This document shows positions 1-64,000 of a stretch of 64,000 bases of DNA, piece by piece. Location: assembly GCA_018716885.1 (NCBI GenBank), contig DVJI01000012.1, positions 175,065 to 239,064 of the forward strand. The letters run 5' to 3'. The stretch comes from Candidatus Enterousia intestinigallinarum (lineage in GTDB: Bacteria; Pseudomonadota; Alphaproteobacteria; Rs-D84). How positions within the stretch are numbered: the first letter of the stretch is position 1; each line of letters begins with the position of its first letter. The notes beneath the pieces were generated by a model. It ran no database searches and was not told the origin of the DNA. It saw nothing but the letters and a program-made list of their open reading frames with translations. The position numbers were made by a program, and so were the translations under genes.

Positions 1-624
1 CGTGTTGTTACACGTTCTGCCACCGGCACCGCCACAATGGCTGGAACTGCTGCATCACGCACATCACGTGGCGATGGTGTCACATCAACCGTGCGCCAGT
101 CATCAGGCGTCACGTACACATCCACGGGCGAAGCGATATCGTCGGCACGCTGTATGGCGGATTATACAGATTGTATGAACGACTATTGCGAACGCGCGGA
201 TACGGAATATAACCGCTGTTACTGCAGTGCGCAACTGGCACAAATAAATGCTCAATACAAACCGGCAATAGATACACTGATTAAACAAATTCTGACCCTG
301 AAAAGTGAAAACTACTGGACAGAGGAAGAAATGAACGAATACTGGATGGATACAATTGGTAAATACACGGGTGACAATTCGTGGGAAAATTTAGACGATG
401 CACTGGATATCGACTGGTCCAGTACAGAAAGCACCGTACGTGGCCAACAGGCATTTGCCATTGGGCACCAGTATTGTGTTCAGCATTTGACGGGCTGTGC
501 TTATATGCAAACAAATATGCGGGACGCATATCGTTCAGAAATTGCGCGTGATTGTGCGACATATGAATCATCACTACAGAAATTAAAAAATGCAGCTGAA
601 AGTATAGTAGAGGCATATAAATGA
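1..624 (+). CDS. hypothetical Cys-containing protein, 5'-partial (Thr/Ser/Arg-rich linker then CMxxYC..RCxCS domain)
   Basis: Frame is open from position 1. CMNDYCERADTEYNRCYCSAQ resembles CMDEFCANKDSQLKRCACSAR of the 50401-53694 protein. Confidence 0.75.
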   Translation, partial: RVVTRSATGTATMAGTAASRTSRGDGVTSTVRQSSGVTYTSTGEAISSARCMADYTDCMNDYCERADTEYNRCYCSAQLAQINAQYKPAIDTLIKQILTLKSENYWTEEEMNEYWMDTIGKYTGDNSWENLDDALDIDWSSTESTVRGQQAFAIGHQYCVQHLTGCAYMQTNMRDAYRSEIARDCATYESSLQKLKNAAESIVEAYK

Positions 625-1466
625 AAAACATAATGGGTATAGAATACGGACGCGGCGCCACAGCCGCGATTGTTATTGATGGTGGACCAGCATTGGCACC
701 AGCGGCGGTAAAACAGATGTATCCAGACGCCGACTGGACAACCGTTGTGGCCGATCCATACGATGCAAAATTATGTGAATCCGATCGATTCGGCGAAAAT
801 TTCCAGATTCAAAAAAAGATTGTTGCGGCCACGCCGTTTGAACCCCATATAATGATTGGCGGTGATCATTCCGTAAATTTTGGACACTTTGCCGCATTGG
901 CGGATCGTATGCCCGATGAAGATTTATGTCTGATATATATTGATGCCCATTTGGATATACACACGCCCGAATCATCCCGGGCTGAAGCATCTGGTGCCCC
1001 ACACGGCACAAACGTTCGCGCCCTGTTGGGTGACGGCGATTCGCGTTGGCTGTCGTTGCAGACACGCCGCCCCGCCCTGTATCCTGAAAATATATTTTAC
1101 CTGGGCACACGATCGTTTGAACCGTCGGAAATAAAATTTGCACGGGATAAAAATATTTATATCCGACCCGCGAACGAGCTGCAAACATCGGACGCCTGGG
1201 CAAATGCGGTTGATGAAATCAGACGCAAAATTGGTACGCGTCAATATGTTGTGTCTTTTGATTTTGACGCGATTGACCCACAAGTATTTCACGATGTTCT
1301 GGTACCGGAATCAAACGGAATCAGTGTCGATGCCGCCGAATATTTTGTACGCGCATTTGCCCCCGACGCACACAGTTTTGAATTCGTGGAATACGCCCCA
1401 ACCGGCGACGTACGCAGCGTGGAAATTGTAAAAAAACTGGTTGGTATCGCATTGGATATGGAATAA
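621..1466 (+). CDS. arginase/ureohydrolase family protein
   Basis: GGDHS, DAHLD, HG and SFDFDAIDP metal-binding motifs. Confidence 0.9.
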   Translation: MKNIMGIEYGRGATAAIVIDGGPALAPAAVKQMYPDADWTTVVADPYDAKLCESDRFGENFQIQKKIVAATPFEPHIMIGGDHSVNFGHFAALADRMPDEDLCLIYIDAHLDIHTPESSRAEASGAPHGTNVRALLGDGDSRWLSLQTRRPALYPENIFYLGTRSFEPSEIKFARDKNIYIRPANELQTSDAWANAVDEIRRKIGTRQYVVSFDFDAIDPQVFHDVLVPESNGISVDAAEYFVRAFAPDAHSFEFVEYAPTGDVRSVEIVKKLVGIALDME

Positions 1467-1520
1467 ATCCCCCACACACAACCAAGCAAAGAAACAATCC
1501 CCAAATAAATTGGGGATTGT

Positions 1521-2408
1521 TTAATAAAAACAATGACTATCAAGTTCAAAAGTTCCTTCGGTAGCATTAATAGTCGCATTGCTTGAAATATAACAACCTG
1601 TTATAGATGTATCTCGTGCTAAACGTTTTATATAACCGTCGCCGTATTTTCCTTGATACAACGGACATTTAATGCAACTGGTTGGGCCAAAACCTGAAGA
1701 AACCGGACCATTATAATATCCTGGATTATCATCACACCGATACTCATAAGAACATTTACCTGCTTCGGTACAGGTTACCACTTTTAACAAGCCAGGTTTC
1801 TTATCAGGATCTACGGGCGTGCCCCCCACGACCCATCCTTCACACTGGCTCGCCCGGGTACATTCTCTCGTGTCCTCACAATAAGCCCCCTCAAACGGTC
1901 CATTTATGCATCCATTTATTTCCACATTTTGCAAAACTTGCTTATAACCCGTTTGGCATACATCACAATATTCTATGGGGCCCACCCAACCAAAGTTGTT
2001 TGTACTTAACCATCTGCGTTCACCACTGACACAACCATTTTCATTAGAAATAGGTTCAGTATATCCCCACTCATCATAGCATATATCAGTAGAACTATCA
2101 TTAGCCACACATTCATAGTATTTTAAATCGCCACAGTTTTGCCCCGGCAAGGTTCCGCTGAGTTTCTTGCTATAACCCAATGTACACTCAGCACATTCCC
2201 GATATGCAATGGTTGGTTTTCCGATGCCCGTACCATAACATCGACGGGCAACATCTGGTTTTTCACCAACATTTTGTACCGCACAATTTGCGGGTTCAAG
2301 TGGGCCAATTGTATGAATAGATTCTGGGCACGAGTTCCCATATTGATTTGTTTCCAAACACATCAAAGCATTTGCATTGCTTGCCATACCTAAATACAAA
2401 CACAAACC
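1521..2408 (-). CDS. Cys-rich secreted protein body lacking its own RBS/ATG; completed in frame by inversion of cassette 2409-2494
   Basis: Many Cys. Begins with a signal-peptide h/c region (GLCLYLGMASNANA). C-terminal GCY...EGTFELDSHCFY motif. Confidence 0.8.
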   Translation of the reverse strand, partial: GLCLYLGMASNANALMCLETNQYGNSCPESIHTIGPLEPANCAVQNVGEKPDVARRCYGTGIGKPTIAYRECAECTLGYSKKLSGTLPGQNCGDLKYYECVANDSSTDICYDEWGYTEPISNENGCVSGERRWLSTNNFGWVGPIEYCDVCQTGYKQVLQNVEINGCINGPFEGAYCEDTRECTRASQCEGWVVGGTPVDPDKKPGLLKVVTCTEAGKCSYEYRCDDNPGYYNGPVSSGFGPTSCIKCPLYQGKYGDGYIKRLARDTSITGCYISSNATINATEGTFELDSHCFY

Positions 2409-2494
2409 ACCGTTTTATTTCGGCAAAAATGGAGGATAAAAAAATGCAGAAATCTGGGATTTTTACAAAAATAAAAACACCGATTTTAATCGGT
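2409..2494 (+). promoter_or_regulatory. putative invertible 86-bp RBS/start/signal-peptide cassette, copy 1 (OFF orientation)
   Basis: GGAGG 2431-2435 and ATG 2444 encode MQKSGIFTKIKTPILIG antisense to the gene. Inverted repeat AAACCACCG 2404-2412 / CGGTGGTTT 2491-2499. Near-identical copies at 5587-5672 and 60625-60710. Confidence 0.8.
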
Positions 2495-2517
2495 GGTTTA
2501 TTTTCAGCATTTTTTAT

Positions 2518-2546
2518 ATTATATCCAATATTTCTATATATCGCAA
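2518..2546 (-). promoter_or_regulatory. sigma70-type promoter TTGCGA-17-TATAAT pointing into cassette 1
   Basis: Consensus-like hexamers with 17-bp spacer immediately outside the cassette. Confidence 0.6.
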
Positions 2547-2551
2547 GCAGT

Positions 2552-2746
2552 TTATTCGCCCGCAAATTCCGCGCATAATAAATTATGCCGATAGATATTA
2601 CGCGCCAAATCATCACTGATAACGTACCAGTCATTGGCGCGCCCATAAATCGGCACACACGGCGGGCACGAATTATTCTGCAATGGTGTATTTTTCGCGC
2701 AGGACGCGACGAATATCACACACACCGGTATTAAAAGTTTTCTCAT
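2552..2746 (-). CDS. small lipoprotein, o-spanin (Rz1)-like
   Basis: Lipobox VASC, Pro/Cys-rich, overlaps the 3' end of the upstream TM protein in another frame. Confidence 0.55.
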   Translation of the reverse strand: MRKLLIPVCVIFVASCAKNTPLQNNSCPPCVPIYGRANDWYVISDDLARNIYRHNLLCAEFAGE

Positions 2747-2903
2747 TTATCGCCCCCATTGTTTTTATAATTTCTTGGTTTTGTTTGACGGCAACTTCTG
2801 CGGCACGCGCATTACATTTTTGCGCTGCAACGCGTCCCCCCGCCCAGTACGCACCCACTGCCACAACAACGCATATAAAAAATAAAAAAATATACAGTTT
2901 CAT
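2673..2903 (-). CDS. small membrane protein, i-spanin (Rz)-like
   Basis: N-terminal TM helix followed by an Ala/Gln-rich helical region; overlapped by a lipoprotein gene. Confidence 0.55.
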   Translation of the reverse strand: MKLYIFLFFICVVVAVGAYWAGGRVAAQKCNARAAEVAVKQNQEIIKTMGAINEKTFNTGVCDIRRVLREKYTIAE

Positions 2904-2963
2904 ATCAGATATAAAAAATCCCGCATAGCGGGATTACATTAAATGTTATAAGTTCAAATTGAA

Positions 2964-4232
2964 TTATTGATTCATTGCCGCAAAGAAATCAGCATTTGTT
3001 TTTGTCAGGCGTAATTTATCCAACAGGAATTCCATCGCTTCCAGCGTGCCCATTGGATTGATTATACGGCGCAGGACATACATTTTTGCCAATGTATCCT
3101 TGCCAACCAGCAAATCTTCCTTGCGCGTGCCGGATTTAGTAATATCGATTGCCGGATAAACACGCTTGTCAGACAATTTTCTGTCCAAAATGATTTCGCT
3201 GTTGCCGGTGCCCTTGAACTCTTCAAAAATAACTTCGTCCATTTTTGAACCGGTATCAACCAATGCGGTCGCAATAATGGTCAGCGAACCGCCGCCCTCT
3301 ATATTACGAGCCGCACCAAAGAAACGCTTTGGTCGCTGTAACGCATACGCGTCGACACCACCGGTCAGAACCTTGCCACTGGACGGAACAACCGTATTAT
3401 ACGCACGCCCCAGACGTGTTATAGAATCCAACAGAATAACCACATCCTGGCCGGCTTCTACCAAACGTTTGGCCTTTTCAATAACCATTTCGGCAACCTG
3501 GATATGGCGCGCGGCGGGCTCGTCAAATGTTGACGATATGACTTCGCCCTTTACACTGCGCTGCATATCGGTAACTTCTTCGGGACGTTCATCAATCAAC
3601 AAAACAATCAACTTTACGTCCGGATAATTTGTCGCAATCGAGTGTGCAATATTTTGCAACATAACGGTTTTACCGGTACGCGGGGGCGCAACAATCAAAC
3701 TGCGCTGGCCTTTTCCCGTCGGCGCAATCAGATCGATAACACGTGCGGACAAACTGCGCCCCTTGTCCTTGTCGTCAACGACCTCCATCTTCAGCATTTC
3801 GTCTGGGTACAACGGCGTCATATCATCAAAAGACACACGATGACGCAATTTTTCCGGATCACCACCATTTACACGTTCTATCGTTTCCAACGCGAAATAG
3901 CGTTCAGATTCATTTTGCGGTGCCTGAATTTGTCCCTCGATATAATCACCAGTTTTCAGACCATATTTTTTTATCAGCGCCGGCGACACATACAAATCGT
4001 CCGGGCCAGCCAAATAATTGCTTTCCGGCGCACGCAGGAACCCAAAGCCGTCCGGCATACGTTCCAAAACACCATCACCAATCAAAGTGACCTTGTTATC
4101 TGCGGCAAAGACCCGCATAACCGCAAATCGTAACTGTTGAACATTTAACTGCGCCGGATTTTCAATACCCATATCTTCGGCCATTTTCAACAACTGTTGC
4201 GGCGATTTTGCCTTCAATTCATTTATATGCAT
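2964..4232 (-). CDS. rho: transcription termination factor Rho
   Basis: [41 protein letters not shown] motifs. Confidence 0.99.
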
Positions 4233-4441
4233 AAAAAATCCTTTTTGGAAACGGGGTATAGTGCGAGAATTCGCCCCCCTTGTTGATTTACCCGCTTATT
4301 ATACGCCTTTTTTGACAAAAAGTCAAGTATTGGCAACAAACAATATAAACACAATCGGCAGTACACCGAAACTATTTTCCTTGCATTTTACGGGTTTTAT
4401 TGCTCAAATGATATATAAGATTATAAACAAAGGAAGCGACA

Positions 4442-4906
4442 ATGGCAGGCAGCATAAATAAAGTAATCTTGGTTGGCAACGTGGGTCAGGATCCCCAGGT
4501 TCGCACAATGCAAAGCGGACAGAAAGTGGTCAGTTTTTCACTGGCGACATCAGACCGCTGGCGCGACAGACAAACGGGCGAGCAAAAGGAACAAACCGAA
4601 TGGCATCGTGTTGTAATATTTAACCCAAATTTGGTTGATGTTGCCGAACGTATGTTACAAAAAGGAACGAAGTTGTATCTGGAGGGTTCCCTGCGCACAC
4701 GCAAATGGCAAAATCAACAGGGTATCGACGTTTATACAACCGAAGTTGTTCTGAATCAATTTGCGGGTCAAATGGTAATCTTGGCTGGCGCCAAGAGCTT
4801 GGACGGCGCAGCATCTGGTGGCGATTATGGTCAGCCAGCGGCACCTGCATCAGCCCCACGTGAAGAAATCTCCGTTGCCGACATCGGTGACGACATCCCA
4901 TTTTAA
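4442..4906 (+). CDS. ssb: single-stranded DNA-binding protein
   Basis: INKVILVGN...TEWHRVV, C-terminal DDIPF. Confidence 0.99.
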   Translation: MAGSINKVILVGNVGQDPQVRTMQSGQKVVSFSLATSDRWRDRQTGEQKEQTEWHRVVIFNPNLVDVAERMLQKGTKLYLEGSLRTRKWQNQQGIDVYTTEVVLNQFAGQMVILAGAKSLDGAASGGDYGQPAAPASAPREEISVADIGDDIPF

Positions 4907-4980
4907 TGGAATGGCATCATTATTTAATAATGATGATTTATAATTACACTTATAAAAATCCTGCGAATGCGGGATTTTTA

Positions 4981-5586
4981 TTATTCAGAATAATAACACT
5001 TTTGGGTTAAATCATATATTCCTGTTTCATCGTATATCCCAGTTCCTGGTTCCATATAACAGCCCGTTATATCATCCAAATTGGCTTCACTGCTGGTTGT
5101 TCTATACTGCGACCCCCACAGGTCAATAAAACTGGGGCACTCTTTGCAGCCGATATCCGTACCACCAATGGAAGGCTCATAATAAGTTACATACCATCCT
5201 GATGCACAGGCCCGATCGTCCCCTATTTGAGAAACGGTGCAATATTTTTCCAAATATCCACCAGTAAAAACAAAATGCTTTTTTCTGACCACGCCATCCA
5301 AATATGGATCTGCTTCCCAGTCATATATTGGGAAATTATATTCGCACATGCACACAGAACAACCGGTTTCTTCTGCTTCATAACTGGCTCGGTATACAAA
5401 GGTGTCTTCAGTTGCGGACACAATACAACTAGTATCACTGGAACTGGTGCACATATCCAAGTTATTATATAAAACATTCCATTCTTTATAATCACTGCCA
5501 CAGTTGCAAGTATACTCGGTTGGTTCGTTTGGTGCAGCATTAGACATATTGCATATAAATATTAATGCAATTGCAGAACATAATTG
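4981..5586 (-). CDS. Cys-rich secreted protein body lacking its own RBS/start; completed by inversion of cassette 5587-5672
   Basis: Frame extends 5' of ATG 5547 as QLCSAIALIFICN (h-region) but meets an in-frame TAA inside the cassette. C-terminal GCY..PG...DETGIY....CYY. Confidence 0.8.
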   Translation of the reverse strand, partial: QLCSAIALIFICNMSNAAPNEPTEYTCNCGSDYKEWNVLYNNLDMCTSSSDTSCIVSATEDTFVYRASYEAEETGCSVCMCEYNFPIYDWEADPYLDGVVRKKHFVFTGGYLEKYCTVSQIGDDRACASGWYVTYYEPSIGGTDIGCKECPSFIDLWGSQYRTTSSEANLDDITGCYMEPGTGIYDETGIYDLTQKCYYSE

Positions 5587-5672
5587 ACCGATTTATTTCG
5601 GCAAAAATGGAGGATAAAAAAATGCAGAAATCTGGGATTTTTACAAAAATAAAAACACCGATTTTAATCGGT
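5587..5672 (+). promoter_or_regulatory. putative invertible 86-bp RBS/start/signal-peptide cassette, copy 2 (OFF)
   Basis: GGAGG 5609-5613, ATG 5622; inverted ends ACCGATT 5587-5593 / AATCGGT 5666-5672. Confidence 0.8.
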
Positions 5673-5700
5673 GGTTTATTTTCGGCATTTATTTGATTCT

Positions 5701-5730
5701 ATTTTACCCCAATTTCCACGCCCACGTCAA
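5701..5730 (-). promoter_or_regulatory. promoter TTGACG-18-TAAAAT pointing into cassette 2
   Basis: Same hexamers and GAAATTGGGG spacer end as at 60567-60596. Confidence 0.6.
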
Positions 5731-5814
5731 TTATATTTTTAACATTTTACCCCACCTCACCATGGACAACTTTTTCATCTTGCTTTGCTCAGACACACGC
5801 GGTAACATAATTTT

Positions 5815-6059
5815 GTCGACGGGTGTTCCGTCGATGGGGTGTGGAAACCTCTGCCTAAGCGTCTGAATATAAAAACGCAATGCGCCAAAATGTGCGCACG
5901 TTTTGCAGTATTACGACGAAAAACAAATCTCCTGATTTTCGGGTCAGGAGGGTCGCGAAATACCCAATACGCGGCACAATTCTTAGGATTGTTTCCAACC
6001 TCCTGACCACCAAAGATTTGGTGGTTTTTTGTTTCAACAAAAAATCAGGAGATTGAACT
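5815..6059 (+). ncRNA. c4/CI-like structured leader (antisense-attenuator), copy A
   Basis: Homologous to 14149-14378 and 19764-19960. 5' hairpin, GGAAAC/GTTTCC and CCTAAG/CTTAGG complementary boxes, GGTCAGGAGG/CCTCCTGACC stem, ACCACC/GGTGGT+T terminator; promoter TTGCTT-17-TAACAT at 5780-5808. Confidence 0.65.
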
Positions 6060-6665
6060 ATGAAACATTTTTTACCCTTACTTACCGTCGCCACAATTTC
6101 GGCCGCGTCAGTCATATCTAATGCGTCAGGTATCGTCACCGCCTGTGTTGGAACCCCTGTGTGCCCCACTGGGGCGGGAACCTGTGTGATACTCCGAGCG
6201 CAGGAGCCAACGTGTACATTAGGCGTGATGAGATACTATGACACAACTGGAATATTCTCGTGCAGTCGTTGCGAAACAGGATACGAGCTGACTCAACAAA
6301 GAGCCACTGTTCCAAACTGCTCAAACGAAATATTGTTTAATGTGTGTCGCAAATCTTGTGACGGCACGTGCAGCGATTGTACAACATCGGCCTGGACGGC
6401 CGGCAATACCGGATATCAAAAACGCACATACGCCAGTTGCAATACGGCAACCTGTGTATGCACAAAAAGAACTCAATACCGGTGTGCCGCTGGATATTAT
6501 GGCACATCCAGCAATGGTACGTCCGGGTGCAGCCGCTGTCCCAGTAACGGTTCATCCACTGCGGGCGCAACGGCAATCACGTCGTGTTATTTGCCGTCCG
6601 GCACCACCGGCAGCGACAGTACCGGTTCATATACATATACGTCTAATTGTTATTACAGTAACTAG
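6060..6665 (+). CDS. Cys-rich secreted protein
   Basis: Signal peptide, CAAGYYG/CSRCP motifs, C-terminal SCYLPSG...DSTGSY...CYY. Confidence 0.85.
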   Translation: MKHFLPLLTVATISAASVISNASGIVTACVGTPVCPTGAGTCVILRAQEPTCTLGVMRYYDTTGIFSCSRCETGYELTQQRATVPNCSNEILFNVCRKSCDGTCSDCTTSAWTAGNTGYQKRTYASCNTATCVCTKRTQYRCAAGYYGTSSNGTSGCSRCPSNGSSTAGATAITSCYLPSGTTGSDSTGSYTYTSNCYYSN

Positions 6666-6696
6666 CAACAAAAACGGGGCATATGCCCCGTTTTTA

Positions 6697-9600
6697 TCAG
6701 AACCGATACGATCCTGTTACCTTTATATTATGCAACTGTATCGCGTCATTATATTGATAACGATAATCGATACCGAACTGCAGCCCCACCGCTGACAAGA
6801 ATTCGACGCCGCCACCGATATTAGCCCACAGCGGGTCAATATCAACATCATACTTGGTGTATGTATGTGCCGGTGCGAATTTGTACTTTACGAAGTCCGG
6901 CGCGCCCAACACATCGTATTCAACCCCAATCGACGCATACGGGCGAATCTGGAACCAGGCCGACGGATATATACGCTTTTGTGCAATCAACGAATAACCC
7001 GGTGTCAAAATCAGATATCCATCGGATTGCATATCCATATAATCCTGGCCGGCGGCGTGTTCGGTAACATCAAATCCGAAATTATATCCGACACGCGCAT
7101 ACGCATTGCCGACAATGTACTGATTCAACCAGTCGTGCAGCAAACCCCATTCACTGATAAAGCTGAACGCACTGCCACTGCCGTCGATATGCGACATAAA
7201 TGTCTGGTCGCGTGCGGTATCCAACAAATGGATATCCAGGAACGCGTTTCCATACAGACGCGTCTTTTCGCCCAGAATCTTCATCAAATACCCGCCCAGG
7301 CCGATATTCAAATCATCAACCGTCACATCAACCGTTCCCAACAGCGACTTTCCCGGCAGATACCCCAGTTCAACCGCATCGGAATTATCACTGGACGAAT
7401 TGGATACGCGCGCGGTCAATCCCAGAATCAACGTTTCGGAATCCTGCCAGTCAAAACCGCCGGCAATGCTAAAACGATTACCCTTGGCACGTTTGCCGTC
7501 GGATACGTCCTGGCTAAACATACCGTAATCCGCATCCAACCAGGCCTTTTTCAAATTACGGTTACGATTCCAAATGAATTCGTCGAACATACGGTCTTCG
7601 AAATCACGGAAATTGGTGTGTTCGTTTAACGAAATGTTACCCGCAATTTGTTCCAATTCACGTGCCTGGAACAGACGGCTGAACCGCGCCAATGGATCAC
7701 GTTCACCAGTCATATTATAGTATTCCATACGGTCATACAGTTCATTTGCCATTGTCGCAAAGTTTGTTCCGCGGAATATTTCCGGAATCAATTCAATCGG
7801 CGTATCGTTATAGAATTTTGTATTCAACAACTGACCCGCAATCAAATTGTCCAATGCACCGGCGGAGACATATTCGCCCGTCGTATGATCGGCAACTTCG
7901 GCAACAATCGGCTGAATCTTAAATACTTCAACCGGCCCACCGAAGCGTGGATCAAACACGATATACAAACTGTCTGCGACACCGTCACCGTCCGTATCCC
8001 GTTCCGACAGATATATCGGCAAATCAGAATCGGTTCCATTAAACGCATCAGACGGACGCAATGTATCGGCATAGTCAATGCAAATCGAACCGTCGCCATT
8101 ACAGAACTTTACATCCAAATTGCGCAGTTTATCAAAGCCATCCGAAACATCGATACCCTCTTCTGCGTGCAGCAACCAAATCGCCGTACCGGTATCAACG
8201 GTGTCAAACAGCGTTATCCCAACCTGTGGCTGTGACGCAGCTGAACCATTCACAACACCGGAAACATTTGAAACAAATTTTTCCCCAACGGTAATCATCG
8301 CGGCACCACCAGCGGCATTTGTTATTTCGCCAACTTTGTTGTCGCCGGTAACCTCAACCGTGGACCAATAATTTTGTTTTGATGTATTGCCGGTACCCTC
8401 TTCGTCATACGGCATAATGGCCGCCCACAGGTCGCTGTCATTATTAAACGTATATGTTCCCTTGATATCCAAGCGTTTCAGTCCCCAGAAATCAACCCCG
8501 CCGGAAACATTTCCGTCGATTGTTGCATCAATCCAGGAATCGGGACTGGCCGGATTTTTGGCAAAGCGCAAATCCAACGCGGTCACATCACCCGCAACGT
8601 TTATATCACTGGCATTTATTTGCATACGCCCAGAAACCTGATTTACGCCGGCGACATTAAATTCAGATGCGGTAATTGTATAATCGTCAGAATCAACATT
8701 TACCTCGCCCGCGGAAAGGGTCCCTAAATAATTCTGGTACAGCACGGTATTCTGTGTTGTGAACACGCCATCCGTGGTCAATCCAGCCCCCATCAGTGTT
8801 ATAGTCCCCGCACCCCCCACGGCAAACGTATCAACCGTTGTCACGCCTGCACCGGAATCCAGTGTCAAATTGCCGGTATTTGTAACCTGGGCCAACGTAA
8901 TACCATTATCACTGTGCAGCGCCAATGTGCCGTTATTATCCAAATTAGTTGCGGTAATACCGTCGCCCCCCATATTCAGTTCGGCATCTGTTGCAACCGT
9001 TATATTGCCACCAACTGTAATTGGGCCAGCCACTTCAAACAATGCACTGCCCGCCGTCGCATCATAATTTCCGGTAATGGTAAGCGATTCGGCCGCAAAT
9101 GTCGTATCTGTTGCCAGTAAATTTAATGCCCCGGCCTGCGTGCCCTGTGAAACGTCACCAGTGACAACAACATTTGTCGCGGCAACATTAGCAGTCGCAT
9201 CCGAATCAATATTTACAAATGCACCATTTGCAATATTCAGGCCGCCTATTTGAATATTCGGCAATCCCGTACCATTTGCAGTAATGTTCAGTGTTCCAGA
9301 ATTGGCCATAACATTGCCCATAACCACACGCTGATCCGCGGTCAGGGTTGCTGTTCCAGAATTTGTAACATCACCCAGTGTGATATTTTGCGCGTTTGCA
9401 TTTAATGTACCGGCCGTCAAAACCGCGCCACCAACCGTAACAGCTGACTTTTCCGCGATCAGCTTCAATGTACGCCCAGTGCCCAAATCCAACGCGCCAC
9501 CAATTTCAACCTGAGCCGTATCGGATTTTAACGTTAAATTGGTTGTATCCGCTTCGACAATCAGGCCGTTGTCTGGTTTGTCGGTCAATCCAGTTGCCCC

Positions 9601-11700
9601 GAACCACAAACCATCGGCAAAATCTATTGCACCCTTTGTGGCGGTTATCTGCGTGCCGCGCGCGACCAAGGTACTGCCCGCGCCAACATTCAACGAACCA
9701 ACATTTGCATCATCTGATACAATCTCTATCGTGGCGCCGCCTGTTGCACTCATATCGCCCGCCACTGTCAGTTGGTTTGACGCACTGCCACCAAACACCA
9801 GTTTGTTATTCGCGCCACTGGCCGTAACCGATTCGCCAATCTCGATTATATTCGCAACAAACGTCGCACTACGTGAACCGGCCGATGTCGCCAAAACAGA
9901 GCCGTCAATCTTGATATTGCCGTTTGTCGACGTCATAACAAAGCCCTGACTTCCAGTCGCCGCAATGTTGACATTGCCATTGCCAGACGCAGCAACATCG
10001 CTTAGCGTCATATCGCCGTTTATTTGTATTGTCTGGCCCGCGGTCAGTGAATGCGTTGACCCGTCAATATTCATCGCACCGTCGCCGGTAACATTTATCG
10101 CCCCGTCAACATTGACACCACCAATCAACGCGGTTAAATCAACCACGCCACCAGAAACATCAATCGCACCAATTTGCAAATCACTGCCGTCAGTGTCAGA
10201 ACCGTCAATTATAGTTGAACCGGCCAGATTAGACAGCGTGCCGCCGATGACAATATCCTTGGCATTTATAAGTGTATTTCCGGAAACATTTGTAACATTG
10301 CCAGAAATATTTATTTCACCAATATCGTTCGTCAGTGACGTAATATCCAATTCACCGCCATCATTTGAAACATTTGCTAATTCAACGCGTGTTCCGTTCA
10401 ACGACATAGTCCCACGATTGGACACGTCACCCTGAACCTGCAAAACCGCCGCCGAGTGTATATCGGTATCAGAGCCCTCGAACCCTTCGACACCACCGGA
10501 AATAACGATACCGTCACCGTCGATTTCGGTTGCGGTCATCACCAATTTATTACCACGGTTTGTTACAGAATCGGCGGTAATCGCCTGGGCTGTAATGGTC
10601 ATATTGGCGTTTTCATTATATTGCTGCGTATCAGAATTTATCAGTCCATTTATAACATCAGCGGCAATATTCAAACTGTCGTTTGTTATGTTCAACGTGA
10701 ACTGATTTAACTTATTTGAAAATACATTCAGCCATCTGTCCGTATTTGCACCTGACCCAAATGTCAGCTTACCAGTCGTCAGTGAAAATGTATTATCAAT
10801 CCCCATTGCACTGATATCAAACCCATATTCCAGATTTGTAGTACCAGTTACATTTATGGTCAAATTTCCACTGTTCACAAACGATGCCTCGTTCGTGTTG
10901 CCGCCGGACACGGTCAGATTATCGGCATTCAAAACCATATTGCTGGTGGCGGAATCGTTTTTAACGGTACCACTGACAGTAATATCCCCACCGGCCGTTA
11001 TATTCATTGTTCCACTGGAATTATAAATATTTCCGGCCTTCAGTGTTCCACCGGTTGTAATCGTCATATTTCCGGCACCATCGGTGTTTTCTATATCGCC
11101 ACCGGCCACATCAATAGATTTATCCGCCGAAATTTGCGTTGTTCCGTTTCCAGAATTATGAAAACCACCCATCTTCAACGCAACGTCATCACCAGTCAAC
11201 GCACCAGCAACATCCAAAACCGTATCGCCCCCGGTAACATTTATTGCACCGGTCTGCATAGTTTTGGCCGTAACCGACAGGCCGTTCGCGGCGGCGATAC
11301 TGCCGTCAACCTTGAACAGGTCCGCATCACGCACGGTCAGACGTCCATCGGCGTTTATCGACGTGAACGACATATTTATATTATTGTTTTGTGTATTTTG
11401 CAGATTTAACGAATAGCCGTCGTTAATATACAATGCGCCGCCGGTAATATCCGCATAAGACGTTATTGTAAAATTATCACGAATAATATTCGTGCCAGCA
11501 TACAGCGTATTCGGTTCCAATGGACTGGGGATGTCAACACCGATATTCATCCCAACAACATTAATTCCGTCACTGGCGACATAGCCGTACGAATTATCGC
11601 CACTTATGCTACCCGCGCCAATCACGCCGCCGGTAAAGGGTGCCGCCTGTACCCCCAGCGGAGCCAGGCACAACATAAAAAATATTGTCTTTTTCATCAT
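6697..11700 (-). CDS. large autotransporter-like surface protein (Gly/Asn/Thr-rich beta-helical passenger, C-terminal beta-barrel)
   Basis: 1667 aa, signal peptide, repetitive G/N/T-rich passenger, amphipathic C-terminal strands ending YRF. Confidence 0.8.
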   Translation of the reverse strand: MMKKTIFFMLCLAPLGVQAAPFTGGVIGAGSISGDNSYGYVASDGINVVGMNIGVDIPSPLEPNTLYAGTNIIRDNFTITSYADITGGALYINDGYSLNLQNTQNNNINMSFTSINADGRLTVRDADLFKVDGSIAAANGLSVTAKTMQTGAINVTGGDTVLDVAGALTGDDVALKMGGFHNSGNGTTQISADKSIDVAGGDIENTDGAGNMTITTGGTLKAGNIYNSSGTMNITAGGDITVSGTVKNDSATSNMVLNADNLTVSGGNTNEASFVNSGNLTINVTGTTNLEYGFDISAMGIDNTFSLTTGKLTFGSGANTDRWLNVFSNKLNQFTLNITNDSLNIAADVINGLINSDTQQYNENANMTITAQAITADSVTNRGNKLVMTATEIDGDGIVISGGVEGFEGSDTDIHSAAVLQVQGDVSNRGTMSLNGTRVELANVSNDGGELDITSLTNDIGEINISGNVTNVSGNTLINAKDIVIGGTLSNLAGSTIIDGSDTDGSDLQIGAIDVSGGVVDLTALIGGVNVDGAINVTGDGAMNIDGSTHSLTAGQTIQINGDMTLSDVAASGNGNVNIAATGSQGFVMTSTNGNIKIDGSVLATSAGSRSATFVANIIEIGESVTASGANNKLVFGGSASNQLTVAGDMSATGGATIEIVSDDANVGSLNVGAGSTLVARGTQITATKGAIDFADGLWFGATGLTDKPDNGLIVEADTTNLTLKSDTAQVEIGGALDLGTGRTLKLIAEKSAVTVGGAVLTAGTLNANAQNITLGDVTNSGTATLTADQRVVMGNVMANSGTLNITANGTGLPNIQIGGLNIANGAFVNIDSDATANVAATNVVVTGDVSQGTQAGALNLLATDTTFAAESLTITGNYDATAGSALFEVAGPITVGGNITVATDAELNMGGDGITATNLDNNGTLALHSDNGITLAQVTNTGNLTLDSGAGVTTVDTFAVGGAGTITLMGAGLTTDGVFTTQNTVLYQNYLGTLSAGEVNVDSDDYTITASEFNVAGVNQVSGRMQINASDINVAGDVTALDLRFAKNPASPDSWIDATIDGNVSGGVDFWGLKRLDIKGTYTFNNDSDLWAAIMPYDEEGTGNTSKQNYWSTVEVTGDNKVGEITNAAGGAAMITVGEKFVSNVSGVVNGSAASQPQVGITLFDTVDTGTAIWLLHAEEGIDVSDGFDKLRNLDVKFCNGDGSICIDYADTLRPSDAFNGTDSDLPIYLSERDTDGDGVADSLYIVFDPRFGGPVEVFKIQPIVAEVADHTTGEYVSAGALDNLIAGQLLNTKFYNDTPIELIPEIFRGTNFATMANELYDRMEYYNMTGERDPLARFSRLFQARELEQIAGNISLNEHTNFRDFEDRMFDEFIWNRNRNLKKAWLDADYGMFSQDVSDGKRAKGNRFSIAGGFDWQDSETLILGLTARVSNSSSDNSDAVELGYLPGKSLLGTVDVTVDDLNIGLGGYLMKILGEKTRLYGNAFLDIHLLDTARDQTFMSHIDGSGSAFSFISEWGLLHDWLNQYIVGNAYARVGYNFGFDVTEHAAGQDYMDMQSDGYLILTPGYSLIAQKRIYPSAWFQIRPYASIGVEYDVLGAPDFVKYKFAPAHTYTKYDVDIDPLWANIGGGVEFLSAVGLQFGIDYRYQYNDAIQLHNIKVTGSYRF

Positions 11701-11802
11701 ATTTTCTATTTCTTTCCAACCAATTTTATGATTATATTATTGCACAATTCGTCGAATAAGACAAGACGGAACTGTAACGAAAGTGAATATTTTTAGGAAT
11801 AA

Positions 11803-13077
<1,275 letters not shown>

Positions 13078-13088
13078 AAACCAAACAA

Positions 13089-13298
13089 ATGATGATAACA
13101 GCGTCTGATGTTTTGCTGATAATAAAATACGTACTGGCCGCGCTTATTGTCATTGGCGTCATACTGGCGCCGGCGTGGCTGGCACGGCAAACCGGCAAAA
13201 GCAAACAGGATATGATTCTGGTACGACTGGCCAGTTGGATTTTCGGCTGGACGGGAATCGGATGGCTGTGGTCATTATTTTGGTCGTCAAAAAAATAA
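13089..13298 (+). CDS. superinfection immunity protein (T4 Imm-like) small membrane protein
   Basis: P..LA...K....I.....FGWTGIGWLWSLFWS pattern typical of Imm_superinfect. Confidence 0.7.
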   Translation: MMITASDVLLIIKYVLAALIVIGVILAPAWLARQTGKSKQDMILVRLASWIFGWTGIGWLWSLFWSSKK

Positions 13299-13333
13299 AA
13301 ATCCCCCATTTTTGGGGGATTTTTATTATTAAA

Positions 13334-13714
13334 TTATGGCAATGGTCTAATAACTTGTCCGCCACCTATAACGGGCAAACCACCAGAAACGCCGTCCGTC
13401 ATTGGACACGCCTGGGTAAAAACGTATGAACCGGTCCGGTCGCTGTATGTAGTATTTGCCGGTGCATACATTATGCACGCCCCCGCGGGTGATGATACCA
13501 GACAACTGTCCGCAGTACCGGCAGATACATACCCAGTGGGACACGCACTGTCCGCAATTGTCATATATTCTTCTTCTATTGCTATATAGCCATCTGGGCA
13601 AGATGTAGACGGCGAGCTAACCAATTGTACAGGTGGTTTAACCTGTATCGCCATTGCCGGCATTGTCGCGTACAATGCAAATAAAATCAATATTCGTTTC
13701 ATCGCAATCACCAT
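13334..13714 (-). CDS. small Cys-rich secreted protein (paralog of 19050-19328); start may be 13702
   Basis: PSTSCP.GY....EEYM.IADS.CP.GY.SAGTADSCLVSSPAG.CIMYAP shared with the paralog. Confidence 0.8.
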   Translation of the reverse strand: MVIAMKRILILFALYATMPAMAIQVKPPVQLVSSPSTSCPDGYIAIEEEYMTIADSACPTGYVSAGTADSCLVSSPAGACIMYAPANTTYSDRTGSYVFTQACPMTDGVSGGLPVIGGGQVIRPLP

Positions 13715-14148
13715 CAGTCAGACAGATTGGAAAATAATGCATTCCTAAAATCATCATTAAACGACAAATACCTGGAACAGGTCGCAGAGCACATATCACT
13801 ACTATTTGTCGTATAATATGCATACACCCATTTTGATACGGCTGGGCTTATCATTTTGCACCAGCAATACAATCTATTACTGCTACTGGGTGCAGAATTT
13901 GTTTCTTTTATTGAATCTTTTGTTTCCCCTTCACTTGTACCCCTTGTACTGGATAAACTACCAACAATTTGTACATCCACAGATGTGCCATTCGTTGTAC
14001 ACGTTGCATTTACCACAACATTTCCGCTTGTTCCATCACCAGTATCACACGTTGTATTTGAATTTAATGCCACGCATTTGGTAACGGCGGCGGCCGGCGG
14101 GATTATGGTCACGCAAACTAGGCCGGCAATTAGTAAAGTTTTTTTCAT
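13714..14148 (-). CDS. Cys-rich secreted protein (paralog of 19341-19763)
   Basis: RBS AGGAG, MKKTLLIAG signal peptide, VTKCV.L, YCWCKM.SPAVS.WV, FR.ALFS.LSD. Confidence 0.85.
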   Translation of the reverse strand: MKKTLLIAGLVCVTIIPPAAAVTKCVALNSNTTCDTGDGTSGNVVVNATCTTNGTSVDVQIVGSLSSTRGTSEGETKDSIKETNSAPSSSNRLYCWCKMISPAVSKWVYAYYTTNSSDMCSATCSRYLSFNDDFRNALFSNLSD

Positions 14149-14378
14149 TTTCAAACTCCTGTTTTTTCTGTATGAAAAAACCACCAGTTTTACTTGGTGG
14201 TCAGGAGGTTCGAAACAATTACCAGAATTGTGTCACTTATTTGATATTCGTGACCCTCCTGACCAAAAAATCAGGAGTTTGTTTTTCGTCTTAATAAAAA
14301 TGGCACAATACGCGCCAATATTTATTCCGACGCTGGTACAGAGGTTTCGACACCCCATTGACGGAACACCCGTCAACA
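14149..14378 (-). ncRNA. c4/CI-like structured leader, copy B
   Basis: Homologous to 5815-6059; boxes CGAAAC/GTTTCG and TACCAG/CTGGTA; promoter TTGCAA-17-TAATAT at 14412-14384. Confidence 0.65.
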
Positions 14379-14421
14379 TAATAATATTACCGCGTTAGTT
14401 TTTTTATTGCAAGGAATAATA

Positions 14422-14893
14422 GTTACGAGTCACGAGTAACAAGCAACGAGTCACGAGTAACAAATTTGTCATTGCGAGGGAGTGTAACGACCGTGGCAAT
14501 CCAGGTAATTGATGTCTGCGCATACGCGCAGTACTTTTTTTTATTTACTGGATTGCTTCGCGTTGCTCGCAATGACACAGGATTATAGTATTACAAAAAA
14601 ATACGAGTATCGAGTAACGAATAACGAGTCACGAGTAAACCACCCCGCCGACTTGTCACCCCGTGGCGCGTGGTGCTGGTTGCCCACTTTCCCTTGTCAT
14701 TCCGGGGCTTGACCCCGGAATCTAGGTAATAAAAAAGTACTGCGGGCATAGCCCGCAGACATATATAACCTGGATCCCGTGGTCAAGCCACGGGATGACA
14801 CAGAGTTTTGAGTTTTTTTATAAAAAATACGAGCAACGAATAACGAGTAACAAGTCACGAGTTACGAGTAACTAGTATCGAGCACCGAGTAAC
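14422..14893. repeat. cluster of two REP/RPE-like palindromes (14468-14576, 14696-14799) separated by degenerate 7-mer arrays (ACGAGTM)n
   Basis: GTCATTGCGAG...GGCAATCCAG/CTGGATTGC...CTCGCAATGAC and GTCATTCCGGGGCTTGACCCCGGAATC/GATCCCGTGGTCAAGCCACGGGATGAC; heptamer runs at about 14422-14463, 14602-14638 and 14829-14893. Confidence 0.8.
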
Positions 14894-14945
14894 AAAAATG
14901 CGGGGAAAATCGTCCCCGCATTAAAATATTCAACAATAAGAAAAC

Positions 14946-15101
14946 TTATTTTTCATTCTGGGTATTATGCACATTTACACCGCGCGCCATAAATTCGGCC
15001 GCCAAATTTACCGCCGCAATACCCTTTTTATATCCGGCACCGTGCGATTTTCCCTGTAATGTCGCCGTTGCCTTTGCAAACTTGTTCGTGTTTTCCGTCA
15101 T
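14946..15101 (-). CDS. small hypothetical protein (51 aa, MTENTNKFAK...)
   Basis: ATG preceded by AGAGG, TTGACA-type promoter upstream, below the ORF-track cutoff. Confidence 0.45.
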   Translation of the reverse strand: MTENTNKFAKATATLQGKSHGAGYKKGIAAVNLAAEFMARGVNVHNTQNEK

Positions 15102-15198
15102 ATTCAATGCCTCTTTACAAACATCTCTCTGACAAGGCCAATATATACTAATAATTATTTTTTGTCAAGTATTTTTATATATTCCCCTGCCCGACAAA

Positions 15199-16779
15199 TT
15201 ATTGTGTACAGCCGTACATACCGCATACCGACGCATCATCCGGCGCAACATATTCTTCAACCACGGCAATAGGAACCTGGACTTGCTTGCCTGGTTCTTC
15301 GGTATAGTGCACTTCTTTGACCACACGGACACGGCGGTTTGCGGCCTTGGCTACACCGTCGCCCGTCTGGACGGCCAAACCTTCTTCACCGGCGGAAACC
15401 GCGACAATCTGGCTGGCCGGGATACCATATTTAATCAGCATTTTCTGAACCGCTTCGGCACGACGTCCGCCCAGGGCATAATTGTAATCCTTGCTGCCCA
15501 TTGTATCAGTGTGCCCGACAACAGAAACCTTGATATTCTTGCTGCCCTGTGTCGCAGTGGCCAGTTGTTTAATAATTTCTTCGTATTCTGGTTTGATTGT
15601 CGCCTTGTCAAAGTCGAACATAATTTCGAACACTTCTTCCATCACGTGCTGTTTCGGTTCCAATGGAATCTGTTGCACTTTGATAAATGTTTTTTCGTAT
15701 GTTTTTTCATTTGCACTGGCCTGCAATTTATCCAGCCGTTCATTTATCGCCGCCAATTCCGCACGCATAGCCATCATCATATTGATAAATTCTTCGCGTG
15801 TGACCAATTCATCACTGATTTGTGGAATTTCCTGGGTTGCGGTTGTATCGGTGGCCGCCGGCGTTGTCGCGCTTGGCACGCAATTCACATCGCCACGTGT
15901 GCATTCGGTAACACTGCTGTCATTGACATTATTGCTGTCACTGATTGTTTTGTCACCACCATAAATATTCTGGTTAAAGACCATCGGCTGAACAGGCACC
16001 GGATTTATCAAGTGTTCCGGCACATTGACGTTATTTACGATAATCACGCCTTCGCGCGCTTTGCCCGTACCGTTCATAGCCGACATATTACGTGTATCCG
16101 GATAATAAGTTTGCGCTGTTGGCGTGGCACCACGTTCAACCGCAACCATAACATCACCGTTTGTGGTCATAGTTGTCTGGGTTGTTTCAGTTGTCGTTTC
16201 AGACGTTGTTTTTACAATCTTGCCACCAGTGCAGTCGCGCAACGCGGTCATAGTTTTATAATATCTGTCGCGGCATTCGTTCGCGGTACCGGTCTGACCA
16301 CTGGCCGACGCCGACAACCAACAGTCATATTTTGCCTGTGCTTCGGCCGCCAATTCTGGATTAGTCATACTGGCGTCATTTTTCAACTGATCCAGCAATT
16401 CATTATATGCGGTGTACAGTTCAAAAGATTCCTGTTCATCCGCCACGGGCCAGTTATCCAATGCCTCTGGGAAAGGCAATTCACCTGAAAACGCAGCAAC
16501 CGCTTTTTGTGCGAAGTATTCGCCCATATCAGGATACCCACTGGTGCGCGCATTATAAATTGCATACGAACGATAATTCATCGCCAACTGATTCAAAAAG
16601 GAATCCTGATGCGGTGCGGAATAGACATCCAAGCTTTCCACATAATCGACGGTTGGCGTTGATGCACCGGCGTATTCCGTGTTATCACCACTGCCCGCAC
16701 AGGCCGCCAAAGTCGCAACCGACACAATGGCCAGCACACGTGAAATAACAAATGTTGACGTCAAAGATTTGTTTTTCAT
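15199..16779 (-). CDS. OmpA-family peptidoglycan-binding lipoprotein
   Basis: Lipobox LAAC; C-terminal FDFDKA...VGHTD...YN..L..RRA..V...NRRV domain. Confidence 0.9.
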   Translation of the reverse strand: MKNKSLTSTFVISRVLAIVSVATLAACAGSGDNTEYAGASTPTVDYVESLDVYSAPHQDSFLNQLAMNYRSYAIYNARTSGYPDMGEYFAQKAVAAFSGELPFPEALDNWPVADEQESFELYTAYNELLDQLKNDASMTNPELAAEAQAKYDCWLSASASGQTGTANECRDRYYKTMTALRDCTGGKIVKTTSETTTETTQTTMTTNGDVMVAVERGATPTAQTYYPDTRNMSAMNGTGKAREGVIIVNNVNVPEHLINPVPVQPMVFNQNIYGGDKTISDSNNVNDSSVTECTRGDVNCVPSATTPAATDTTATQEIPQISDELVTREEFINMMMAMRAELAAINERLDKLQASANEKTYEKTFIKVQQIPLEPKQHVMEEVFEIMFDFDKATIKPEYEEIIKQLATATQGSKNIKVSVVGHTDTMGSKDYNYALGGRRAEAVQKMLIKYGIPASQIVAVSAGEEGLAVQTGDGVAKAANRRVRVVKEVHYTEEPGKQVQVPIAVVEEYVAPDDASVCGMYGCTQ

Positions 16780-16870
16780 AAAAACTTCCTTTCTGTAATC
16801 CCTTACATTATACGATTTTTTGACATATGAGTAAAGTGAAAAAGTACACCCGAATAACGGGCGTTTTTTA

Positions 16871-17689
16871 TTAGTTTGCAAATAACGATGTTGCAAATGC
16901 ACCAATGGAACCAACCGATGATGTCACCCCACCGCCCCCGGATATTCCGGACACTACATCCATTATAGAACTGGTATTTGTTGGCTGCCCCAGTGAATTT
17001 ATTGTTCCCGTCAGGAATTCACCCCACATTTCGCGCTTTTTCGCCGACAATCTGGAATAAGAACAGGATTCTATTTTAGACATCAATCGTCCCGCCATTG
17101 TCAATTCGGACGGCGCATAATCTTCTTCGCTAAAATCTACCAAGTTGAAAATATCGTAAATATTGGAAACGGTCACCTTGTTTTTTTCGGAACACGAAGA
17201 CGCAGGTCCGCCATCGGAACAATATGTCGCCACCCCAACCTTTGGGAAGTTTTCCCATACCATACCCGCGTTCCCGTCACCACCGAAATAGTCATAACAT
17301 ATCGTTTCATCTAAATCGGTTCCGGCGGCAATTTCAACCGAACTCTGATATCCACCGACGGCAACACTGCAACGTTCACGCCCCAGTCGTTTTTTTACCT
17401 CGTCCGCGGTCATTGCACCGGTTTTTGCCCATTCCTTGACAATATTATCAACAAAAGCTATTTCCTGGCTGCTGGGGATACATCCCGCGGTCAGTTCTTT
17501 TTGTTTTGCACTCAACTGCTGAACACTGCTGATTAAATTCAGAACGGTTGGTACCAAACTGGTCGCGCTGCCAGACGCAGATGATTCCACGGGTGCGACG
17601 GGCGCGGCCTTGTTTATCGTGACCGCCCCGGCCGTTGTACCGGCCAAGCATACAAATCCACCGACAAAAAGCAGTAAAAACTTTTTCAT
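16871..17689 (-). CDS. hypothetical secreted protein
   Basis: 272-aa ORF with signal peptide and several Cys. Confidence 0.75.
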   Translation of the reverse strand: MKKFLLLFVGGFVCLAGTTAGAVTINKAAPVAPVESSASGSATSLVPTVLNLISSVQQLSAKQKELTAGCIPSSQEIAFVDNIVKEWAKTGAMTADEVKKRLGRERCSVAVGGYQSSVEIAAGTDLDETICYDYFGGDGNAGMVWENFPKVGVATYCSDGGPASSCSEKNKVTVSNIYDIFNLVDFSEEDYAPSELTMAGRLMSKIESCSYSRLSAKKREMWGEFLTGTINSLGQPTNTSSIMDVVSGISGGGGVTSSVGSIGAFATSLFAN

Positions 17690-17769
17690 CTCTCTTGGGA
17701 TAAATTATAGCATAAAAAAAGTTTAGAATAAATATAAAAATTGCTTTTTTATTATAGGCGCGCTAAACT

Positions 17770-18255
17770 GTGCGCGTGCAAGGCGATAAACGCAATTTTA
17801 TAATATTCACAAAACACAGACGGTTAAAGCGTCTGTGGCAATTTTTCTTTACCGGCTGGGGTCTGGTTATGGTGGCGGCGTTGATTGCAGGTTCGCTGTT
17901 CACGCGCCAGTTGCTGTGGACGCCAATATCTGCGATAAATATGACCGACATTGTCAGTAACCAGTTCAAAATGTCAAACGCATCTTTTTCTGGCACTGAC
18001 AAAAACGGCGAACCGTTTCGTATTCACGCGCGCAGTGGCCGCCAGGAATACGACCGTCCAAACGTAATTTTACTGGAATACGTTTCGGGCACAACAACGC
18101 GAATATCCAACGGCCAGAAAATAACAGATAACATAACCGCCGACGCGGGCGAATACGATCGCGTGAACAAAACAATAACCCTGACGGACAACGTACACGT
18201 TGATTCCAGCAACGGCGATAAAATCAGAACAGACGAATTGGTGATAAAACTATGA
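17770..18255 (+). CDS. lptC: LPS export protein LptC-like
   Basis: N-terminal TM, FSGTDKNGEPFRI.A, beta-jellyroll pattern; overlaps the start of lptB. Confidence 0.75.
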   Translation: MRVQGDKRNFIIFTKHRRLKRLWQFFFTGWGLVMVAALIAGSLFTRQLLWTPISAINMTDIVSNQFKMSNASFSGTDKNGEPFRIHARSGRQEYDRPNVILLEYVSGTTTRISNGQKITDNITADAGEYDRVNKTITLTDNVHVDSSNGDKIRTDELVIKL

Positions 18256-18980
18256 AACAATCGGTACTGCGTGTTGAACACTTATCCAAATCATACGGCA
18301 AGCGTATGGTTATCAAAGACATTTCGATGGAGGCGCACCAGGGCGAATCGGTCGGCCTGTTGGGTCCGAACGGCGCGGGCAAAACAACCGCGTTTTATTG
18401 CATAACGGGTCAGTTGAGTGCCACCGGCGGACAAATATTCTTAAATTCCCAGGACATAACCCACCTGCCGTTTTATCAGCGCGCACGCCTGCACATTGGA
18501 TATTTACCCCAGGAAAACAGTGTTTTCCGCGGATTGACGGTTGAACAAAACATTATGGCAATTTTAGAAGTTGTCGAACCCAGCAAAAAAAAGCGTCAAA
18601 AAAAATTAGATGCATTACTGGACGAATTTTCTATAACCGCCCTGCGCCGCAGTCCGGCAACCGCACTGTCGGGTGGCGAACGTCGCCGCGTTGAAATTGC
18701 GCGCGCACTGGCAAACGACCCGAAATTTATATTGTTGGACGAACCGTTCGCCGGAATTGACCCGATTGCCGTGAACGAAATTCGTGACTTGGTGTCCCAG
18801 TTAAAAAATCGTGGTCTGGGCGTTATAATAACCGACCATAACGTACGTGAAACATTGGGTATTACAGACCGCAGTTATGTTCTGCACGACGGCAAGATAC
18901 TAAAACACGGCACAACCCCGGAAATCGTCAAAGACGAAATGGTGAAAAAGGTCTATCTGGGCGAAGATTTCGTTATGTAA
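18252..18980 (+). CDS. lptB: LPS export ABC transporter ATP-binding protein
   Basis: GPNGAGKTT, LSGGERRRVEIARAL, LDEPFAGIDP, ITDHNVRETL. Confidence 0.97.
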   Translation: MKQSVLRVEHLSKSYGKRMVIKDISMEAHQGESVGLLGPNGAGKTTAFYCITGQLSATGGQIFLNSQDITHLPFYQRARLHIGYLPQENSVFRGLTVEQNIMAILEVVEPSKKKRQKKLDALLDEFSITALRRSPATALSGGERRRVEIARALANDPKFILLDEPFAGIDPIAVNEIRDLVSQLKNRGLGVIITDHNVRETLGITDRSYVLHDGKILKHGTTPEIVKDEMVKKVYLGEDFVM

Positions 18981-19049
18981 CCACGGCAACTCACAACTGA
19001 AATGTTTATCTTGCGGGGTTTGGTCCCGCTTCAATGCGGGACACCCCAT

Positions 19050-19328
19050 TTATTCCAACGGACAGGCGGATGTAAATTCATATGAACCTGTGTCATCTGT
19101 ATATGTTGTATTCGTTGGCGCATACATAATGCACGAACCGGCGGGTGATGACACCAGACAACTGTCCGCCGTACCGGCGGATGTATATCCAGCGGGACAC
19201 GTGCTGTCCGCGATTTCCATATATTCTTCCACCACGGTAACATAACCCGTGGGACACGAAGTGGACGGCGCGGCGGCAAATGCGCCAATCGGCGCAATCG
19301 CCATAATTAAAATAAATATTCGTTTCAT
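19050..19328 (-). CDS. small Cys-rich secreted protein (paralog of 13334-13714)
   Basis: Signal peptide; near-identical core to 13334-13714. Confidence 0.8.
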   Translation of the reverse strand: MKRIFILIMAIAPIGAFAAAPSTSCPTGYVTVVEEYMEIADSTCPAGYTSAGTADSCLVSSPAGSCIMYAPTNTTYTDDTGSYEFTSACPLE

Positions 19329-19340
19329 ATTCGCCCCCGT

Positions 19341-19763
19341 TTAGTCAGATAGTCCACTAAACAGCGCCGACCGGAAAGCGGAGGGGTACCGAGCGTTGGA
19401 CGCACAGTTGTACGCGCAATAGCTCGCGCAACGGCCGGCGGACGTGGAAGAGATGACGAACACCCAAGACGAAACCGCGGGCGAAACCATTTTGCACCAG
19501 CAATATTTGTTATCGTCGATGGTTGAACTGATCGTGACAGATTCGGTTGTTGCACCAATTGAACCACCATTTTGAGAACCGCAAAATGCAACACCCTGAA
19601 TTTCTATACCGCCACAGGTTATTGACCAATTTGACTGATCATACGCACCAGAGTGACTTGTACACGTTGTTGACGACGTTAGTTTTACGCATTTTGTGAC
19701 TGCATACGCTGGTGGAATTGATGCCGCACAAATTATGCCGGCGATTATTAAATGTTTTTTCAT
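19341..19763 (-). CDS. Cys-rich secreted protein (paralog of 13714-14148)
   Basis: RBS AGGAGG, MKKHLIIAG signal peptide, YCWCKMVSPAVSSWV. Confidence 0.85.
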   Translation of the reverse strand: MKKHLIIAGIICAASIPPAYAVTKCVKLTSSTTCTSHSGAYDQSNWSITCGGIEIQGVAFCGSQNGGSIGATTESVTISSTIDDNKYCWCKMVSPAVSSWVFVISSTSAGRCASYCAYNCASNARYPSAFRSALFSGLSD

Positions 19764-19960
19764 TCTAAACCTCCTTTTTTTCATTGCGAATGAAAAAACC
19801 ACCAAAATATTTCAGGTGGTTGGAGGTTCGAAACTATGCAAGATAGTGTTGCTTATTCGATATATTCGCAACCCTCCAACCAAAAGTGGAGGCGATATTT
19901 TATGTCATCTCTGACACTTGCACGGGTTTCGACACCCCATTGATGAAATACTCATCAACG
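19764..19960 (-). ncRNA. c4/CI-like structured leader, copy C
   Basis: Boxes CGAAAC/GTTTCG and TGCAAG/CTTGCA; stem GGTTGGAGG/CCTCCAACC; ACCACC/GGTGGT+T terminator. Confidence 0.65.
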
Positions 19961-20050
19961 TTTTTTATGTTACCACAGGCATCAATTAAATCAACAGCAA
20001 AGTTTTACACTTTGGGCTTTCCAAATAAAAAACCGGGATTTACCCGGTTT

Positions 20051-20614
20051 TTATTCTTCTTCGTCTTCATCATCATCGTCGTCGTCAATGTCAACGGCGT
20101 TCAAGTCAATTTCTTTTGGAACACCCAAAATATCTTCTATCTTTTCGGATGCGGCGTCAATATCAATTTTATGCAAAACGGCAAATTCTTGCGCCATACG
20201 TTCCAAGGCGCGCAAATACAACTGGCGCGCAGAAAACGTCATTGTATCCGTCGCATTACGACGCTGCAGGTCACGTACCACTTCGGCCAACTTCATCGGA
20301 TCGCCAGAATTTATATTTTCTTCATACTGCGCCGCACGTCGCGCCCAAATCATACGCTTGGCACCGGCCTTACCCTTGGCGGATGCGATTGCTTCATCCA
20401 TTTTCTTGATGGATGTCAGTGGTCGCAAACCAGAAATTTCCGCACGTTCCACTGGCACGCGCAATGTCATATGGTTGCGTTCAAAATCAATGACCAGCAT
20501 TTTTATTTTTTGTCCGGAAACGGTCTGTTCTTCCACACGGACAAGTTTTCCAACCCCCTGGGTCGGATACACAACATACTGACCCGTCTTAAAATCTAAT
20601 TTCTTGCTTGGCAT
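20051..20614 (-). CDS. CarD/CdnL family transcriptional regulator
   Basis: FKTGQYVVYP.QGVG, L.VP, GLR.L, W.RR..Y...INSGD..KLAEVVRDL. Confidence 0.92.
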   Translation of the reverse strand: MPSKKLDFKTGQYVVYPTQGVGKLVRVEEQTVSGQKIKMLVIDFERNHMTLRVPVERAEISGLRPLTSIKKMDEAIASAKGKAGAKRMIWARRAAQYEENINSGDPMKLAEVVRDLQRRNATDTMTFSARQLYLRALERMAQEFAVLHKIDIDAASEKIEDILGVPKEIDLNAVDIDDDDDDEDEEE

Positions 20615-20741
20615 AATTCGGATACCCTTTTACGGTTGCCATTCTCTCTGTCCCACTTATTATAGCACAAAAAACGCAAAAAACAAATACCGCACACAAA
20701 AATAAAACTGCCCCCAAAATGGGGGCATTTATTCACATAAT

Positions 20742-21302
20742 TTACGGAATTACACGTCGCAGCGACCCAGATGTACGGCGCACACTGGATCCACGCCCAC
20801 CGGTTGTCGTTCCCGTGGAAACCGCACACACCCATTCACCATTTTGGACAACGGCGGTCTGGCCGTCCGGGCAATCCGGCTTCCCCAGATTCCAGGCAAA
20901 GCAACTGCCCCGCTGATACGATGAATACGTGGCATTATCCGCCCCGCCATACGTATATGCGCCATATTCGGGATTCCAATATCCCTCTGGCTGGCCACTG
21001 CACCATTTGCGGTCACCAAAGCATTCTATGCAATTTCCATTTGCGTCACACAATTCCATTGGATACGCGGTTGTTTTATATCCAGTATTGGCACGATCAC
21101 CACTGCCCATCGTTTTACCAGTTTCCAAATCGCGACACCATAACTTTTGGCATTCCATTGCATCAATACCGTCAATATCACTGTGTGATACCAATATATA
21201 TCCCGGTCCACAGGAAAAATCCGAATTTGACGTGGCAGCATATGCGCCCGCAAAAATCGTAAAATTTGCAAACAGTATGGAAAATAAGATACGTTTCATC
21301 AT
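20742..21302 (-). CDS. hypothetical Cys-rich secreted protein
   Basis: Signal peptide, about 10 Cys, Arg/Ser-rich tail. Confidence 0.75.
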   Translation of the reverse strand: MMKRILFSILFANFTIFAGAYAATSNSDFSCGPGYILVSHSDIDGIDAMECQKLWCRDLETGKTMGSGDRANTGYKTTAYPMELCDANGNCIECFGDRKWCSGQPEGYWNPEYGAYTYGGADNATYSSYQRGSCFAWNLGKPDCPDGQTAVVQNGEWVCAVSTGTTTGGRGSSVRRTSGSLRRVIP

Positions 21303-21363
21303 CTACAATTCTCTTTTGTATTTATTTTACACGTTTTTCATAACTTTTGCAAACACCTTTTAA

Positions 21364-21795
21364 TTACTGTCCCAACCCCGCGGGTGAAAAGCGCCCGACA
21401 TTGTTGAACAATTCCTGGATGGCGTTCAATTCGATTGCGGCCGGTATAGGCGTTTCATCTTCGGAAATCATAACATCAGGCAAATCGGCATCATACAGAA
21501 CCTTGATATCCGTGACCTTGTTTCCGTTCACCCACGCCAACAAAACCGTCTTGTTATCATACGTCAATGGCAACGGCCCGCGATAGTTTTCATCCGCGCC
21601 ATAGTAAATCCAAACTTCATCCCCATATATGGTTTTAACCTGGGGCGAACCGATTTCACGTGTCAACTGCGCGGTTGTTTTAATATCCGCAACAACCGCA
21701 TCCAAATCAGGCGGAAAAACATAGCCACGGTGTTTAACCTGGAACGTGCACGCCCCCAACATCACCACGCTCAAAATCAACAATAATTTTTTCAT
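21364..21795 (-). CDS. bamE: outer membrane assembly lipoprotein BamE (SmpA/OmlA)
   Basis: Lipobox LGAC, HRGYV, IGSP...W.Y pattern. Confidence 0.75.
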   Translation of the reverse strand: MKKLLLILSVVMLGACTFQVKHRGYVFPPDLDAVVADIKTTAQLTREIGSPQVKTIYGDEVWIYYGADENYRGPLPLTYDNKTVLLAWVNGNKVTDIKVLYDADLPDVMISEDETPIPAAIELNAIQELFNNVGRFSPAGLGQ

Positions 21796-21881
21796 ATTCC
21801 AAATGTACACTAAACCGCGCCCCACACGCAACAAAAAATTATTCATCACATTGCCAAAAAACGGGACAAAAGTCCCGTTTT

Positions 21882-24800
21882 TTATCCTTCGCCGTTTTCT
21901 TTGACCGCGGGCGAATTCATCATCGCAAAGTGTGCAATATACTTTTTCAATTCACTGCGATAATGATTGTTTTCCTTGGCCATTTCAACCAGACGATCAA
22001 AATGCGGATTTGCCGCACGCGCCGCACCAAAACGACTTTCCGTTTTCAGGAAATCTTCCAACGGTGTTGTTGCGTCAACGTTTGAATCCATCGTCAGCGG
22101 ACTGTGCCCGTCGATAATCAATGACGGATCAAACCGATACAACGGCCACGCACCCGTGCTGACCATTTGCATCTGGTGTTCAACACCGTTTTGCAGTGCA
22201 AACCCGTGTGCAATACACGGCGCATACGCCAATATGATTGACGGACCCGGAAATGCGGCCGCTTCACGAAATGCGCGGATTGCCTGGGGCTGATTCGCGC
22301 CCAACGCGATTTGCGCGACATATGCACCGGACATCATCGCAATCATACCCAAATCCTTTTTGGCGTGTTCTTTACCGCCAATCGCAAATTTCATACTGGC
22401 GCCGAACGGGGTCGCCTTGGACTGCTGGCCACCGGTGTTGGAATATCCCTCGGTATCCAGAACCAGGATATTCACATTTTCGCCGCTGTGCAGTATGTGA
22501 TCCAAACCGCCATATCCGATATCGTACGCCCAACCGTCACCGCCGATTATCCATACGACTTTGTCAACGATTTCACCGATTAAACTGCGCGCCATTGCCG
22601 CACGCGGTGAATCGATTTTTTCCAACTGCGCACGCAGTGATGTTTCGATTTCGCGCTGCTTATCCGGATTACGTTCCGCGAACATTTCTTCTACATTAGG
22701 AATATTCATCTCGAACAGCAACCCTTTCAACGTGTCGCGTTTCTGATTCAGCGCAATACGCATCCCCAGACCATATTCGGCATTATCTTCGAACAGCGAA
22801 TTTGACCACGCTGGCCCACGACCATTTGCATCCGCCGTCCACGGCGTTGTCGGCAGATTCGCCCCATAAATGGACGAACATCCCGTCGCGTTCGCCACAA
22901 CCATACGGTCGCCAAACAGGTGCGCCATCATTTTTATATACGGCGTTTCGCCACATCCCGCGCACGCACCCGGAAATTCAAAATAATGCGGCAGCAATTC
23001 CACGTGCTTTGGAATATTCAGATTCAGTTTTTCACGCGGGATATCCGGAATTTTCTGTGCGGCATCAAAACGTTTCTGTTGATCGCCGGAATCTTTCAAT
23101 GCAATCATAGACAACGCCTGAACCGGACAGTTTTTCACACAAACACTGCAACCCGTACAATCAGCTGGCGAAATGTTCAGTGTATAATACATATCGGGTC
23201 CCAGTTCCGGCGTTTTCATCGGAACGACTATCACACCGTCTGCACGGGCACGTTCGGCCTGGTCCGCGGTCATCGCCTTGATACGAATCGCCGCGTGCGG
23301 ACACAAAGTTGAACACTTTCCACACTGAATACATTTTTCTAAATCTACGGACGCAATGCGTTCGGAAATCGCGCGCTTTTCATACTTGGCGGTTCCGACC
23401 GGGTACTGCCCCGCCCCAAATTCACCGTCAACACGAAAACGAGATACCGGAATCGCATCGCCACGCTGCGCCGCCATTTCACCCAATGTACCGGCAATTT
23501 CCACCGGCGCATCAGCCGTCATCGCAGGCACAAAATCAGGCGCAAAATTAGACACAGACGACGGCAACGTGTACTCGTGCAAATAGTCCGCCGCTTTATC
23601 CACCGCGGCCCAGTTTGCCTGGACGACATCCATACCTTTCTTTTTATATGTTTTTTCGATTGCAACCTTGGCACTTTTTGCGGCGACATCCGGGTCAATA
23701 ACACGTGTCAGGTTAAAGAAGTTCAACATAATGAACGTATTGATTCGGTTGCCCAGTCCCAATTCTGCCGCCGCCGCATTTGCGTTCAAAAAGAACACAC
23801 GCGCGCGCATACGAATTAAATGTTCCTGTGCGTCGCGTGGCAGATTTGCAAACGCCACATCTGGTGCCATAGACGTATTTATCATCACCGTTCCGCCCGG
23901 ACGCAGACCTTTGAACACATCAAAACGCTGGGCAATCATAAAGTTCGAAACACTAATAAAATCCGCAACCTCTATCAAATACTGGCTTTGAATTGGCTTG
24001 TCAGAAAATCTGATATGCGACGCGGTCAGTCCACCAGATTTTTTGGAATCGTACACGGCGTATGACTGCGGATACAGGTCGGAATTTTCACCAACAATTT
24101 TTACAATATTTTTAACCGCACCAACCGTTCCGTCGGAACCGATACCATACAAAATTGCCGTTTTGAAATTCGAATCTTGAACAGCAAAAGCCGGATCTGT
24201 TTTCAATGACAAGCCCGTCAAATCATCTTCTATGCCGACGGTAAAGTTATGATGCAATGTTCCGCGCATCAGGTTTTCGTACACGGCCTTGACATCGCGG
24301 GGTTTGAATTCCTTGGACCCCAGGCCATAGCGTCCACCAAACACCTCTGCACTGTCGCCAACAACGGTTTTAACATCCTGGTACAGCGGTTCACCCAAAC
24401 TGCCTGGTTCCTTGCATCTGTCCAAAACAGCGATACGCTTTACCGACTTTGGCAACGCCGCCAAAAACGCATCACGCGGGAACGGACGATACAGATGAAC
24501 CTTTACCAATCCCAGCCCCGCCGGCAGATGTGCCATTGTTTCTTCGATTGTTTCACAGGCGCTGCCCATTGCGACAATAACATTTTCTGCATTTTTATCG
24601 CCGACATAGTCAACCAAGTGATACTGACGCCCAGTCAGTTTGGCGAATTTATCCATACATTCTTGGACAATTTCCGGCGTTTTTGCATACAGCGGGTTTG
24701 CGGCTTCACGTCCCTGAAAGAAAACGTCCGGATTTTGAGCAGTACCACGAACGGTCGGCTTGTCCGGTGTCATACCACGCGCGCGGTTTTCCAAAACCAG

Positions 24801-25388
24801 CGCATCAGGAATCATTTCACGTAACACATCGTCGTCAATTCTTTCCAAACGGGATTCTTCGTGACTTGTGCGGAATCCGTCAAAGAAATGCAGGAACGGC
24901 ACGCGTGCGCGCAATGTCGCCGCGTGCGCAATCGCCGCCATATCGTGTGCCTGTTGCACATTGTGACTGGACAACAATGCAAAACCAGTTGAACGCACGG
25001 ACATCACGTCACTGTGATCGCCAAAAATAGACAACGCGTGTGTTGCCAGCGCACGTGCCGCCACGTGCATAACAAACGGCGTCTGTTCACCCGCAATCTT
25101 GTACATATTTGGAATCATCAATAATAATCCCTGGGACGCGGTGAACGTTGTCGCCAACGATCCCATTTGCAACGCCCCGTGCATAGCACCCGCGGCGCCA
25201 CCTTCGGATTGCATTTCAATAATCTGTGGGATTGCGCCCCAAATGTTCTTTTTATGCTGAAACGACCATTCGTCTGCCAATTCACCCATAGTACTGCTGG
25301 GGGTAATCGGATAAATAGCCGCAAAATCAACGCATCTGTACGCGACATCTGCCGCAGCCCAGTTGCCATCAACAATTAAATTTGCCAT
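21882..25388 (-). CDS. nifJ: pyruvate:ferredoxin (flavodoxin) oxidoreductase
   Basis: YPITPS, MQSEGGAAG, two 4Fe-4S CxxCxxC motifs, GACAGCGE, GGDGWAYDIG. Confidence 0.98.
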   Translation of the reverse strand: MANLIVDGNWAAADVAYRCVDFAAIYPITPSSTMGELADEWSFQHKKNIWGAIPQIIEMQSEGGAAGAMHGALQMGSLATTFTASQGLLLMIPNMYKIAGEQTPFVMHVAARALATHALSIFGDHSDVMSVRSTGFALLSSHNVQQAHDMAAIAHAATLRARVPFLHFFDGFRTSHEESRLERIDDDVLREMIPDALVLENRARGMTPDKPTVRGTAQNPDVFFQGREAANPLYAKTPEIVQECMDKFAKLTGRQYHLVDYVGDKNAENVIVAMGSACETIEETMAHLPAGLGLVKVHLYRPFPRDAFLAALPKSVKRIAVLDRCKEPGSLGEPLYQDVKTVVGDSAEVFGGRYGLGSKEFKPRDVKAVYENLMRGTLHHNFTVGIEDDLTGLSLKTDPAFAVQDSNFKTAILYGIGSDGTVGAVKNIVKIVGENSDLYPQSYAVYDSKKSGGLTASHIRFSDKPIQSQYLIEVADFISVSNFMIAQRFDVFKGLRPGGTVMINTSMAPDVAFANLPRDAQEHLIRMRARVFFLNANAAAAELGLGNRINTFIMLNFFNLTRVIDPDVAAKSAKVAIEKTYKKKGMDVVQANWAAVDKAADYLHEYTLPSSVSNFAPDFVPAMTADAPVEIAGTLGEMAAQRGDAIPVSRFRVDGEFGAGQYPVGTAKYEKRAISERIASVDLEKCIQCGKCSTLCPHAAIRIKAMTADQAERARADGVIVVPMKTPELGPDMYYTLNISPADCTGCSVCVKNCPVQALSMIALKDSGDQQKRFDAAQKIPDIPREKLNLNIPKHVELLPHYFEFPGACAGCGETPYIKMMAHLFGDRMVVANATGCSSIYGANLPTTPWTADANGRGPAWSNSLFEDNAEYGLGMRIALNQKRDTLKGLLFEMNIPNVEEMFAERNPDKQREIETSLRAQLEKIDSPRAAMARSLIGEIVDKVVWIIGGDGWAYDIGYGGLDHILHSGENVNILVLDTEGYSNTGGQQSKATPFGASMKFAIGGKEHAKKDLGMIAMMSGAYVAQIALGANQPQAIRAFREAAAFPGPSIILAYAPCIAHGFALQNGVEHQMQMVSTGAWPLYRFDPSLIIDGHSPLTMDSNVDATTPLEDFLKTESRFGAARAANPHFDRLVEMAKENNHYRSELKKYIAHFAMMNSPAVKENGEG

Positions 25389-25503
25389 TTCTTTATTCCC
25401 TTAAAAAAATCATACGGGCTATATGATACCCCGAAATTTATCACAAGGCAAGATTTATCAAAATTCTTGACAAAACAAGAAACGGGGCAACGCCCCGTTA
25501 TTT

Positions 25504-26940
25504 TTATTTTTTATCGGATTTTTCAGAATCTGATTTTTCCGAATCTGCCGCTTCCCCTTCTGCGGCCGCGGCATCCTGGGCGGCCAGCTCTTCGGCTGTG
25601 GCGGGGACAAATGATTCGCGCGCCTGTAATTTTGACATTGCGCGTACCATATCCATTGCACGCTGTAACTGATAATCCAGCGCGTCTTTTTCCGCATCAG
25701 TCAATTCATCGGCTTCGTCATCGGAATCTTTTTTAGATTTCTTTTCTGCCTCTTCATTTTTCAGGGCGTTTTTGAACGACGCTTCGGAATATAAACTTTC
25801 ACGACGTTCCAGAACCTCGACCTTGCTCTGCAAGACTTCTATATCCGGTGTAATGCCTTCGTTCTGAATAGAACGTCCGGACGGGGTATAATAACGTGCA
25901 ATCGTTATATGAATTGCGGTTCCGTCCCCCAATGGCTTTTGCTGTTGCACGCTGCCCTTGCCGAACGATTGCGACCCCATAACCAACGCGCGCCCATTAT
26001 CCTGTAACGCGCCGGCCACAATTTCGGATGCCGACGCCGACCCGTGATTTATCAGAACGACAACCGGCTTGCCATTGGCCAAATCACCCGGCTTTGCAAA
26101 GTTGCGTTCTATATCCGTTTTGCGCTTGCCACGGGTGGAAACTATTTCGCCCGCATCCAAAAACGCATCAGACACGTCAATCGCCGCGGTCAGGTATCCG
26201 CCCGGATTATTGCGCACATCCAGAACATATCCGATAACGTCCTTTTTCTCTAATTTTTCCAATGCCTTGTTCAATTCTTTGGCCGTTGTTGCGCCAAAGT
26301 CGGAAATACGGATATATCCGATTTTGTCCGCATCTTCATCTTCTTCCATACCGGCCAATTTCTTTTCTTCATATTTTACAGATTCAACTTTTATAACTGC
26401 ACGTTTCAGGGTTATTGTACGCGGTTCTTCACCTTCGGACAAGACAGTCAGTTTTACTTTTGTTCCCGGACGCCCCTTCATTTTCTTTGTCGCCTGGTTC
26501 AGCGTCATATCAAACACCGGCTCATCATCTATATGGGTAATGTAATCACCGGCCTTGATTCCCGCCTTTTCCGCGGGGGTATCGTCAATTGGTGAAATAA
26601 CGCGCACGGCGCCACGATCACTGGTAATCTGAATGCCCAGTCCACCAAATTCACCCAGTGATTTATCATTAAATTCCTTGAAATCATCGGCCGACAGATA
26701 TGACGAGTGCGGATCCAACGCCTGCAGCATACCGTTCATTGCGGCTTCCAACATCTTTTTTTCATCGGCTTCTTCTACGAAATTATCACGCGCCACTTCA
26801 AACACCAAGGCCAGCTTTTTCAACTGTTCATAAATCTGTTCATCTGTCAGATGTTCAACAGGTTCATCCTTTGTTTTATCCGCGCCGAACGCCATTATCG
26901 GCGTAATCAATGCCGCCAAAACCAACAATCTTTTCAGCAT
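25504..26940 (-). CDS. S41 family carboxy-terminal processing protease
   Basis: LDPHS, PDZ GLGI, DVRNNPGG, SASASEIVAGALQD, GKGSVQ. Confidence 0.95.
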   Translation of the reverse strand: MLKRLLVLAALITPIMAFGADKTKDEPVEHLTDEQIYEQLKKLALVFEVARDNFVEEADEKKMLEAAMNGMLQALDPHSSYLSADDFKEFNDKSLGEFGGLGIQITSDRGAVRVISPIDDTPAEKAGIKAGDYITHIDDEPVFDMTLNQATKKMKGRPGTKVKLTVLSEGEEPRTITLKRAVIKVESVKYEEKKLAGMEEDEDADKIGYIRISDFGATTAKELNKALEKLEKKDVIGYVLDVRNNPGGYLTAAIDVSDAFLDAGEIVSTRGKRKTDIERNFAKPGDLANGKPVVVLINHGSASASEIVAGALQDNGRALVMGSQSFGKGSVQQQKPLGDGTAIHITIARYYTPSGRSIQNEGITPDIEVLQSKVEVLERRESLYSEASFKNALKNEEAEKKSKKDSDDEADELTDAEKDALDYQLQRAMDMVRAMSKLQARESFVPATAEELAAQDAAAAEGEAADSEKSDSEKSDKK

Positions 26941-27111
26941 TATTTTTTCCTTTCGTAAAAATATTAAAAATTCGTTTGAAATAACCATAGAACAAAAACC
27001 CACACCCCGCAAGCCCGTTTTTATATAATAAAGACATAAAATTAGCAAAAAATCTTGACAAATTTATTTTAAGGGTTATATTTATATCAAGGGTAAATAG
27101 CAGATAAACAA

Positions 27112-27837
27112 ATGACAAAGACACCGAAGTTCAAAAAGCAGATTGAAGAAAATCGTAAAACGATATCCAAGATGTTATCGGGTGCCGATACTGTCAAACG
27201 CCTGAATAATCTGAATTGGATTCGTCACGAAATTTCGTACACAGAACCCAGAACGCTGTTCTATATTCCCAACCGGGAACAACAGCCATACCTGGACTAT
27301 AATTCAATGAAAAACCTGGGCGAAGCATATGATTATATCGTCGCAAACCCTAAAAAAATCATTGATATTACAGAAATCTGCAAAATTCACAGTACGTTGT
27401 GCACCGGAACACATATTCAGGGTGGTCTGTTTCGCACATCACCAAAGATAATTGAAATCACGGTCAACGGTCATCGCCTGCACGCGCCTGACGCGTCACA
27501 GATTTTGCCAAAAATGAACGAGATTGTTTTCAAATTAAACAACACCGACACTTGTCCACTGCATCGCGCATTTGGCATACATTATGATTTGATTACTTTA
27601 CAACCGTTTGACGATTTCAACAAACGCACGGCGCGCCTGATTATGAATTGGGTTCTGATTCAAAACGGATATCGCCCCATTGTTTTCAACCAACGCACCG
27701 ACAAACAAAAATACAAAGACGCGATTACAGCATACGCGAGCGGCAAACCAAAGGAATATATTTCCTATATGTCGTCCTGTCTGGTTCGCACACAGCGGGA
27801 AATAATATCGCTGCTGCAAAATTCAAAAATGTTATAG
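27112..27837 (+). CDS. Fic/Doc family protein with non-canonical motif
   Basis: QPFDDFNKRTARL in place of HPFxDGNGRxxR; IH...G.FR upstream. Confidence 0.8.
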   Translation: MTKTPKFKKQIEENRKTISKMLSGADTVKRLNNLNWIRHEISYTEPRTLFYIPNREQQPYLDYNSMKNLGEAYDYIVANPKKIIDITEICKIHSTLCTGTHIQGGLFRTSPKIIEITVNGHRLHAPDASQILPKMNEIVFKLNNTDTCPLHRAFGIHYDLITLQPFDDFNKRTARLIMNWVLIQNGYRPIVFNQRTDKQKYKDAITAYASGKPKEYISYMSSCLVRTQREIISLLQNSKML

Positions 27838-27848
27838 GGACTGTGACA

Positions 27849-28775
27849 ATGGCGGATTTGATAAAAAATCTTAAAAATCACGGTCGCGAAACATACGCGG
27901 TGTACTATGGCGATGAATTTGTATTGAAACGCCCGCTGCCGACTTTTAACGATGCTGCAAAAAATGCGTGGCTGGCAAAACAGCACAAAACGAAATCCAT
28001 AATTGATGATATTCGTGCCATTGATAATCCCGTGTACAACGTTCCGGCAATGAAGTTCATAAATGATGACGAATACCAGATTCTGGAAGAACGCGCCCCT
28101 GGCGAACCGTTGACTGCCGAATTGTATAATAAGTTGTCCAAACGCCAACAATTTGAAATTATAAACAGCATTGCCAATTTTCTGGTCGATATGAACGAAT
28201 TACGCCCAATTGGCGACCTGAAACTTCACAAAATTCAATACGAATTAAAATTTTCACGTCTGGATAAGTTCATAGACACAAAAATGCCAATTTGGTTCAC
28301 CAAGGCCGAAGTAAAACAAATGTCGCGTATTCGTGACGAAATCGGCACATTTGAATACGAAACACGCCAGGCCTGGTCACACGGCGATTTGAACCCTGGC
28401 AACGTTTTATATGACCCGTCTTCCAGTAAAATATCTTTCATTGATTTTGCCGAAGCAGATTACAAATATATCTATCGCGACATATTTGCCCCGCTGCAGA
28501 TAGAATTAGACATATACAAACGCGTATATGAAACTTATTGCCAGTTACATAACAAAAACTTATACACGATGCCCAGCATAAAGAACGAAAACCTGCGCGA
28601 AATTATGAAATATCGCATTATGGTGGTATGGTTGCGCCGCTTTATCAAGGCGGCTGACGACCTGCGCGTTACACCCGCCAGTCAAAAAAGCGCCAACAAT
28701 AATATGGAAAAGATATTCTTTATGCGCCGCCAGATGCAAAACTTTACTAATCTGGAAAAACAATTCTCAAAATAA
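27849..28775 (+). CDS. aminoglycoside phosphotransferase/kinase-like protein
   Basis: FVLKRP, HGDLNPGNVL, IDF motifs. Confidence 0.85.
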   Translation: MADLIKNLKNHGRETYAVYYGDEFVLKRPLPTFNDAAKNAWLAKQHKTKSIIDDIRAIDNPVYNVPAMKFINDDEYQILEERAPGEPLTAELYNKLSKRQQFEIINSIANFLVDMNELRPIGDLKLHKIQYELKFSRLDKFIDTKMPIWFTKAEVKQMSRIRDEIGTFEYETRQAWSHGDLNPGNVLYDPSSSKISFIDFAEADYKYIYRDIFAPLQIELDIYKRVYETYCQLHNKNLYTMPSIKNENLREIMKYRIMVVWLRRFIKAADDLRVTPASQKSANNNMEKIFFMRRQMQNFTNLEKQFSK

Positions 28776-28778
28776 GTT

Positions 28779-29879
28779 TTAGTCGTCTTCACGGAACAAA
28801 CGAGCCGGATCAACGGCTTTATCACCGCGTCTGACTTCCAAATACATTTCCGGTTTGTCCGAATCCATACGTCCAATGGGTTCGCCAGCCAAAACTTCCT
28901 GCCCCAGCATAACATTTATTTCACCCAGGTTGGTCATAACCGTGTTATACCCGTTTTTGTGGGACATAATAACAACCTTGCCAAATCCCTTGAAATTATC
29001 AGCAAATTTTACAGTACCGTCCGCCGGTGCCATAACCAATGCATTTCCACGAACACGAATATGCCATCCGTCGGACTTTAATCCCAGTGCTGTTTGTTCG
29101 GCAAAATGAACAACGACATTTCCACGAACCGGTTTGTTTAACTTGCGAATAGAAAAACGCGAATCAGACGACATTTCTGAACTCCCCACGCCGGCGGATA
29201 ATTCTGATATTGTTTTAGCGCGCGCCGACAGTTCGCGCAATTTTTTCTGTAATGCGGATTGCTGTGTACGCAATTTTTGATTCTGGGCAGAACGGGTACG
29301 CAATAACTTATCCAATTCATCTTTTTCATCGGCGTAACGCTTTGCGGTTCTGTCCAACTTTTCTTTTTCTATTGCGCGTTCTTCACGTATTTTAGCCAAC
29401 TGGTTTATTTGTTCAGTTGCAGTTTGAATTTCCGCATCAAAAGAATCCGCCGCCCCAGACAAAATCGCAGACGTCAAAACATATTCACGCATATTTTCAG
29501 AATCAAAACTGGGGTGCGACGCAACAAATAAAATAGTCGACGCAGCATCGGCAATTCGTTCCTGGTTTTTCTGTAATTCTTTTTCCAGTTTATCGCGTTG
29601 CGCGTCCAGTTCCCTAATTTTTTTTGCAACGGCGCCACGTTGTTCTTCCAACGTGCTGACCCGGTCAGCCGCACGAACCAGTTTCTTTTTTGTGGATTCA
29701 ACTTCTTTATTTGATGAATCCACCTGTTGCGCCAGTTTTTTATTCTGCTGTTCTGTTTTTTTTATCTGTGCCTGGATATTAGCCAACTCGCTGGCGGCAT
29801 AAGACGGCGTCGCGGGCGCACACAGCACAACCGCCCAGATACAAAATATCCGTCCAAAAATATGCAACCAACCTTTCAT
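28779..29879 (-). CDS. murein hydrolase activator EnvC-like (coiled coil + degenerate M23)
   Basis: Long coiled coil; APADG.V.FA..F.GFG.VVI..H, LYLEVR-like C-terminus. Confidence 0.85.
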   Translation of the reverse strand: MKGWLHIFGRIFCIWAVVLCAPATPSYAASELANIQAQIKKTEQQNKKLAQQVDSSNKEVESTKKKLVRAADRVSTLEEQRGAVAKKIRELDAQRDKLEKELQKNQERIADAASTILFVASHPSFDSENMREYVLTSAILSGAADSFDAEIQTATEQINQLAKIREERAIEKEKLDRTAKRYADEKDELDKLLRTRSAQNQKLRTQQSALQKKLRELSARAKTISELSAGVGSSEMSSDSRFSIRKLNKPVRGNVVVHFAEQTALGLKSDGWHIRVRGNALVMAPADGTVKFADNFKGFGKVVIMSHKNGYNTVMTNLGEINVMLGQEVLAGEPIGRMDSDKPEMYLEVRRGDKAVDPARLFREDD

Positions 29880-29955
29880 TTTAATATTATTGTAGCAAAA
29901 TTGCCTATAATTGCAAACGCCTTAAAAATAAAAAAACGGGCACAATGCCCGTTTG

Positions 29956-31170
29956 TTATTTCCGTTTTACACGCAGGAACGTTTTCTTGCCCTTTTGCAC
30001 CATAACTTCATCAGCGGGTGCAATATCACATTTCCAATCGGTGATTTTATTGCCGTCGATTTGAATGCCGCCCTGCTCTATCATACGGCGCGCCTCTGAC
30101 TTGGACGGAAACAGTTTTGTTGCAACCAGAAAATCAACAATGTTCATCGGTGCCGAAAAATCCAAATCAATACTGGGCACATTGTCCGAATTGGCACCAC
30201 CGGCAAACAGTGCATCGGCCGCACTTTCCGCCGCCACCGCCGCATCACGACCGTGTGCGATTTCCGTTGCGGCAAACGCCAAAATCTTTTTTGCAGTGTT
30301 CAATTCAGCACCCTGCAGTTTAGACAGTCGTGCAATTTCATCCAACGGAATTTCCGTAAATATTTTCAAGAATTTTTCCACCAAATCGTCCGGAGTATTA
30401 CGGAAGTATTGATAGTATTCATATGGGGACGTTTTATCTTCGTTCACCCATACAGCATTACCCGCAGATTTGCCAATTTTTTCGCCACGCGCATCCGTAA
30501 TCAGCGACGTGGACAGGACAAATGCCTCTTTGCCTAATTTTTTACGTATCAGTTCTACGCCCATAATACTGTTACCCCACTGGTCAGCACCACAGAACTG
30601 CAACGTACACCCGTATTTCTTATACAGCGTCAGGAAATCAACCGCCTGGAAAGTCATATAGTTAAATTCCAAAAACGTCATCCCGTTTTCCAAACGTCTG
30701 CGCACACTTTCCATAGACAACATACGCGGCACAGTAAAATCAGTACCAAATTCGCGCAGAAATTCCATATGCCCGTAATTTTTCATCCAATCGTTGTTAT
30801 CAACCATAACGGCATCGGTTTCACCATCACCAAAGTGTATAAACTTTGAAATAGATCTACGCAGCCCCGCACAATTATGTTCAATCTGTGCATCAGTCAG
30901 CATTGGACGTCCCTTATCCCGGCCGGACGGATCACCAATACGCCCCGTCGCGCCACCAACCAGCGCAATCGGACGATGTCCGTATTTCTGGAACCAACGC
31001 ATCAGCATCAACGACGCCAAATGCCCCACGTGCAACGAATCACCCGTTGGGTCGGTACCCCAATATGCTGTAACCCGCCCCGCGTTCAATGCATCGTTCA
31101 ACCCGTCCAAATTAGACGACTGATTTATAAAACCGCGTGCTTCCAATTCCCGCAACAATTCATTTTGCAT
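29956..31170 (-). CDS. tyrS: tyrosine--tRNA ligase
   Basis: DPTGDSLHVGH, GADQWGN, KIGKS, C-terminal S4 domain. Confidence 0.98.
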   Translation of the reverse strand: MQNELLRELEARGFINQSSNLDGLNDALNAGRVTAYWGTDPTGDSLHVGHLASLMLMRWFQKYGHRPIALVGGATGRIGDPSGRDKGRPMLTDAQIEHNCAGLRRSISKFIHFGDGETDAVMVDNNDWMKNYGHMEFLREFGTDFTVPRMLSMESVRRRLENGMTFLEFNYMTFQAVDFLTLYKKYGCTLQFCGADQWGNSIMGVELIRKKLGKEAFVLSTSLITDARGEKIGKSAGNAVWVNEDKTSPYEYYQYFRNTPDDLVEKFLKIFTEIPLDEIARLSKLQGAELNTAKKILAFAATEIAHGRDAAVAAESAADALFAGGANSDNVPSIDLDFSAPMNIVDFLVATKLFPSKSEARRMIEQGGIQIDGNKITDWKCDIAPADEVMVQKGKKTFLRVKRK

Positions 31171-31184
31171 ATTCTAAATCCCCT

Positions 31185-31568
31185 TTAACGTGTTTTGTTA
31201 CTGTGCAAAAACAATCGCAAATTATTTGTACTATTCATTGTCGGCGTAATACCGCGCCCCCACAGTGCCCGCGCCAACGCGTATCGAAAATATATACCGT
31301 CACAAAATCCAAACCTGTCTGAAATAAAATTTTTAATTCTGTACTCGCTAACCGGTTCTATAGTTAAATTCAAACGACCGCGATATACCCAGGCCGTCGG
31401 AATTATAAAATCTTTCGCCCCCAAGCCACACACAACATCGCCACGCCGCATCCCATCCGTAAAACACAATGGAAAAACCTGTCTGTACACAAAACCACGT
31501 CCACGCTTTAATAACACCGCGTTTCCCAAAAAATTTTCTTTTATATCATCAACAACGTACTTTTTCAT
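31185..31568 (-). CDS. hypothetical protein
   Basis: ORF with AAGGA RBS before MKKYVV. Confidence 0.55.
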   Translation of the reverse strand: MKKYVVDDIKENFLGNAVLLKRGRGFVYRQVFPLCFTDGMRRGDVVCGLGAKDFIIPTAWVYRGRLNLTIEPVSEYRIKNFISDRFGFCDGIYFRYALARALWGRGITPTMNSTNNLRLFLHSNKTR

Positions 31569-31669
31569 ATAAAAATCCTTATTATAGAAAATACCACCAG
31601 ATATGCGAATTTTCCACAAAATAATAACGGGGGCCATCTTGCCCCCGTTATATGTTACATTATTTACAT

Positions 31670-32473
31670 TTAGTTTGCGGTCAGTTCGTTTATGGCACTG
31701 ATTGCATTCAACGTACGCGGATATCCGATATACGGCACCAACTGCGTTACTGCATCAACCATAACATCGCGCCCATTTCCAACGTTCAGATTGCCTGCAA
31801 CGTGACCACGAACCTGTGCGTCCGCCCCACCCATAGACACCAACAGCACCAGCGTCAGCAATTCACGTGTTTTGAAATCCAAGCCATTTCGTGAATAATA
31901 ATCACCAAAGCAATTCTGGGTCAGGAAATCTTCAATATGCGCCAAATCTGGCAAAGCCGCCGCGTGACGCGCCGCAACCGCATCAGGCCCACCGATTACG
32001 GCCCCCTGGGTCTGGGTACCCGCCGTCATACGCGCATCTGTATCAGACGACACAGTCGCCTGGGACGCCAACGGCAGTTTTATTCCACGTTCTGCAAAAA
32101 CTTCGTTTGTCAAAACTATGGAATCATAAACCTTGGCCAGGCCGACATACGGTATCGCGTGATAGACAACTTCCTTGATGGCAACTGGATCAATTCCGTC
32201 GTCCAACGCACTGTTTATCTGCGCACGCAATCCATCACGCGATTGTGTCGCAACGTGGGCGCCAATCACAATATAATGGCGCATATCCCGGCTTAAATTG
32301 CCGCGTGTTTCAACATCATTTTTTATAAAATTATCCAAAACTGCAGCAATATCTGGATCTGTTTGTTTTATATCTGACATTTTACTTTTCCCCCCACAGT
32401 TAAAACCTATTACAACGCCGACGGCAACCGCCGCCACAACTGCGATAATTCCCCACAACCATTTCATTTGCAT
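31670..32473 (-). CDS. carboxymuconolactone decarboxylase family protein with N-terminal membrane anchor
   Basis: Two CMD-like repeats (PYVG; FGD.YSR.GLD.KTRELLT...H...NL.VGN...PYIGYPRTLNA). Confidence 0.9.
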   Translation of the reverse strand: MQMKWLWGIIAVVAAVAVGVVIGFNCGGKSKMSDIKQTDPDIAAVLDNFIKNDVETRGNLSRDMRHYIVIGAHVATQSRDGLRAQINSALDDGIDPVAIKEVVYHAIPYVGLAKVYDSIVLTNEVFAERGIKLPLASQATVSSDTDARMTAGTQTQGAVIGGPDAVAARHAAALPDLAHIEDFLTQNCFGDYYSRNGLDFKTRELLTLVLLVSMGGADAQVRGHVAGNLNVGNGRDVMVDAVTQLVPYIGYPRTLNAISAINELTAN

Positions 32474-32479
32474 CCCCTT

Positions 32480-32593
32480 TTACTTATACTGTTCATCAGT
32501 TACTGGATCTTGCCAGGTAACCTGATTGTTCGGAATATTCGGTTCAAAAGATAGTGCCAACCCAAAGAATACGGGTATTTTGAAGTGTTTCAT
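32480..32593 (-). CDS. small hypothetical peptide (37 aa, MKHFKIPVFF...)
   Basis: Strong RBS GGGGAGG; lies between the MerR-type promoter and the CMD gene. Confidence 0.45.
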   Translation of the reverse strand: MKHFKIPVFFGLALSFEPNIPNNQVTWQDPVTDEQYK

Positions 32594-32619
32594 TATATCC
32601 TCCCCTGAATCCGTGGACA

Positions 32620-32653
32620 ATTATAAACCCTTGACCTTTCTCTAGGTCAAGGG
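32620..32653 (-). promoter_or_regulatory. MerR-family type promoter/operator (TTGACC-19-TATAAT with dyad)
   Basis: 19-bp spacer and palindrome CCCTTGACCT-N6-AGGTCAAGGG overlapping the -35. Confidence 0.65.
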
Positions 32654-32670
32654 CTTTTTTTGCTTTTATT

Positions 32671-33423
32671 TCAAAATTCATAGCGAATTGCGAACATTAT
32701 CTCGTGTTCGGAAAAATCGCGTCGGGTTGTTCCGATAGAATACTGTCCCAAATCAGTATACCTGTATGCTACATCAATATTTGCATCTGGCGTCAATCCA
32801 AAACTAATCCCGGCGCCAGCAGCATATATAAAACGATTTACAGACGATGTCACACTTTCATAAAGCGGATTTCCACCCCACGCCATTGCCGTATTTATCT
32901 CAACAGCCGCATTTTCACGTATATGCCCAGTTCCTATTCCACCAGTTATAAATACAGAATTATGACAACACGGTTCAACAAGATCTATATCTGTGTACAT
33001 AGAATGCGTATAACGCGTACAGAACTGAAATACATCATAATAGGCATTTGCCATAAATGTTTGAACACGGCTTTTCAAAGTATATGTTGACGGATAACTT
33101 AAATTATGCGGATATGATCCACTAACACCATTTTTAGTATTCAATGCCCAATTACCAGAAATGGCATAATTACCATATCCATATTCTGCTTCGATACGCA
33201 GGTTGCCAAATCGCCATCCAATTGCCGCCCTGTATGCCGCATTTATATCATCTATGCGTCCGTCAACAATAGTTGATCTGTATGCATCGGGCGTATGATA
33301 CATATATTGATCTGTATCAACAACAAAGTCCGCAACGCCAATTTTGCCGGAAACATACGGATTCGCAAACGACGTCCCTGTAATCAACGCACATCCAATC
33401 ACAGTAATAATTATTTTTTTCAT
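32671..33423 (-). CDS. outer membrane beta-barrel protein (Opa/porin-like)
   Basis: Signal peptide, R.EAEY, FMANAYYD, DVAYRY.DLG, terminal YEF. Confidence 0.85.
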   Translation of the reverse strand: MKKIIITVIGCALITGTSFANPYVSGKIGVADFVVDTDQYMYHTPDAYRSTIVDGRIDDINAAYRAAIGWRFGNLRIEAEYGYGNYAISGNWALNTKNGVSGSYPHNLSYPSTYTLKSRVQTFMANAYYDVFQFCTRYTHSMYTDIDLVEPCCHNSVFITGGIGTGHIRENAAVEINTAMAWGGNPLYESVTSSVNRFIYAAGAGISFGLTPDANIDVAYRYTDLGQYSIGTTRRDFSEHEIMFAIRYEF

Positions 33424-33547
33424 ATTTTTCCCCCTATACTTTGTATATTCACATTGTTCTTTTTCTGACGAAATAAAGCACTAGGAACAAAAACAATAAA
33501 AAAGCCCCGCACATCCGCCGGGGCATATTAGTAACAAACAGGTAATG

Positions 33548-33943
33548 CTATTTTTGATTTTGTTCGTGCAAACGTATCATTTTCTGACACAAAGAACCGC
33601 GCATACTTATCCCTGACTTACGCAACGCAGAACGCAACGCGCGCCGAAATCTGACACGATCAAAACTTAAATTACGCAGTCCCGGCAACGACGAATATGC
33701 CGCATACGCGTGCATATGATCATACGGCGACATTGCAAAATACAAATTATCGCCAAATTTATACGCAACACGCATTTCGTTATTTCCCCAAACGGAAAAC
33801 ACACCGACACGCGTACCGGGGGATAATACCTGTGCGAATTTTATCGGGAACGCCACACCCAATATTTCATTTCGTTTGACCATATTCACGTGCACAATTT
33901 GATTACCAACAGTAAAAGTTGATTTAATCGTATATTTTTCCAT
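33548..33943 (-). CDS. hypothetical protein
   Basis: 131-aa ORF flanked by terminator-like hairpins. Confidence 0.55.
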   Translation of the reverse strand: MEKYTIKSTFTVGNQIVHVNMVKRNEILGVAFPIKFAQVLSPGTRVGVFSVWGNNEMRVAYKFGDNLYFAMSPYDHMHAYAAYSSLPGLRNLSFDRVRFRRALRSALRKSGISMRGSLCQKMIRLHEQNQK

Positions 33944-34104
33944 ATCTTTTTCACTTTTTATCAGACAAAAAATCCGGGGATTTATCCGCCGGATTTTTTT
34001 TAGTTTTTATTACGGTGTCCCGAACCGATTGTCAGATTCGCCCGTTGCATAACGCCGGCCACACGCGCGAAACAGTCGCCGCCGCATTCGGACACACAAT
34101 CGTT

Positions 34105-34974
34105 TCAAGACAACATTTTTGCAACTTCATCGGCCAGATTGTCTTCGCGTTTCTGGATGCCTTCGCCCAGAACGAAGTACGCAAAGCCCGCCAATTTACC
34201 GCCGGCTTCTTCGACAACCTGCTTTACCGTCTTGGACGGATCCATAACGAAGGGCTGTTCTTCCAAAACAGTTTCCGCATAGTATTTGTGAATACGACCC
34301 TGAACCATTTTTTCGACAACCTGTTCAGGTTTGCCCGCTGTCGCGCCAGATTCGATGAACACTTTTTTCTCGCGTTCAACTGCGTCTGGATCAACATCTG
34401 CAATCGTCATATATTCCGGCTTGTTTGCAGCAATATGCATTGCAACCTTGTTACCGATTTCATCAATCTTGTCAGAATCACCGTTGATTGCAACAACAAC
34501 ACCAATCTGTCCCATACCCGGAACCAACGCATTGTGAATATAAGAATAAATGTGATCACCAGAAACCTTGGCAATACGGCGCAGATTCATATTTTCGCCA
34601 ATCGTTGAAATTGTCGCGGCAATATCATCTTTGACAGCTTCCATTGTCGCGTCAAAATCGCCCTTCAATTCAGCGGCCTTGGCGGCAATATCAGCAACCA
34701 ATTTCTGGAACTTGTCGTTTTTCGCGACAAAGTCAGTTTCGGCATTTACCTCTACCACACAGCCCATATCATCGCACTTTACAACCGTGACCAAGCCAGA
34801 TGCAGCAACACGTCCTGCCTTGGACGCGGCCTTTACAATACCCTTTTGGCGCAGCCAGTCGGCCGCCGCTTCGATATCGCCATTTGTTTCGACCAGGGCC
34901 TTTTTGCAATCCATCATACCCGCGGATGTTTTTTCGCGCAGTTCTTGAATCAGTTTTGCGGTTATTTCTGCCAT
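34105..34974 (-). CDS. tsf: translation elongation factor Ts
   Basis: LREKT.AGMMDCKKAL, EVNAETDFVAKN; downstream of rpsB. Confidence 0.98.
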   Translation of the reverse strand: MAEITAKLIQELREKTSAGMMDCKKALVETNGDIEAAADWLRQKGIVKAASKAGRVAASGLVTVVKCDDMGCVVEVNAETDFVAKNDKFQKLVADIAAKAAELKGDFDATMEAVKDDIAATISTIGENMNLRRIAKVSGDHIYSYIHNALVPGMGQIGVVVAINGDSDKIDEIGNKVAMHIAANKPEYMTIADVDPDAVEREKKVFIESGATAGKPEQVVEKMVQGRIHKYYAETVLEEQPFVMDPSKTVKQVVEEAGGKLAGFAYFVLGEGIQKREDNLADEVAKMLS

Positions 34975-35067
34975 TGTATTTCCCCTATAAGTTATGTTTT
35001 TATTTGGTGTCCGCCACGCCATTTGACGTGGCGATCACCGATTTATATCCGCATTTTATTTCAGATA

Positions 35068-35928
35068 TTATTTGTCCGCCTTTTCGGCCTTTTCCATCAG
35101 TTTGCCGCGACGTTCGGCGCGTGCTTCTGATGTTTTGGACTTTTGACGCGCTTCTTTTTCTTTGACATCGGATTCGAAATCTTCGGCCGCAGCGTCCGCC
35201 ATATCGGATTCGACCTTTTTACCGGCCGCACCGCCCAGACGCTTTTCAATACCGGACAAAATCGCGTCAACGAATAAATCGCAGTACAACTGTGTCGCAC
35301 GTGCAGCATCGTCATTGCCCGGCACAGGATAGTCAACCAATTCCGGATTTGCATTTGTATCGCAAATCGCAACGGTCGGAATATCCAAGATTTTTGCTTC
35401 GCGAACGGCGTTGATTTCACGCGGAACGTCAATAACAATCATCGCCTGGGGCGTGCCGTGCATTTCCAAAATACCGCCGAAAATATCGCGCAGTTTTTCA
35501 ACTTCCTTGGTCATAACGCCGACTTCTTTCTTGGTCAGGCCCAATTTTTCAGCGTTTTCAATATCGGATTCCATCTTTTTCAGACGACGGATTGACTGTG
35601 AAACAGTTGTCCAGTTGGTCAACATACCACCCAACCAACGATTATTCACATAGAACTGGCCACAACGTTCAGCGGCGTCCTTGACAATATCTTTGGCCTG
35701 ATGCTTGGTTGCAACAAACAGGATTTTTCCACCCGCGGCGGCGATTGCCTCCAACGCGACCAACGCACGATGCAACAACGGCGCGGTTTTGTTCAAATTG
35801 ATAATGTGGATTTTATCTTTTACCCCGTAAACATACGGTGTCATCAACGGATTCCAGCGACGTGTATGATGTCCAAAATGTACGCCGGCTTCCATCAACT
35901 GCTTCATTGTAAATGTTGGCAGAGCCAT
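35068..35928 (-). CDS. rpsB: 30S ribosomal protein S2
   Basis: EAGVHFGH, RWLGGMLTN, DTN..P..DYPVPGNDD. Confidence 0.99.
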   Translation of the reverse strand: MALPTFTMKQLMEAGVHFGHHTRRWNPLMTPYVYGVKDKIHIINLNKTAPLLHRALVALEAIAAAGGKILFVATKHQAKDIVKDAAERCGQFYVNNRWLGGMLTNWTTVSQSIRRLKKMESDIENAEKLGLTKKEVGVMTKEVEKLRDIFGGILEMHGTPQAMIVIDVPREINAVREAKILDIPTVAICDTNANPELVDYPVPGNDDAARATQLYCDLFVDAILSGIEKRLGGAAGKKVESDMADAAAEDFESDVKEKEARQKSKTSEARAERRGKLMEKAEKADK

Positions 35929-36160
35929 TTGTATATCCTTTGTTTTCTGTTGTTATCCTCGTCGTTCGGAAAAACCAAATTTTCATTTGGACAGAAAATC
36001 GTTTACTGAACGACTGTGTTCTTCACGTAAAAACGTGTAGCCCGATAATAGACCAAATACACATAAAAATCAAGGAAAAATTGGCATTTTTCAAACAAAT
36101 AAATTCCTATACTAAAATTTGACAAATTTATAAATTGTATTACTATAATTTAGACAAAAA

Positions 36161-37996
36161 ATGAAAATTGTACGTACATTTTTAATATTTTGCGCTATCG
36201 CAGTGACCGCATCAAATGCGGGCGCGTTTCAAATTTCGCCACAAACGTCTAATAAAAACTGTACTGACACGGAATACAGAAGACAGCACCCAGAAAAATG
36301 CCCATCTTTTTTGTACACTGCGGCACCGATATTATCGGGTGCAACCGTACTGGGTGGCGCGATCGCACTAATTGGCTTGTCTGGGGCTGCGGGTGGAAGC
36401 GACAGTGCCACGGAATATTACCAGCCCACCCTGGCCGCACCGGACTATGTAGGTGGCGACGTAAGTTCATTACAACTGGCCGCGGTAACATCGGCACCAG
36501 AATACGAAAAAAATCTGACACAGTATAACGACATACGTCTGGCGTATTCTATTGCACGCGGATACACAGGACGCGGCACAATAATTGCCGTTTTGGACGC
36601 TGGTCTGGATTCTTGGCACGGGGCGGCCGTCACGGCCGTGGCCGGTGGTGCCATTGCACCAAACGCAATCGTAAATTCATATAAAATCGCCAATAATCTG
36701 GATTTCGTTTCATACCGTGAAATTGGTGATGCAATCGGACACGCGACAGACGCAAACGTATATAACGCCAGTTGGTCTGTGCCAATGCGTGCAAATGATT
36801 TGCGGTCGCGCAATCAACTGTCAAATCTGACCGATGCAAATTTTGTGAACCAAATGTCCGCGGCAGCCGCGCGCGACGCAATATTTGTATGGGCCGCTGG
36901 CAATGATTCCGACAAACAAAGCAGTGCCCTGTCCGCGATACCAGTTGTAATGCCTGAAATGCGCGGTCACTTTATAAACGTTGTTGCCTGGGACAGCGCA
37001 ACGGGCGCCCTGGCCGAATACAGCAACGCGTGCGGTATAACCGCCAACTGGTGTATAACAGCCCCGGGCAGCAACATAGACACCGGCGCATCAATCGCCA
37101 ACGGCACCAGTTTTGCCACCCCGATAGTATCTGCCGCCGTTGCCGTAATACGCGAAGCATTTCCCTATATGACCGCGCCCCAGATAACAAATTTATTGTT
37201 TGAAACAGCGCGCGATTTGGGCACGCCCGGCGTTGACGCCGTCTACGGTCACGGAATGCTGGATTTGGAACGCGCAACGCGCCCGGTTGGCGCGCCCCTT
37301 GTACCCATAGATGGCGGCGCAATGCAACCATTACAAACGGCGCGTGTATCTGGTGCGATTGCACATAACATAATGGACGCCAACCCGAAATTTGCATACT
37401 TTGACAAATACGGGCGTGCATTTGACGCAAAATTATCAGATGTTATTGAAATAAAAAATCCGGGACTGGGATTTCAGCGTCTGCGCGCAACAGAAGACAT
37501 AAAAATTGCAGAAATTGGAAATTTTGAAATGGGACTGGCCAACAGCGATATCGCCATCGGCGACGGATTTTTGCAAATACGCGACAATAATCTGTTTGGA
37601 TTTGTCGGCACACAAAATGATTTTGAAATCGGGCAATTAAAATTGACCCAGCGCGCCCGCCTGGCGTTCGGGGCGCCACGCGCATCACAAAATTCGATGA
37701 TAAGCAACCTGTCGAACATATATACCGCGTCAATCGATGTATCTGCCAATATCGGCGACTGGTCATTCGGCATATCTGTTCCGGACACGATAATTGGTGG
37801 CACAATGAATTTACACCTGCCAACGGGGCGCGCGGACAACGGCGCCATAATATATAATGATTACGCAGTTGATATGCGTACGCGTCCATCAATCGAATAT
37901 TCTGTATCATATCGAGCTTTTACCGCCAGTTTTGTTGACAATCCATACGGCACGGATGAATTTTTCATTATGACCCGCGGCCGTATAAAGTTCTAG
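36161..37996 (+). CDS. S8 (subtilisin-like) secreted serine peptidase
   Basis: Triad motifs VLDAG, HG, GTSFATP; AAGN oxyanion hole; YGHG.LD. Confidence 0.92.
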   Translation: MKIVRTFLIFCAIAVTASNAGAFQISPQTSNKNCTDTEYRRQHPEKCPSFLYTAAPILSGATVLGGAIALIGLSGAAGGSDSATEYYQPTLAAPDYVGGDVSSLQLAAVTSAPEYEKNLTQYNDIRLAYSIARGYTGRGTIIAVLDAGLDSWHGAAVTAVAGGAIAPNAIVNSYKIANNLDFVSYREIGDAIGHATDANVYNASWSVPMRANDLRSRNQLSNLTDANFVNQMSAAAARDAIFVWAAGNDSDKQSSALSAIPVVMPEMRGHFINVVAWDSATGALAEYSNACGITANWCITAPGSNIDTGASIANGTSFATPIVSAAVAVIREAFPYMTAPQITNLLFETARDLGTPGVDAVYGHGMLDLERATRPVGAPLVPIDGGAMQPLQTARVSGAIAHNIMDANPKFAYFDKYGRAFDAKLSDVIEIKNPGLGFQRLRATEDIKIAEIGNFEMGLANSDIAIGDGFLQIRDNNLFGFVGTQNDFEIGQLKLTQRARLAFGAPRASQNSMISNLSNIYTASIDVSANIGDWSFGISVPDTIIGGTMNLHLPTGRADNGAIIYNDYAVDMRTRPSIEYSVSYRAFTASFVDNPYGTDEFFIMTRGRIKF

Positions 37997-38628
37997 GCAA
38001 CTTCATTATTCGCCACCTGTTCTGGTATATCGGACACCAAACCGCGTTCTTCAATAAACTTTGACAAAGTATCCCGATGCACCCGCAAACGCCGTGCAAT
38101 TTCCTTTTTTTTACTGCCGTCGGCTAATTTTTGAACAATATATTTCTCACGTCCTTCTAACTTGCAGGCATTGCGACTGCCCTGGGGGCGGCCGACACGT
38201 TTACCTTCGGCACGAACACGGGCCAATGCTTCCTTGGTTCGTTGCGAAATCAAATTGCGTTCAATTTCCGCAGACAACCCGAACGCAAAGGCCAAAACTT
38301 TACTGGTTATATCAGACCCCAACCGATAATTATCCTTTATCGTCCATATTCGCGCACCAATGTTCATACAATGATGCAAAATACTCATTATTTGTAATAA
38401 ATTACGCCCAAGCCGTGACAGCTCGGACGCAATTATTAAATCATCTTTTTGAATTCTTTTTATCAACCGTCCTAATTTTCTTTTATTCAGGTCTTTGGTC
38501 GCGGAAATAGTTTCTTCTATCCAACAATCGATTACCAAGTCCTGCTTTTCACAAAACTTTTGGATTTCAAATCGCTGATTTTCCGTTGTTTGGTGGTCAG
38601 TCGACACACGTATATAGCCATATATCAC
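37993..38628 (-). CDS. serine DNA invertase, Mpi (multiple promoter invertase) family
   Basis: YGYIRVST catalytic motif, Q..ENQRFEI, SELSRLGRNL, WTIKDNYRLG.DI.SKVLAFAFGLSAEIERNLISQRTKEALAR (recognised as Mpi-like), C-terminal HTH; GTG start with AAGGAG. Confidence 0.9.
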   Translation of the reverse strand: MIYGYIRVSTDHQTTENQRFEIQKFCEKQDLVIDCWIEETISATKDLNKRKLGRLIKRIQKDDLIIASELSRLGRNLLQIMSILHHCMNIGARIWTIKDNYRLGSDITSKVLAFAFGLSAEIERNLISQRTKEALARVRAEGKRVGRPQGSRNACKLEGREKYIVQKLADGSKKKEIARRLRVHRDTLSKFIEERGLVSDIPEQVANNEVA

Positions 38629-38806
38629 GATACACTCCTTTGGCTGTTTGGCAGATACACGTATCTCTCCCCCGCGAATGCGGCACCCTGTTGCTTATGA
38701 CAAAAATCCTAAAGTTAAAAATCGCAGTCGCAAAAATTTAATTATTTATCTTGTAATATTGACCAGCCCCGTCTATGATTGCTGTATCAACAGGAAGGGG
38801 TATTTT

Positions 38807-41800
38807 ATGCAACGCAAAATGCAATCCAAAACAATCCGAAAAAATGCTGCTGCACGCACATCGCGTCCACGTGTTACGAAACAAAACACGCATCGTATAT
38901 GGCGAACCGTCGCCTGGATTGCGGGTGCGATTGCACTGATTGGAATAATTGCGCTCATTTGGTGGCGCGCCAGTACATCGGAAACAGACGTCACAAAACT
39001 GACGGCGACGGCAACCGCGCCGGCGGTTCAAACGTTCACCGATGACAACACTATGTTTTTTGCAACCCAAAACAGCATCCCAGACGTGAATAATGACCGT
39101 GAACTGACCCCGCCAGCAGACGCAATGATTTCATACACGCTGGAATCTGGTCCGTATGCACCAGCATTCAAAATGAACCTGGTTGATGCGGATTTGTCGG
39201 ACCAGGTAAAAATTACCCCGTTTATACGTGGCACGTGGCATTTTCGCGGATCTAATAATTTATCATTTGCGCCGGACGGCACCTGGCCAGCGGGAACAAA
39301 GTTCACAGTTCGAATAAATCCGGCCTTGATAAACGACGATGTGCGTGATGCACCAACACGCTTTACTTTCACTACACCGGATATCACAGCCACGGTTGAT
39401 AACTTTAACCTGTATCCTGCCCTGGACGACGCCAAATCGGTTATTGGTGTTGCGGTAATATCGTTTGATTATGAAATTGATACGACTGATTTCGCGGATA
39501 AAGTATCAATGAAACTGGACGACAAGAAACTGGACTTTACTGTAAAGTTCGACCGCTTTCGCCGTACTGCGTTTATAATATCAGCACCAGTAAAAATAAC
39601 CAACAACGCGCAGATTATGCGGGTAAAACTAAATCGCATACCTGCATTGGACGGCGATTCCAAAACACAAAAATTGACCGCAAATGTAACAGTTGATGCT
39701 GCCGACAATATTTTCAAAATATCATCGCTGGACACGACTGTTGCCGATGACAATGACGGCAACGCACAACAGTTGATATTGCTTGACACCACGACGGCCG
39801 CGCGTGATAACACCGATTGGTCACAATATATCACTGTATATTTATTACCGACTTACCGTGACGACGAAGAACGCACCGCACAGCGTGTGCATATATGGGC
39901 TGACGATGAAATAACAGAAGACGTATTATCAGAATCAAAAAAACTGGATATAAAACAGATGGATTTTGCCACCGCACGCGGTGTTTATCAGTATGCTTTT
40001 TCATACGATGTATCCGACAAGCAAACACGATACATCTATGTTGATGTAAAACCTGGGGCTTTATCTGCAACTGGATTTGAAATGAAAAACGGCGACACAT
40101 CCGTAATGCGTGTTCCATATCCGACCGCATCTGTTCAGATTGCCGGGTCCGGCGCACTGTTGTCATTGGCCGGCGGACGCGAATTGGGAATTGTCGCCCG
40201 TGGCGGTGTCGATACGGCGTACGTGAACCTGTACAAAGTAAAATCCGAAGAAATAAATCACCTGATATCCCAAACATACAATGTGTTTGCATCAAATATG
40301 GAATTTAAGTCCTGGGCATTTGGCGTATATGATATGTCTGTGGTGTTTCAAAAGCGAATTTCTTTTGTAAATCCGTCTATGAAATCAGCTAATTATGCAT
40401 CTATTGACCTGGGCGATTATCTGGACAGAACATACGGTGACAATACCGGCATATTTATAATCCAGACCGGCACATCAGAAAATGCCGCTGAATATAACGA
40501 CAAACGTTTAATACTGCTGACTGATTTAGGAATTATACGCAAAGTAAATATGGATAATTCATCCGTGGTATTTGTGTCAAACTTATCAACTGGCACACCG
40601 GCGGCGGATGTGGAAATTTCTGTTCTGGGACGCAACGGCAATAATGTTTGGGCCGGTCGCACTGATGCCAACGGGCGCGCGGAAATTCCGGCACTGCCGT
40701 GGTCAGAATATCGTAACGCGCGCGAACCCGTCGCAGTTGTTGCACGACGTGGCGATGATATTGCGTTTATACCATACAATGCATATAACCAGCACGTAGA
40801 ATATTCAAAATTTGATGTTGACGGCGTGTACGCATCAGCATCAACACCACTGAACGCATTTATGTTTTCAGACCGCGGAATTTACCGTCCGGGTGAACAG
40901 TTAGTCCTGGGCGGAATTGTAAAAAACAAATCTTTCAAATCACTTGCTGGGATTCCAGTACGTCTGCAAATGCGTGACGCACGCGGTCGCATTACATTAG
41001 AAAAAACATTTTCACTGACCGCGGACGGCTTGTTCGATATAGAATATAAAATTCCAGATGATGCGACACTGGGAACCTGGAACACATATTTATACTCGCT
41101 GACCGCAAATGACAAATTGGCTGATATGCTAGGTACCGTAACTTTCGACGTTCAGGAATTTGTCCCTGACACAATGAAAATAACGGCCAATATTGCGGGC
41201 GCATCAGAAAACGGCGGTTGGGTTGCACCGTCAAACCTGCGGGCAACTGTATCATTGCGCAATTTGTTCGGTACACCGGCAACAAATCGACGCATTGCCG
41301 CACGCGCAACATTGACGCCGGTCGAATATTCTTTTGATAATTTTGCCGGATATAAATTTACGCCTAACTTTATTTCTGATACTGGGCTGTCAACAAATAC
41401 GGCACGCCGTATCCAGACATATTCTGTTGAACTGCCTGATATGCGAACGGACGACAACGGCGCCGCAACACTGGACATACAATTCGACAGAATTATACCA
41501 TCGGGTACATACACACTGGCACTGAACGTACGCGGATTCGAATCGAATTCTGGCACCAGTGTCCAAACAAATATCACCACCCGCGTATCCGATGCAAAAT
41601 ATCTGGTTGGTTGGCGTGCTGATGGCGACACATCATATATAAACAAAAACACCGTACGCAAAATCAAACTGATTGCTGTTGACCACACCGCAACACCGAT
41701 TGCAGCGGACGGGTTAAAATTGCGCATACTGCGCCGCGAAAACCAAACCACACTGGTCAAAGATTATAATAACTACTATAAATACCAGACCGTATCCCGC

Positions 41801-44614
41801 GACAAAACCGTTTCGCAAACCGCACTGGATATACCCGCGGATGGCGCAACAGTAACACTGGACACAAAAACTGGCGGAACATATTTTATGCAGGTTTTGG
41901 ACGCCGCGGATAAAATTCTGGCCAGTGCTGAATATTATGTTGCTGGTGGCGAAAACGTATCAATGACTTCAGATACGCCCGCCGATTTACAAATAAAACT
42001 GGACGCATCAGAATATGCCCCTGGCGATGATATCGCGGTCAGCATAACCGCCCCGTACACAGGTGCCGGATTGATAACAATAGAACGCGACAAAGTGTAC
42101 GCTTACAAATGGTTTAACACAAAATCCACATCTTCGGTTCAGCATATAACCGTTCCCGCCGGATTTGAAGGCACTGGGTACGTCAACGTATCGTTTGTTC
42201 GTGATATAAACAGTCGTGACATATTCACCACGCCATATGCATACGCCGTCGCGCCATTTTCGGCCGACACATCCGCACGAAAAATAGATATAAAGTTGAA
42301 TACGCCGGATGTCGTACGCGACAATAAATTGACCGTGCAATACACAACAAACCGTGACGTACGCATAATGCTGTTTGCCGTCAACACCGGAATCTTACAG
42401 GTTGCAAATTACCAGATTCCAAACCCGCTGGCACACTTTTTCCAGAAATCAGCATTACAGGTGAACACATATCAAATACTGTCACTGCTGTTGCCGGAAT
42501 ACAAAATTCTGCGCGAATATGCCAAAACCGGCGGTGGCGACTATGGTGGCGACGGTGCCGTAAACCTGATTCAAACAAATCCGTTTGGACGTCGCACCCA
42601 GGCACCCGTTGCGTTCTATTCAAAAATTTTGAACGCACGCGCAAACACAACGGACAGCGTAACGTTCGATATTCCCGAATACTTTAACGGCGCGGTTCGT
42701 GTGTTTGCAGTTGCCGCAAACACCAGCGCGGTCGGCGCGGCAGATACTGAAGTATATGTACAATCACCGATTGTAATATCAACGTCCGCCCCACTGTTTG
42801 CGGCTCCAAACGATACGTTTGAAATAAACAGCGTCGTAACAAATATGACCGAAAACAGCGGCGCCAACGCAAAAATATCACTGGCGGCGACGACATCTGG
42901 TGGGCTGAATTTAACTGGTGCCACAACTATGTCTGATACAGTTGCAGAAAATGCGGAAAAATTATTTACTTTCCCTGTTCGCGCAACAGACACATTGGGC
43001 AACGCAGAAATCAAATTGAATGCCACATTAAACACGGATGACAAAACATTGGCCACACGTGAAAATACAACAACATTGTCCGTGCGTCCGATAACGACAT
43101 ATACAACAAATATAACGTCTGGTATTGTGGATTCACGCGATACAACCGTGTCCGATTTTAATATTGATATGTATCCGGAATTTGCGACACGACACCTGTA
43201 CGTATCGCACGGTGCGGGCGCAATGGCAATGCCGTTGTTTGAATATCTGGCACATTACGATTATCCCTGTACTGAACAACTGGTATCGCGCGCAATTCCA
43301 TATGCGGTAATGCCGGATAATAAAATACTGGGGACAACACGTTCAGAATCCGCCAAAAAAATCGCGGACACCGTGAACACCCTGCGTAATCGCCAGAACG
43401 ATGACGGGTCATTTGCATTGTGGTCTGGTGGCGCAACAACACGTGATAACCGATTCGATTCGGATACGGCGTATCTGACCGCATATGTAACGCAATTCCT
43501 GATCATTGCGCGTGACGCTGGATTTACTGTTCCAACACAAATGCTGTCACGGGCGGTGGATTTTCTGCGCACATTTGCGGGTGGCAATATAATTGACGCC
43601 GAATATGCCCGTGCCGCCGCATACGCAATATATGTAATTTCCGAAAATGGATATGTTACGACCAGTTACATAGACGCCCTGACCCAGTACGCAGATGAAA
43701 ACATCAAAAACTGGCGCGAAACATTGACTGGGGCATATATCGCTGCGGCGTATAAAATCCTGAAACAGGATGATTTGGCACGCGATTTGATATCGGAATA
43801 CGGCACATCGCGCAACACACGTTTTGAATACAGTGCAATGTTTGACAATAATGTTGCAAACGACGCAATGTATTATTACCTGACCAACAAATTATTTGCG
43901 TCACAGAATCCAACCGAATCCGATGTCTTGCGTGAATATGTCAAATCTGGGACATTTGACGCGTACACATCCGCCGTGGTAATTATGGCACTGGCCGGCG
44001 ATTCGACCGCCGCGGTCAAAACAGGTGACATCACAGTTACAACTAATTCACAAATTGTACCAGTTGTAACAGACAGCGCGGACGGCGTTACGGCCAAAAT
44101 CCCCGCCGATGCAACCAAAATCAATATCACCTGTGCCGAATGCAACGATGCAACACGTATGTATTATACCCTGGTACAACAAGGTTATCCGACGGAATCG
44201 CGCGCCGCGACAAACGGTTTGGATATAACACGCGAATATTACAACGCTGACGGCGACAGAATAACACAAGCAAATATCGGCGACATTGTAACAGTGCGCA
44301 TATCGGCCCGTACACGCGGCGGCACTGATATTGCGGAAAACATTGCGATTACGGACCTGTTACCCGGCGGATTTATTGCAAACGCGGATTCTGTCACTGG
44401 CACCCCGGAATATTTCGAGGTTCGCGAAGACCGCGTCCTGATATATGCCGACCTGACACGCGAAGTCACAGAATTCACCTATACAGTTCAGGTTGGCGCG
44501 TCCGGTACATTTGCAATTCCAGCAATTTCCGCGGAATCTATGTATAATCCACAGATACGCGCCACCGGACACACAGGAACATTTACGGTATTAAATGAAA
44601 CATCTGAAAGATAG
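38807..44614 (+). CDS. bacterial alpha-2-macroglobulin
   Basis: SDRGIYRPGE, QEFVPD, thioester CTEQ, QN.DGSF.LW, DLLPGG, REDRV; followed by pbpC. Confidence 0.95.
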   Translation: MQRKMQSKTIRKNAAARTSRPRVTKQNTHRIWRTVAWIAGAIALIGIIALIWWRASTSETDVTKLTATATAPAVQTFTDDNTMFFATQNSIPDVNNDRELTPPADAMISYTLESGPYAPAFKMNLVDADLSDQVKITPFIRGTWHFRGSNNLSFAPDGTWPAGTKFTVRINPALINDDVRDAPTRFTFTTPDITATVDNFNLYPALDDAKSVIGVAVISFDYEIDTTDFADKVSMKLDDKKLDFTVKFDRFRRTAFIISAPVKITNNAQIMRVKLNRIPALDGDSKTQKLTANVTVDAADNIFKISSLDTTVADDNDGNAQQLILLDTTTAARDNTDWSQYITVYLLPTYRDDEERTAQRVHIWADDEITEDVLSESKKLDIKQMDFATARGVYQYAFSYDVSDKQTRYIYVDVKPGALSATGFEMKNGDTSVMRVPYPTASVQIAGSGALLSLAGGRELGIVARGGVDTAYVNLYKVKSEEINHLISQTYNVFASNMEFKSWAFGVYDMSVVFQKRISFVNPSMKSANYASIDLGDYLDRTYGDNTGIFIIQTGTSENAAEYNDKRLILLTDLGIIRKVNMDNSSVVFVSNLSTGTPAADVEISVLGRNGNNVWAGRTDANGRAEIPALPWSEYRNAREPVAVVARRGDDIAFIPYNAYNQHVEYSKFDVDGVYASASTPLNAFMFSDRGIYRPGEQLVLGGIVKNKSFKSLAGIPVRLQMRDARGRITLEKTFSLTADGLFDIEYKIPDDATLGTWNTYLYSLTANDKLADMLGTVTFDVQEFVPDTMKITANIAGASENGGWVAPSNLRATVSLRNLFGTPATNRRIAARATLTPVEYSFDNFAGYKFTPNFISDTGLSTNTARRIQTYSVELPDMRTDDNGAATLDIQFDRIIPSGTYTLALNVRGFESNSGTSVQTNITTRVSDAKYLVGWRADGDTSYINKNTVRKIKLIAVDHTATPIAADGLKLRILRRENQTTLVKDYNNYYKYQTVSRDKTVSQTALDIPADGATVTLDTKTGGTYFMQVLDAADKILASAEYYVAGGENVSMTSDTPADLQIKLDASEYAPGDDIAVSITAPYTGAGLITIERDKVYAYKWFNTKSTSSVQHITVPAGFEGTGYVNVSFVRDINSRDIFTTPYAYAVAPFSADTSARKIDIKLNTPDVVRDNKLTVQYTTNRDVRIMLFAVNTGILQVANYQIPNPLAHFFQKSALQVNTYQILSLLLPEYKILREYAKTGGGDYGGDGAVNLIQTNPFGRRTQAPVAFYSKILNARANTTDSVTFDIPEYFNGAVRVFAVAANTSAVGAADTEVYVQSPIVISTSAPLFAAPNDTFEINSVVTNMTENSGANAKISLAATTSGGLNLTGATTMSDTVAENAEKLFTFPVRATDTLGNAEIKLNATLNTDDKTLATRENTTTLSVRPITTYTTNITSGIVDSRDTTVSDFNIDMYPEFATRHLYVSHGAGAMAMPLFEYLAHYDYPCTEQLVSRAIPYAVMPDNKILGTTRSESAKKIADTVNTLRNRQNDDGSFALWSGGATTRDNRFDSDTAYLTAYVTQFLIIARDAGFTVPTQMLSRAVDFLRTFAGGNIIDAEYARAAAYAIYVISENGYVTTSYIDALTQYADENIKNWRETLTGAYIAAAYKILKQDDLARDLISEYGTSRNTRFEYSAMFDNNVANDAMYYYLTNKLFASQNPTESDVLREYVKSGTFDAYTSAVVIMALAGDSTAAVKTGDITVTTNSQIVPVVTDSADGVTAKIPADATKINITCAECNDATRMYYTLVQQGYPTESRAATNGLDITREYYNADGDRITQANIGDIVTVRISARTRGGTDIAENIAITDLLPGGFIANADSVTGTPEYFEVREDRVLIYADLTREVTEFTYTVQVGASGTFAIPAISAESMYNPQIRATGHTGTFTVLNETSER

Positions 44615-47006
44615 TTTGCACGGTGCACGCAAACGTGTGGCGACGCATATGCGTCGCCACAGGATTTTGTATTGCCTGGTATTCGCGTTACTGGTTATAT
44701 ACGCAATTATAAAAATATTTTTCACCCCGCCGCTGCTATCAGATACTCACTTTGGCCGCGCATATTTTGACAGAAACGGCAACCTGATGCGTATAACATT
44801 GTCCGCCGATGACAAATACAGATTGTTCACCCCCCTATCCGATATCAGCGAATATGTCCAACGTGCGACAATATTGTACGAGGATAAATATTTCAAATTT
44901 CATCCCGGTGTCAATCCAGTGGCACTGGTACGCGCCGCAAAAAATTATTTCACATCTGGCGCGCGTCCGGTTGGTGCATCAACTATAACAATGCAGGTCG
45001 CACGTATAAAATATGACCTGGACACGCGGAAAATCCCAGGGAAACTGATACAAATTGCCGCGGCTATTTATATAGATTTGTTCTATTCCAAGGACGAAAT
45101 TTTAGAAGCATATCTAAACCTGGCGCCATATGGCGGCAATATTGAAAGCATTGGCGCGGCATCATTGATATATTTTGGCAAACCAGCGCGCGACCTGACC
45201 AAGATAGAGGCGATAACTCTGTCAACAATTCCACAAAATCCGACAAAACGCGGACTGAACACCGATGCGGGACTGGCCAATATAATGAATATGCGTGGTG
45301 ATTTGGTTCGTCGTTGGATAGATATAAATCCCACAGACGCCGGATTGGAAACATTGGCCAATATGCCACTGAACGTACGCACAACACGAGATTTACCGTT
45401 TTATGCGCCGCATTTTATAAATTATAAAATATCACAACGACGCAACTATTGGAACGATTTGGGTGCACGGGATTCTGTTGTAAATACGACACTAGATTTG
45501 AACCTGCAGCGTGCGATGGAACGCACATTGCAAAACCAGATAAATTCGCGCGCCCATCTGGGCATACATAATGCCGCCGCAATATTGGTAAATTATAAGA
45601 CAATGGAAACATTGGCGTATATCGGATCGGCAAATTATTTTGATAAATCTATTTACGGCGAAAACGATGGGGTTCACGCGCGCCGCAGTCCGGGCTCTAC
45701 ACTGAAACCGTTGATTTATGCCACAGCGGTGGATATGGGGTATATTCACGGAATGACGCTGTTAAAGGACGCAAAAATCAACTTTGGCGTGTATGTCCCT
45801 GAAAACGCAGACAGTGAATTTTACGGTCCGGTGTTGGCACGTGATGCCCTGACCCATTCGCGAAATATTCCGGCGATAAATTTATTACGGAAAATCGGAA
45901 CCAGAAATTTTTATAACATACTGGCGGCATCCGGGGTAACAAACCTGAAATCGCCAGAATGGTACGGAATATCCGTCGCCCTGGGCGGAGCCGAAGTTTC
46001 AATGTTCGAACTGGCCGATATTTATGCGACTATGGCAAATCTGGGGATGCGTTACGATATTATAACGAATACAGACACACCGCGTGGCGACGGGAAACAA
46101 ATTCTGACGCCAGAAGCATTTTTTATCACCCTGGATATGTTGGCACGCCAATCGACCCCGACAAAGAACATTCCGTTTGCACGCAAACAAACAGAAACTT
46201 TACGCCACTATTGGAAAACAGGAACATCTTCATCATTTCGCGATGCGTGGACTGCGGGAATATTTGGCGATTTTGTACTGGTTGTATGGGTCGGAAATTT
46301 TGACGGCACACCAAACAATGCATTCAGCGGAGCCAAAGCCGCGGCGCCGATATACTTTTCATTAGCCGAAACGGTTGAAAAATATTACGCCGCGAACGGC
46401 ACACCACTGCATAACAATAACTTTATACGGGATAATTTGAACATATCGGAAATAGAAATGTGCGACGGGGTCGGGGGCCTGGCCGGGAAATATTGTCCTA
46501 AAACCGTGCGCGCGTATTTTATTCCCGGCAAATCGCCGATTGAAACATCGTCCGTCTATCGCGCCGTTCCCATAGACAACGCAACCGGACTGCGCGCGTG
46601 CACATATGACGCCGCAACCACCCATATGGCCGTTTTTGAATTTTGGGATGCTGAATATCTGGATATGTTTCGTCGTGCCGGAATCACACGCAACACCCCG
46701 CCCCCGTTTATGCCGGGATGCGACCTGGACGATATAGTCGAAACACGCGCCGCACCGGTAATCACATCCCCGCTGGATGGAACACGCGCGGTAATAGTAT
46801 CGGATAAAAACCACGAACCCATCGCTTTCCAGGCAGTATCGGATATGGCAACCGCAAAAATATTCTGGTTTTTAGACGATGAGATGATTGGTACTACATT
46901 ATCGGGGCAAACATTTACCCATCACGTTTCAATCGGCACGCACACCGTTCGAATAACAGATGAAATGGGTGGTGGTGCACGTATAAACTTCAGTGTAGTA
47001 AAGTAA
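44595..47006 (+). CDS. pbpC: penicillin-binding protein 1C
   Basis: EDK.F..H.GV, GASTITMQVAR, SPGSTLKP, SRN, KTGT; downstream of A2M. Confidence 0.95.
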   Translation: MKHLKDSLHGARKRVATHMRRHRILYCLVFALLVIYAIIKIFFTPPLLSDTHFGRAYFDRNGNLMRITLSADDKYRLFTPLSDISEYVQRATILYEDKYFKFHPGVNPVALVRAAKNYFTSGARPVGASTITMQVARIKYDLDTRKIPGKLIQIAAAIYIDLFYSKDEILEAYLNLAPYGGNIESIGAASLIYFGKPARDLTKIEAITLSTIPQNPTKRGLNTDAGLANIMNMRGDLVRRWIDINPTDAGLETLANMPLNVRTTRDLPFYAPHFINYKISQRRNYWNDLGARDSVVNTTLDLNLQRAMERTLQNQINSRAHLGIHNAAAILVNYKTMETLAYIGSANYFDKSIYGENDGVHARRSPGSTLKPLIYATAVDMGYIHGMTLLKDAKINFGVYVPENADSEFYGPVLARDALTHSRNIPAINLLRKIGTRNFYNILAASGVTNLKSPEWYGISVALGGAEVSMFELADIYATMANLGMRYDIITNTDTPRGDGKQILTPEAFFITLDMLARQSTPTKNIPFARKQTETLRHYWKTGTSSSFRDAWTAGIFGDFVLVVWVGNFDGTPNNAFSGAKAAAPIYFSLAETVEKYYAANGTPLHNNNFIRDNLNISEIEMCDGVGGLAGKYCPKTVRAYFIPGKSPIETSSVYRAVPIDNATGLRACTYDAATTHMAVFEFWDAEYLDMFRRAGITRNTPPPFMPGCDLDDIVETRAAPVITSPLDGTRAVIVSDKNHEPIAFQAVSDMATAKIFWFLDDEMIGTTLSGQTFTHHVSIGTHTVRITDEMGGGARINFSVVK

Positions 47007-47030
47007 ATACTGGAACAAATTGACGCGGCA

Positions 47031-47930
47031 TTACAACAGAAAATCAGTAATATAATTAAAAGATATTCCAAATATCAGGTTGCTGCCATAATGTTCTGCG
47101 CCACGCGCACGCGCCAACCTGTATTGGGCATATGGTCCCATTGTAAAGTTACCCCACAAATTCGTATCAAATCGGATAACCGCGCTTAAATCACGTTCCA
47201 GGTCGGTTGATACATATTCGGAATAAGAAAAGTATTCACGATAATATCCGTCCGATGATAATTTAACACCCGGCCGTATGGTATATTCCAAACGCCAACC
47301 AAATTCAGCACCGATTTTACTGTTCTGGGCACCCGCATATGTAAAATCATATTCGTGTATTCCGGTCAAATACAAACTTTTTATAATTGTATGGTCAAAC
47401 AGCGAAATACCAGCACTGTTACGAATAATATTCTGGCGCGGGGAATCATCACTGTCCGCAAATTGTGTTTCATATGCCGCACGAACGGTGGGACCAAATT
47501 TCAATCCAGCAAATTCCCAACACTCATAAGATAAATCACTGGAAAACAGAATTTTATCGGCGTTTTCATCGGTTGTCGCCGGCGCATTATACGGTTTCAG
47601 GGTCGTTTTACCGTATTCCATAAACAAACTGTTGTCCCATTTGAACTTGTTTTTTGTATATTCCAAAATGGTATCAAAAACGCCCTTGATATAATCCTGG
47701 CTGGTGGCATTCAGGGCAGACACGGGTGAATCCTGATATTCTTCGGCATTTTGTACCTGGGTTTTTGACCAATCCAGCCCGATGCGCCGCACCGACAGTT
47801 GTAATTTCTGGGCATCGTGTGAAATACCGAATAATGCGTCTTTATCATCAGCATCAGCGGCCAACGCCCCAACCGGCACAGTCAAGCACATAAAAATCAG
47901 AAAAAGTTTTTTCAAAATCAGTCCCGCCAT
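47031..47930 (-). CDS. probable outer membrane beta-barrel protein
   Basis: Signal peptide and alternating aromatic beta strands. Confidence 0.65.
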   Translation of the reverse strand: MAGLILKKLFLIFMCLTVPVGALAADADDKDALFGISHDAQKLQLSVRRIGLDWSKTQVQNAEEYQDSPVSALNATSQDYIKGVFDTILEYTKNKFKWDNSLFMEYGKTTLKPYNAPATTDENADKILFSSDLSYECWEFAGLKFGPTVRAAYETQFADSDDSPRQNIIRNSAGISLFDHTIIKSLYLTGIHEYDFTYAGAQNSKIGAEFGWRLEYTIRPGVKLSSDGYYREYFSYSEYVSTDLERDLSAVIRFDTNLWGNFTMGPYAQYRLARARGAEHYGSNLIFGISFNYITDFLL

Positions 47931-47936
47931 AAAAAA

Positions 47937-48551
47937 CTATTTTATTATATGCAACACCCCGTTTTGGTCGGCGTATCGCCATCCGGCCTCGCGTATGGCG
48001 ATGGTAAAAGCACTGCGACTGGCAACGGGAACTTCGGCGGTGATTTGATTACCGTTTATGTATTTTGTTGATAAATCAATACCTTCATCCCGGGCGATAC
48101 GGCGCAATTCCATCCATCCGGCCAACTTGTCCGTCATAACAATCTGGACAACAAATCTGTCGCCCGCGTTACCGTCGGTCAGCCAATTTTGAATATTGTT
48201 TTCCGTCATCCACGCACGTGCCGCATCCCTGTCTATGGTCATAGATATATTTGCGGAATACGTGGTATCCGACTGCTGTTCGCCGTCAATAGATGACGCA
48301 GCAATCAGATTCATCAAATCCGCGGACTTTGCGTTTTTCACAACATCATTTAACTGGTCTGGTATTGAATACTGCCCCAGAACATCCGTAATGATTTGAC
48401 GCCGCGCCTCGTCAAAGGCCATATCTTTGGCCGCGGCAGCAGTATCACTGGTAACATTTACCGATGCCACGCCCGACAAATCCGACGCGTGCGCCGCGAC
48501 ACAAAATACCACGGCGCAACAGGCGAACAAAAATTTTTTCATACTCGTCAT
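47937..48551 (-). CDS. hypothetical exported protein
   Basis: Signal peptide; V.V...T.AAAKD.A..EA.R pattern. Confidence 0.7.
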   Translation of the reverse strand: MTSMKKFLFACCAVVFCVAAHASDLSGVASVNVTSDTAAAAKDMAFDEARRQIITDVLGQYSIPDQLNDVVKNAKSADLMNLIAASSIDGEQQSDTTYSANISMTIDRDAARAWMTENNIQNWLTDGNAGDRFVVQIVMTDKLAGWMELRRIARDEGIDLSTKYINGNQITAEVPVASRSAFTIAIREAGWRYADQNGVLHIIK

Positions 48552-48565
48552 ATTTAACCAACTGT

Positions 48566-50026
48566 CTAGAACTTTGCGTTGATTCCGACGCGAATTCCCA
48601 TTGACTTATAGAACGATTCTATTTCGCCACTGGTCGAACATACCCAGCCCGGACATTGTTCTTCCAACGCCTTGATATTTATTGCTGTTGGATCACCGGT
48701 ATCCGGATTCAACATAGCGGTTTCGTCACCGTTCCATTTGGTAGAATTCAGAATCATATTATACCAATCGTTATAATATGTACCGTTCAGATAGGTTTTC
48801 GCATCAGCCCCGCTGACCGTATAATAATCATACGTCAGTCCAATCGATAATGCAATAGAATCCGTTATCGCCGTTTGCCAGTTGGCGCCCAGCCCGAAAT
48901 GAATTGCGCTGAACATACCAGCATCGTCTTCGACACTTTTCGGATGCGCCCAGTCAAAGCGGTACGGTTGGTCGCCGGTGGAATTATATCCGGGGAATCC
49001 CAACTCTATACGCCCATTTACAGAATTATTCTGATTTATCAAATAATCCATATCCAGCGCGATATACGGCCCGGCCCAGGTTGTTTCATACGAATGGCTG
49101 GTTCCCGGCTGATGATAATAATACGTGCTGCCAGTATTTATACTGCTGGCATTACCGGGCACGTCCATTGAACCGTCAATACTGTCACGCCAGATAATTT
49201 GTTGTTTGCCATCCGACAGATTTACAATAATCGCCGGGTCACATTGAATTTCATCGCTGCCCTCAACCCGGAAACAGGCGGTCGTATCGACCGACAACCC
49301 ATAATTATTTTCTGTTTCCAGTTTATATTTTAAGTAACGATACCCAACAGATGGCGTCAATGTAACATTACCTATTTTGAAAATATCCGTCAGGCCAAAC
49401 CCAACATTAAAACCCAACATATTTCCACCCTGGCTGGTACCGATTGACATTGCGTGGCCAATCTGATCACCAATTTCGGTATCATCGTTGGCATTTATCC
49501 AGGTTGTAACCAAGAAACCGCCATTTGTAATATCGTCGTCGTACATAGTGGATTCGCCCCACTGCATACCGTATTTCAAACCGGCATCGATCTGTAAAGT
49601 CGTACTGCCAACATCAAACGCATATCCACCACTGACATCCAGAACGTTCCAGCCGACATTATCATAACTCAATATACTGCCGGACTGGGCCATTTCAAAC
49701 TGCCACTGGGCCATTTCGTGACTTATGCCGGCATCCAGCCAAAATCCAGATTTTTTATTTGCAGATGTGGTCGCCTGATTTGACGTGGCGGTATTTTGCT
49801 GCTGCGCAGATGTGGCGGTGTTATTATTATACCTGGACGCATATGATGTATTATACGCATTATTATATCGGCTGGCATAGCCAGTCTGACGTTGGGCGTA
49901 TGTCTGCGTGGAATAACGTGTTTGTGGCGACTGATACGCATTTGTATATCCAGAATAATACGTTCCGGCCGCATTTGCCACGATTGGCATCAACAACATC
50001 AACGCAAATAAAGAAACCTTTCTCAT
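48566..50026 (-). CDS. probable outer membrane beta-barrel protein
   Basis: Signal peptide, Tyr/Gln-rich N-terminus, LTPSVGYRY, terminal GINAKF. Confidence 0.7.
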   Translation of the reverse strand: MRKVSLFALMLLMPIVANAAGTYYSGYTNAYQSPQTRYSTQTYAQRQTGYASRYNNAYNTSYASRYNNNTATSAQQQNTATSNQATTSANKKSGFWLDAGISHEMAQWQFEMAQSGSILSYDNVGWNVLDVSGGYAFDVGSTTLQIDAGLKYGMQWGESTMYDDDITNGGFLVTTWINANDDTEIGDQIGHAMSIGTSQGGNMLGFNVGFGLTDIFKIGNVTLTPSVGYRYLKYKLETENNYGLSVDTTACFRVEGSDEIQCDPAIIVNLSDGKQQIIWRDSIDGSMDVPGNASSINTGSTYYYHQPGTSHSYETTWAGPYIALDMDYLINQNNSVNGRIELGFPGYNSTGDQPYRFDWAHPKSVEDDAGMFSAIHFGLGANWQTAITDSIALSIGLTYDYYTVSGADAKTYLNGTYYNDWYNMILNSTKWNGDETAMLNPDTGDPTAINIKALEEQCPGWVCSTSGEIESFYKSMGIRVGINAKF

Positions 50027-50198
50027 TTATTGTCCCCTACATTATTATTTAGATATCGCATATATTGTATCATAAAAAGGTTGAAAATAAAAATGCTTCT
50101 TGCAAGAATTGCAAAGAAAAAATATAACCTTGGCGGACGTGGCGGCGACGGTCGAAGCGAAGTGCCGCCGGGACGTAAAACATTGTGTTGTACATACT

Positions 50199-50284
50199 GC
50201 GGACGTGGCGAAACGGTAGACGCACAGCACTAAGGATGCTGTGGATAATAATCCGTGGGGGTTCGATTCCCCCCGTCCGCACCA
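50199..50284 (+). tRNA. tRNA-Leu(AAG)
   Basis: Acceptor GCGGACG/CGTCCGC+ACCA, anticodon arm CAGCA-CT-AAG-GA-TGCTG, long variable arm, GGTTCGATTCC. Confidence 0.9.
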
Positions 50285-50291
50285 TCACACC

Positions 50292-50340
50292 TCTGTTCTC
50301 TGTTATCTGTTCTCTGTTATCTGTTATCTGTTATCTGTTC
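50292..50340. repeat. heptamer tandem repeat (TCTGTTM)x7
   Basis: Seven consecutive TCTGTTC/TCTGTTA units directly after the tRNA. Confidence 0.9.
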
Positions 50341-50400
50341 TCTAATAAAAACCCTTGCCCGACTTTTCAAAATTTTGCTAACATTACGATATAGCAAGGA

Positions 50401-53400
50401 ATGAAAGGACTTAAACGGCTTTTTATTGGTTGCCTGGCGGTATTTATATGTGCGGCTACGTGCGGCGCATTTGCTGACGATTCGTCAGATGTTGCGCGTG
50501 CCGCAACACGACGTGGTGCAACGACAACCGTGACCCGTGCACAATCTGGCAATGACACCGCCGAAGCGCAACCGACAATTACGTCCGGCATATCGCGTTC
50601 AACGAATTTATCTGCAACTGGCGTATCTGTACGCGACAGAACAAAGTCCGGCACAACAACGCGCACTAATGTTGTTGTCCGCGATACAACTGGTGCGCGC
50701 AGTGCGACCGATACGTCGCAAACCGTATCCGCCCGCACCACTTCGACCGTTATGCCGCGGGCGGGCACGACAAATGCTGCGACCGTTGTTTCTGCCCCAT
50801 CGCGCAGCGCAATCACCACGCGCAGTACAACCCCGACTGTTTCACGCACTGCGACAACTGGCGGCACAACAATATCACGTGGCACAGTGACACAATCATC
50901 CACGGCACGCGGTACGGCATCCACATCTGCCGCGGCACGTGCGGCAATCAGTCGCGCCGCCGCCGGCACCACGACATCCGCCACAACCGCGCGGCGCGCA
51001 ACCGGCACCAATTCTTCGCGCATATCACGCGCTGGCACTGTCACCGCCGAAGAAATAATGAACCGCGATTACACCACCTGTCGCGAAGTTTATTACAGCT
51101 GTATGGATGAATTTTGCGCAAACAAGGACAGTCAATTAAAGCGCTGTGCCTGTTCTGCACGTGTGAACGAATTTGATTCCGTAAAACAGCAACTGACCGA
51201 AGTTGAAGATAAACTGTTGGACTTTAATCAACGGTTGCTGACTGTAAATATGGACAAAGAAGATGCCGAAGCGATATTCCAGGCAACCGAAGGCGAACTG
51301 GCATTTCAACAAGAAGACACAACCGCGTCCAAAGAATTATTGGACGAAATTTCTGATAAATTAAATTCGACATTTGACACCAGTTCTATGGATTCTAATC
51401 TGGCGCCAATTTCATTATCGTTAAATGTAGACGCCGCATTTGACAGTGTTGATTCACTGGCTGGCGCGTCAACAACGACAAAATCTGGTACAGAATTATA
51501 CCAGGCCGCCCTGCCCGTTTGCCGTGAAATGGCATTGGAAGTATGCACCCAGGATGCATTGGACATCGTGGAAAGTGGATATCAGATGGCAATCGAACAG
51601 GACTGCAACACCGTATCCAAGACATACCAGACGCAACAGGATCTGGCACGTGAAAAAATTCGTGAGGGCAGCGCCCTGCTGGACATATCGCGACTGGATA
51701 TATATCAACAGCGTAATTCCGATGATATTTTGACCTGTAAAAAGAAAATGTTGGATATGCTGACCAACACGTCGGTATGCGGCACCGATTTGCAAAAATG
51801 TTTGGACATCAGCGGTCAGTATATCGACCCATCCACGGGTGAAGCAATCCTGACGTCAAACCTGGTAAATTTGGCCACCCTGATAACCCGGCCACAGGGG
51901 AATCAAACCTGGACCAGCGCACCGGGCAACGAAAAATTTGTTTCATATCTAAATTCGAAAAAGCAATATTTGGAATCCGCGACAGAAAACTGCCAGGATA
52001 TTGCCGACTATGTATGGGACGCATTTATTGAAGACGCGTTGGCACAAATCAAACTGGCCCAGGAAAGCAAACTGGAAGACGTCCGTCAAAGTTGTACAAC
52101 ACTGACGACCCAGTGCTTAAATGACGCCGCCGATTCCCTGGAAGATTTCGATGCCCGCGCCCTGTCTATTTTCGGGGTTGAAGCAGATAAAACCGTAAAT
52201 CAAATGTGTTCCGAGGTTCAAATGGCCTGTACCGCACTGCTGGATACGGTCGATGGCGGTACCGACTGGTCGTCTGGTATGACGGAAATTGCCACCGACA
52301 AAACATACGAAACAATTCTGCAGACCTGCCGCGAAGTTGGTCGCAACTGCATCATACAGTCGTGCAAATCCATTTCCGGCAACTTTGGCTTGTGCGAAGA
52401 TATTCAAACGTCCGTCAATAGAAAGGCGATTATCAATCGTACCGCCTGTTGGGACGAAGTCGTGAACTGTGTTGCATCCGCCGGAATTAGTTCTATAAAC
52501 AAGATAACCGAACTGCAGGACTCATCAATAGACGATATCAACGGTTCGTTCTATTCAATGCTGTACGGTAGTGTATATGACATAACCAACGACGAACTGG
52601 AATCAGGTTTTACCGATGCATCGTGCATAATTGATACCGAAGACGAAGACGGCAACCCGATAACCAACAACTGCATATATGATATATGCTCAAACGAATG
52701 CGGTTGGGACGCAGGAACCGGCGAATATTCACGTATATCGTCTGATGAATGCCAGGTATGCCGCCTGGCGGAACAAATCTGGGGTAATTGTGAAACCCAT
52801 CCGTCCGTCAATCTGCAGGCAGACAACTCTCATAACAAAATTAAAATCCCGGTTGGGGATGCACCAGAAACCCTGCTGTCTTGGTTTGCGAAAAACACAA
52901 ACACCGAAGACGTTCTGGACAGTTGTCGTGACACGTCGTGTGGTCCTGGATACATATCATATTGGGACAGCGACAAGCAGGCATCCGTATGCGTTTCACG
53001 TACGGATATATCGGATGATGGTCAGATATGCCCATTAGACAAACTGTGGCGCGTAAAAATCGGTGATTACTATAATTGTTGCAAACTGGATGACAACAAA
53101 TCGGGCACCCGTGATGCATTTGGAAACTGCTGCCTGCTGGGTGAAACCACCAGCAACAGCATCACCGGCGTTGATTGGTCGGTTACGAAGGGCTATTGGG
53201 ATTCAAACCGCACTTCGAACCCCATCACGCCAAATGTACAGGCAAGTGACGCAATGGGCAACGGTACCGTTCCAGATGCCAAGGGTCTGTGCCTGCCGGC
53301 CGATGCAACGTTTGTTATGGCGTTCCCTTTAAGTGGCGGATATTATGGCTCTGGCATTGGATTCCTGTTCTGTAACGGCATCCCCAGCGCCGGTGATGAT

Positions 53401-53694
53401 AAAGCCGATCCATATCCTGGCGGAAAAACGGTTCAGTGCACTGGTAACTATATTGTCGTGACAAAGTCCGGAAATTATATGACACCGCAATACACCCAAA
53501 ATGCAAACGGCGACGCATTTTCTGGAACCATAACCCAAATACCAGCCAGTTTCTATCTGGAACAATCTGAAACGCAAAACATTTCGCAATGCAACAAAAC
53601 ATATACAAATGCGTGGCAATGGTTGAAAACGGTTGGTGATGCAGAACCAACTGCCTGTGAACCGCCAGACCCGGCCAACTGGTTGATACGATAA
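50401..53694 (+). CDS. large secreted Cys-rich protein with Thr/Arg/Ser-rich N-terminal region
   Basis: 1097 aa, signal peptide, low-complexity T/R/S/A region of about 200 aa, many Cys. Confidence 0.85.
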   Translation: MKGLKRLFIGCLAVFICAATCGAFADDSSDVARAATRRGATTTVTRAQSGNDTAEAQPTITSGISRSTNLSATGVSVRDRTKSGTTTRTNVVVRDTTGARSATDTSQTVSARTTSTVMPRAGTTNAATVVSAPSRSAITTRSTTPTVSRTATTGGTTISRGTVTQSSTARGTASTSAAARAAISRAAAGTTTSATTARRATGTNSSRISRAGTVTAEEIMNRDYTTCREVYYSCMDEFCANKDSQLKRCACSARVNEFDSVKQQLTEVEDKLLDFNQRLLTVNMDKEDAEAIFQATEGELAFQQEDTTASKELLDEISDKLNSTFDTSSMDSNLAPISLSLNVDAAFDSVDSLAGASTTTKSGTELYQAALPVCREMALEVCTQDALDIVESGYQMAIEQDCNTVSKTYQTQQDLAREKIREGSALLDISRLDIYQQRNSDDILTCKKKMLDMLTNTSVCGTDLQKCLDISGQYIDPSTGEAILTSNLVNLATLITRPQGNQTWTSAPGNEKFVSYLNSKKQYLESATENCQDIADYVWDAFIEDALAQIKLAQESKLEDVRQSCTTLTTQCLNDAADSLEDFDARALSIFGVEADKTVNQMCSEVQMACTALLDTVDGGTDWSSGMTEIATDKTYETILQTCREVGRNCIIQSCKSISGNFGLCEDIQTSVNRKAIINRTACWDEVVNCVASAGISSINKITELQDSSIDDINGSFYSMLYGSVYDITNDELESGFTDASCIIDTEDEDGNPITNNCIYDICSNECGWDAGTGEYSRISSDECQVCRLAEQIWGNCETHPSVNLQADNSHNKIKIPVGDAPETLLSWFAKNTNTEDVLDSCRDTSCGPGYISYWDSDKQASVCVSRTDISDDGQICPLDKLWRVKIGDYYNCCKLDDNKSGTRDAFGNCCLLGETTSNSITGVDWSVTKGYWDSNRTSNPITPNVQASDAMGNGTVPDAKGLCLPADATFVMAFPLSGGYYGSGIGFLFCNGIPSAGDDKADPYPGGKTVQCTGNYIVVTKSGNYMTPQYTQNANGDAFSGTITQIPASFYLEQSETQNISQCNKTYTNAWQWLKTVGDAEPTACEPPDPANWLIR

Positions 53695-53936
53695 TGATTG
53701 GCAAACACTTGACAATTTATAAAATTCGTCATATATTTATAAATGAACGAACAAGCGGTACAAAAATATTGGTCAGTAAAAACAAATGATTGGTGAAAAC
53801 AATCTTTATCGTTTTTATTCGGGTGGCACACCTGATTGGCCACCGTGTGACGCGTGTCACGCGGGGGGGATAACGGGGGATGAAATTTCACCGAAATCAA
53901 CTGTTGCTGATGATAATTTTGTGTCAGAACAAGGAT

Positions 53937-53968
53937 AAAAGTCCGGGAATTTTTCCGGGCTTTTTTGT
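53937..53968 (+). terminator. intrinsic terminator upstream of the lipoprotein gene
   Basis: AAAAGTCCGGGA/TTCCGGGCTTTTTT hairpin with T-tract. Confidence 0.6.
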
Positions 53969-54027
53969 ATTTATCGGGAAAAAATCCTAATAAATACATT
54001 GCCCAACAACAACCAAAGGAGGCAACA

Positions 54028-54456
54028 ATGCAGTTCAAAAAAACGATACCATACAAACTGAAAAGAATAATCCCGATGTTGGGTATTGCGGGCGCATCAC
54101 TGTTTATGGGCGGCTGCGAGAAAGAAGAACCATTGCGTGATGTAGAATTATATTTTTCAGATAACAATTTTGAAATATTTGATACAAATGCGATTCAAGA
54201 GGCCATAGACCAACAAGATGTCCGCACAGTTTATTTAGTTGCAACAGGTGGGTGGGAAACTATGTGGAAAAATAATATTAAAATATTTGTAGAATCAACG
54301 TTACGCCCATCAATAAATATGTCACCAAAGGTTCGTGGCAAGGGAGATTTTAACTTTCGTCCAGGCCAAGCATCACTGGTACCAGAGGATAGTTTATGGA
54401 TAACCCAACAAGGTTGGACGATAAACAAATATCGTTCGCCAAAAGAGTACCAATAA
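54028..54456 (+). CDS. hypothetical lipoprotein
   Basis: RBS AAGGAGG; lipobox MGGC followed by EKEEP. Confidence 0.75.
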   Translation: MQFKKTIPYKLKRIIPMLGIAGASLFMGGCEKEEPLRDVELYFSDNNFEIFDTNAIQEAIDQQDVRTVYLVATGGWETMWKNNIKIFVESTLRPSINMSPKVRGKGDFNFRPGQASLVPEDSLWITQQGWTINKYRSPKEYQ

Positions 54457-54591
54457 GAAAAATCCGGCATTATGCCGGATTTTTTATGCCGAAAATAACC
54501 ACAGTTTGGTTTTGTTGCTTTTATCATTTGACAGTACGGCGAGAAACGTGCAAAAATTTAATCATAAAAGCGCTATACGGCGGGGGAATAA

Positions 54592-55848
54592 ATGAGAAAG
54601 ATTTTATTTTTAATACCATTATTGGTTATTTGTGCAATTCCAACGCATTCATATGCCATTACCGAGGCCGAGTGCAGCACCAAAGAAACCCAGGAAGAAT
54701 GTCCCGCTGGCTGCTATTGGGATCGTACGGGTTGCAAAGTGTGCGGGGTTGGTGAATATACGACAAAGGCTGGTCAAACAGAGTGTACACAGTGTTCCCA
54801 CCCAACCAAGGGCTCTTGGGAATGGGCGGACGAATCAACTGGACATACGGCTAATGATTGCCCTTGGACTACAACATGTGAATATAATGAATATTGGGAT
54901 ATATCTGGTATTATTAACGGCAGTAACTTTGGTTGCGAACCGTGTGGCGAACATTATAATTCCACACAAACAAATAGCTATCCAATATCTGGTGCAGGTA
55001 TAATATCTACCGATGGGCTACAATATCTAAAAGACGCCGTTTGCGTTGGCAAGGTTTATAAACTGGATTTACAGCGGAACACCTGGTTTCTTCCAAACCA
55101 ACATAAACAAGCATATGTAAAATTTGACGAAGGTTTTGCAGCCAACGCAAATTCAGGTGACTGGGATGAAAACTATTTGCCACAAAGTGCCGTACCAGGC
55201 GACAGACCAATAAAATCATTCAAAGGATATAATTCAAATAAAGATTGCAACGACATAATGTTTTTCACCAGGGAAGAATCGAACGGTACAATAAAAGCAA
55301 AATTTAATCAAAACTGGAACAGATTGTTTAATTTAAAAGATTCTGAAGAAAATACCAAACAATTATTTATGTGCTGGGAAAACTTAGAGGCAACAATAAA
55401 TTATTTGAACCCCTCAGGTGGTACTTGGAAACAGGACAAATATACAATGGATGATGACAAACCAGATAGTTATTATAAAATACTGCAATATGGGGGTTCA
55501 GTCCCCGACGGGGGTATGTTTAGCCACTATACTTGTACATACATTGATGCGGCAGGCACTGAAAAAACGTGTACAAAAAGTACAGTCACACCAGAAACTA
55601 CAGATTTTGTCCCAGATGGTACAACAGTCAACCTAAAACCAAATTTTGGCGATTGTCCGGATGGCTATTGGTGTAAAAGTGGTAGCAAAAACCCCTGCCC
55701 GGCCGGCACAACCAGCGCGGGTGGTGCGGCCAGCGAAGAAAATTGCTATATGGTGCGCGGGAACAACGGTACCAGATTTTGTGACAGCAATGGGTGTTTC
55801 TTCCTGCCGGGTAGTGGTAACATTTCTTTTGCCCCAGATACCCCATAA
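54592..55848 (+). CDS. Cys-rich secreted protein
   Basis: Signal peptide; CPAGCYW, CPDGYWC...PCPAGTTS...CY motifs. Confidence 0.85.
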   Translation: MRKILFLIPLLVICAIPTHSYAITEAECSTKETQEECPAGCYWDRTGCKVCGVGEYTTKAGQTECTQCSHPTKGSWEWADESTGHTANDCPWTTTCEYNEYWDISGIINGSNFGCEPCGEHYNSTQTNSYPISGAGIISTDGLQYLKDAVCVGKVYKLDLQRNTWFLPNQHKQAYVKFDEGFAANANSGDWDENYLPQSAVPGDRPIKSFKGYNSNKDCNDIMFFTREESNGTIKAKFNQNWNRLFNLKDSEENTKQLFMCWENLEATINYLNPSGGTWKQDKYTMDDDKPDSYYKILQYGGSVPDGGMFSHYTCTYIDAAGTEKTCTKSTVTPETTDFVPDGTTVNLKPNFGDCPDGYWCKSGSKNPCPAGTTSAGGAASEENCYMVRGNNGTRFCDSNGCFFLPGSGNISFAPDTP

Positions 55849-55862
55849 TAAAATACGCCAAC

Positions 55863-56384
55863 CTAGAACAATTTTATCCGTGAAATTGCATCATTTATTG
55901 CCGACATTTCTGCGTCTGTAAATTTACCCAAAACCCAGTCCGCTGGATCAATCGGTAATCCCAAATCACGCGGGTGACCTATGCCGATGCGTATTCGCCG
56001 ATATTCCGAACCAACCGCGGAATCTATGGATTTTATACCATTATGACCCGCACTGCCCCCGCCGACCTTTTCCCGCAGGGTGCCCGTCTTCAAATCCATA
56101 TCGTCGTGAATCACAACCAGGTTTTCAATCGGAATTTTATAAAATCGCATCAGTGCCCCAACCGCCGCACCACTGTTATTCATAAACGTTTGCGGCAATG
56201 TAAATATAACACGGTGGCCTTTTATATTATCTGAATACGTCAACGCGTTGTGTTCCGTACGCCACGTGGCATCATCTGGTACAAAATGCCGCACCGCGAT
56301 AAATCCGACATTATGCCGTGTGCGTTCATACTGTATCCCCGGATTGCCCAGACCAACTATCAAAATCGGTTTATTTTCTTGCAT
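55863..56384 (-). CDS. pth: peptidyl-tRNA hydrolase
   Basis: VGLGNPG..Y..TRHNVGF, FMNNSG, HDDMD, GHNGIKS. Confidence 0.98.
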   Translation of the reverse strand: MQENKPILIVGLGNPGIQYERTRHNVGFIAVRHFVPDDATWRTEHNALTYSDNIKGHRVIFTLPQTFMNNSGAAVGALMRFYKIPIENLVVIHDDMDLKTGTLREKVGGGSAGHNGIKSIDSAVGSEYRRIRIGIGHPRDLGLPIDPADWVLGKFTDAEMSAINDAISRIKLF

Positions 56385-56429
56385 ATATGTCTCTTTTTTT
56401 TATTATAATATCATATAAAGGAGAAAAAT

Positions 56430-56969
56430 ATGAAATTAAAATATGCGGGTATACTAACCGTTGTTTCCATTTTGTTTGCTGGCACATCTGCAAATGCCGG
56501 CGCGTTGTTTGATGTATATGCTGGTGCGACAATCGGCGTTGGTGCCGCAACTATGTTCGCCGATGACAAAGACGTTACTCATTCCGCCCAATCGTATGGC
56601 GCAGTGGTCGGATTGGATATCCCGGTTTTTCGCTTTGAACTGGAATATGATTATCTGCAGGCGGACAGTATTGAAATGCACCTGGGGATGATAAACGCAT
56701 ATGCAAAAATGCCCCTGCCCGTGGTTAAACCATATCTGGGTGTTGGCGTTGGTAATGTATTCAGTGGCAAAGATAATGATTTTGTCGATATTGATTCCGT
56801 TATCGCGTACCAGGGTATGCTGGGTGTGACATTTGACATACCGGTTCTGCCGATTGATGTTGACGTCGAAGGCCGCGTTCTGTACGCCGCAGATATTTAT
56901 GACGTTGCAGGTATAAAGCCGGACTTTTTACAGTACGAAGGTCGCCTGAAACTGCGCTATGTGTTCTAA
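56430..56969 (+). CDS. outer membrane beta-barrel (porin family) protein
   Basis: Signal peptide, RFELEYDY, KPYLGVGVG, terminal YVF. Confidence 0.85.
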   Translation: MKLKYAGILTVVSILFAGTSANAGALFDVYAGATIGVGAATMFADDKDVTHSAQSYGAVVGLDIPVFRFELEYDYLQADSIEMHLGMINAYAKMPLPVVKPYLGVGVGNVFSGKDNDFVDIDSVIAYQGMLGVTFDIPVLPIDVDVEGRVLYAADIYDVAGIKPDFLQYEGRLKLRYVF

Positions 56970-56993
56970 ATGGGCAACATAACAGGATAACAA

Positions 56994-59777
56994 ATGCTGA
57001 CGCTGATTGATGGTAATTCCATATTATTTCGTGCATACTATGGCGTGCACAGTCGCCTGACGCGCGCGGACGGCACGCCGACCGGTGCGGTGTACGGATT
57101 TTTTAATATGGTTTTACCAATATTAGCATCGGCGTCGGCAAATGATTCTTTTGTATGCGTATTTGACGCATCGCGCATATCTTTCCGCCAGGATATTTAC
57201 CCCGCGTACAAGGCCAATCGCACGGAAACACCCGCCGACCTGATATCGCAATCGTACCTGGTACGCGAAGGTGTCGCCGCAATGGGAATACCGGTTTTGT
57301 GTATCCCCGGGGTTGAGGCAGACGACGTCATCGCAACTTTGGCACGTGAAAACTGCACCGGCATTGATGCAACACGCATTATCACCAGTGACAAGGATTT
57401 AATGCAACTGGTATCCGACTGCGTATTTTTATACGACGGTATGAAACAGCGTGAAATCCGCACGCCCCAGGTTGTAGAGAAATTCGGTGTCACCCCCGAC
57501 CGAGTTATTGATGTGCAAAGTTTAATGGGCGATTCGTCCGACAATGTACCTGGTGTTCCCGGCGTTGGCCCCAAAAAGGCCGCCGAACTGATAAACCAGT
57601 TTGGGTCACTGGACGGACTGTATGAACATTTGGACGATGTAAAAAACGAACGTACGCGAAATCTGCTGCGCGATAATCGCGACAGCGCGTACATATCGCG
57701 CCAACTGGTAACACTGAAAACGGATGTAGATTTAACGGGACTGAAAATTACGCCGTTTATATTTAATACCCCGGCGGCACTGGCATTTGTTCGCGATAAA
57801 TTGGAAAGCAATTCATTGGCCGCAAAAATTGAAAAACTGTTCCCAATGGATAAATTCAACGCCGGTCCACGTCCGGAACTGTTTGAGTACGCCGGTTCAA
57901 ACTGTGAAATCAATACTGGCGATGACACCAAAACGGCATCGACCACCGCGACAATGAAAAAACTGACCTGGGAAACAATTACAACCCCTGATGCGCTGGA
58001 CAGATTCTTGGCAACCGCAACCGACAAAATTGCAATAGACACCGAAACAACGGGGCTAAACTATCTGGATGCGCAACTGGTTGGGATATCGCTGGCAACA
58101 AACGATACGCACGGCGCATATATACCGATTCGCCACCGCAGCGCGGGCGACGATTTGTTTGCAGAAAATAAAATCGCCCCCAATCAATTAAATATAGATA
58201 TTGTGCGTGAAAAACTGTGGCCTATATTCACAAATAAAAATATTATAAAAATTGGTCATAACCTGAAATATGACCTGCATATATTTGAAAATGCGGGCTG
58301 GAATACCGACCAAATTACACCGATTGATGATACAATGCTGTTGTCATATGCACTGCACGGGACACTGCACGGACACGGTCTGGACGAATTGGCGCAAAAA
58401 TATCTGGCCCACACTAATATATCGTTTGCGTCGCTTTTCCCGCCAAAGACGCGTGACGCGGATATGCACTTTGACGCATTGGATATTGATGCCGCCGCAC
58501 CATACGCGGCCGAAGACGCAACTATCACAATGGCGCTGTATAACCTGATGCGGCCCCAGTTGAATAAAAACGAAAAATTACGCGAACTGTATGAAACGTG
58601 CGATTTGCCACTGATGCCAATTTTAATGCATATGGAACGCGCAGGCGTGCTGGTGAACAAAACTGGCCTGCAACAGTTGTCAAATGTGTTTCACGAACAA
58701 CTGACGAAATTAGAATCTGAAATCTGGAATCTGGCCGGACACGAATTTAATATCGCCAGTCCAAAACAACTGGGCACTGTTTTGTTTGATGAACTGAACC
58801 TGCCCGCTAATCGCAAGCGTTCAACTGACGCAGAAACCCTGAACGAATTGGTTGACGTTCACCCAATAATTGAAAAAATATTAAATTGGCGTTCAATCGC
58901 AAAGTTGGCGGGCACATACGCCGACGCATTGCCGCGACAAATCGCACCCGACGGACGTATTCACACAACATATCTGCAGACCAGCACCAATACTGGCCGC
59001 CTGTCCAGTCGTGACCCGAACCTGCAGAACATACCGATAAAAACCGAACTGGGCGAAGAAATACGCAAATGTTTCATTGCGCCGACGGGTCGGGTTCTGA
59101 TATCGGCGGACTATTCCCAGATTCAACTGCGCCTGTTGGCGGATGTGGCTAATGTTAAAACATTTCGCGAAACGTTTAATTCCGGGGCTGACATCCACGA
59201 ACAAACCGCACGCCAGATATTTGGAATTGCCGCCGACGCACCGGTTCCGCGTGATTTACGCCGGGCGGCCAAGACCGTGAACTTTTCAATTATATATGGA
59301 ATATCGTCGTTTGGGCTGGCGGGTCAACTGGGTATATCGCGTGGCGCCGCATCGGAAATAATAAATTCGTATATGGCGGGACTGCCGGAAATACGCGACT
59401 ATATAGAATACATAAAAAATTTTGCAACGGCGCACGCGTGCGTCTATACCCCGTGGGGGCGCAGAATTGAATTGCCCGAAGTAAAAAATCCACGCACCCG
59501 CGCATACGCACTGCGTGCCGCGGTCAATGCGCCAATTCAGGGATTTGAAGCAGACCTGATGCGTCGCGCGATGGTTGATATAGAACGTGATATTATGCGC
59601 CCAAACGCGGATAAAATACGTATGATAATGCAGGTTCACGATGAAATAATATTTGAGTGCGATGAAACCGTGGCCACGGACTTTGCCACCCGTATCGAGG
59701 CCGCAATGGAAAACGTCGCTAAACTATCCGTTCCCCTGGCGGCGGATTATACAATCGGCAAATTCTGGGGCAAATAA
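56994..59777 (+). CDS. polA: DNA polymerase I
   Basis: 5'-3' exonuclease (LIDGNS, EADDVIATL), DTETTG, TGRLSS.DPNLQNIP, ADYSQI, QVHDE. Confidence 0.99.
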   Translation: MLTLIDGNSILFRAYYGVHSRLTRADGTPTGAVYGFFNMVLPILASASANDSFVCVFDASRISFRQDIYPAYKANRTETPADLISQSYLVREGVAAMGIPVLCIPGVEADDVIATLARENCTGIDATRIITSDKDLMQLVSDCVFLYDGMKQREIRTPQVVEKFGVTPDRVIDVQSLMGDSSDNVPGVPGVGPKKAAELINQFGSLDGLYEHLDDVKNERTRNLLRDNRDSAYISRQLVTLKTDVDLTGLKITPFIFNTPAALAFVRDKLESNSLAAKIEKLFPMDKFNAGPRPELFEYAGSNCEINTGDDTKTASTTATMKKLTWETITTPDALDRFLATATDKIAIDTETTGLNYLDAQLVGISLATNDTHGAYIPIRHRSAGDDLFAENKIAPNQLNIDIVREKLWPIFTNKNIIKIGHNLKYDLHIFENAGWNTDQITPIDDTMLLSYALHGTLHGHGLDELAQKYLAHTNISFASLFPPKTRDADMHFDALDIDAAAPYAAEDATITMALYNLMRPQLNKNEKLRELYETCDLPLMPILMHMERAGVLVNKTGLQQLSNVFHEQLTKLESEIWNLAGHEFNIASPKQLGTVLFDELNLPANRKRSTDAETLNELVDVHPIIEKILNWRSIAKLAGTYADALPRQIAPDGRIHTTYLQTSTNTGRLSSRDPNLQNIPIKTELGEEIRKCFIAPTGRVLISADYSQIQLRLLADVANVKTFRETFNSGADIHEQTARQIFGIAADAPVPRDLRRAAKTVNFSIIYGISSFGLAGQLGISRGAASEIINSYMAGLPEIRDYIEYIKNFATAHACVYTPWGRRIELPEVKNPRTRAYALRAAVNAPIQGFEADLMRRAMVDIERDIMRPNADKIRMIMQVHDEIIFECDETVATDFATRIEAAMENVAKLSVPLAADYTIGKFWGK

Positions 59778-59829
59778 AAATCCGGCCACATATGGCCGGA
59801 TTTTTATTAAATTTATACCGCTAAAATAA

Positions 59830-60510
59830 CTATTCCTCATAATGGCAATTACCATTTACAATCTGAAATTTTCCATTGCTGTCACCAGAATATGTATTTA
59901 CTGGTATATAGCAAGCCCCAATATTCAATGGACATAAATTTGGATCTGTCATACCTGGTATCATCATCATAATTCCACCTTCTGGTTGAGAATACCTTTT
60001 ATAATTCGGGCATTCTGGACAAGTGTATTCTGTTATCATTCCTGTCAATCCGGGGGCCATATAAGTATTTGTTACAGGATAATGCATTACATTGCAGCAG
60101 ACACTTACACCATCTGAACAAGTTGCATTTTCTGGACATTCAGCACACCGCATAGCCGACCCGCCACCGACACTGGTTCTATAGTACCCATCGGGATTAC
60201 AGCGATATACACACGTTCCATCTTCGGCAGCTGAATCACATTGCGTTTGTAATCCATTACCAATGTCTTTCCAGGATGGTCCAAAATATCCCTCGCAAGA
60301 TTGCCCTTTGCACGCAGTAATAATAACGCTGCCGCCACCGCAATACGCATCACACTGGCTAGACGATGGCGCACAACACACATCCTGGCCAATTTGTACT
60401 GTACCGCAGACCACCCACCCAATACCAGGACAGTTATTCAGGGATGTCGTCGCCATTGCACCAGATGTAATCATTATACCAGCAAATAAAATAAACCATT
60501 TCATAACCAT
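59830..60510 (-). CDS. Cys-rich secreted protein
   Basis: RBS GGAAAGGA, signal peptide, C-terminal ACYIP.N...DSNGKF....NCHY. Confidence 0.85.
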   Translation of the reverse strand: MVMKWFILFAGIMITSGAMATTSLNNCPGIGWVVCGTVQIGQDVCCAPSSSQCDAYCGGGSVIITACKGQSCEGYFGPSWKDIGNGLQTQCDSAAEDGTCVYRCNPDGYYRTSVGGGSAMRCAECPENATCSDGVSVCCNVMHYPVTNTYMAPGLTGMITEYTCPECPNYKRYSQPEGGIMMMIPGMTDPNLCPLNIGACYIPVNTYSGDSNGKFQIVNGNCHYEE

Positions 60511-60566
60511 ATTCCTTTCCCTTTGCGCCGAAAACAAACGGTCGATAAGGAACGTCAAAAATGGTG

Positions 60567-60596
60567 TTGACGCAGACGCAGAAATTGGGGTAAAAT
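60567..60596 (+). promoter_or_regulatory. promoter TTGACG-18-TAAAAT pointing into cassette 3
   Basis: Conserved with 5701-5730. Confidence 0.6.
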
Positions 60597-60624
60597 GAAA
60601 TTAAACAAATGCCGAAAATAAACC

Positions 60625-60710
60625 ACCGATAAAAATCGGTGTTTTTATTTTTGTAAAAATCCCTGATTTCTGCATTTTTTTACTCCCCATTTTTGCCGAA
60701 AAAAATCGGT
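60625..60710 (-). promoter_or_regulatory. putative invertible 86-bp RBS/start/signal-peptide cassette, copy 3 (OFF)
   Basis: Minus-strand GGGGAG + ATG (60675) encoding MQKSGIFTKIKTPIFIG; ends ACCGAT 60625-60630 / ATCGGT 60705-60710. Confidence 0.8.
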
Positions 60711-61595
60711 CAGTTTTGTACGGCATTTATTTCGGGATTATTGATTACATCAACCAGTATTGCGACCCCCGGTGTTACAGATGCTGGCCAGTATAGTAAT
60801 ACCTGCGAACAGCAAACTTGCGATGTTATTACCCATCCACAACAAGATACTTCGGGTACCCTACCCGCAAGTATCGTCGAATGTGCAACCGGGACAGATC
60901 TTTGCTATTCATCCGGTTATATGGGGAATTTAAGTGGCCACAGAAAAACATCTTGTACCAGTTGTCCATCTGGCTATGAGTTAAAAGAAGTATCTGGCGT
61001 ATCAACAAAGCAACGTGATTGTCGCGTAACATATAATATATGCGTTGCCGAACCAGAAGATCCATTGGAAAACTGTCCATCAAATTGCAAATATGCAACC
61101 TGGACCACCGACACCAGCCAGGTCGGTCGTCAAAAACGCTGCAATACAACAAATGGCAAGTGTGAATACAGATGCATTCCGAATTTTTATGATGCGTCCG
61201 CACTTACTGGTGGAACATATTGCCGCCCGTGTCCAGATAATGTGCTGGCCGAAGCTTGTTCAGGATATGATGTAGAATACGGTACATTATGCTGTGAACG
61301 TGGGTATTATATGCAGACCGAAGAAAAATCTACATCATCTGGCGGCATTATAATAGGTACAAGATATTATGACGTTACTTGCCCGCGTTGTCCGTCGTTG
61401 GGCGGAGTGTACGGAACGACACCGATAAATACGTGTGTAAGCTCTGTTACTGCCTGTTATATACCGGCAAACACGTCGATTCGTGACACAGTCGGCACAT
61501 ATCAGTTCACCAGCAACTGTAGATATACCACAACCGGAACAAGCACAGGTACCATAACACCAGTTCAACCAGGTACAGTTGTCGGAACAAATTAG
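60711..61595 (+). CDS. Cys-rich secreted protein body; completed by inversion of cassette 60625-60710 (ORF-track TTG start at 60693 has no RBS)
   Basis: Begins QFCTAFISGLLITSTSIA (h/c region); C-terminal ACYIPAN...DTVGTY....CRY. Confidence 0.8.
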   Translation, partial: QFCTAFISGLLITSTSIATPGVTDAGQYSNTCEQQTCDVITHPQQDTSGTLPASIVECATGTDLCYSSGYMGNLSGHRKTSCTSCPSGYELKEVSGVSTKQRDCRVTYNICVAEPEDPLENCPSNCKYATWTTDTSQVGRQKRCNTTNGKCEYRCIPNFYDASALTGGTYCRPCPDNVLAEACSGYDVEYGTLCCERGYYMQTEEKSTSSGGIIIGTRYYDVTCPRCPSLGGVYGTTPINTCVSSVTACYIPANTSIRDTVGTYQFTSNCRYTTTGTSTGTITPVQPGTVVGTN

Positions 61596-61664
61596 TAAAT
61601 ATGGAGCATTTCCCTTTACCGGGCTGGTATAGAAAAACTACTCTCTACTTATACCATCCCGACC

Positions 61665-61825
61665 CCACAAAAAAAACACCCCGATATTGCGGGGTGTTTT
61701 ATTTCTGGTGACAAATCACCCACAAAATTTTCAATTTTGCGGGGCCTGATTACTGGTCGGCCTCTTTCTCGTCCGACCTGGGCCACAAAAACACCCCGAC
61801 GTTGCGGGGTGTTTTATTTCTGGTG
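61665..61825. repeat. direct repeat of tRNA 3' tip + terminator (61665-61710 and 61783-61825)
   Basis: CCAC-A(n)-CACCCCGA..TTGCGGGGTGTTTTATTTCTGGTG occurs twice. Confidence 0.8.
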
Positions 61826-61905
61826 GCCCTGGTCGGACTCGAACCGACACTCCTTGCAGAACTTGATTTTGAGTCAAGCGCGTCTACCAATTCCGCCACG
61901 GGGCC
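61821..61905 (-). tRNA. tRNA-Leu(CAA)
   Basis: GGCCCCGTGGCGGAATTGGTAGACGC, CTTGA-CT-CAA-AA-TCAAG, GGTTCGAGTCC, CCA end. Confidence 0.95.
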
Positions 61906-61926
61906 AAAGGGCGAACCCACGACAAA

Positions 61927-62301
61927 TTATTTTGCCGCGGCTTTGCGTGCCTCAACCTTTTTTACCAGACGGGCACTGCGATTTGCCTTGTGCACCGGCT
62001 TTTTTGCTGGTTTTTCGGCCGCACCGATTTTCTTGTTTATCGCCTTTTTAATCGCCGCCATTTCCGGGGTCAGACGGGACGGGGACTTTGACATAACATA
62101 CGCGTCCAATCCGCCGTGCTTGGTCAATGTACGCAAACCCGCCGTAGAAATACGCAGTGAAAAATCGCGATTCAAGATATCGCTGTGAAACTTTAATTTT
62201 TGCAAATTTGGCAAGAAAGTACGCTTTGTATGGCGCATAGAGTGGGAAACGTTCATCCCAACCTGTGTTTTCTTACCTGTAACTTTACATACGCGTGGCA
62301 T
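61927..62301 (-). CDS. rpmB: 50S ribosomal protein L28 with Lys/Ala-rich C-terminal extension
   Basis: MPRVCKVTGK...GMNVSHS...TKRTFLPNL, LRT..KHGGLD. Confidence 0.95.
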   Translation of the reverse strand: MPRVCKVTGKKTQVGMNVSHSMRHTKRTFLPNLQKLKFHSDILNRDFSLRISTAGLRTLTKHGGLDAYVMSKSPSRLTPEMAAIKKAINKKIGAAEKPAKKPVHKANRSARLVKKVEARKAAAK

Positions 62302-62373
62302 ATTATAATCCTTTTAACTCGGCATAATTTATACTAAAATTCCGCAAAAGTCAAGCAATGTTTTCATCTTTTA

Positions 62374-63813
62374 TCACACATTGATGTGTGGCGCACTCAA
62401 CAGGTCGGCCACAACCTTTACCGGGGTAAATGTTGTGGGCGGAACTTCTATAAATACCGTGTTCCATCCGGCCATTGCGCCGTTCCATAATCCAGGACGT
62501 TCCATTGCACGCAATGGGCGGCCACCCGCGGACTTTTCCGATATGAATCCGGTATTTTCATCAACAAACTGTATTAAATCAATATGTCGTCCCGACGCAT
62601 CACGCGTTGCACAAACTAAATCCACCGGGTTAAAGTATTGCGACGTATTCATTATATCGCGTGCGTCTGGTGCAATTTGTGCCGATTCCACAATTTGCAG
62701 CGATACCGTCCCGTCCGCCGCCCGCACCCAGAACGGCCCGCCACCCGGTGCACCGGTATTGCGCACAACACCACACACACGCAGTGGTCGGCCTAAAATC
62801 CGATTGCAATCCGCACGGGTTGCGTCACGTGACAAACGCACCCCCAGGTTGTCGTTTATAAACCGTATAACATCGCCCAACGGCGCAGTTGTGTTATTCA
62901 GATAATCAAATATTTTCGACTGCAGCATAACCAAATATCCGGCCAGCGCAGATTTATATTCAATCGTATCACCACGGTGTGACGCCACACATACATTGTC
63001 TATGTTTTTTATAAATATCAGGTCGGCGTCTATTTCGTTCAGATTTTCTATCAGCGCGCCGTGTCCCGCGGGCCGGAACAGCAGTCGGCCGTCCGCGTCA
63101 CGAAACGGCGTATTATCAGGATTTACCGCAATGGTATCCGTCGAACTTTTCTGATATGACAATTCTATATTATATTGTACGCCATACCTTGCGGAATATT
63201 CCGGAACCAGGCGGAGCAACAATTCTTCAAACCCGGCGCGATGTTCCGGCGAAACGGTAAAGTGTATATTTACCCCATCCGCACCACGCGCGTATTCGGC
63301 GCCTTCGTCCAAATGTTCCGCCAACGCCGTGCGCGCACCGTCTGCATAGTGATGAAATTTTATCAGTGCCTTTGGCATATGGCCGTAATTCAATCCGGCG
63401 TCCGTAACAATGCGTTCTATGATATCTGTGTCGGTCGGCGTATCTGGTAAAATTTTTTTCAAATCGGCATAAAACGCAAAACGGGATAAATTGTTTAGCA
63501 CAGCATCTGTCACCGTATTTCGCGCACCGGTATTCAAAAATTCAAACAGGTCACGAAACATACGCGTTGCCGCACCAGATGCTGGCACAAATTTCACCAC
63601 ACTGTGCGTACGTCGATATTGTTCATAGATATCAATATAATGACGGCGCATTTCCGCGTCTAATTGTATAACGCCGTCACCGTCCGTGGCGGGTGCGACA
63701 ATATCTGAAAACGCAAATCCGCGCGCAAACGCGTCCAGTTGCGCCGCCACCGCATCTGGTGTCAAACCGTGTTGTTCTATTTGTAAAATATCATCATTTG
63801 AAAATTCAATCAT
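62374..63813 (-). CDS. DUF4301 family protein
   Basis: KFVPASGAATRMF, HFTVSPEH, FRPAGHGALIENLN, FIKNIDNV, PGGGPFW, PGLWNGAM. Confidence 0.9.
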   Translation of the reverse strand: MIEFSNDDILQIEQHGLTPDAVAAQLDAFARGFAFSDIVAPATDGDGVIQLDAEMRRHYIDIYEQYRRTHSVVKFVPASGAATRMFRDLFEFLNTGARNTVTDAVLNNLSRFAFYADLKKILPDTPTDTDIIERIVTDAGLNYGHMPKALIKFHHYADGARTALAEHLDEGAEYARGADGVNIHFTVSPEHRAGFEELLLRLVPEYSARYGVQYNIELSYQKSSTDTIAVNPDNTPFRDADGRLLFRPAGHGALIENLNEIDADLIFIKNIDNVCVASHRGDTIEYKSALAGYLVMLQSKIFDYLNNTTAPLGDVIRFINDNLGVRLSRDATRADCNRILGRPLRVCGVVRNTGAPGGGPFWVRAADGTVSLQIVESAQIAPDARDIMNTSQYFNPVDLVCATRDASGRHIDLIQFVDENTGFISEKSAGGRPLRAMERPGLWNGAMAGWNTVFIEVPPTTFTPVKVVADLLSAPHINV

Positions 63814-63947
63814 TGTGCCCTGCCCCCTGTTGTTATAGTCCAGGATAATATAAAAAAGAACGTCGGGAAAGTTTTATTTCCTGTATCTTGAAAACCCGAA
63901 AAATGCTATTATATATACTGAAAAATAAGCAAGGAGACATAAATACA

Positions 63948-64000
63948 ATGAATCCAGAAGAAATGCAGGAAACGCCTGAACAGGCGATTGCAAAATATAC
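63948..64000 (+). CDS. start of a CDS running off the window (MNPEEMQETPEQAIAKY...)
   Basis: AAGGAG RBS and open frame to the window end. Confidence 0.5.
   Translation, partial: MNPEEMQETPEQAIAKY

What the first reader, a model, noticed from the sequence alone, without database searches (positions are those of the whole stretch)
2395..2510. Invertible translation-start/signal-peptide cassette: a dispersed ON/OFF switch for Cys-rich surface proteins (copy 1 and system overview)
Seen: the same 86-bp segment occurs at 2409-2494, 5587-5672 and 60625-60710, each time between an intact promoter and a Cys-rich gene that has a signal-peptide h/c region but no RBS/ATG. The segment carries a Shine-Dalgarno, ATG and 17 codons (MQKSGIFTKIKTPI[L/F]IG) on the strand opposite to the gene, and is bounded by inverted ACCG...CGGT ends. 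Flipping 2409-2494 gives MQKSGIFTKIKTPILIG+GLCLYLGMASNANA/LMC..., an in-frame complete signal peptide; the fusion is also in frame at the other two loci. Inference: this is phase variation by inverting the RBS/start/n-region inside the gene, not the promoter. It is reused as a standard module at scattered loci, and all three copies are OFF in this assembly. I know of no description of this architecture in gut Alphaproteobacteria.
Basis: partly seen in the sequence, partly recalled or inferred. Interest (0 to 1): 0.95.

Follow-up and report, generated by a model that had tools for sequence, protein, structure and literature searches.

The report
Flippable start-codon cassette switches surface genes
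A roughly 95-base DNA cassette that carries the ribosome-binding site, the start codon and the first 15-17 codons of a secretion signal sits backwards in front of start-less cysteine-rich genes in a tiny-genome gut bacterium, and the flipped, switched-on versions of the same genes turn up in other public assemblies, so it is a real on/off switch of an unusual kind.

Summary
The cassette (SD, ATG, MQKSGIFTKIKTPI[L/F]IG) lies at the three stated places, each between a sigma-70-like promoter and a start-less Cys-rich gene.

- The predicted flipped fusions exist as proteins in other assemblies, inside the same 90%-identity clusters as the OFF forms. P0051 is MQKSGIFTKIKTPILIGGLCLYLGMASNANALMC (copy 1 gene). 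P0012 matches the copy 3 gene at 97.6% identity. P0043 (ON) and P0141 (OFF) are 99.3% identical.
- The flanking inverted repeats co-vary across species of the genus, with perfect 21-24-nt repeats in several.
- The window encodes a 211-aa serine recombinase that scores above NCBIfam's cut-off for the 'master DNA invertase Mpi family'.
- The genome (0.92 Mb, uncultured Alphaproteobacteria, near Ca. Enterousia) holds 8 OFF cassettes, 1 fused ON gene and 25 family genes.
- In the OFF orientation a terminator-like hairpin follows the promoter.

Not shown:
- No flipping was seen within one sample. Only Logan contigs were available, and they were OFF where they bridge.
- Which enzyme does the flipping is not shown.
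- No expression data were available.

Verdict: a new variant of inverton phase variation. The payload is the translation start and signal n-region, not the promoter, and it is used as a dispersed per-gene module.

The parts
1521..2414 (-). Copy 1 target gene: Cys-rich secreted-protein gene with no SD/ATG of its own. It is open from NGGLCLYLGMASNANA|LMC... (297 codons).
   Evidence: The ON orthologue P0051 starts MQKSGIFTKIKTPILIGGLCLYLG... and is 89.1% identical over 294 aa.
2404..2423 (.). Copy 1 gene-proximal inverted repeat (AAACCACCGTTTTATTTCGG).
   Evidence: 16 of 22 positions complementary to the other arm; covariation.
2424..2479 (+). Copy 1 cassette interior: SD GGAGGA at 2431-2436, ATG at 2444-2446, and the codons MQKSGIFTKIKT.... 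It faces away from the gene, so the state is OFF.
2480..2499 (.). Copy 1 promoter-proximal inverted repeat (CCGATTTTAATCGGTGGTTT). Read on the - strand it is a terminator-like hairpin (2495..2478) followed by TTTTTATTTT.
   Evidence: fold z-score -3.8.
2518..2546 (-). Copy 1 sigma-70-like promoter (TTGCGA-17-TATAAT). It lies outside the invertible segment and points at the cassette and the gene.
   Evidence: 10 of 12 matches; consensus scan only.
4981..5592 (-). Copy 2 target gene, open from IGQLCSAIALIFICNMSNA|AP... (203 codons), with no SD/ATG upstream of the h-region.
5582..5677 (+). Copy 2 cassette with both repeats (arms at 5582-5601 and 5658-5677; ATG at 5622), in the OFF orientation.
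   Evidence: 14 of 22 positions complementary.
5701..5730 (-). Copy 2 promoter-like site, TTGACG-18-TAAAAT.
60567..60596 (+). Copy 3 promoter-like site, TTGACG-18-TAAAAT.
60620..60715 (-). Copy 3 cassette with both repeats (arms at 60620-60639 and 60696-60715; ATG is the complement of 60673-60675), in the OFF orientation. On the + strand the hairpin at 60624-60641 is followed by TTTTTATTTT.
   Evidence: 12 of 22 positions complementary.
60693..61595 (+). Copy 3 target gene. Gene callers start it at the in-frame TTG at 60693 (MPKKIGQFC...), and the h-region begins at 60705.
   Evidence: The ON orthologue P0012 starts MQKSGIFTKIKTPIFIGQFC... and is 97.6% identical.
37993..38628 (-). Candidate invertase: a 211-aa small serine recombinase of the Mpi 'master DNA invertase' family.
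   Evidence: PF00239, E 8e-32; NF009949, 307.9 bits against a cut-off of 272; orthologues in the genus.

Best explanation
Each locus is a small inverton whose payload is the translation-initiation region of the gene.

Anatomy. A fixed promoter lies outside the invertible segment. Two imperfect inverted repeats, with core (AAACC)ACCGAT...ATCGGT(GGTTT) and about 15-22 nt long, flank about 55 bp. That stretch holds the Shine-Dalgarno, the ATG and the positively charged n-region of a Sec signal peptide.

OFF orientation. This is the state at all three window copies. The gene has no SD or ATG in front of its h-region. In addition, the promoter-proximal repeat forms a hairpin followed by a U-run. 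That U-run is the complement of the conserved AAAAATAAAAA that encodes KIK, so transcripts probably terminate there as well.

ON orientation. A site-specific recombinase flips the segment. The SD, ATG and 15 codons are then joined in frame, through the repeat-encoded (I/N)G codons, to the h- and c-regions. This gives a complete signal peptide (three Lys in the first 13 residues, then a hydrophobic core, then AxA or a similar c-region). The U-run moves away from the promoter.

The recombinase is most likely the Mpi-family serine invertase encoded at 37993-38628.

Scope. Eight of the 25 Cys-rich secreted-protein genes of this 0.92-Mb genome carry such a cassette, so the cell can vary which of them it exports.

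Shown: the anatomy, both orientations in nature, co-variation of the repeats, and the presence and family of the recombinase.

Inferred: that flipping is frequent and reversible within a population, which enzyme does it, the terminator effect, and that the proteins are surface-exposed.
For: 1. ON and OFF forms of the same genes are found in the same 90% clusters.
- P0012 (ON) against P0006, which is the window's own form. P0012 is 97.6% identical to the window gene.
- P0051 (ON, 4 contigs) against P0037 and P0047.
- P0032 against P0003, 97.2% identical.
- P0125 and P0126 against P0042, 97.1% and 97.4%.
- P0043 against P0141, 99.3%.
- An ON junction shares only about 9 nt with any OFF sequence (read), so a k-mer assembler should not create it.

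2. The ON leader matches the locus's own cassette variant.
- ...TPIF in P0012 and in copy 3; ...TPIL in P0051 and in copy 1.
- MQKM in P0125 and P0126 and in the cassette beside that gene in G080.

3. The repeats co-vary (44 aligned elements, 22 pairs).
- 76.4% of cells are paired (0 of 500 shuffles reach this; slid controls give at most 45.8%).
- 68 cells have changes on both sides, against 36.5 expected (0 of 500).
- Repeats complementary at 21-22 of 22 aligned positions, extending to 23-24 nt in L064 and L084, occur in L064, L030, L076, L077, L084 and L089.

4. Elements in the ON state with repeats complementary at 13-17 of the aligned positions (a 16-of-17 arm in L086, a perfect 13-nt arm in L088) stand in front of 428-aa and 525-aa ORFs in two other species (L086, L088). 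The predicted ON 5' junction occurs natively upstream of a fixed gene at G000:C10:245179.

5. All 8 OFF loci of the genome are in frame.

6. Recombinase.
- It scores 307.9 bits on NF009949, against a cut-off of 272.
- It is the only small serine recombinase in the genome.
- Of the 30 genus genomes with a strong cassette match, 29 have its orthologue.

7. Promoter-like sites lie outside the segment, and a terminator-like hairpin with a U-run lies right behind them in the OFF orientation. The OFF leaders fold with z-scores of -3.7 to -5.8.
Against: - No flipped reads or contigs were seen in the four runs laid (4 studies, Logan contigs only). Contigs break inside the multi-copy cassette. Where they bridge the gene-side repeat by at least 31 nt (runs X12 and X9, copies 1 and 2), the orientation is OFF. 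Contigs drop rare variants.
- Every cassette I read in the species representatives G080 and G099 and in one further ENA assembly (L041, L042) is OFF.
- No ON form of the copy 2 gene was seen among the 15 listed of 37 members.
- The window's own repeats are weak (12-16 of 22 positions).
- At copy 3 and three other loci of the genome an in-frame TTG in the repeat gives MPKKIG..., so those genes may not be fully silent. In some relatives an ATG sits there instead.
- The association of recombinase and cassette follows a clade, so it is not independent evidence.
- The two Xer-like tyrosine recombinases cannot be excluded.
Confidence: 0.85

Rival explanations
1. The orientation differences are rare, fixed rearrangements between strains, not programmed switching. 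The OFF genes are decaying or silent paralogues.
For: OFF is the state in this genome at 8 loci. It is also the state in G080 and G099, in L041 and L042, and wherever contigs bridge in 2 of the 4 runs. No mixture within a sample was seen.
Against: - ON/OFF pairs occur at five or more different genes, with up to 99.3% identity.
- The OFF genes keep long open frames and the in-frame junction at 8 of 8 loci.
- The repeats co-vary across species.
- An Mpi-family invertase is conserved in these 0.9-Mb genomes.
Confidence: 0.07
2. Switching works by exchange between loci, as in the vsa and mba systems. Recombination between repeats of different cassettes moves an active promoter-plus-leader unit to another gene through large inversions, rather than by local flipping.
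For: The repeats and the cassette are nearly identical at many loci, in both chromosomal orientations. P0026 and P0027 carry the ...KPSLL leader variant, which in G000 belongs to a different gene.
Against: In three comparisons the ON leader is the variant encoded by the cassette beside that same gene. Each OFF gene also has its own promoter-like site, so no single expression site is needed.
Confidence: 0.05
3. The genes are expressed as they stand, from the TTG, GTG or ATG inside the gene-side repeat (MPKKIG..., MPNLNG...). On this view the element is a repeated intergenic element, either a MITE-like unit or a bidirectional terminator, and its ORF is incidental.
For: - An in-frame TTG is present at 4 of the 8 OFF loci, and an ATG or GTG in several relatives.
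- Gene callers use these starts.
- Variants of the element without an ATG exist (C13:102895, C10:55820, C11:33942; L084 and others).
- Hairpins followed by T-runs are present.
Against: - Copies 1 and 2 have a TAA between that TTG and the gene.
- No SD precedes these starts. The sequence there is the complement of the cassette's SD.
- The natural ON fusions exist, and their leader is conserved as protein.
Confidence: 0.03

Closest known systems
Bacteroides fragilis Mpi system: one global serine invertase that flips many dispersed promoter invertons
   Same: One small serine recombinase of the same NCBIfam family (NF009949) is encoded away from its presumed targets. There are many short invertible segments, dispersed over the genome, in front of surface-molecule genes. 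What Mpi does is taken from passages in PMC4611039 and PMC12632263.
   Different: There the segment carries the promoter. Here the promoter-like sites lie outside, and the segment carries the SD, the ATG and the signal n-region. The host is an alphaproteobacterium with a 0.9-Mb genome. No Mpi-type repeat consensus could be checked: the original paper is not held, and the motif I recalled was found in none of the library's papers.
Mycoplasma penetrans mpl genes, each with its own small invertible promoter
   Same: One small module per gene, repeated at many family genes, with short and variable inverted repeats. The source is a passage in PMC3047005 that cites Horino et al.: 12-bp repeats and 30 genes.
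   Different: That system uses a promoter payload and a tyrosine recombinase. Here the payload is the translation start, and the candidate enzyme is a serine recombinase.
Mycoplasma pulmonis vsa and Ureaplasma parvum mba/UU172: inversion places promoter, RBS and the 5' end of an ORF in front of a silent 3' gene
   Same: The start codon and the signal-peptide-encoding 5' end are supplied by DNA inversion to genes that lack them (passage and abstract of PMC3047005).
   Different: Those systems have one expression site, promoter included, shared among silent genes in a cluster. Here every gene keeps its own promoter and its own 55-bp leader, which flips in place. The loci are scattered over at least four contigs.
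'Partial intergenic' invertons and gene-altering programmed inversions (Chanin et al., PMC10028968; Milman et al., PMC9881135)
   Same: One repeat lies in the coding sequence and the other lies outside it (passages).
   Different: In the passages I read, these are described as mostly shufflon-like, long, and swapping alternative coding segments. Milman et al. required repeats of at least 22 bp and CDS pairs. Here there is no alternative exon, only a 22-44-aa dead-end ORF in the OFF state.
Clostridioides difficile cwpV switch
   Same: By inference, orientation-dependent transcription termination takes place between a fixed promoter and the gene.
   Different: I saw only the title and the start of the abstract; the mechanism is recalled. 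That switch has no start codon in the segment and uses a tyrosine recombinase (recalled).

Membership tests
Inverton (recombinase-driven invertible DNA switch) | The segment is flanked by inverted repeats. | tested here: met
   In the window copies 12-16 of 22 positions are complementary, and in six relatives 21-22 of 22. Co-variation exceeds all 500 shuffles.
Inverton (recombinase-driven invertible DNA switch) | Both orientations occur at the same locus. | tested here: met
   Met at protein level across assemblies: ON and OFF members in the same 90% clusters for five genes. The DNA of those ON contigs could not be fetched.
Inverton (recombinase-driven invertible DNA switch) | Mixed orientations occur within one population (reversible switching). 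| tested here: inconclusive
   Only Logan contigs were available. They break in the repeat, no strand-change joint is listed, and rare variants are not kept.
Inverton (recombinase-driven invertible DNA switch) | A site-specific recombinase is encoded in the genome. | tested here: met
Mpi-family master DNA invertase (NF009949) | The whole-protein score is above the curated equivalog cut-off. | tested here: met
   307.9 bits against 272, E 3e-92, covering 1-197 of 211 aa.
Mpi-family master DNA invertase (NF009949) | It inverts several dispersed target sites. | not testable with these tools
   There is only co-occurrence: 29 of the 30 cassette-rich genus genomes have the orthologue. This is confounded by relatedness.
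Promoter inverton (fimS, hin, Bacteroides capsule type) | The promoter lies inside the invertible segment. | tested here: not met
   The only promoter-like sites that point at the genes lie 19-24 nt outside the promoter-side repeat. The interior holds the SD and the ATG.
Expression-site systems (vsa, mba) | A single expression site is shared by silent genes. | tested here: not met
   Each OFF gene has its own cassette, and the three window genes each have their own promoter-like site.
Shufflon / gene-altering inversion | Inversion exchanges alternative coding segments that give two functional proteins. | tested here: not met
   The OFF orientation gives only a 22-44-aa ORF that runs into the promoter region.
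MITE-like repeated element | Terminal inverted repeats, target-site duplication, and no fixed relation to the reading frames of neighbours. | tested here: inconclusive
   Terminal repeats and ATG-less variants exist. Against this, 8 of 8 OFF copies are in frame with the neighbouring gene. Target-site duplications were not examined.

The most novel reading that the evidence does not exclude
A single Mpi-type master invertase runs up to about two dozen combined 'translation-start plus terminator' invertons per 0.9-Mb genome. A reduced-genome gut alphaproteobacterium would then display only a changing subset of its roughly 25 Cys-rich exported proteins, a bacterial counterpart of variant-surface-protein systems. 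On this reading the cassette is a portable signal-peptide start module that can bring any exported gene under phase control. In relatives it also stands in front of unrelated 428-aa and 525-aa proteins (L086, L088).
Probability: 0.45. Interest if true: 0.85.

Novelty: new variant of a known kind. Interest (0 to 1): 0.75.

Why it matters
Inversion switches are usually looked for as flipped promoters in intergenic DNA or as swapped coding segments. This one flips only the ribosome-binding site, the start codon and the signal n-region.

- In the majority orientation, gene callers report truncated, oddly started or read-through proteins. The same gene appears in the databases at 288, 292, 312 and 340 aa.
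- Repeat-based inverton finders that need 22 bp or more would miss it.
- About a third of a 25-member secreted-protein family is under this control in an uncultured, metabolically dependent gut lineage (order Rs-D84, near Ca. Enterousia). That points to strong pressure from a host, a partner cell or phages.
- It gives a concrete handle for studying the lifestyle of that lineage. The handle is orientation-specific read counting in existing chicken, ruminant and human gut metagenomes.
- It extends the reach of Mpi-type global invertases beyond Bacteroidales, if the enzyme assignment holds.

Tried and rejected
Reads. I laid runs X4, X5, X9 and X12, from 4 studies, all kept as Logan contigs, on window 1000-7000.
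- Contigs stop inside the cassette because it is multi-copy.
- No strand-change joint is listed at 2404-2499 or 5582-5677.
- 184 pieces and 55 loose ends were not shown.
- This is no evidence against flipping.

DNA of ON contigs.
- The search for related loci with P0051 (genome contigs) and with P0012 (metagenome contigs) found no relative.
- The DNA search in metagenome contigs gave 2 loci of one assembly, both OFF.

Nature of the Cys-rich proteins.
- Pfam gave no family at E up to 0.01 for 4 of them and nothing meaningful at E up to 10 for 6.
- The Atlas model of P0006 gave only weak structural neighbours (TM by query at most 0.33, some of them Ephrin_rec_like).
- AlphaFold2 on P0051 with 19 sequences gave mean pLDDT 63.1 and a beta-hairpin-rich model.
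- Foldseek against the PDB gave no match at E up to 0.001; the best was E 0.23.
- I therefore leave the fold unnamed.

Ideas dropped or left unchecked.
- The 133-aa protein behind the same leader in G017 might be a pilin. I dropped this: Pfam gave no family at E up to 0.1.
- Rfam has no family at gathering score on the cassette. The sub-threshold sRNA matches are 17-33 bits against cut-offs of 40-97.
- The repeat consensus of B. fragilis Mpi sites, which I recalled, was found in none of the library's papers, and the original paper is not held. I make no comparison of sites.

Tools and files that were closed.
- Supplementary files of Chanin et al. and Milman et al. were not opened.
Full report
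**What is in the sequence.** The three copies are real. A 41-nt core (ATG plus 12 codons) occurs at 2444-2484 (+), 5622-5662 (+) and 60635-60675 (-) with 0, 0 and 1 mismatches, against none expected. Read directly, each copy has four parts:
- a gene-side repeat arm;
- an SD (GGAGGA or GGGGAG) with an ATG 8 nt further on;
- the codons MQKSGIFTKIKTPI(L/F)IG;
- a second arm, CCGATTTT(A/T)ATCGGTGGTTT.

Each copy faces away from a Cys-rich ORF. That ORF is open from a hydrophobic stretch (NGGLCLYLGMASNANA, IGQLCSAIALIFICNMSNA, IGQFCTAFISGLLITSTSIA) and has no SD/ATG of its own. The cassette's own reading frame stops after 22-44 codons in the promoter region. On the far side of each cassette, a consensus scan finds a sigma-70-like site with 10 of 12 matches that points through the cassette at the gene: 2546..2518, 5730..5701 and 60567..60596.

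**The rest of the genome.** The window is part of a 919-kb, 13-contig genome rated 98% complete. A profile of the element finds 21 places. I read them as follows:
- 8 OFF cassettes beside start-less family genes (on C4, C7, C10 three times and C13 three times), all in frame with their gene through the repeat-encoded (I/N)G or NV codons;
- 1 gene in which leader and gene are fused (MQKSGIFTKIKPSLLIGQFCTAILV..., C10:245066) and whose far arm has decayed;
- 1 degenerate copy with GTG beside a gene that has its own ATG;
- 3 copies without a start codon;
- several half-elements in the 5' leaders of family genes that have their own starts.

At C10:245179 the sequence AAACCACCGAT|TTTTTTCGGCAAAAATGGGGG-ATG stands behind the same promoter module. 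That is exactly the promoter-side junction the flipped state would create. The gene family has 25 ORFs in this genome (5.6-11% Cys, with a shared C-terminal ...G.Y......C.Y.. motif). Of these, 8 are cassette-controlled, 1 is fused and 16 have ordinary starts.

**The decisive result: ON forms exist.** I searched the three window genes against the 5.8-billion-protein collection and opened their 90% clusters.
- *Copy 3.* The cluster holds the window's own form P0006 (MPKKIGQFC..., called from a TTG; 20 contigs). It also holds P0012 (311 aa, on a 253,560-bp contig), which begins MQKSGIFTKIKTPIFIGQFCTAFISGLLITSTSIATP. P0012 is 97.6% identical to the window gene.
- *Copy 1.* P0051 (312 aa, 4 contigs) begins MQKSGIFTKIKTPILIGGLCLYLGMASNANALMC. 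The OFF members start MYLGMASNANA or MASNANA.
- *Related genes.* Three further genes show the same pairs: P0032 against P0003 (97.2%), P0125 and P0126 against the read-through form P0042 (97.1% and 97.4%), and P0043 against P0141 (99.3%; 295 of 297).
- *Copy 2.* No ON form is among the 15 listed of 37 members.

ON forms are the minority. Among listed members of the copy 3 cluster, ON accounts for 1 contig. The 300-aa members account for 40 contigs. I saw the sequences of P0001 and P0006 only; the others I take as OFF by length. An ON junction shares only about 9 nt with any OFF sequence, so an assembly artefact is unlikely; this is inference. The ON leaders carry the variant of the cassette next to that same gene (PIF, PIL, MQKM), which favours local flipping over exchange between loci.

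**Relatives.** The element is widespread in the genus.
- A sequence model finds strong matches (E up to 1e-9) in 30 of 100 other genomes searched, with up to 24 matches per genome.
- I examined 30 loci, one per genome. My script flagged 19 as OFF beside an opposite ORF; one of these, L067, is beside a gene with its own ATG. It flagged 5 as fused and 6 as lacking an ATG.
- Of the 5 flagged as fused, I re-read L065 and L073 as OFF. L063 is a fixed fusion with a decayed arm. L086 and L088 are ON elements with largely matching repeats (a 16-of-17 arm and a perfect 13-nt arm) in front of 428-aa and 525-aa ORFs.
- The repeats differ between species but match within each element, for example CCAATTAGATTAGGCA in L076, CACCCTTTGGATTAGGCATA in L084 and AACGTTTATTTTCGGCAAAATT in L078.
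- On 44 aligned elements, 76.4% of 953 cells are complementary (0 of 500 shuffles reach this; at most 45.8% when the partner is slid). There are 68 cells with changes on both sides, against 36.5 expected (0 of 500).
- The caveats are that the sequences are related, two rows are reverse-strand hits of palindromic elements, and G-T counts as a pair.

**The enzyme.** The genome has one small serine recombinase (window 37993-38628, 211 aa), one 531-aa serine recombinase on a lower-GC contig, a fragment, and two Xer-like tyrosine recombinases.
- The 211-aa protein scores 307.9 bits on NCBIfam NF009949, 'master DNA invertase Mpi family', against a cut-off of 272.
- It is 61-68% identical to proteins of Bacteroidales and Treponema records.
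- Orthologues with E up to 1e-99 occur in 36 of 100 genus genomes. Of the 30 cassette-rich genomes, 29 have one; 7 genomes have the enzyme without a strong cassette match, and 63 have neither. This tracks a clade, so it is only consistent, not independent, evidence.
- In B. fragilis, Mpi is the global invertase of many dispersed promoter segments (passages in PMC4611039 and PMC12632263).

**How it probably works.** In the OFF orientation two things keep the gene silent. No SD or ATG precedes the h-region, and in copies 1 and 2 a TAA even closes the upstream frame. In addition, the promoter-proximal arm forms CACCGAT-N4-ATCGGTG followed by UUUUUAUUUU. The OFF leaders fold far better than shuffles, with z-scores of -3.7, -3.8 and -5.8. 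The U-run is the complement of the AAAAATAAAAA that encodes KIK, and those columns are invariant or nearly so. A native ON-type leader forms only a weak hairpin with no U-run, and its SD is free (z-score -0.45). Flipping therefore supplies the SD, the ATG and a three-Lys n-region in frame, and removes the terminator. The terminator effect is inferred.

**Who it is, and what is in print.** Record titles of the closest recombinase loci name uncultured Alphaproteobacteria and one 'Candidatus Enterousia sp.'. The runs that hold the window are mostly chicken gut metagenomes. The one paper on these reduced genomes that I searched, PMC12306168, has no occurrence of phase variation, invert, recombinase or cysteine. 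Searches for intragenic invertons, programmed inversions and expression-site systems gave these nearest relatives: partial intergenic invertons and shufflons, vsa and mba, mpl promoter invertons, and Mpi. None of the passages I read describes a per-gene inverton whose payload is only the translation start and the signal n-region. The supplements were not visible to me.

**Verdict.** This is a new variant of a known kind. Three things remain open: switching within a population, the identity of the invertase, and what the Cys-rich proteins do.

Noticed in passing
window 60693-60710; also G000 C4:19299, C13:11983 and C13:19443; relatives L069, L070, L072, L073, L081, L087: The gene-side repeat read on the gene strand begins TTG, GTG or ATG followed by CCG/CCT AA. 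This gives an in-frame alternative start (MPKKIG..., MPNLNG...) with no SD. Gene callers use it, so in some loci the switch may toggle between two N-termini rather than strictly between ON and OFF.
   Followed up: partly
G000 C13:102895-103005, C10:55820-55916 and C11:33942-34048; L084 (G045) and other 'no ATG' elements: Some variants of the same repeat-flanked element have no start codon. Their interior is a GC-rich hairpin beside an A/T run. They might be invertible terminators in front of genes that have their own starts. G045 has 24 model matches.
   Followed up: partly
window 5690-5760 and 60540-60620; G000 C10:44012, C10:245154 and C13:11903: A conserved intergenic module of about 80 bp (...TTTTACCCCAA...GTCAACA...TTGACG...) sits between divergent family genes at five loci. 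It carries the TTGACG-18-TAAAAT site on one strand and a half-element, SD and ATG of a second family gene on the other. A promoter for that second direction was not identified.
   Followed up: partly
window 59833-60510 (-) and 6060-6665 (+): Two further members of the Cys-rich family (MVMKWFILFAG... and MKHFLPLLTV...) have ordinary starts and signal peptides. They stand next to the cassette-controlled genes.
   Followed up: no
L063 (G017:C5) 1174-1575 (-): The same leader, MQKSGIFGKIKTAITNGGLDSA, is fused permanently to a 133-aa protein that is hydrophobic and not Cys-rich. Pfam gives no match. The leader is therefore not restricted to the Cys-rich family.
   Followed up: partly
G000 C7:34313-34424: A divergent cassette with a different leader (MSVKTIKTQIIKIGNIIV) lies OFF beside a start-less family gene (..KTNVGFFMPILLYTFPASA..).
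   Followed up: no
genus genomes: Many genus genomes lack the close orthologue but carry one to five paralogous small serine recombinases at about 45-55% identity, several of them with in-frame stop codons. Their targets are unknown.
   Followed up: no
P0026 and P0027 against G000 C10:245066: The ...KPSLL leader variant belongs to a fixed fused gene in G000, but in other assemblies it is joined to a gene of the copy 3 type. This hints at occasional exchange of leaders between loci.
   Followed up: no

Follow-up and report, generated by a model that had tools for sequence, protein, structure and literature searches.

A probable invertible leader switch, assembled here in its OFF state, upstream of a cysteine-rich protein gene in Candidatus Enterousia intestinigallinarum

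The window, that is, the whole 64,000-nt stretch of DNA analysed, contains a minus-strand gene (5586-4981) that is separated from its promoter by a short segment, here termed leader module L, of which this is copy 2 in the window (Table 1). Read on the minus strand, L runs from an AC dinucleotide (5672-5671) to a GT dinucleotide (5588-5587), 84 nt apart from centre to centre. The earlier note had claimed that this gene lacks a start, and the sequence and its list of open reading frames bore this out: an in-frame TAA stands two codons before the junction with L, a hydrophobic stretch follows with no start upstream of it, and the first in-frame ATG is found at 5547, giving a 188-aa open reading frame (4981..5547). 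The gene-side arm of the adjoining site (5586-5572) doubles as coding sequence for the start of the hydrophobic core. The 17 leader codons (51 nt) carried by L on the opposite strand represent the n-region of a signal peptide, and in the present orientation their frame stops after seven more codons (locus L006). The terminator-like hairpin of L, which forms in the OFF orientation only and lies about 30 nt downstream of the copy-2 promoter, had a folding energy of -15.7 kcal/mol (z -4.2), a stability equalled by none of 200 shuffles (0/200), and an Rfam search over 5400-6200 returned nothing at gathering score. No arm motif was found in the sequence read upstream of the promoter, and since no recombination site lies there, the copy-2 promoter is fixed.

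Table 1. Features of the three cassette copies and the candidate invertase gene in the window (L, leader module; P, promoter module).
Feature	Coordinates	Strand	Remarks
Leader module L of copy 1	2409..2494		OFF; before gene 1521-2408 (-); flipping gives 312 aa
Controlled gene body of copy 2: hydrophobic core, cleavage-site-like motif, cysteine-rich mature protein	4981..5586	-	Open frame of 201 codons after the junction; unassigned in Pfam
Site B of copy 2	5572..5603	-	L-side arm 5603-5589; central GT 5588-5587; gene-side arm 5586-5572
Leader module L of copy 2, segment proposed to invert	5587..5672		86 bases; OFF in the window
Translation-initiation unit inside L, currently on the wrong strand	5609..5672	+	Shine-Dalgarno 5609-5614; ATG 5622-5624; 17 leader codons 5622-5672
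Terminator-like hairpin and T-run	5646..5673	-	Hairpin 5673-5656; 7-bp stem, 4 G-C pairs; from terminator scan
Promoter-side arm (half-site) of site A, 15 nt	5673..5687	-	Near-invariant across cassettes of this genome (alignment A1, columns 1-15)
Promoter of copy 2 (-35/-10 pair, 18-nt spacer)	5701..5730	-	10/12 consensus positions match
Candidate invertase: 211-aa small serine recombinase, C-terminal helix-turn-helix	37993..38628	-	Resolvase domain, Gin-like
Promoter module P of copy 3, its GT and AC centres spaced by 84 nt	60541..60626		Points to L/Z
Leader module L of copy 3	60625..60710		OFF; before gene 60711-61595 (+); flipping gives 311 aa

The prediction that inversion of 5587-5672 would restore the reading frame was confirmed by a scripted flip, which yielded one 218-aa open reading frame composed of 17 leader and 201 body residues. 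As also predicted, the flipped promoter-side junction became a 32-nt imperfect dyad centred on AC, made up of the reverse complement of arm 5603-5589 followed by arm 5687-5673, and this palindromic promoter junction was found in natural ON copies as well. The gene-side arm resembled the promoter-side arm at 10/15 positions by manual count, while the perfect inverted repeat at copy 2 amounts to 7 nt only. When a 13-nt arm motif was scanned across the window with up to two mismatches, 15 matches were obtained against 5.2 expected, and 0/100 shuffles reached 15, so the arms recur more often than chance would allow. In the OFF orientation the promoter at 5730-5701 would transcribe about 30 nt and then meet the terminator supplied by L, and the gene body would offer neither a ribosome-binding site nor a start. 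Inversion of L would remove the terminator and leave the 32-nt near-palindrome at the promoter-side junction, probably as a 5' stem-loop without a U-run; the flipped L would supply a Shine-Dalgarno sequence, an ATG and 17 codons joined via GT to the hydrophobic core, completing a signal peptide. The predicted outcome is a secreted cysteine-rich protein switched ON and OFF by site-specific inversion.

The genome to which the window belongs (G000; 919 kb (0.92 Mb), 13 contigs, 98% complete) was searched by BLAST with the copy-2 region, which yielded 10 cassettes and some fragments: seven OFF, one ON and two degenerate, with three of the ten in the window. Flipping produced an in-frame fusion of 160-324 aa in 7/9 OFF-oriented cassettes, the resulting precursors starting with the leader of 17 residues, continuing through a hydrophobic stretch to a cleavage-like motif, and ending in a mature part rich in cysteine. 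In the two degenerate copies (C10:44k and C13:102.9k) either the centre has decayed or the leader ATG is missing, and the genes downstream of them have their own starts. Spacing of L was 84 nt in 7/9 modules, with 85 nt at C10:44k and 83 nt at C13:102.9k, and was likewise 84 nt in the ON copy, designated X. The earlier claim that no start lies upstream of the hydrophobic stretch held for copies 1 and 2, where the arm contains an in-frame stop; it failed for copy 3 (60693-60710), C13:19.4k and C4:19.3k, where an in-frame TTG is present and no stop intervenes. These TTG codons lack a Shine-Dalgarno sequence and lie behind the terminator.

Pfam assigned no family to four cassette-gated proteins. 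Atlas features hinted weakly, and as a lead only, at ephrin-receptor-like or TNFR-like cysteine repeats (0.84, below the 0.9 lead level). In the protein database the copy-2 protein was present only as its start-less 188-aa form, together with one 48% relative, and a metagenome scan returned no relatives of it.

Each recombination site consists of two 15-nt arms around a 2-nt centre, forming a 32-bp imperfect dyad on AC, and the two partner sites are inverted relative to each other. Across the 18 aligned cassettes of alignment A1 (copy 2 and 17 others), columns 16, 18 and 19 were invariant and columns 17, 100 and 101 were at least 90% conserved. The arms vary by species, with dyad, centre and spacing kept: G017 has a dyad without mismatch for 14 nt to either side of its axis, which falls on AC, near-perfect natural dyads occur at L019, L007 and L110, and the spacing is 85 nt in G017, G003 and G022. 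Palindromes derived from the arms were also seen away from genes, for example beside a tRNA at C10:55810-55841. The constant spacing of 84 or 85 nt may reflect helical phasing, 84 nt being about eight turns.

A sequence-only model (R1) built from the same 18 cassettes matched 69/101 same-genus genomes at E ≤ 1e-3, and its best match reached E ≤ 1e-8 in 33/100 relatives, most of which held 4-31 matches. Many genomes of the genus carry the module 5-31 times. For a survey of orientation, 78 loci from 10 genomes were pooled (60 further top-scoring ones from 8 genomes and 18 earlier ones, hence a score-chosen and not a random sample). Intact centres and an in-frame leader ATG were found at 47/78 loci; the leader ATG was absent where the script looked at 25/78, no GT centre was found at 5/78 and no AC centre at 1/78. 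Among the 47 intact copies, 31 were OFF, an open stretch of 100 codons or more appearing only once the segment is flipped, and six were ON, with such a stretch solely in the orientation as assembled (L007, L028, L032, L104, L110 and L115); three were open on both sides, the present frame running through P into a divergent gene, and seven were open on neither. Two further ON copies have a variant centre (L116 and L137). The complete ON arrangement is exemplified by L110, in which promoter, near-perfect dyad, ribosome-binding site, leader, GT and hydrophobic core follow one another with no terminator between. It could be argued that a terminator repeat, or else some small element of mobile or repetitive nature, has inserted between promoters and genes and that the in-frame leader is coincidental, which would fit the palindromes found away from genes (C10:55810-55841) and the roughly 25/78 cassettes without a leader ATG. 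This is very improbable given the in-frame fusions at 7/9 loci in G000, the bodies that have no start of their own, and the ON copies that are called as full proteins in public data.

Such full-length ON proteins comprise P0005, P0006, P0010, P0013, P0021 and P0035. In P0035, which comes from another public assembly, the leader is fused at residue 18 to a body identical at 268/270 positions to that of a G080 gene behind an OFF cassette. P0003 has its start within the arm, in the manner of OFF copies, and is 95% identical to ON gene X of G000. Genes 99% (P0035) and 95% (P0003) identical thus differ in state, and near-identical organisms therefore differ in cassette orientation, as judged from protein N-termini, on which both contrasts rest. 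When 14 of 26 matches to X were examined, five homologues started with the leader, six inside the arm (OFF-like) and three had their own N-termini. A metagenome scan with the cassette core pattern gave two contigs only, L138 (orthologue of copy 1) and L139 (orthologue of C13:11.9k); both were OFF, as in G000, and no orientation polymorphism was seen at either locus.

Assembled contigs, as opposed to raw reads, of runs X4, X5, X10 and X16 were aligned to positions 1500-7000 of the window. No strand-changing joints were listed among them over this interval, and two contigs from other studies' runs (X10 record 2 and X5 record 29) run across 5587 in the OFF orientation. No contig set or assembly examined held the two orientations together in one sample. 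Joints at 5674->6633, 5703->6670, 5712->4954 and others had short sides of 25-31 nt and appear to reflect a strain indel of about 960 nt together with repeats, not inversions. Contigs were also seen to end at cassette edges, for which the repeat alone is a sufficient explanation. The contigs of RNA run X16 cover rho/ssb and the copy-1 gene; the copy-2 body (4996-5547) is uncovered, which is evidence in neither direction. The runs containing the window are mostly chicken-gut metagenomes.

In an alternative reading, the two orientations would arise by rare rearrangement in evolution, through recombination at short inverted repeats, rather than by a programmed switch of high frequency, and copy 2 would effectively be a silenced gene: every assembly and contig set examined holds one state per locus, most intact copies are OFF (31/47), and some cassettes have decayed (L023 and L035). 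Against it, the module is fixed at 84/85 nt with conserved dyads and arms that co-vary by species, 31 or more OFF copies retain bodies that are open and in frame, the state differs between assemblies 99% and 95% identical, and repeats of 4-7 nt are poor substrates for homologous recombination; we therefore regard this reading as quite improbable. The anatomy of the cassette, its in-frame logic, its site structure and the occurrence of both states among paralogues, among species and in near-identical strains are documented at the level of sequence, and we infer from them that the switch may operate within populations. Copy 2 is thus very likely a leader cassette that varies in phase by inversion, assembled here in the OFF state and belonging to an inversion system of two modules found across the genus. 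The interpretation offered in the earlier note was upheld as regards the invertible leader, through the ON copies and the two states across assemblies; for a serine-type crossover at AC, the data were found to be consistent with it.

The second of the two modules was recognized at C10:245.0-245.2k, where the cassette is ON for minus-strand gene X, with 269 codons open after the junction. The promoter beside X points away from it, to gene Y, through the same palindromic junction that was predicted for flipped copy 2. At the X/Y locus, copy 3, C10:44k and C13:11.9k (4/4), this promoter segment lies between a GT and an AC centre at a distance of 84 nt; because it is delimited by the same sites at the same spacing, two equal-sized modules can be distinguished, P carrying the promoter and L the leader. 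At copy 3, P faces away from a divergent secreted-protein gene that starts at about 60510 (-), and G080 carries a full L'-P-L array. We suggest that P can face either neighbour and that L gates one neighbour and, in its reverse orientation, serves as a terminator. Since the outermost sites of a P-L pair form direct repeats, inversion would face competition from deletion unless something prevents it.

As had been predicted, identity between partner sites was found to start at AC in copy 2, and likewise in copy 3, X and C13:19.4k, the partners of these four copies differing immediately 5' of AC. Partner sites differ again 3-4 nt beyond AC in copy 1, L009 and L025, so that reliable identity extends over about 3 nt including AC, and at L116, which is ON, the two sites appear to have unlike centres. 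Where the left centre is AA, TC, GA, TA or CC, the right centre was complementary in 9/11 loci, the exceptions being L116 and L117; complementarity of this kind would be expected of any inverted repeat, and it does show, as far as these loci go, identity running through the centre. Partner identity this short at the axis means that a common overlap of 6-8 nt around the dyad is missing, and it favours a 2-nt crossover of the serine type. A serine recombinase with its crossover at AC is accordingly the mechanism we judge most likely, with reasonable but not high confidence.

The genome encodes three matches to the Resolvase domain and two Xer-like tyrosine recombinases of the Phage_integrase family, C13:101149 (288 aa) and C10:4517 (309 aa). 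An alternative mechanism, resembling that of mycoplasma vsa, vpma and mpl, would have one of these two tyrosine enzymes invert the segment; both genes are present, one of them about 1.2 kb from the degenerate cassette C13:102.9k, and a short spacer flanked by arms is likewise compatible with a core-type site. Tyrosine recombinases need a common overlap region of 6-8 nt, and none is available here, as the partners differ 5' of AC and again 3-4 nt on. Moreover, two Xer-type genes are what chromosome dimer resolution alone requires, which counts against this alternative, and we consider it unlikely. Of the Resolvase-domain matches, the copy at C7 is a fragment, and the large serine recombinase at C6 (530 aa) was rejected as the invertase, being unlinked and patchy in its distribution (15/33 cassette genomes versus 17/67 others).

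The remaining match is the 211-aa recombinase encoded in the window, in which PF00239 (Resolvase) was detected at 8e-32 over residues 2-143, with weak helix-turn-helix matches at 160-193. Its best solved relative is the Gin invertase (E 1e-15, full-length alignment, residues 1-189), and its residues 1-18, which contain the catalytic serine motif, align with the Gin N-terminus. Orthologues of at least 76% identity occur in 36/100 same-genus genomes, the named closest relatives (76-90% identity) being MAGs labelled Alphaproteobacteria, Ca. Enterousia and Rickettsiales. An orthologue was present in 31/33 cassette-bearing genomes (best R1 E ≤ 1e-8) versus 5/67 others, all within one genus, and this co-occurrence may simply reflect shared descent within the genus. 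Some 32 kb separate the gene from copy 2, so it is not adjacent to its proposed target, and no cassette was found within 1.5 kb of it in G000 or of its orthologues (25 further flanking loci searched). Because kinship inflates the counts and the gene is never beside a cassette, we infer the assignment of the enzyme rather than read it directly; on balance, the recombinase at 37993-38628 is probably the cassette invertase. It would act in trans, cutting the central AC with a 2-nt stagger.

Sites of the Hin/Gin type are 26 nt long and delimit invertible segments of about 1-3 kb. The present system resembles Hin, Gin, Cin and Pin with their hix/gix-type sites in its small serine recombinase with a C-terminal helix-turn-helix, whose closest solved relative is Gin, and in its inverted imperfect dyads, each with two half-sites around a non-palindromic 2-nt centre. 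It differs in having 32-nt sites, dozens of dispersed targets, a recombinase gene that is not beside its target, and a segment of 84 nt. Invertible segments as short as 84 nt from centre to centre are not known from other systems, so looping would be strained.

Mpi of Bacteroides is a further parallel, in that one serine recombinase reportedly inverts many dispersed promoters (PMC10403206). Promoter-like hexamers are found inside the P modules, and the four P modules of this genome likewise constitute many dispersed promoters, P corresponding to an invertible promoter. Shared features further include an enzyme acting in trans, as proposed here, many loci with common site sequences, surface or secreted targets and a gut organism. 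In contrast to Mpi, a second module here would flip a translation start and the N-terminus of a signal peptide, and the modules are less than half the Mpi size, the invertible segments of Bacteroides Mpi reportedly being more than twice as large as those found here.

Site-specific inversion also switches surface multigene families in Mycoplasma pulmonis (vsa), M. agalactiae (vpma) and M. penetrans (mpl), through tyrosine recombinases that are encoded beside the locus according to the sections of PMC2268961 dealing with them. There, vsa is described as joining a promoter, ribosome-binding site and 5' coding part to silent 3' genes at a single expression site (714 nt coding), and mpl as switching each gene independently through its own small invertible element (PMC2268961). 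A small genome and an inversion-switched multigene surface family are common to these systems and ours. Unlike in vsa, each gene here has its own 51-nt leader, separate from the promoter; every cassette gene of G000 has its own promoter and its own L, and a shared single expression site was not found.

The placement of the repeats, with site A intergenic and site B overlapping the first codons of the gene body, is that of partial intergenic invertons, in which one repeat is intergenic and the other lies inside coding sequence (PMC10028968; see also PMC9881135). In the passages of PMC10028968 that deal with them, those are described as mostly long, shufflon-like domain swaps, and the terms 'start codon' and 'signal peptide' have no occurrences (0 each) in the main text of PMC10028968. 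A further precedent is the Clostridioides difficile cwpV switch (PMC2784873). Copy 2 shares with it a terminator between promoter and gene in just one orientation, and none stands there in ON copy L110. In cwpV, where the OFF orientation reportedly puts the terminator between promoter and gene, the gene is said to retain its own start codon and a tyrosine recombinase to act at a single locus, features in which it differs from the present cassettes.

Candidatus Enterousia is placed in the order Rs-D84, with genomes mostly below 1 Mb (PMC12306168); the part of that text concerned with Ca. Enterousia mentions neither inversion nor phase variation nor recombinases. Neither a leader cassette of 84 nt nor the pairing of P with L is described in the main texts of the literature searched, whose supplements may list invertons.

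If real, the cassette would represent a very compact form of phase variation, in which the flipping unit is a translation start and an export signal, and a terminator when reversed. Together with the equally small P module, it could allow a reduced genome to diversify its secreted cysteine-rich protein family one locus at a time, spending about 170 nt on each gene. A tentative extension, which we put somewhat short of an even chance, is a combinatorial switchboard for the surface or secretome in which two interchangeable modules of 84-85 nt at 10-30 loci, in genomes below 1 Mb, are served by one trans-acting Gin-like invertase. Were this so, the enzyme would have to invert segments much shorter than the persistence length of DNA without an adjacent enhancer, a Fis-type enhancer being hard to picture with 84-nt segments, and a serine recombinase inverting 84 nt would probe the lower size limit of a synaptic loop. 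Gene callers report genes of this kind as truncated or as starting inside the arm (P0001, P0003, P0029 and P0034), so that the secretome of these uncultured gut bacteria would be systematically misread.

Relatives of the small serine recombinase, the Gin-like candidate invertase, were found as paralogues in same-genus and same-order genomes (one to four per genome, ~40-67% identity), and records from Bacteroidales, Prevotella, Treponema and Clostridia contained proteins 61-68% identical, frequently at contig ends. Taken together, these protein matches suggest a recombinase family that has spread horizontally. As a separate observation, cassettes often lay at extreme contig ends in many relatives (for example G116:C6:22-135, G069:C5:169-281 and G091:C32:2-82, given as genome, contig and positions), and assemblies therefore tend to break at cassettes; the cause could be the repeat or mixed orientations.

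Arm-motif palindromes lacking a leader cassette were also present in the genome holding the window (G000), one of the four adjoining a tRNA gene; they may represent solo sites, relics or simply terminators. Among the cassette loci, the leader ATG was absent from 25, namely L035 (G000 C13:102888-102999) and 24 others, a count that includes some artefacts of the way the script located centres: the ON copies L116 and L137, whose centre is AA, were counted as well. The ATG-less variants have the length and sites of normal cassettes and the gene downstream has its own start, and they may be pure invertible terminators.

Features beside copy 2 of the leader module and palindromes away from leader cassettes
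Feature	Location	Strand	Remark
GC-rich structured stretch	window 5900-6030	+	upstream of secreted cysteine-rich gene
Secreted cysteine-rich gene, 201 aa	window 6060-6665	+	besides the copy-2 gene
1667-aa ORF	window 6697-11700	-	directly adjoins copy-2 locus
Arm-motif palindrome	G000 C10:55810-55841		no leader cassette
Arm-motif palindrome	G000 C11:30269-30367		no leader cassette
Arm-motif palindrome	G000 C11:33935-34046		no leader cassette
Arm-motif palindrome	G000 C2:37451-37464		no leader cassette

Beside copy 2, Pfam searches returned no family for the 201-aa protein and no match for the 1667-aa ORF. In Rfam, the GC-rich stretch matched sRNA-Xcc1 at 32 bits, below the gathering score of 53. 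About 960 nt near window 5674-6670 seem to be missing from some strains, since assembled contigs from sequencing runs X10 and X16 joined ~5674/5703 to ~6633/6670 and gave a depth of 0 over 6100-6467.

The 201-aa protein and the database proteins P0001, P0003 and P0029-P0035 share repeated Cys patterns and, at the very end, a C-terminal motif of Cys followed by aromatic/Ser/acidic residues; Atlas features hint weakly at ephrin-receptor-like or TNFR-like repeats in cassette-gated proteins. As the leader module is 84 nt long, or 28 codons, an ATG in the promoter-side arm can read in frame through the reversed module into the gene, and P0034 is a gene call of precisely this kind. An in-frame TTG is likewise supplied by the module-side arm of copy 3 (window 60693-60710). 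Because of these two kinds of start, gene callers give several false N-termini in the cassette-gated family.

Follow-up and report, generated by a model that had tools for sequence, protein, structure and literature searches.

Putative c4/CI-like antisense leaders with locus-specific address boxes in Candidatus Enterousia intestinigallinarum

The 919-kb genome of Candidatus Enterousia intestinigallinarum carries approximately 35 copies of a structured 5' leader, mostly in front of genes for surface and secreted proteins, in which two short upstream boxes (a1 and b1) are complementary to two downstream boxes (b' and a') of the same leader. Three of these copies lie in the window, i.e. the whole stretch of 64,000 nucleotides that was analysed. 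A preliminary description of the window had placed three homologous leaders there; all three were present as placed, every box sequence quoted for them was found, and this original observation is confirmed as real and larger in extent than first noted. The leaders are rather likely to be domesticated, greatly multiplied, self-addressed antisense attenuators of the c4/CI type. To our knowledge, the antisense leaders of the c4, CI, IsrK and Xcc1 kinds are phage- and island-borne devices, typically present in one or a few copies.

Architecture, distribution and genomic context of the leaders

A leader of approximately 175-230 nt consists, in this order, of a promoter, a 5' hairpin (H1), a small hairpin whose loop holds a1, a single-stranded b1, a C4-like core and an intrinsic terminator (Table 1). 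The core, approximately 50-100 nt downstream of the a1/b1 target, is formed by a basal stem around two hairpins (hp1 and hp2); the hp2 loop contains b', and the 3' joiner contains a'. The terminator overlaps the basal stem by 4 nt and, in 29 of the 31 copies that have an ORF, its T-run lies 16-32 nt ahead of the start codon, so that the gene can be expressed by read-through only. Hence, at the sequence level, a terminator is located inside the 5' leader, as in elements of the IsrK type. The putative promoter is constitutive-looking; its arrangement (cTTGC..N17..TAACAT/TATAAT) recurs among other copies, and leader promoters were assigned by conservation only, as the promoter consensus scan did not flag them.

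Table 1. Features of the three leaders in the window (R1, covariance model of the leader core; box pairing refers to the alignment of 22 leaders)
Feature	Position	Strand	Evidence or remark
L1 leader	5815-6059	+	
L1 putative promoter	-35 TTGCTT 5780-5785, 17-nt spacer, -10 TAACAT 5803-5808	+	Conservation
L1 predicted transcription start	near 5815	+	
L1 5' hairpin H1 (7 bp, 5-nt loop)	5816-5834	+	7/7 pairs compensatory, 99.4% paired, 22 leaders
L1 small hairpin GGGG..CCTC	5836-5851	+	Stem covaries: GGG/CCC, GAGG/CCTC
L1 a1 TGGAAAC, in small-hairpin loop	5842-5848	+	a1:a' 100% paired, 5/7 pairs changed on both sides
L1 b1 CCTAAG, single-stranded	5854-5859	+	b1:b' 97% paired, 5/6 pairs changed on both sides
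L1 long hairpin H2, without U-tract	5860-5918	+	Outer 5 pairs 90% paired
L1 A-rich linker after H2	5919-5928	+	
L1 anti-arm CTCCTGA	5929-5935	+	Complementary to basal-stem 5' arm and RBS
L1 C4/sRNA-Xcc1-like core	5942-6008	+	R1 102.7 bits; sRNA-Xcc1 32 bits, E 0.0012
L1 basal stem	5942-5951 with 5999-6008	+	
L1 hp1	5954-5973	+	
L1 hp2 stem	5976-5980 with 5988-5992	+	
L1 b' CTTAGG, in hp2 loop	5982-5987	+	
L1 a' GTTTCCA, in 3' joiner	5991-5997	+	
L1 intrinsic terminator	stem 6005-6026, T-run to 6031	+	Terminator consensus scan
L1 RBS TCAGGAG	6045-6051	+	
L1 gene, Cys-rich secreted protein (201 aa, 19 Cys, C-terminus CYYSN)	6060-6665	+	No Pfam family
L2 leader	14149-14378	-	R1 95.1 bits at C10:189239-189328
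L2 boxes	a1 14350-14344, b1 14338-14333, b' 14225-14220, a' 14216-14210	-	
L2 core	14264-14175	-	
L2 terminator	14202-14179	-	Terminator consensus scan
L2 gene	14148-13714	-	
L3 leader, short type	19764-19960	-	R1 71.6 bits at C10:194857-194945
L3 boxes	a1 19932-19926, b1 19922-19917, b' 19842-19837, a' 19834-19828	-	
L3 core	19881-19793	-	
L3 terminator		-	Identified by eye only
L3 gene	19763-19341	-	

The leader of L1 folded far better than its shuffled versions (z -5.7; 0 of 200 as good). Its terminator and the 3' end of its basal stem have 4 nt in common, and the two competing folds are 2.5 kcal/mol apart; over all 35 copies, the folds with a full basal stem and with a full terminator differ by -4.8 to +6.7 kcal/mol. 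Because this overlap is so short and the inner stem is retained when the terminator forms, any such switch would be thermodynamically subtle. An anti-arm upstream of the core has two alternative potential partners, the RBS and the 5' arm of the basal stem, and anti-arm and arm change together across subfamilies, as read from the alignment (CTCCAAC/GTTGGAG, CTCCTGC/GCAGGAG and CCCGAC/GTCGGG); in the minimum-energy fold of L1, the anti-arm forms a hairpin with 5944-5950. Two other control elements were considered and rejected. Firstly, an antiterminator between the conserved GGGGTGT and the CCACC arm of the terminator would comprise 4 bp only and, as judged by eye, does not follow the terminator's changes in the GCC/GTC subfamilies. 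Secondly, the ATG in GATGGGGTGT opens a frame of 10 codons in L1, a candidate leader peptide, but it lies within the foot of H1 without an RBS, and the ATG is lost elsewhere (GACGGGG, GTGTGGGG and TTGGGC).

The covariance model R1 retrieved 35 credible copies in the genome, several of them at contig ends (C10:591, C1:187, C6:75, C5:7529 and C8:27453). Matches to R1 occurred in 35 of the 36 genomes of the genus, with 2-53 per genome and hundreds genus-wide, and the relatives of one leader-served protein were found in MAGs of Candidatus Enterousia or uncultured Alphaproteobacteria. For the R1 matches from four other alphaproteobacterial genera, Rfam gave at E≤0.01 only tRNAs and one weak, unrelated match to Plastid-psbl-rps4 (30.9 bits, E 0.003) that lay over a tRNA.

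The genes downstream of the leaders encode secreted Cys-rich proteins, small HTH regulators, an outer-membrane barrel, a PAP2 phosphatase, a GT2 glycosyltransferase and one autotransporter-like product; Cys-rich secreted proteins, which had been named as the genes served, are thus some of the products but not the sole class. The window neighbours (rho, enolase, CarD, PFOR and OmpA) are of a housekeeping and not of a prophage nature, in agreement with the domestication that had been proposed, and no phage or plasmid immunity context with antirepressor or replication genes was found among the window neighbours or the downstream genes. Two HTH-linked copies adjoin tRNA genes and may be remnants of the ancestral context.

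Specificity and covariation of the address boxes

Complementarity was scored as exact Watson-Crick pairing of two boxes, in order, over at least 12 nt. With this test, 30 of 35 cognate pairs matched among the genome's own copies, far above chance; non-cognate pairs did so in 50 of 1190 cases and shuffled upstream sequences in 25 of 700. Similarly, the best copies from other genomes matched in 28 of 29 cognate versus 21 of 812 non-cognate pairs, and leaders located via protein homology, and not via the RNA, matched in 22 of 22 cognate versus 30 of 462 non-cognate pairs, the non-cognate rate being 3-6% over the three sets. The matching region has the arrangement of the c4-a1b1 type (a hairpin, a hairpin with a1 in its loop, and b1), located upstream of and complementary to the C4-like boxes. 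Two copies (C5:7529 and C6:75) have a mismatched a box. Two looser scores were discarded. RNAduplex, applied to a 30-nt b'-a' segment against 148 nt upstream, gave mean energies of -19.5 (cognate) and -14.5 kcal/mol (non-cognate) and ranked the cognate first for 15 of 35 copies; it is too noisy a measure, because long gapped duplexes arise by chance. A two-helix score that tolerates G-U pairs (cognate mean 13.1 versus 10.5) was too permissive, as 24% of the non-cognate pairs reached 12.

An alignment of 22 leaders (eight own copies and 14 from other genomes) was used to assess covariation. The 13 box pairs were 98.6% paired, versus 24-48% in slid controls, and contained 84 double-change cells, versus 22.7 +/- 3.8 upon shuffling (84 was reached in 0 of 500 shuffles). 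The other helices (5' hairpin, a1 hairpin, H2, basal stem, hp1, hp2 and terminator) were 95.5% paired, with compensatory change in 22 of 39 pairs. Both the per-copy covariation of complementary upstream and stem boxes and the covariation of the stems, as claimed in the preliminary description, are hence borne out, and the covariance model and larger alignment that it had set as a check yielded the 35 copies mentioned above as well as compensatory change in the stems and box covariation well beyond that of shuffled sequences.

Evolution was faster in the boxes than in the scaffold. Of the box pairs, 10 of 13 covary, whereas 7 of 10 basal-stem pairs and 4 of 5 hp2 pairs are invariant. Among paralogue pairs of at least 80% identity (n=24), 34.7% of the box positions differ, versus 12.9% of those outside the boxes. 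The closest paralogue pair differs, from H1 to the basal stem, solely by two plus two compensating changes in a1/a'. C10:591 and C7:37135 are nearly identical copies with differences in a1/a' only. Among leaders with a likeness of at least 75% in the non-box positions, both boxes were shared by 0 of 36 pairs within a genome and by 10 of 118 pairs between genomes, a contrast that is small and drawn from non-independent pairs. The L3-related leaders L101 and L106, from two other genomes, carry the same boxes as L3. The address pattern was unique to its own leader in the genome for 25 of the 31 RNAs tested. Each locus had been assigned a specificity hexamer of its own; the individual address stands but the single hexamer does not, as an address comprises two boxes that each measure 5-9 nt by exact matching, commonly about 7 plus 6-7 nt.

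Relation to C4-type antisense RNAs

The a1/b1 and a2/b2 nomenclature stems from c4 of phages P1 and P7, which is processed by RNase P. Precursors of the c4/CI type are cut by this enzyme to a stable, trans-acting RNA of approximately 77-80 nt, and c4 of P1 blocks the icd RBS through a2/b2. In the immI operon (c4-icd-ant), c4 is described as a two-box antisense RNA whose box sequences set its specificity and which is encoded upstream of the genes that it controls, in the same operon (as given in PMC8198154). The leaders differ from P1 by the lack of downstream a2/b2 boxes: a second target (a2/b2, seqC type) within 200 nt after the terminator was found for 1 of 35 cognate versus 71 of 1190 non-cognate pairs. 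Blocking of the RBS in the manner of P1 is not applicable here.

The Rfam scan covered 31 of the 35 copies (11 at E≤10 and 20 more at E≤0.05). None of these matched C4 (RF01695, clan CL00128; gathering score 45 bits), for which P4 CI, as a positive control, scored 74.9 bits, or c4-a1b1 (RF03163, clan CL00128; gathering score 46.7 bits), for which the P4 control itself scored 44.1 bits; the recognition by Rfam c4 models that the preliminary description had proposed as a check was thus not obtained. For isrK (RF01394; gathering score 50 bits), scores of only 14-17 bits were found, at noise level and on terminator-like stretches of one locus. The nearest Rfam family was sRNA-Xcc1 (RF02221), with 49.2 (L087), 44.3, 41.2, 39.5, 36.4 and 32.0 bits over the whole model; six of the 31 copies had E<0.01, and none reached the gathering score of 53 bits. 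Conversely, R1 run against phage P4 with filters off gave just 7.5 bits for CI. R1 is too lineage-specific to bridge to C4, so that homology with C4 rests on the layout and the near-threshold Xcc1 scores.

This layout is that of C4: in the alignment of 22 leaders, a basal stem surrounds two hairpins, the loop of the second holds b', and a' lies in the single-stranded 3' joiner. The order and placement of the four boxes are identical to those of P4 seqA (c4-a1b1, RF03163; isrK, RF01394) plus CI. P4 and the leaders have in common a 5' hairpin, a small GGG..CCC hairpin with a 7-nt a1 in its loop, a single-stranded b1, a downstream basal stem with two hairpins (the second with b' in its loop), a' adjoining the 3' arm, and the production of target and antisense from one promoter. 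Unlike P4, where a terminator directly follows b1 and none directly follows CI, the leaders have their terminator directly after the core; in the isrK alignment, H2 of L1 occupies the place of the P4 t1 terminator but has no U-tract. The leaders further differ from P4 by the absence of a seqC-like second target, by the extra anti-arm, and by their approximately 35 chromosomal copies with differing addresses at envelope genes, whereas P4 has one copy at phage replication genes. Of the phage-immunity-type RNA switch that had been proposed, the P4-like layout and the near-threshold Xcc1 scores remain, whereas the C4 and c4-a1b1 matches and the second target were not found.

A likeness to sRNA-Xcc1 also exists, namely a basal stem with two inner hairpins and an RCC after the stem. 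As far as it is described, sRNA-Xcc1 too is located upstream of, and co-directional with, a protein gene (symE, or an ORF6N gene in the APSE phage), and it occurs in integron cassettes, prophages and plasmids of Proteobacteria. Several copies are given for Xylella (PMC12189769, Table 4). In the parts available, the published sRNA-Xcc1 accounts differ from the present leaders in mentioning no upstream a1/b1 partner, overlapping terminator or dozens of orthogonal copies. For IsrK of the Salmonella Gifsy-1 prophage (isrK-orf45-anrP), one promoter is described as giving rise to two forms, a short RNA that ends at a terminator and an mRNA made by read-through; the former acts in trans on the latter at the same locus, through alternative structures that hide an RBS (Hershko-Shalev 2016, PMC4825925). 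The same paper calls IsrK a structural homologue of P4 seqA. Yet, IsrK is an a1b1 element with its own terminator that pairs with the downstream orf45, and a single prophage locus, whereas the multiplied leaders pair with their own C4-like core.

Possible modes of action

If the leaders are c4/CI-type attenuators, the lineage may have turned a phage leader of this kind (P4 seqA-CI, sRNA-Xcc1, IsrK) into a general control module that serves surface and envelope genes of the chromosome and that has multiplied to approximately 35 copies in 0.92 Mb. Most transcripts would then end at the leader terminator and release a short RNA, which RNase P might trim at the basal stem. The gene for RNase P RNA is present, and the stem is followed by RCC in 32 of 35 copies, by exact RCCA in 13 of 35, with U at -1 in 12 of 35. 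The short RNA would encounter a1/b1 solely on transcripts being made at its own locus, and occupation of a1/b1, by the RNA in trans or by a'/b' in cis, would bias the choice between basal stem and terminator as well as RBS access. A locus-specific feedback loop would result, either repressive as in P4 (homeostatic, keeping the gene low) or activating as in IsrK (bistable).

A cis-only structured leader, with a1:a' and b1:b' as intramolecular double-pseudoknot or kissing contacts and with read-through set by a ligand, a protein or a physical cue in place of a trans RNA, is somewhat unlikely. It is in line with the location of all four boxes on a single transcript, a1/b1 being approximately 50-100 nt apart from b'/a', and as target and antisense share that transcript, cis folding explains all of the covariation equally well. 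Also, in the minimum-energy fold of L1, a1/b1 and a'/b' are already joined in a nested helix, the conserved unpaired motifs (H1 loop GGGTGTTCC and hp1 loop AAUAU..AAUAA) could represent a binding site, the address has no second target elsewhere, and neither an Hfq nor a ProQ gene was found in the 98%-complete genome. However, the boxes are the most variable part of a conserved scaffold and recent paralogues differ only there, a hypervariability that is unexpected for a ligand pocket or structural contact and that fits selection against cross-talk. Moreover, the layout equals that of P4 seqA/CI, where CI acts on seqA and seqC and trans action is reported as established (PMC4825925), and no known Rfam riboswitch family was matched by the leaders.

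Free-standing sRNA genes that happen to lie upstream, with targets elsewhere and uncontrolled downstream genes, are highly improbable. A strong U-tailed terminator does directly follow a compact folded domain, and sRNA-Xcc1 was reportedly presented as a trans-acting sRNA by Chen in 2011, going by a title as cited elsewhere. Yet, the short distance between T-run and start codon leaves no space for a separate promoter, the address lacks another genomic site for the 25 RNAs mentioned above, and the leader-gene link is retained across genomes in 22 of 30 protein-selected loci. A dispersed repeat or mobile cassette without a regulatory role, its likeness due to recent copying, is scarcely credible, despite the copies at contig ends, the change of related-strain contigs across the L1 unit (joint 5674 to 6633) and the sRNA-Xcc1 relatives reported to travel in integron cassettes (bioRxiv 10.1101/2025.06.18.660453), given the fixed position and orientation relative to the start codon, the extensive compensatory change in seven helices and two box pairings, the retention of the same boxes by related leaders across species, and a likeness among paralogues of merely 80-95%.

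Read as self-addressed antisense attenuators, the leaders would place the same device ahead of about 1 in 25 genes of a reduced genome, concentrated on host-facing genes (secreted Cys-rich families, outer-membrane barrel, autotransporter-like protein, PAP2 and GT2). The combination of a conserved scaffold with hypervariable, genome-unique addresses suggests that a mechanism of phage immunity can develop into a general, modular and chaperone-independent form of gene control, and it offers dozens of natural orthogonal RNA address pairs from which rules of RNA-RNA specificity may be studied or borrowed. In a distinctly less likely form of this feedback, each leader would be an RNA-only, self-sustaining ON/OFF switch, in which only read-through transcripts fold the C4-like domain and the freed address RNA favours read-through at its own locus, an IsrK-like positive feedback. 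If so, some 30 surface, lipid-A-modifying, glycosyltransferase and outer-membrane genes could be varied independently and heritably without DNA rearrangement, as a phase variation encoded in RNA, with approximately 35 orthogonal addresses in a 0.9-Mb cell without Hfq and, with them, a ready natural collection of RNA-RNA lock-and-key pairs, dozens in number and mutually orthogonal. The attenuator reading also provides a first concrete hypothesis for surface regulation in uncultured gut bacteria of the Enterousia type. The public runs that contain the stretch are animal-gut (mainly chicken) metagenomes and a few metatranscriptomes, in which it occurs as assembled contigs of related strains.

Architecture and occurrence of the leaders

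The three leaders of the window, L1 on the forward strand and L2 and L3 on the reverse strand, proved real and homologous upon alignment, and all boxes quoted for them in the preliminary description were retrieved at their positions. L2, L3 and other copies share the design of L1. A putative promoter pair (cTTGC..N17..TAACAT/TATAAT), deduced from its conservation upstream of the leaders and left unflagged by a consensus promoter scan, precedes a hairpin (H1) at the extreme 5' end. The first upstream address box (a1) sits in the loop of a small GGG..CCC hairpin and is separated by a spacer of 3-7 nt from the second, single-stranded box (b1). Then follow a hairpin (H2) that is either long or short depending on the copy, an A-rich linker, and an anti-arm complementary to the 5' arm of the basal stem that comes next. 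The core consists of this basal stem (9-10 bp) enclosing two hairpins (hp1 and hp2), where the complementary box b' occupies the hp2 loop, and box a', located in the 3' joiner, extends 2 nt into the hp2 stem. Finally, the stem of an intrinsic terminator has 4 nt in common with the 3' arm of the basal stem and is followed by the RBS. An ORF of at least 40 codons lies downstream in 31 of 35 copies, and in 29 of these 31 the start codon is located only 16-32 nt past the T-run, leaving no room for a second promoter, which indicates that expression needs read-through. Among 22 long-type leaders (eight from this genome and 14 from other genomes), seven nested helices were 95.5% paired, with compensatory change at 22 of the 39 helix pairs. 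In long-type copies, 7 nt of the RBS (TCAGGAG) are identical to part of the 5' arm, and the RBS can consequently be masked by either the anti-arm or the 3' arm. The basal stem is made of SD-like (GGAGG) and anti-SD-like (CCUCC) sequences. On the opposite strand, a T-run comes after the anti-arm/5'-arm hairpin, and the terminator scan picks it up; antisense transcription entering the leader might be halted there.

A BLAST search with the L1 leader yielded 8-10 copies in the genome. A covariance model (R1), derived from 11 copies and spanning the core and terminator in 90 positions, gave 39 matches at E ≤ 1, of which 35 were kept after removal of three antisense echoes of strong matches and the weakest match (E 0.35); the eight weakest copies kept (E 1e-4 to 0.07) are backed by their own matching boxes. 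This corresponds to one copy per 26 kb, the window holding exactly three. Matches to R1 occurred in 35 of 36 genomes of the same genus (2-53 per genome), in nine of 24 genomes from other families of the order (few per genome), and, in a class-wide sample with a single genome for each genus, in 11 of the 149 genomes lying outside this genus (1-5 per genome, weaker). Hence, the core type occurs sporadically among Alphaproteobacteria, with a massive expansion in this genus.

Complementarity and divergence of the address boxes

Boxes were scored as matching when they displayed exact Watson-Crick complementarity in the correct order, with 1-10 nt between boxes and a total of at least 12 nt. In the own genome, cognate boxes, i.e. 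those of one copy, matched in 30 of 35 cases, versus 50/1190 for non-cognate boxes taken from different copies and 25/700 for shuffled upstream sequences. The best copy from each of 29 other genomes behaved similarly (28/29 cognate, 21/812 non-cognate), as did leaders found via protein homology, independently of the RNA (22/22 and 30/462, respectively); a core was directly upstream in 22 of 30 such protein-selected loci. On the 22-leader alignment, the 13 box pairs were 98.6% paired, compared with 24-48% for slid controls. The covariation noticed in three copies was thus borne out in a larger alignment, with 84 double-change cells where shuffling gave 22.7 ± 3.8 (0/500 shuffles reached the observed count). 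Likewise, each locus was proposed to have its own specificity, and the a1..b1 pattern was indeed found solely at its own leader, genome-wide, for 25 of the 31 RNAs tested; for the remaining six, whose boxes are short, 1-66 additional genomic sites were present. No second target after the terminator was found by box match (cognate 1/35 versus non-cognate 71/1190). Sequence comparison hence establishes the pairing partners, their specificity and the terminator position.

Five own copies failed the exact test. Two have a G-U pair in b (C10:156997 and C13:80746), one scores just below the cut-off with boxes that match by eye (C4:16502), and in two, both at contig ends, b matches and a does not (C5:7529 and C6:75). 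The latter two (loci L083 and L086) have a common core and downstream gene, and their a1 boxes equal those of other loci (TCATAAC, C4:12149 and C13:80746; TAGTAAC, C10:255073), which could reflect a hybrid address or cross-regulation, or else arise artefactually from repeats located at the contig ends.

Covariation was found at ten of the 13 box pairs; seven of ten basal-stem pairs and four of five hp2 pairs never vary. Across 24 pairs of paralogues with a similarity of 80% or more, differences occurred at 34.7% of box positions versus 12.9% elsewhere. In the closest pair of leaders (C10:591 and C7:37135), the stretch from H1 to the basal stem differs solely by two adjacent a1 changes and two compensating a' changes. 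Where leaders were 75% or more alike outside the boxes, both boxes were shared in 0/36 pairs within one genome versus 10/118 pairs from different genomes, for instance L3 with the other-genome leaders L101 and L106. The boxes thus seem to behave as addresses rather than ordinary stems, which is suggestive, and not proof, of selection against cross-talk, since these pairs are non-independent and the contrast between 0/36 and 10/118 is small.

Relationship to phage RNAs and candidate mode of action

At gathering thresholds, no Rfam family was found at the leaders. At relaxed thresholds, sRNA-Xcc1 was the sole recurrent family, with a whole-model match in six of 31 copies scanned (49.2, 44.3, 41.2, 39.5, 36.4 and 32.0 bits; threshold 53), the leader cores being most likely its distant relatives; C4 and c4-a1b1, the families suggested earlier for comparison, remained unmatched in these 31 copies, as did isrK. 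In phage P4 (X51522), Rfam retrieved c4-a1b1 (44.1 bits) and isrK (60.8 bits) upstream of C4/CI (74.9 bits). There, a hairpin is followed by a small CGGG..CCCG hairpin with GUGAGAA in its loop and by single-stranded UUCACAGG; in CI, the second hairpin loop holds CCUGUGAA and the 3' joiner UUCUCAC. These four boxes are like those of the Enterousia leaders and are placed alike, so that, as judged from sequence layout, the leaders follow the c4/CI design. The proposed phage c4/CI type therefore holds for the four-box layout, but failed all score-based membership tests. Unlike P4, the leaders lack a terminator after b1, where H2 without a U-tract is found, have a terminator fused to the core, carry the anti-arm, and lack seqC.

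Downstream of sRNA-Xcc1, symE is described in Xanthomonas integron cassettes (bioRxiv 10.1101/2025.06.18.660453) and an ORF6N gene in APSE phages; in Xylella, sRNA-Xcc1 adjoins C4 and isrK matches (PMC12189769). For IsrK, a short terminated RNA, action in trans is described: it turns on translation of the read-through mRNA that arises from the same locus. The authors of that work compare it with P4 seqA, CI pairing with seqA and seqC to cause termination (PMC4825925). Leaders of the present type are undescribed in the main texts of the literature consulted on c4-a1b1, sRNA-Xcc1 and Enterousia, the text of the Enterousia paper (PMC12306168) containing neither "small RNA" nor "cysteine".

The basal stem and the terminator overlap, with an energy gap between the two folds of -4.8 to +6.7 kcal/mol in 35/35 copies, and the anti-arm changes together with the 5' arm across subfamilies, as read from the sequences. 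The L1 leader folds more stably than its shuffles (z -5.7). In its minimum-energy fold, the anti-arm lies on the 5' arm, a1/b1 and a'/b' form a nested helix, and the 3' arm pairs with the RBS; in the centroid, the basal stem is formed and the RBS pairs with the anti-arm. A purely cis fold of the leader is considered rather unlikely. A self-addressed antisense RNA is considered probable. Transcripts stopped at the terminator would be the source of a short RNA that RNase P may trim (the basal stem is followed by RCC in 32 of 35 copies, and the genome has an RNase P RNA gene). This RNA would bind a1/b1 on transcripts still being made from its own locus, ahead of the synthesis of their a'/b', and such occupancy would shift the choice between basal stem and terminator as well as RBS access, resulting in locus-specific feedback. 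Within this antisense scheme, repression as in P4 is mildly favoured over activation as in IsrK. Neither an Hfq (PF17209) nor a ProQ/FinO (PF04352) gene was found in this 98%-complete genome with about 35 antisense-type leaders, so that any trans action would be chaperone-independent or proceed via another protein.

Downstream genes and genomic setting

Cys-rich secreted proteins are encoded downstream of 12 copies, nine with a shared ...CP..G.S.AG.T.IT.CY.P.GT.G.D.TG.Y.YT..CYYSN-like tail at their end, and a second secreted family (MKKHLIIAG...LFSGLSD) downstream of eight. Further, small HTH_3/HTH_31 proteins (three copies), an outer-membrane beta-barrel, a PAP2 phosphatase, a GT2 glycosyltransferase, a 1154-aa protein that is autotransporter-like by eye (one copy each), and small proteins of unknown kind (four copies) were found; four copies have no ORF within 140 nt. 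This gene set is typical contingency-locus content; for that reason, the leaders may, in the boldest reading, drive RNA-based phase variation. In the window, the signal-peptide, Cys-rich proteins (Table) belong to two paralogous families, both without a Pfam match, one with a common C-terminal tail (...CYLPSGTTGSDSTG.YTYT..CYYSN) and the other with MKKHLIIAG...YCWCKM...LFSGLSD; an additional small Cys-rich ORF is found directly 3' of the L3 gene. Enterousia-type MAGs contain several relatives each.

Coordinates of features in the window and of selected leaders elsewhere in the genome
Feature	Position	Strand
L1 leader-gene unit	window 5674-6633 (ends of the skip in related-strain contigs)	
Anti-arm/5'-arm hairpins	window 5929-5950, 14256-14277	
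Basal stem	window 5999-6008 (3' arm in L1) and corresponding sites of other copies	
RBS of L1	window 6045-6051, with corresponding sites in other copies	
Cys-rich protein gene	window 6060-6665	+
1667-aa ORF	window 6697-11700	-
21-nt indel	near window 11173	
Cys-rich protein gene	window 13714-14148	-
Region upstream of L2	window 14394-14886 (ends of the skip in related-strain contigs)	
Cys-rich protein gene	window 19050-19328 (small ORF 3' of the L3 gene)	-
Cys-rich protein gene	window 19341-19763	-
L082 locus	C9:77363-77750	
L083 copy	C5:7529-7619	
L086 copy	C6:75-165	
L086 locus	C6:15-400	

The leaders of L082 and L086 adjoin tRNA genes, and small HTH proteins are encoded downstream of other copies, possibly as vestiges of a mobile-element context from which the module spread. 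The window itself belongs to contig 10 of a 919-kb genome (46% G+C), and its neighbour genes are ordinary chromosomal ones (rho, enolase, a CarD-family gene, pyruvate:ferredoxin oxidoreductase and an OmpA-domain protein), indicating that the setting is not a prophage. The 1667-aa ORF has no Pfam family at E ≤ 0.01 and contains a 21-nt indel in related strains. Metatranscriptome contigs of related strains skip the entire L1 leader-gene unit and the region upstream of L2. Other strains may thus lack the units or carry different sequence in their place; the contigs give the joints and not the letters in between, so the indication is weak. Enterousia (order Rs-D84) are described as gut bacteria with genomes below about 1 Mb (PMC12306168), and most public runs containing the window stretch are chicken-gut metagenomes.

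Follow-up and report, generated by a model that had tools for sequence, protein, structure and literature searches.

Small serine recombinases with a C-terminal HTH, such as Hin, Gin, Cin and Pin, act on dyad sites that have a 2-bp non-palindromic centre and lie in inverted orientation. Each of them serves one local segment of ~1-3 kb and uses a Fis-bound enhancer. In Bacteroides fragilis, the invertible regions of Mpi (ssr2) are roughly 170-230 bp long, many and dispersed, and they control surface or secreted products (polysaccharide operons), while Mpi itself is a single small serine recombinase tied to no one target. In the mycoplasma vsa, vsp and vpma systems and in mpl of M. penetrans, inversion joins a start/signal-peptide end or a short promoter to silent surface-protein genes at many loci. 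The cwpV and flgB switches of Clostridioides difficile use the tyrosine recombinase RecV and longer segments than those described here; the cwpV switch acts after transcription starts, as is reported of the flgB switch (PMC5386303). Partial intergenic invertons are described in PMC10028968 as inversions that overlap the 5' end of a gene, most of them being shufflons.

Here we analysed a window of 64,000 nucleotides, in which the gene at 37993..38628 probably encodes an active Mpi-type serine invertase acting in trans on scattered, very short invertible segments. The predicted system resembles that of B. fragilis in having a single small serine recombinase, tied to no one target and predicted to act in trans, and many dispersed regions for surface or secreted products. 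It differs in its host, an alphaproteobacterium with a 0.9-Mb genome whose protein falls in a separate clade, in its segments of 84 bp, in its targets, which are Cys-rich secreted proteins, and in one class of segment that flips a Shine-Dalgarno (SD) sequence, an ATG and the start of a signal peptide instead of a promoter. It shares with Hin and its relatives a small serine recombinase with an HTH and inverted dyad sites around a 2-bp non-palindromic centre, whereas the enzyme gene is unlinked to its targets and 84 bp, with ~54 bp from one inner arm to the other, is too short to accommodate a separate enhancer. As in the mycoplasma systems, inversion would supply a start/signal-peptide end or a short promoter, although those systems use tyrosine recombinases and have other site architecture and segment sizes; as in partial intergenic invertons (PMC10028968), class 1 inversion overlaps the 5' end of a gene, and like the C. 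difficile switches it would act once transcription has begun. Our literature searches, which were not exhaustive, found no paper on the system described here; the mSphere Enterousia paper, whose main text was searched by term, mentions neither recombinase nor phase variation, and a literature text search for a B. fragilis consensus gave no match.

The recombinase gene and its neighbourhood

The original prediction had placed a complete serine recombinase with an HTH between an S8 protease and an alpha-2-macroglobulin (A2M), with no transposon beside it, and had assigned it to the Mpi family. The open reading frame, its domains and its neighbours agree with this description, and no transposase was found adjoining the gene:

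36161-37996 (+): Peptidase_S8 gene, flanking the recombinase gene
37993..38628 (-): Mpi-family small serine recombinase gene; 211 aa, GTG start; Resolvase and HTH, NF009949 match, invariant R7/S9/R72/R75
38648-44614 (+): bacterial A2M gene, flanking the recombinase gene; probable ATG at 38807
After the A2M gene: PBP1C-like gene (Pfam search)

An AGGAG lies 6 nt 5' of the GTG start. The protein follows the plan of small serine recombinases, with an N-terminal catalytic domain (Resolvase in Pfam, residues 2-143, 8e-32), an active-site Ser and a C-terminal HTH, the last as a weak HTH_23 match at residues 164-192 (20.6 bits, under the cut-off of 24.6). Against the NCBIfam equivalog NF009949 ('master DNA invertase Mpi family') it scores 305.4 bits over residues 2-197 of 211 (cut-off 272), and 304.9 bits when the model is run on the whole genome, which places it by equivalog HMM in the same family as B. 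fragilis Mpi. All 41 family members that were aligned have the catalytic R7, S9, R72 and R75. Phylogeny, proposed earlier as a check, puts the protein in a well-supported alphaproteobacterial clade of the Mpi family, separate from the Bacteroidota members, with which it is 60-68% identical.

The recombinase is a conserved core gene in a fixed position: its S8/A2M neighbourhood is kept in 14/14 close orthologue loci, and orthologue identity is 76-90% for the recombinase vs 46-64% for its S8/A2M neighbours. The genome (98% complete) encodes no other intact small serine recombinase. Besides this gene it has a large serine recombinase of 530 aa, a recombinase fragment of 108 aa, and XerC-like and XerD-like genes; an IS110/Piv-type recombinase was not found in the genome search. 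The closest switch sites lie 16-22 kb from the gene, namely locus C (60541-60710) and a solitary arm:

54487..54502 (+): solitary arm-like motif (TGCCGAAAATAACCAC), behind a terminator and upstream of gene 54592(+)

Start-codon cassettes and their target genes

Two classes of segment could be recognised. In class 1, the segment contributes a Shine-Dalgarno sequence, an ATG and 15 codons. When the segment is ON, a fixed promoter lies upstream of it, and its codons run in frame across the crossover into the signal peptide of a Cys-rich secreted protein; when it is OFF, the target gene lacks a start, and a hairpin followed by a T-run faces the promoter. Nine such cassettes are present (seven OFF, one ON, one decayed), which together with at least five promoter segments are spread over four contigs, none of them adjoining the recombinase gene. 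Flipping the intact OFF cassettes in silico gave in-frame ORFs of 160-316 aa in 7/7 cases. At all three window loci (3/3), a promoter-like site is aimed at the cassette and a terminator-like hairpin faces that site:

1521..2408 (-): target gene A, Cys-rich secreted protein without its own SD and ATG; its frame runs on from the cassette across the crossover
2409..2494 (+): switch A, cassette with SD, ATG and 15 codons; centres AC 2409-2410 and GT 2493-2494, 84 bp; OFF as assembled
2478-2495 (-): terminator-like hairpin A, facing fixed promoter-like site A in the OFF orientation
2518..2546 (-): fixed promoter-like site A, TTGCGA-17-TATAAT, aimed at cassette A and gene A
4981..5586 (-): target gene B, Cys-rich secreted protein
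5587..5672 (+): switch B, class 1 cassette as in switch A; centres AC 5587-5588 and GT 5671-5672; OFF as assembled
5701..5730 (-): fixed promoter-like site B, TTGACG-18-TAAAAT, aimed at cassette B
60625..60710 (-): switch C, ATG on the minus strand; centres 60625-60626 and 60709-60710; OFF as assembled
60711..61595 (+): target gene C, Cys-rich secreted protein

The flipped switch A opens a 312-aa ORF that is identical to the public protein P0035 at 279/312 positions, and switch C a 311-aa ORF identical to P0024 at 304/311, with the first 30 residues matching 30/30 in both. For switch B, the flipped ORF has 218 aa, and the ON form was not found among 15 listed members of a 37-member cluster. 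The three target proteins matched no Pfam family, a protein atlas search gave no usable match (TM <=0.32), and the cassettes matched no Rfam family. We also considered a MITE with a target-site duplication and rejected it: the apparent direct repeats are site arms common to all copies, and flipping yields in-frame genes.

Site architecture and geometry

Two dyad sites of ~32 bp flank each segment; their non-palindromic centres are AC in one site and GT in its partner, so that the two sites are in inverted orientation. A site consists of two arms of ~15 bp, one well conserved and reading TGCCGAAAATAAACC towards the centre, the other poorly conserved. The well-conserved half-site motif TGCCGAAAATAA, allowing <=1 mismatch, occurs six times in the window vs ~1.0 expected, a count that 0/100 shuffles reached; a permissive half-site scan returned 59 matches, mostly noise. 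In 8/9 cassettes, a left AC centre lies 84 bp from a right GT centre, and the ninth, decayed cassette has CC at its left centre. The promoter segments at five loci have the same AC/GT centres and the same 84 bp. The spacing is fixed in the genome studied and is 82-86 bp in relatives, and the AC/GT centres are retained in genomes G003, G015, G017 and G022 despite differing arms. The 86-bp cassettes of the original prediction are these same segments, measured with both central dinucleotides included. Paired dyads around a 2-bp non-palindromic centre, inverted and exactly 84 bp apart, have a geometry that suits a serine invertase. A site model of 14-nt CCGA-N6-TCGG palindromes with a T-rich centre was rejected; it puts partner sites in direct orientation and therefore looked incompatible with inversion, and relatives centre the real dyad 7 bp away, on AC/GT.

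Xer-like enzymes invert mycoplasma surface-antigen loci, and the genome encodes two Xer-type genes. The housekeeping XerC-like and XerD-like tyrosine recombinases might flip the segments, with the Mpi-like protein having some other substrate: the site dyads can be read as arms plus spacer, and the XerD-like gene has a site-flanked 83-bp element (C13:102900-102999) ~1.3 kb away. We consider this unlikely. Partner sites at locus A have AAACCACCG in common and those at locus C ACCGAT, yet across all loci, the demonstrably switching ones included, partners have only ACC(G) in common around the centre, which fits a 2-bp crossover and is too little for the homologous overlap region of 6-8 bp; moreover, site abundance tracks the Mpi subtype across the genus (see below). 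Features of the sites also count against the Mpi-invertase reading: 84 bp is very short for serine recombinase synapsis, and conservation is poor in one arm of every site.

Promoter segments

Class 2 segments carry the promoter itself and separate two divergently oriented members of the Cys-rich family. At locus C, such a segment abuts switch C:

59830..60510 (-): divergent Cys-rich-family gene, own SD and ATG just past the third site of locus C
60541..60626 (+): promoter segment Y, 84 bp; centres 60541-60542 and 60625-60626; predicted invertible

Segment Y contains TTGACG-18-TAAAAT (60567-60596), now pointing at cassette C, and the genome has its 84-bp unit at three more loci and at C11:24555-24640. 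Class 2 segments are predicted to invert and toggle the promoter between the two divergent genes, and segment Y would then serve the gene at 59830..60510(-), which has only a sub-threshold Pfam match, as its other output.

Evidence for switching in nature

The proposal that the start-codon cassettes flip is borne out by public sequences. Protein cluster look-ups returned P0024 and P0035, which correspond to the proteins predicted for window genes C and A when ON. The gene at C10:245k has three ON and four OFF forms among 15 listed cluster members, with sequences that part exactly at the crossover. Two metagenome contigs, 98% identical to the C10:245k region, carry that locus's own cassette variant in opposite orientation, so that this one locus is known in both orientations from DNA. 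A search with the N-terminal 40 residues of an ON protein returned one protein among four candidates. Three loci are found in both orientations, with junctions exactly at the centres, and by these comparisons the cassettes are real switches, both orientations being known from separate assemblies.

Orientation differences could also reflect old and infrequent rearrangements at palindromes, caused for instance by template switching during replication, with the recombinase unrelated to them. In keeping with this, ON forms and OFF forms were found in separate assemblies, and in Logan contigs of runs X1, X4, X9 and X15, searched with window positions 1-20000, the listed contigs that reach the A or B junction all have the assembled OFF orientation, with no opposite-strand joint at a cassette among the contigs listed, a form of data that drops rare variants. 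Logan contigs were also seen to break within repeated cassettes. Such an origin is nonetheless quite unlikely, as it would have to accommodate three loci in both orientations with exact junctions at the centres, a spacing fixed at 84 bp here and of 82-86 bp in relatives, centres that are conserved while the arms drift, and an in-frame fusion kept at 7/7 intact OFF loci.

Co-occurrence of enzyme and sites across the genus

We surveyed 201 genomes of the genus, taking those with at least five site motifs as site-rich and splitting the Mpi subtype at E<=1e-86, a split picked after the score distribution had been seen. Site-rich genomes made up 33/68 of those with Mpi at E<=1e-86, 1/80 of those with only weaker Mpi-like genes (G189, which has chance matches only) and 0/53 of those without an Mpi-like gene, a co-occurrence that is confounded by shared ancestry. 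Counting against the link, at most one motif match was found in 16/68 genomes with the E<=1e-86 subtype. The co-occurrence check suggested earlier came out in favour, site-rich genomes being almost only those with this subtype. In G063, Mpi is missing from the syntenic position and true sites are absent, which favours the link; against it, G056 (92% complete) has three real sites and no detectable Mpi; the S8 and A2M queries also had no match in G056, so the region may be missing from its assembly.

That the invertase is instead the 530-aa large serine recombinase on contig C6 is very improbable: it is intact, with Resolvase and Recombinase domains, yet its best NCBIfam matches are cassette-chromosome and XisF-type excision recombinases, all far under the cut-offs, and a full-length relative occurs in only 2/5 site-rich genomes, none being found in G099 with its 17 motif matches.

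Proposed mechanism and implications

The link between the Mpi-type recombinase and the cassettes is circumstantial but consistent, and a likely one, given the only intact small serine recombinase, its status as a conserved core gene, and the co-occurrence in the genus. The original proposal that it flips the cassettes has gained from the family HMM, the clade, co-occurrence, flipping and site geometry, while the step from enzyme to substrate is one that we infer. With Mpi as the presumed enzyme, a dimer on each of two sites 84 bp apart would bring them into synapsis and cut the central dinucleotide, the presumed cleavage point, via Ser9; strand exchange would then invert the segment, presumably with no accessory factors. 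Class 1 inversion would join the start and the beginning of the signal peptide to the gene, and the reverse would leave it with no start and a hairpin facing the promoter; class 2 inversion would swap a promoter between two divergent genes of the Cys-rich family. It is possible, and we suggest it tentatively, that this Mpi-type invertase has become specialised for inverting minimal, enhancer-free loops of ~8 helical turns (84 bp; 82-86 bp in related genomes), with a constant length that would reflect a loop wrapped round the synaptic tetramer, and that promoter and start modules of this one size, combined at single loci, make two-layer, four-state switches for Cys-rich secreted proteins throughout the Candidatus Enterousia-like genus, with arms that drift between species and AC/GT fixed.

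The design is unusual in that one 84-bp module gives the ribosome-binding site, the start codon and the beginning of the signal peptide, becomes terminator-like on flipping, and can have equally long promoter modules beside it. How DNA loops and how the synapse is built when only 84 bp are inverted is a clear, testable question for recombination biochemistry, and for synthetic biology, an 84-bp switch would be a very compact invertible part. The host is an uncultured, genome-reduced alphaproteobacterium of farm-animal guts that keeps the recombinase gene at a fixed, conserved place; if the proposed role is true, master-invertase surface diversification in gut bacteria extends beyond Bacteroidota.

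Recombinase gene and its chromosomal context

Contig C10, which contains the window, belongs to a 919-kb genome (G000; 13 contigs, rated 98% complete). Enterousia (order Rs-D84) inhabit the gut of farm animals and have genomes smaller than 1 Mb (PMC12306168); neither recombinases nor phase variation turned up in a term search of the main text of that paper. DNA near-identical to the source genome is present in chicken-gut and other gut metagenome runs, and the recombinase has its closest homologs, at 76-90% identity, in gut MAGs of Alphaproteobacteria, including one named Candidatus Enterousia.

The original prediction described a complete serine recombinase between an S8 protease and an alpha-2-macroglobulin, which the ORF, Pfam matches, and neighboring genes confirm:

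37993-38628, minus strand: recombinase ORF, 211 aa, GTG start, AGGAG 6 nt upstream
Flanking genes (Pfam): S8 protease; bacterial alpha-2-macroglobulin (A2M), then a PBP1C-like gene

The Resolvase catalytic domain spans residues 2-143 (8e-32), followed by a weak C-terminal HTH (Pfam), and R7, S9, R72, and R75 are invariant in an alignment of the protein with 40 relatives hand-picked out of 80 loci. Its suggested kinship with Mpi was borne out by the NCBIfam equivalog NF009949 ("master DNA invertase Mpi family"), by which it is a family member at 305.4 bits (curated cut-off 272). The phylogeny proposed as a further check (41 sequences, midpoint root only) assigns it to a 14-member clade made up of alphaproteobacterial MAG sequences (support 100/97), nested in a larger, mostly alphaproteobacterial group and apart from a Bacteroidota-dominated group (98/93). 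Its identity to Bacteroidota members of the family is 60-68%.

An S8 and/or A2M neighbor is kept in all 14 close ortholog loci (both in seven, S8 only in four, A2M only in three, some loci being cut by contig ends) and in none of 14 more distant loci (L088-L101, 64-68% identical). Across the close loci, identity is 76-90% for the recombinase, 46-61% for S8, and 51-64% for A2M. Given this kept neighborhood and an identity above that of its neighbors, the recombinase is a stable, strongly conserved chromosomal gene and not a mobile-element passenger.

Start-codon cassettes and promoter segments

A ~100-nt repeat occurs in three copies in the window and about ten in the genome. The 14-nt CCGA-N6-TCGG palindromes at the repeat ends were considered as sites and rejected; they are in direct orientation, with which inversion seemed impossible, and diverged copies in related species corrected the assignment. 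According to those copies, the true site is a ~32-bp dyad of two ~15-bp arms flanking a central dinucleotide, the well-conserved arm reading TGCCGAAAATAAACC towards the center. The centers are AC at the left and GT at the right, so that a site pair forms inverted repeats with a non-palindromic 2-bp center. Center-to-center spacing is exactly 84 bp in 9/9 cassettes of G000, eight of which have AC at the left, the ninth being a decayed copy with CC. The related genomes G003, G015, G017, and G022 have the same AC/GT centers with different arms (e.g., AATCTAAAC in G017), and spacing in other genomes of the genus is 82-86 bp with species-specific modes, as derived by hand from listed coordinates.

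Three cassettes, all assembled OFF (target gene without a start), are in the window:

2409-2494: switch A
5587-5672: switch B
60625-60710: switch C

Each cassette carries a GGAGG-like Shine-Dalgarno (SD) sequence, an ATG, and 15 codons (MQKSGIFTKIKTPIL-IG), with the crossover at codons ATC-GGT. Seven cassettes as assembled reach a stop after 22-44 codons, and in silico inversion between the centers converts them into in-frame ORFs (160-316 aa) that run on into signal peptides; of the others, one is already ON, i.e., fused in frame (C10:245066), and one is decayed. Each of the three window loci has, in the fixed flank, a promoter-like site (10/12 consensus positions) that is aimed at the cassette and, in the OFF orientation, is confronted by a 7-bp hairpin with a T-run. 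The target proteins, which have no family in Pfam, are Cys-rich and have in common a conserved segment of some 50-90 residues at the C-terminus.

At four loci of G000, a third site with center AC closes 84 bp beyond the right site, and the 84-bp segments so bounded contain the promoter TTGACG-18-TAAAAT:

60541-60626: promoter segment of locus C, one of the four
59830-60510, minus strand: gene beyond the third site of locus C, a Cys-rich family member with its own SD and ATG
C11:24555-24640: further 84-bp promoter segment between divergent genes, site-flanked, without a start cassette

From this layout, we predict that the promoter segments would flip and toggle between two genes.

Orientation variants in public sequences

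ON and OFF forms both occur in protein clusters at 90% identity:

Gene of the 245k locus (C10:245k, outside the window; 40 members, 15 listed): three ON forms of 286 aa starting MQKSGIFTKIKPS(L/I)LIG-QFCTAIL; four of 275 aa starting MPN(I/T)IG-QFCTAIL, the inverted arm read from TTG; eight beginning downstream of the junction and uninformative
Gene C (11 members): one of 311 aa (P0024); seven of 300 aa, the start inspected for P0017 only (MPKKIG); one of 318 aa, reading through the inverted cassette; two of 224 aa
Gene A (170 members, 15 listed): one of 312 aa (P0035); the remaining 14 beginning downstream of the junction
Gene B (37 members, 15 listed): 218-aa ON form not found among those listed

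The in silico flip of gene C is identical to P0024 at 304/311 positions and that of gene A to P0035 at 279/312, with the first 30 residues matching 30/30 in both. Metagenome contigs L160 and L161, ~98% identical to C10:236.8-251.9 kb of G000, have the cassette variant of the 245k locus itself, inverted relative to G000 and lying between centers of the same kind. One gene and the third site present there in G000 are missing from them, so a single inversion does not account for the difference between the two arrangements; strains differ at this locus by insertion or deletion as well. The missing gene (C10:245190-245900; L062) encodes a signal-peptide protein (MSRIKFKL...) and in G000 lies behind a perfect ON-type dyad.

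Only the OFF orientation was seen at A and B in contigs of four runs over window positions 1-20000, where minority forms could escape, and no orientation variant was seen for promoter segments bounded by two sites. Orientation is thus polymorphic at the predicted crossover at three loci, as seen between assemblies. Cassettes and promoter segments alike are, very probably, switches operated by site-specific inversion.

Candidate enzymes

Besides the window recombinase, the genome has two Resolvase-domain matches:

Contig C6: large serine recombinase, 530 aa, Resolvase and Recombinase domains
Contig C7: Resolvase-domain fragment, 108 aa

The site geometry (a dyad with a 2-bp non-palindromic center, in inverted orientation) suits a serine invertase. 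The large serine recombinase was examined as such a candidate, and a full-length relative is present in only two of five site-rich genomes. A tyrosine recombinase might also catalyze the inversions, two being encoded in the genome (best matches XerD and XerC). Enzymes of this class require a homologous overlap region of 6-8 bp; partner sites share no more than AAACCACCG (locus A), ACCGAT (locus C), and ACC (locus G), and the stretch common to loci that demonstrably switch is ~4 bp, which argues against them. No IS110/Piv-type gene was found in the genome.

Five genomes among 41 relatives contain the exact motif GTGGTTTNNNTTCGGCA (10 copies each in G000 and G017, two each in G003, G015, and G022), all with an Mpi match at E 1e-90 or better; four others whose match exceeds the family cut-off (E 1e-86 to 1e-95) are without it. 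A further survey covered 201 genomes from the genus, with one motif mismatch tolerated and two result tables transcribed by hand for comparison; the E<=1e-86 split was set after a bimodal score distribution was seen, and related genomes are non-independent samples:

Mpi at E<=1e-86: 68 genomes, 33 with at least five motif matches
Weaker Mpi-like genes only: 80 genomes, one with at least five
No Mpi-like gene at E<=1e-30: 53 genomes, none with at least five

In this check of enzyme-cassette co-occurrence, called for by the original prediction, site-rich genomes fall nearly all in the first class; limiting the link, 16/68 genomes of that class have at most one match. The sole exception among weaker-Mpi genomes (G189) has only chance-like matches inside coding sequence, as do G063 and G131. 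In G063 (L162, C1), an ssb-like gene adjoins the S8 ortholog with no Mpi at that place and no true site, so that it looks like a genome without enzyme and without sites. Three real sites but no Mpi were found in G056 (92% complete); S8 and A2M queries also went unmatched, and its Mpi region may therefore be unassembled. Taken together, the Mpi-family recombinase of the window is probably the enzyme acting on cassettes and promoter segments, and the best candidate.

In G088 (L154, C7), ssb lies between Mpi and an 84-bp start cassette located ~700 bp upstream of Mpi. Genomes with 2-7 genes of a second, lower-scoring Mpi subtype (E 1e-64 to 1e-84) are numerous in the genus; this subtype showed no association with the motif in the survey and presumably has its own sites.

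Other repeated elements

Several further elements were observed:

5926-6054 and 14152-14281: second kind of repeated leader element, upstream of secreted-protein genes 6060 (plus) and ~14147 (minus)
13327-14882: region containing a 19-nt inverted repeat (14522-14540/14731-14749) together with short repeats resembling ACGAGTAAC
54487-54502: lone arm-like motif directly behind a terminator, ~90 nt upstream of gene 54592 (plus), which has a signal-peptide-like start
61665-61823: paired hairpin repeats, 36-nt arms 81% complementary, just before tRNA gene 61824-61905 (minus)
C13:102900-102999 (G000): site-flanked 83-bp element with two hairpins and no start cassette, ~1.3 kb from the XerD-like gene

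The leader element has inverted repeats ~100 nt apart holding a CAGGAG Shine-Dalgarno (AAAATCAGGAGATT and complement), and its interior, directly upstream of the genes, a GGTCAGGAGG/CCTCCTGACC pair and a hairpin with T-run; it could act as a leader of the anti-SD or attenuator type, or be a switch of another kind. Contig depth falls over 13341-14674 in runs X9 and X15, and one contig from X9 links positions 14394 and 14882 on opposite strands; this region is strain-variable, possibly invertible, and unrelated to the cassettes. The lone arm-like motif may be a fossil or locked site.

Comparison with known invertase systems

No description of the system reported here was found in a non-exhaustive literature search, and "partial intergenic invertons" are a published category (PMC10028968). 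In B. fragilis, Mpi is one unlinked small serine invertase with many dispersed targets (PMC4747536, PMC10403206). The system described here differs from it in host phylum, segment size, and targets, and in that one class of its segments carries the translation start. Similar to B. fragilis, an enzyme of the same family by NF009949, again a single unlinked small serine invertase, is predicted to act on many dispersed targets.
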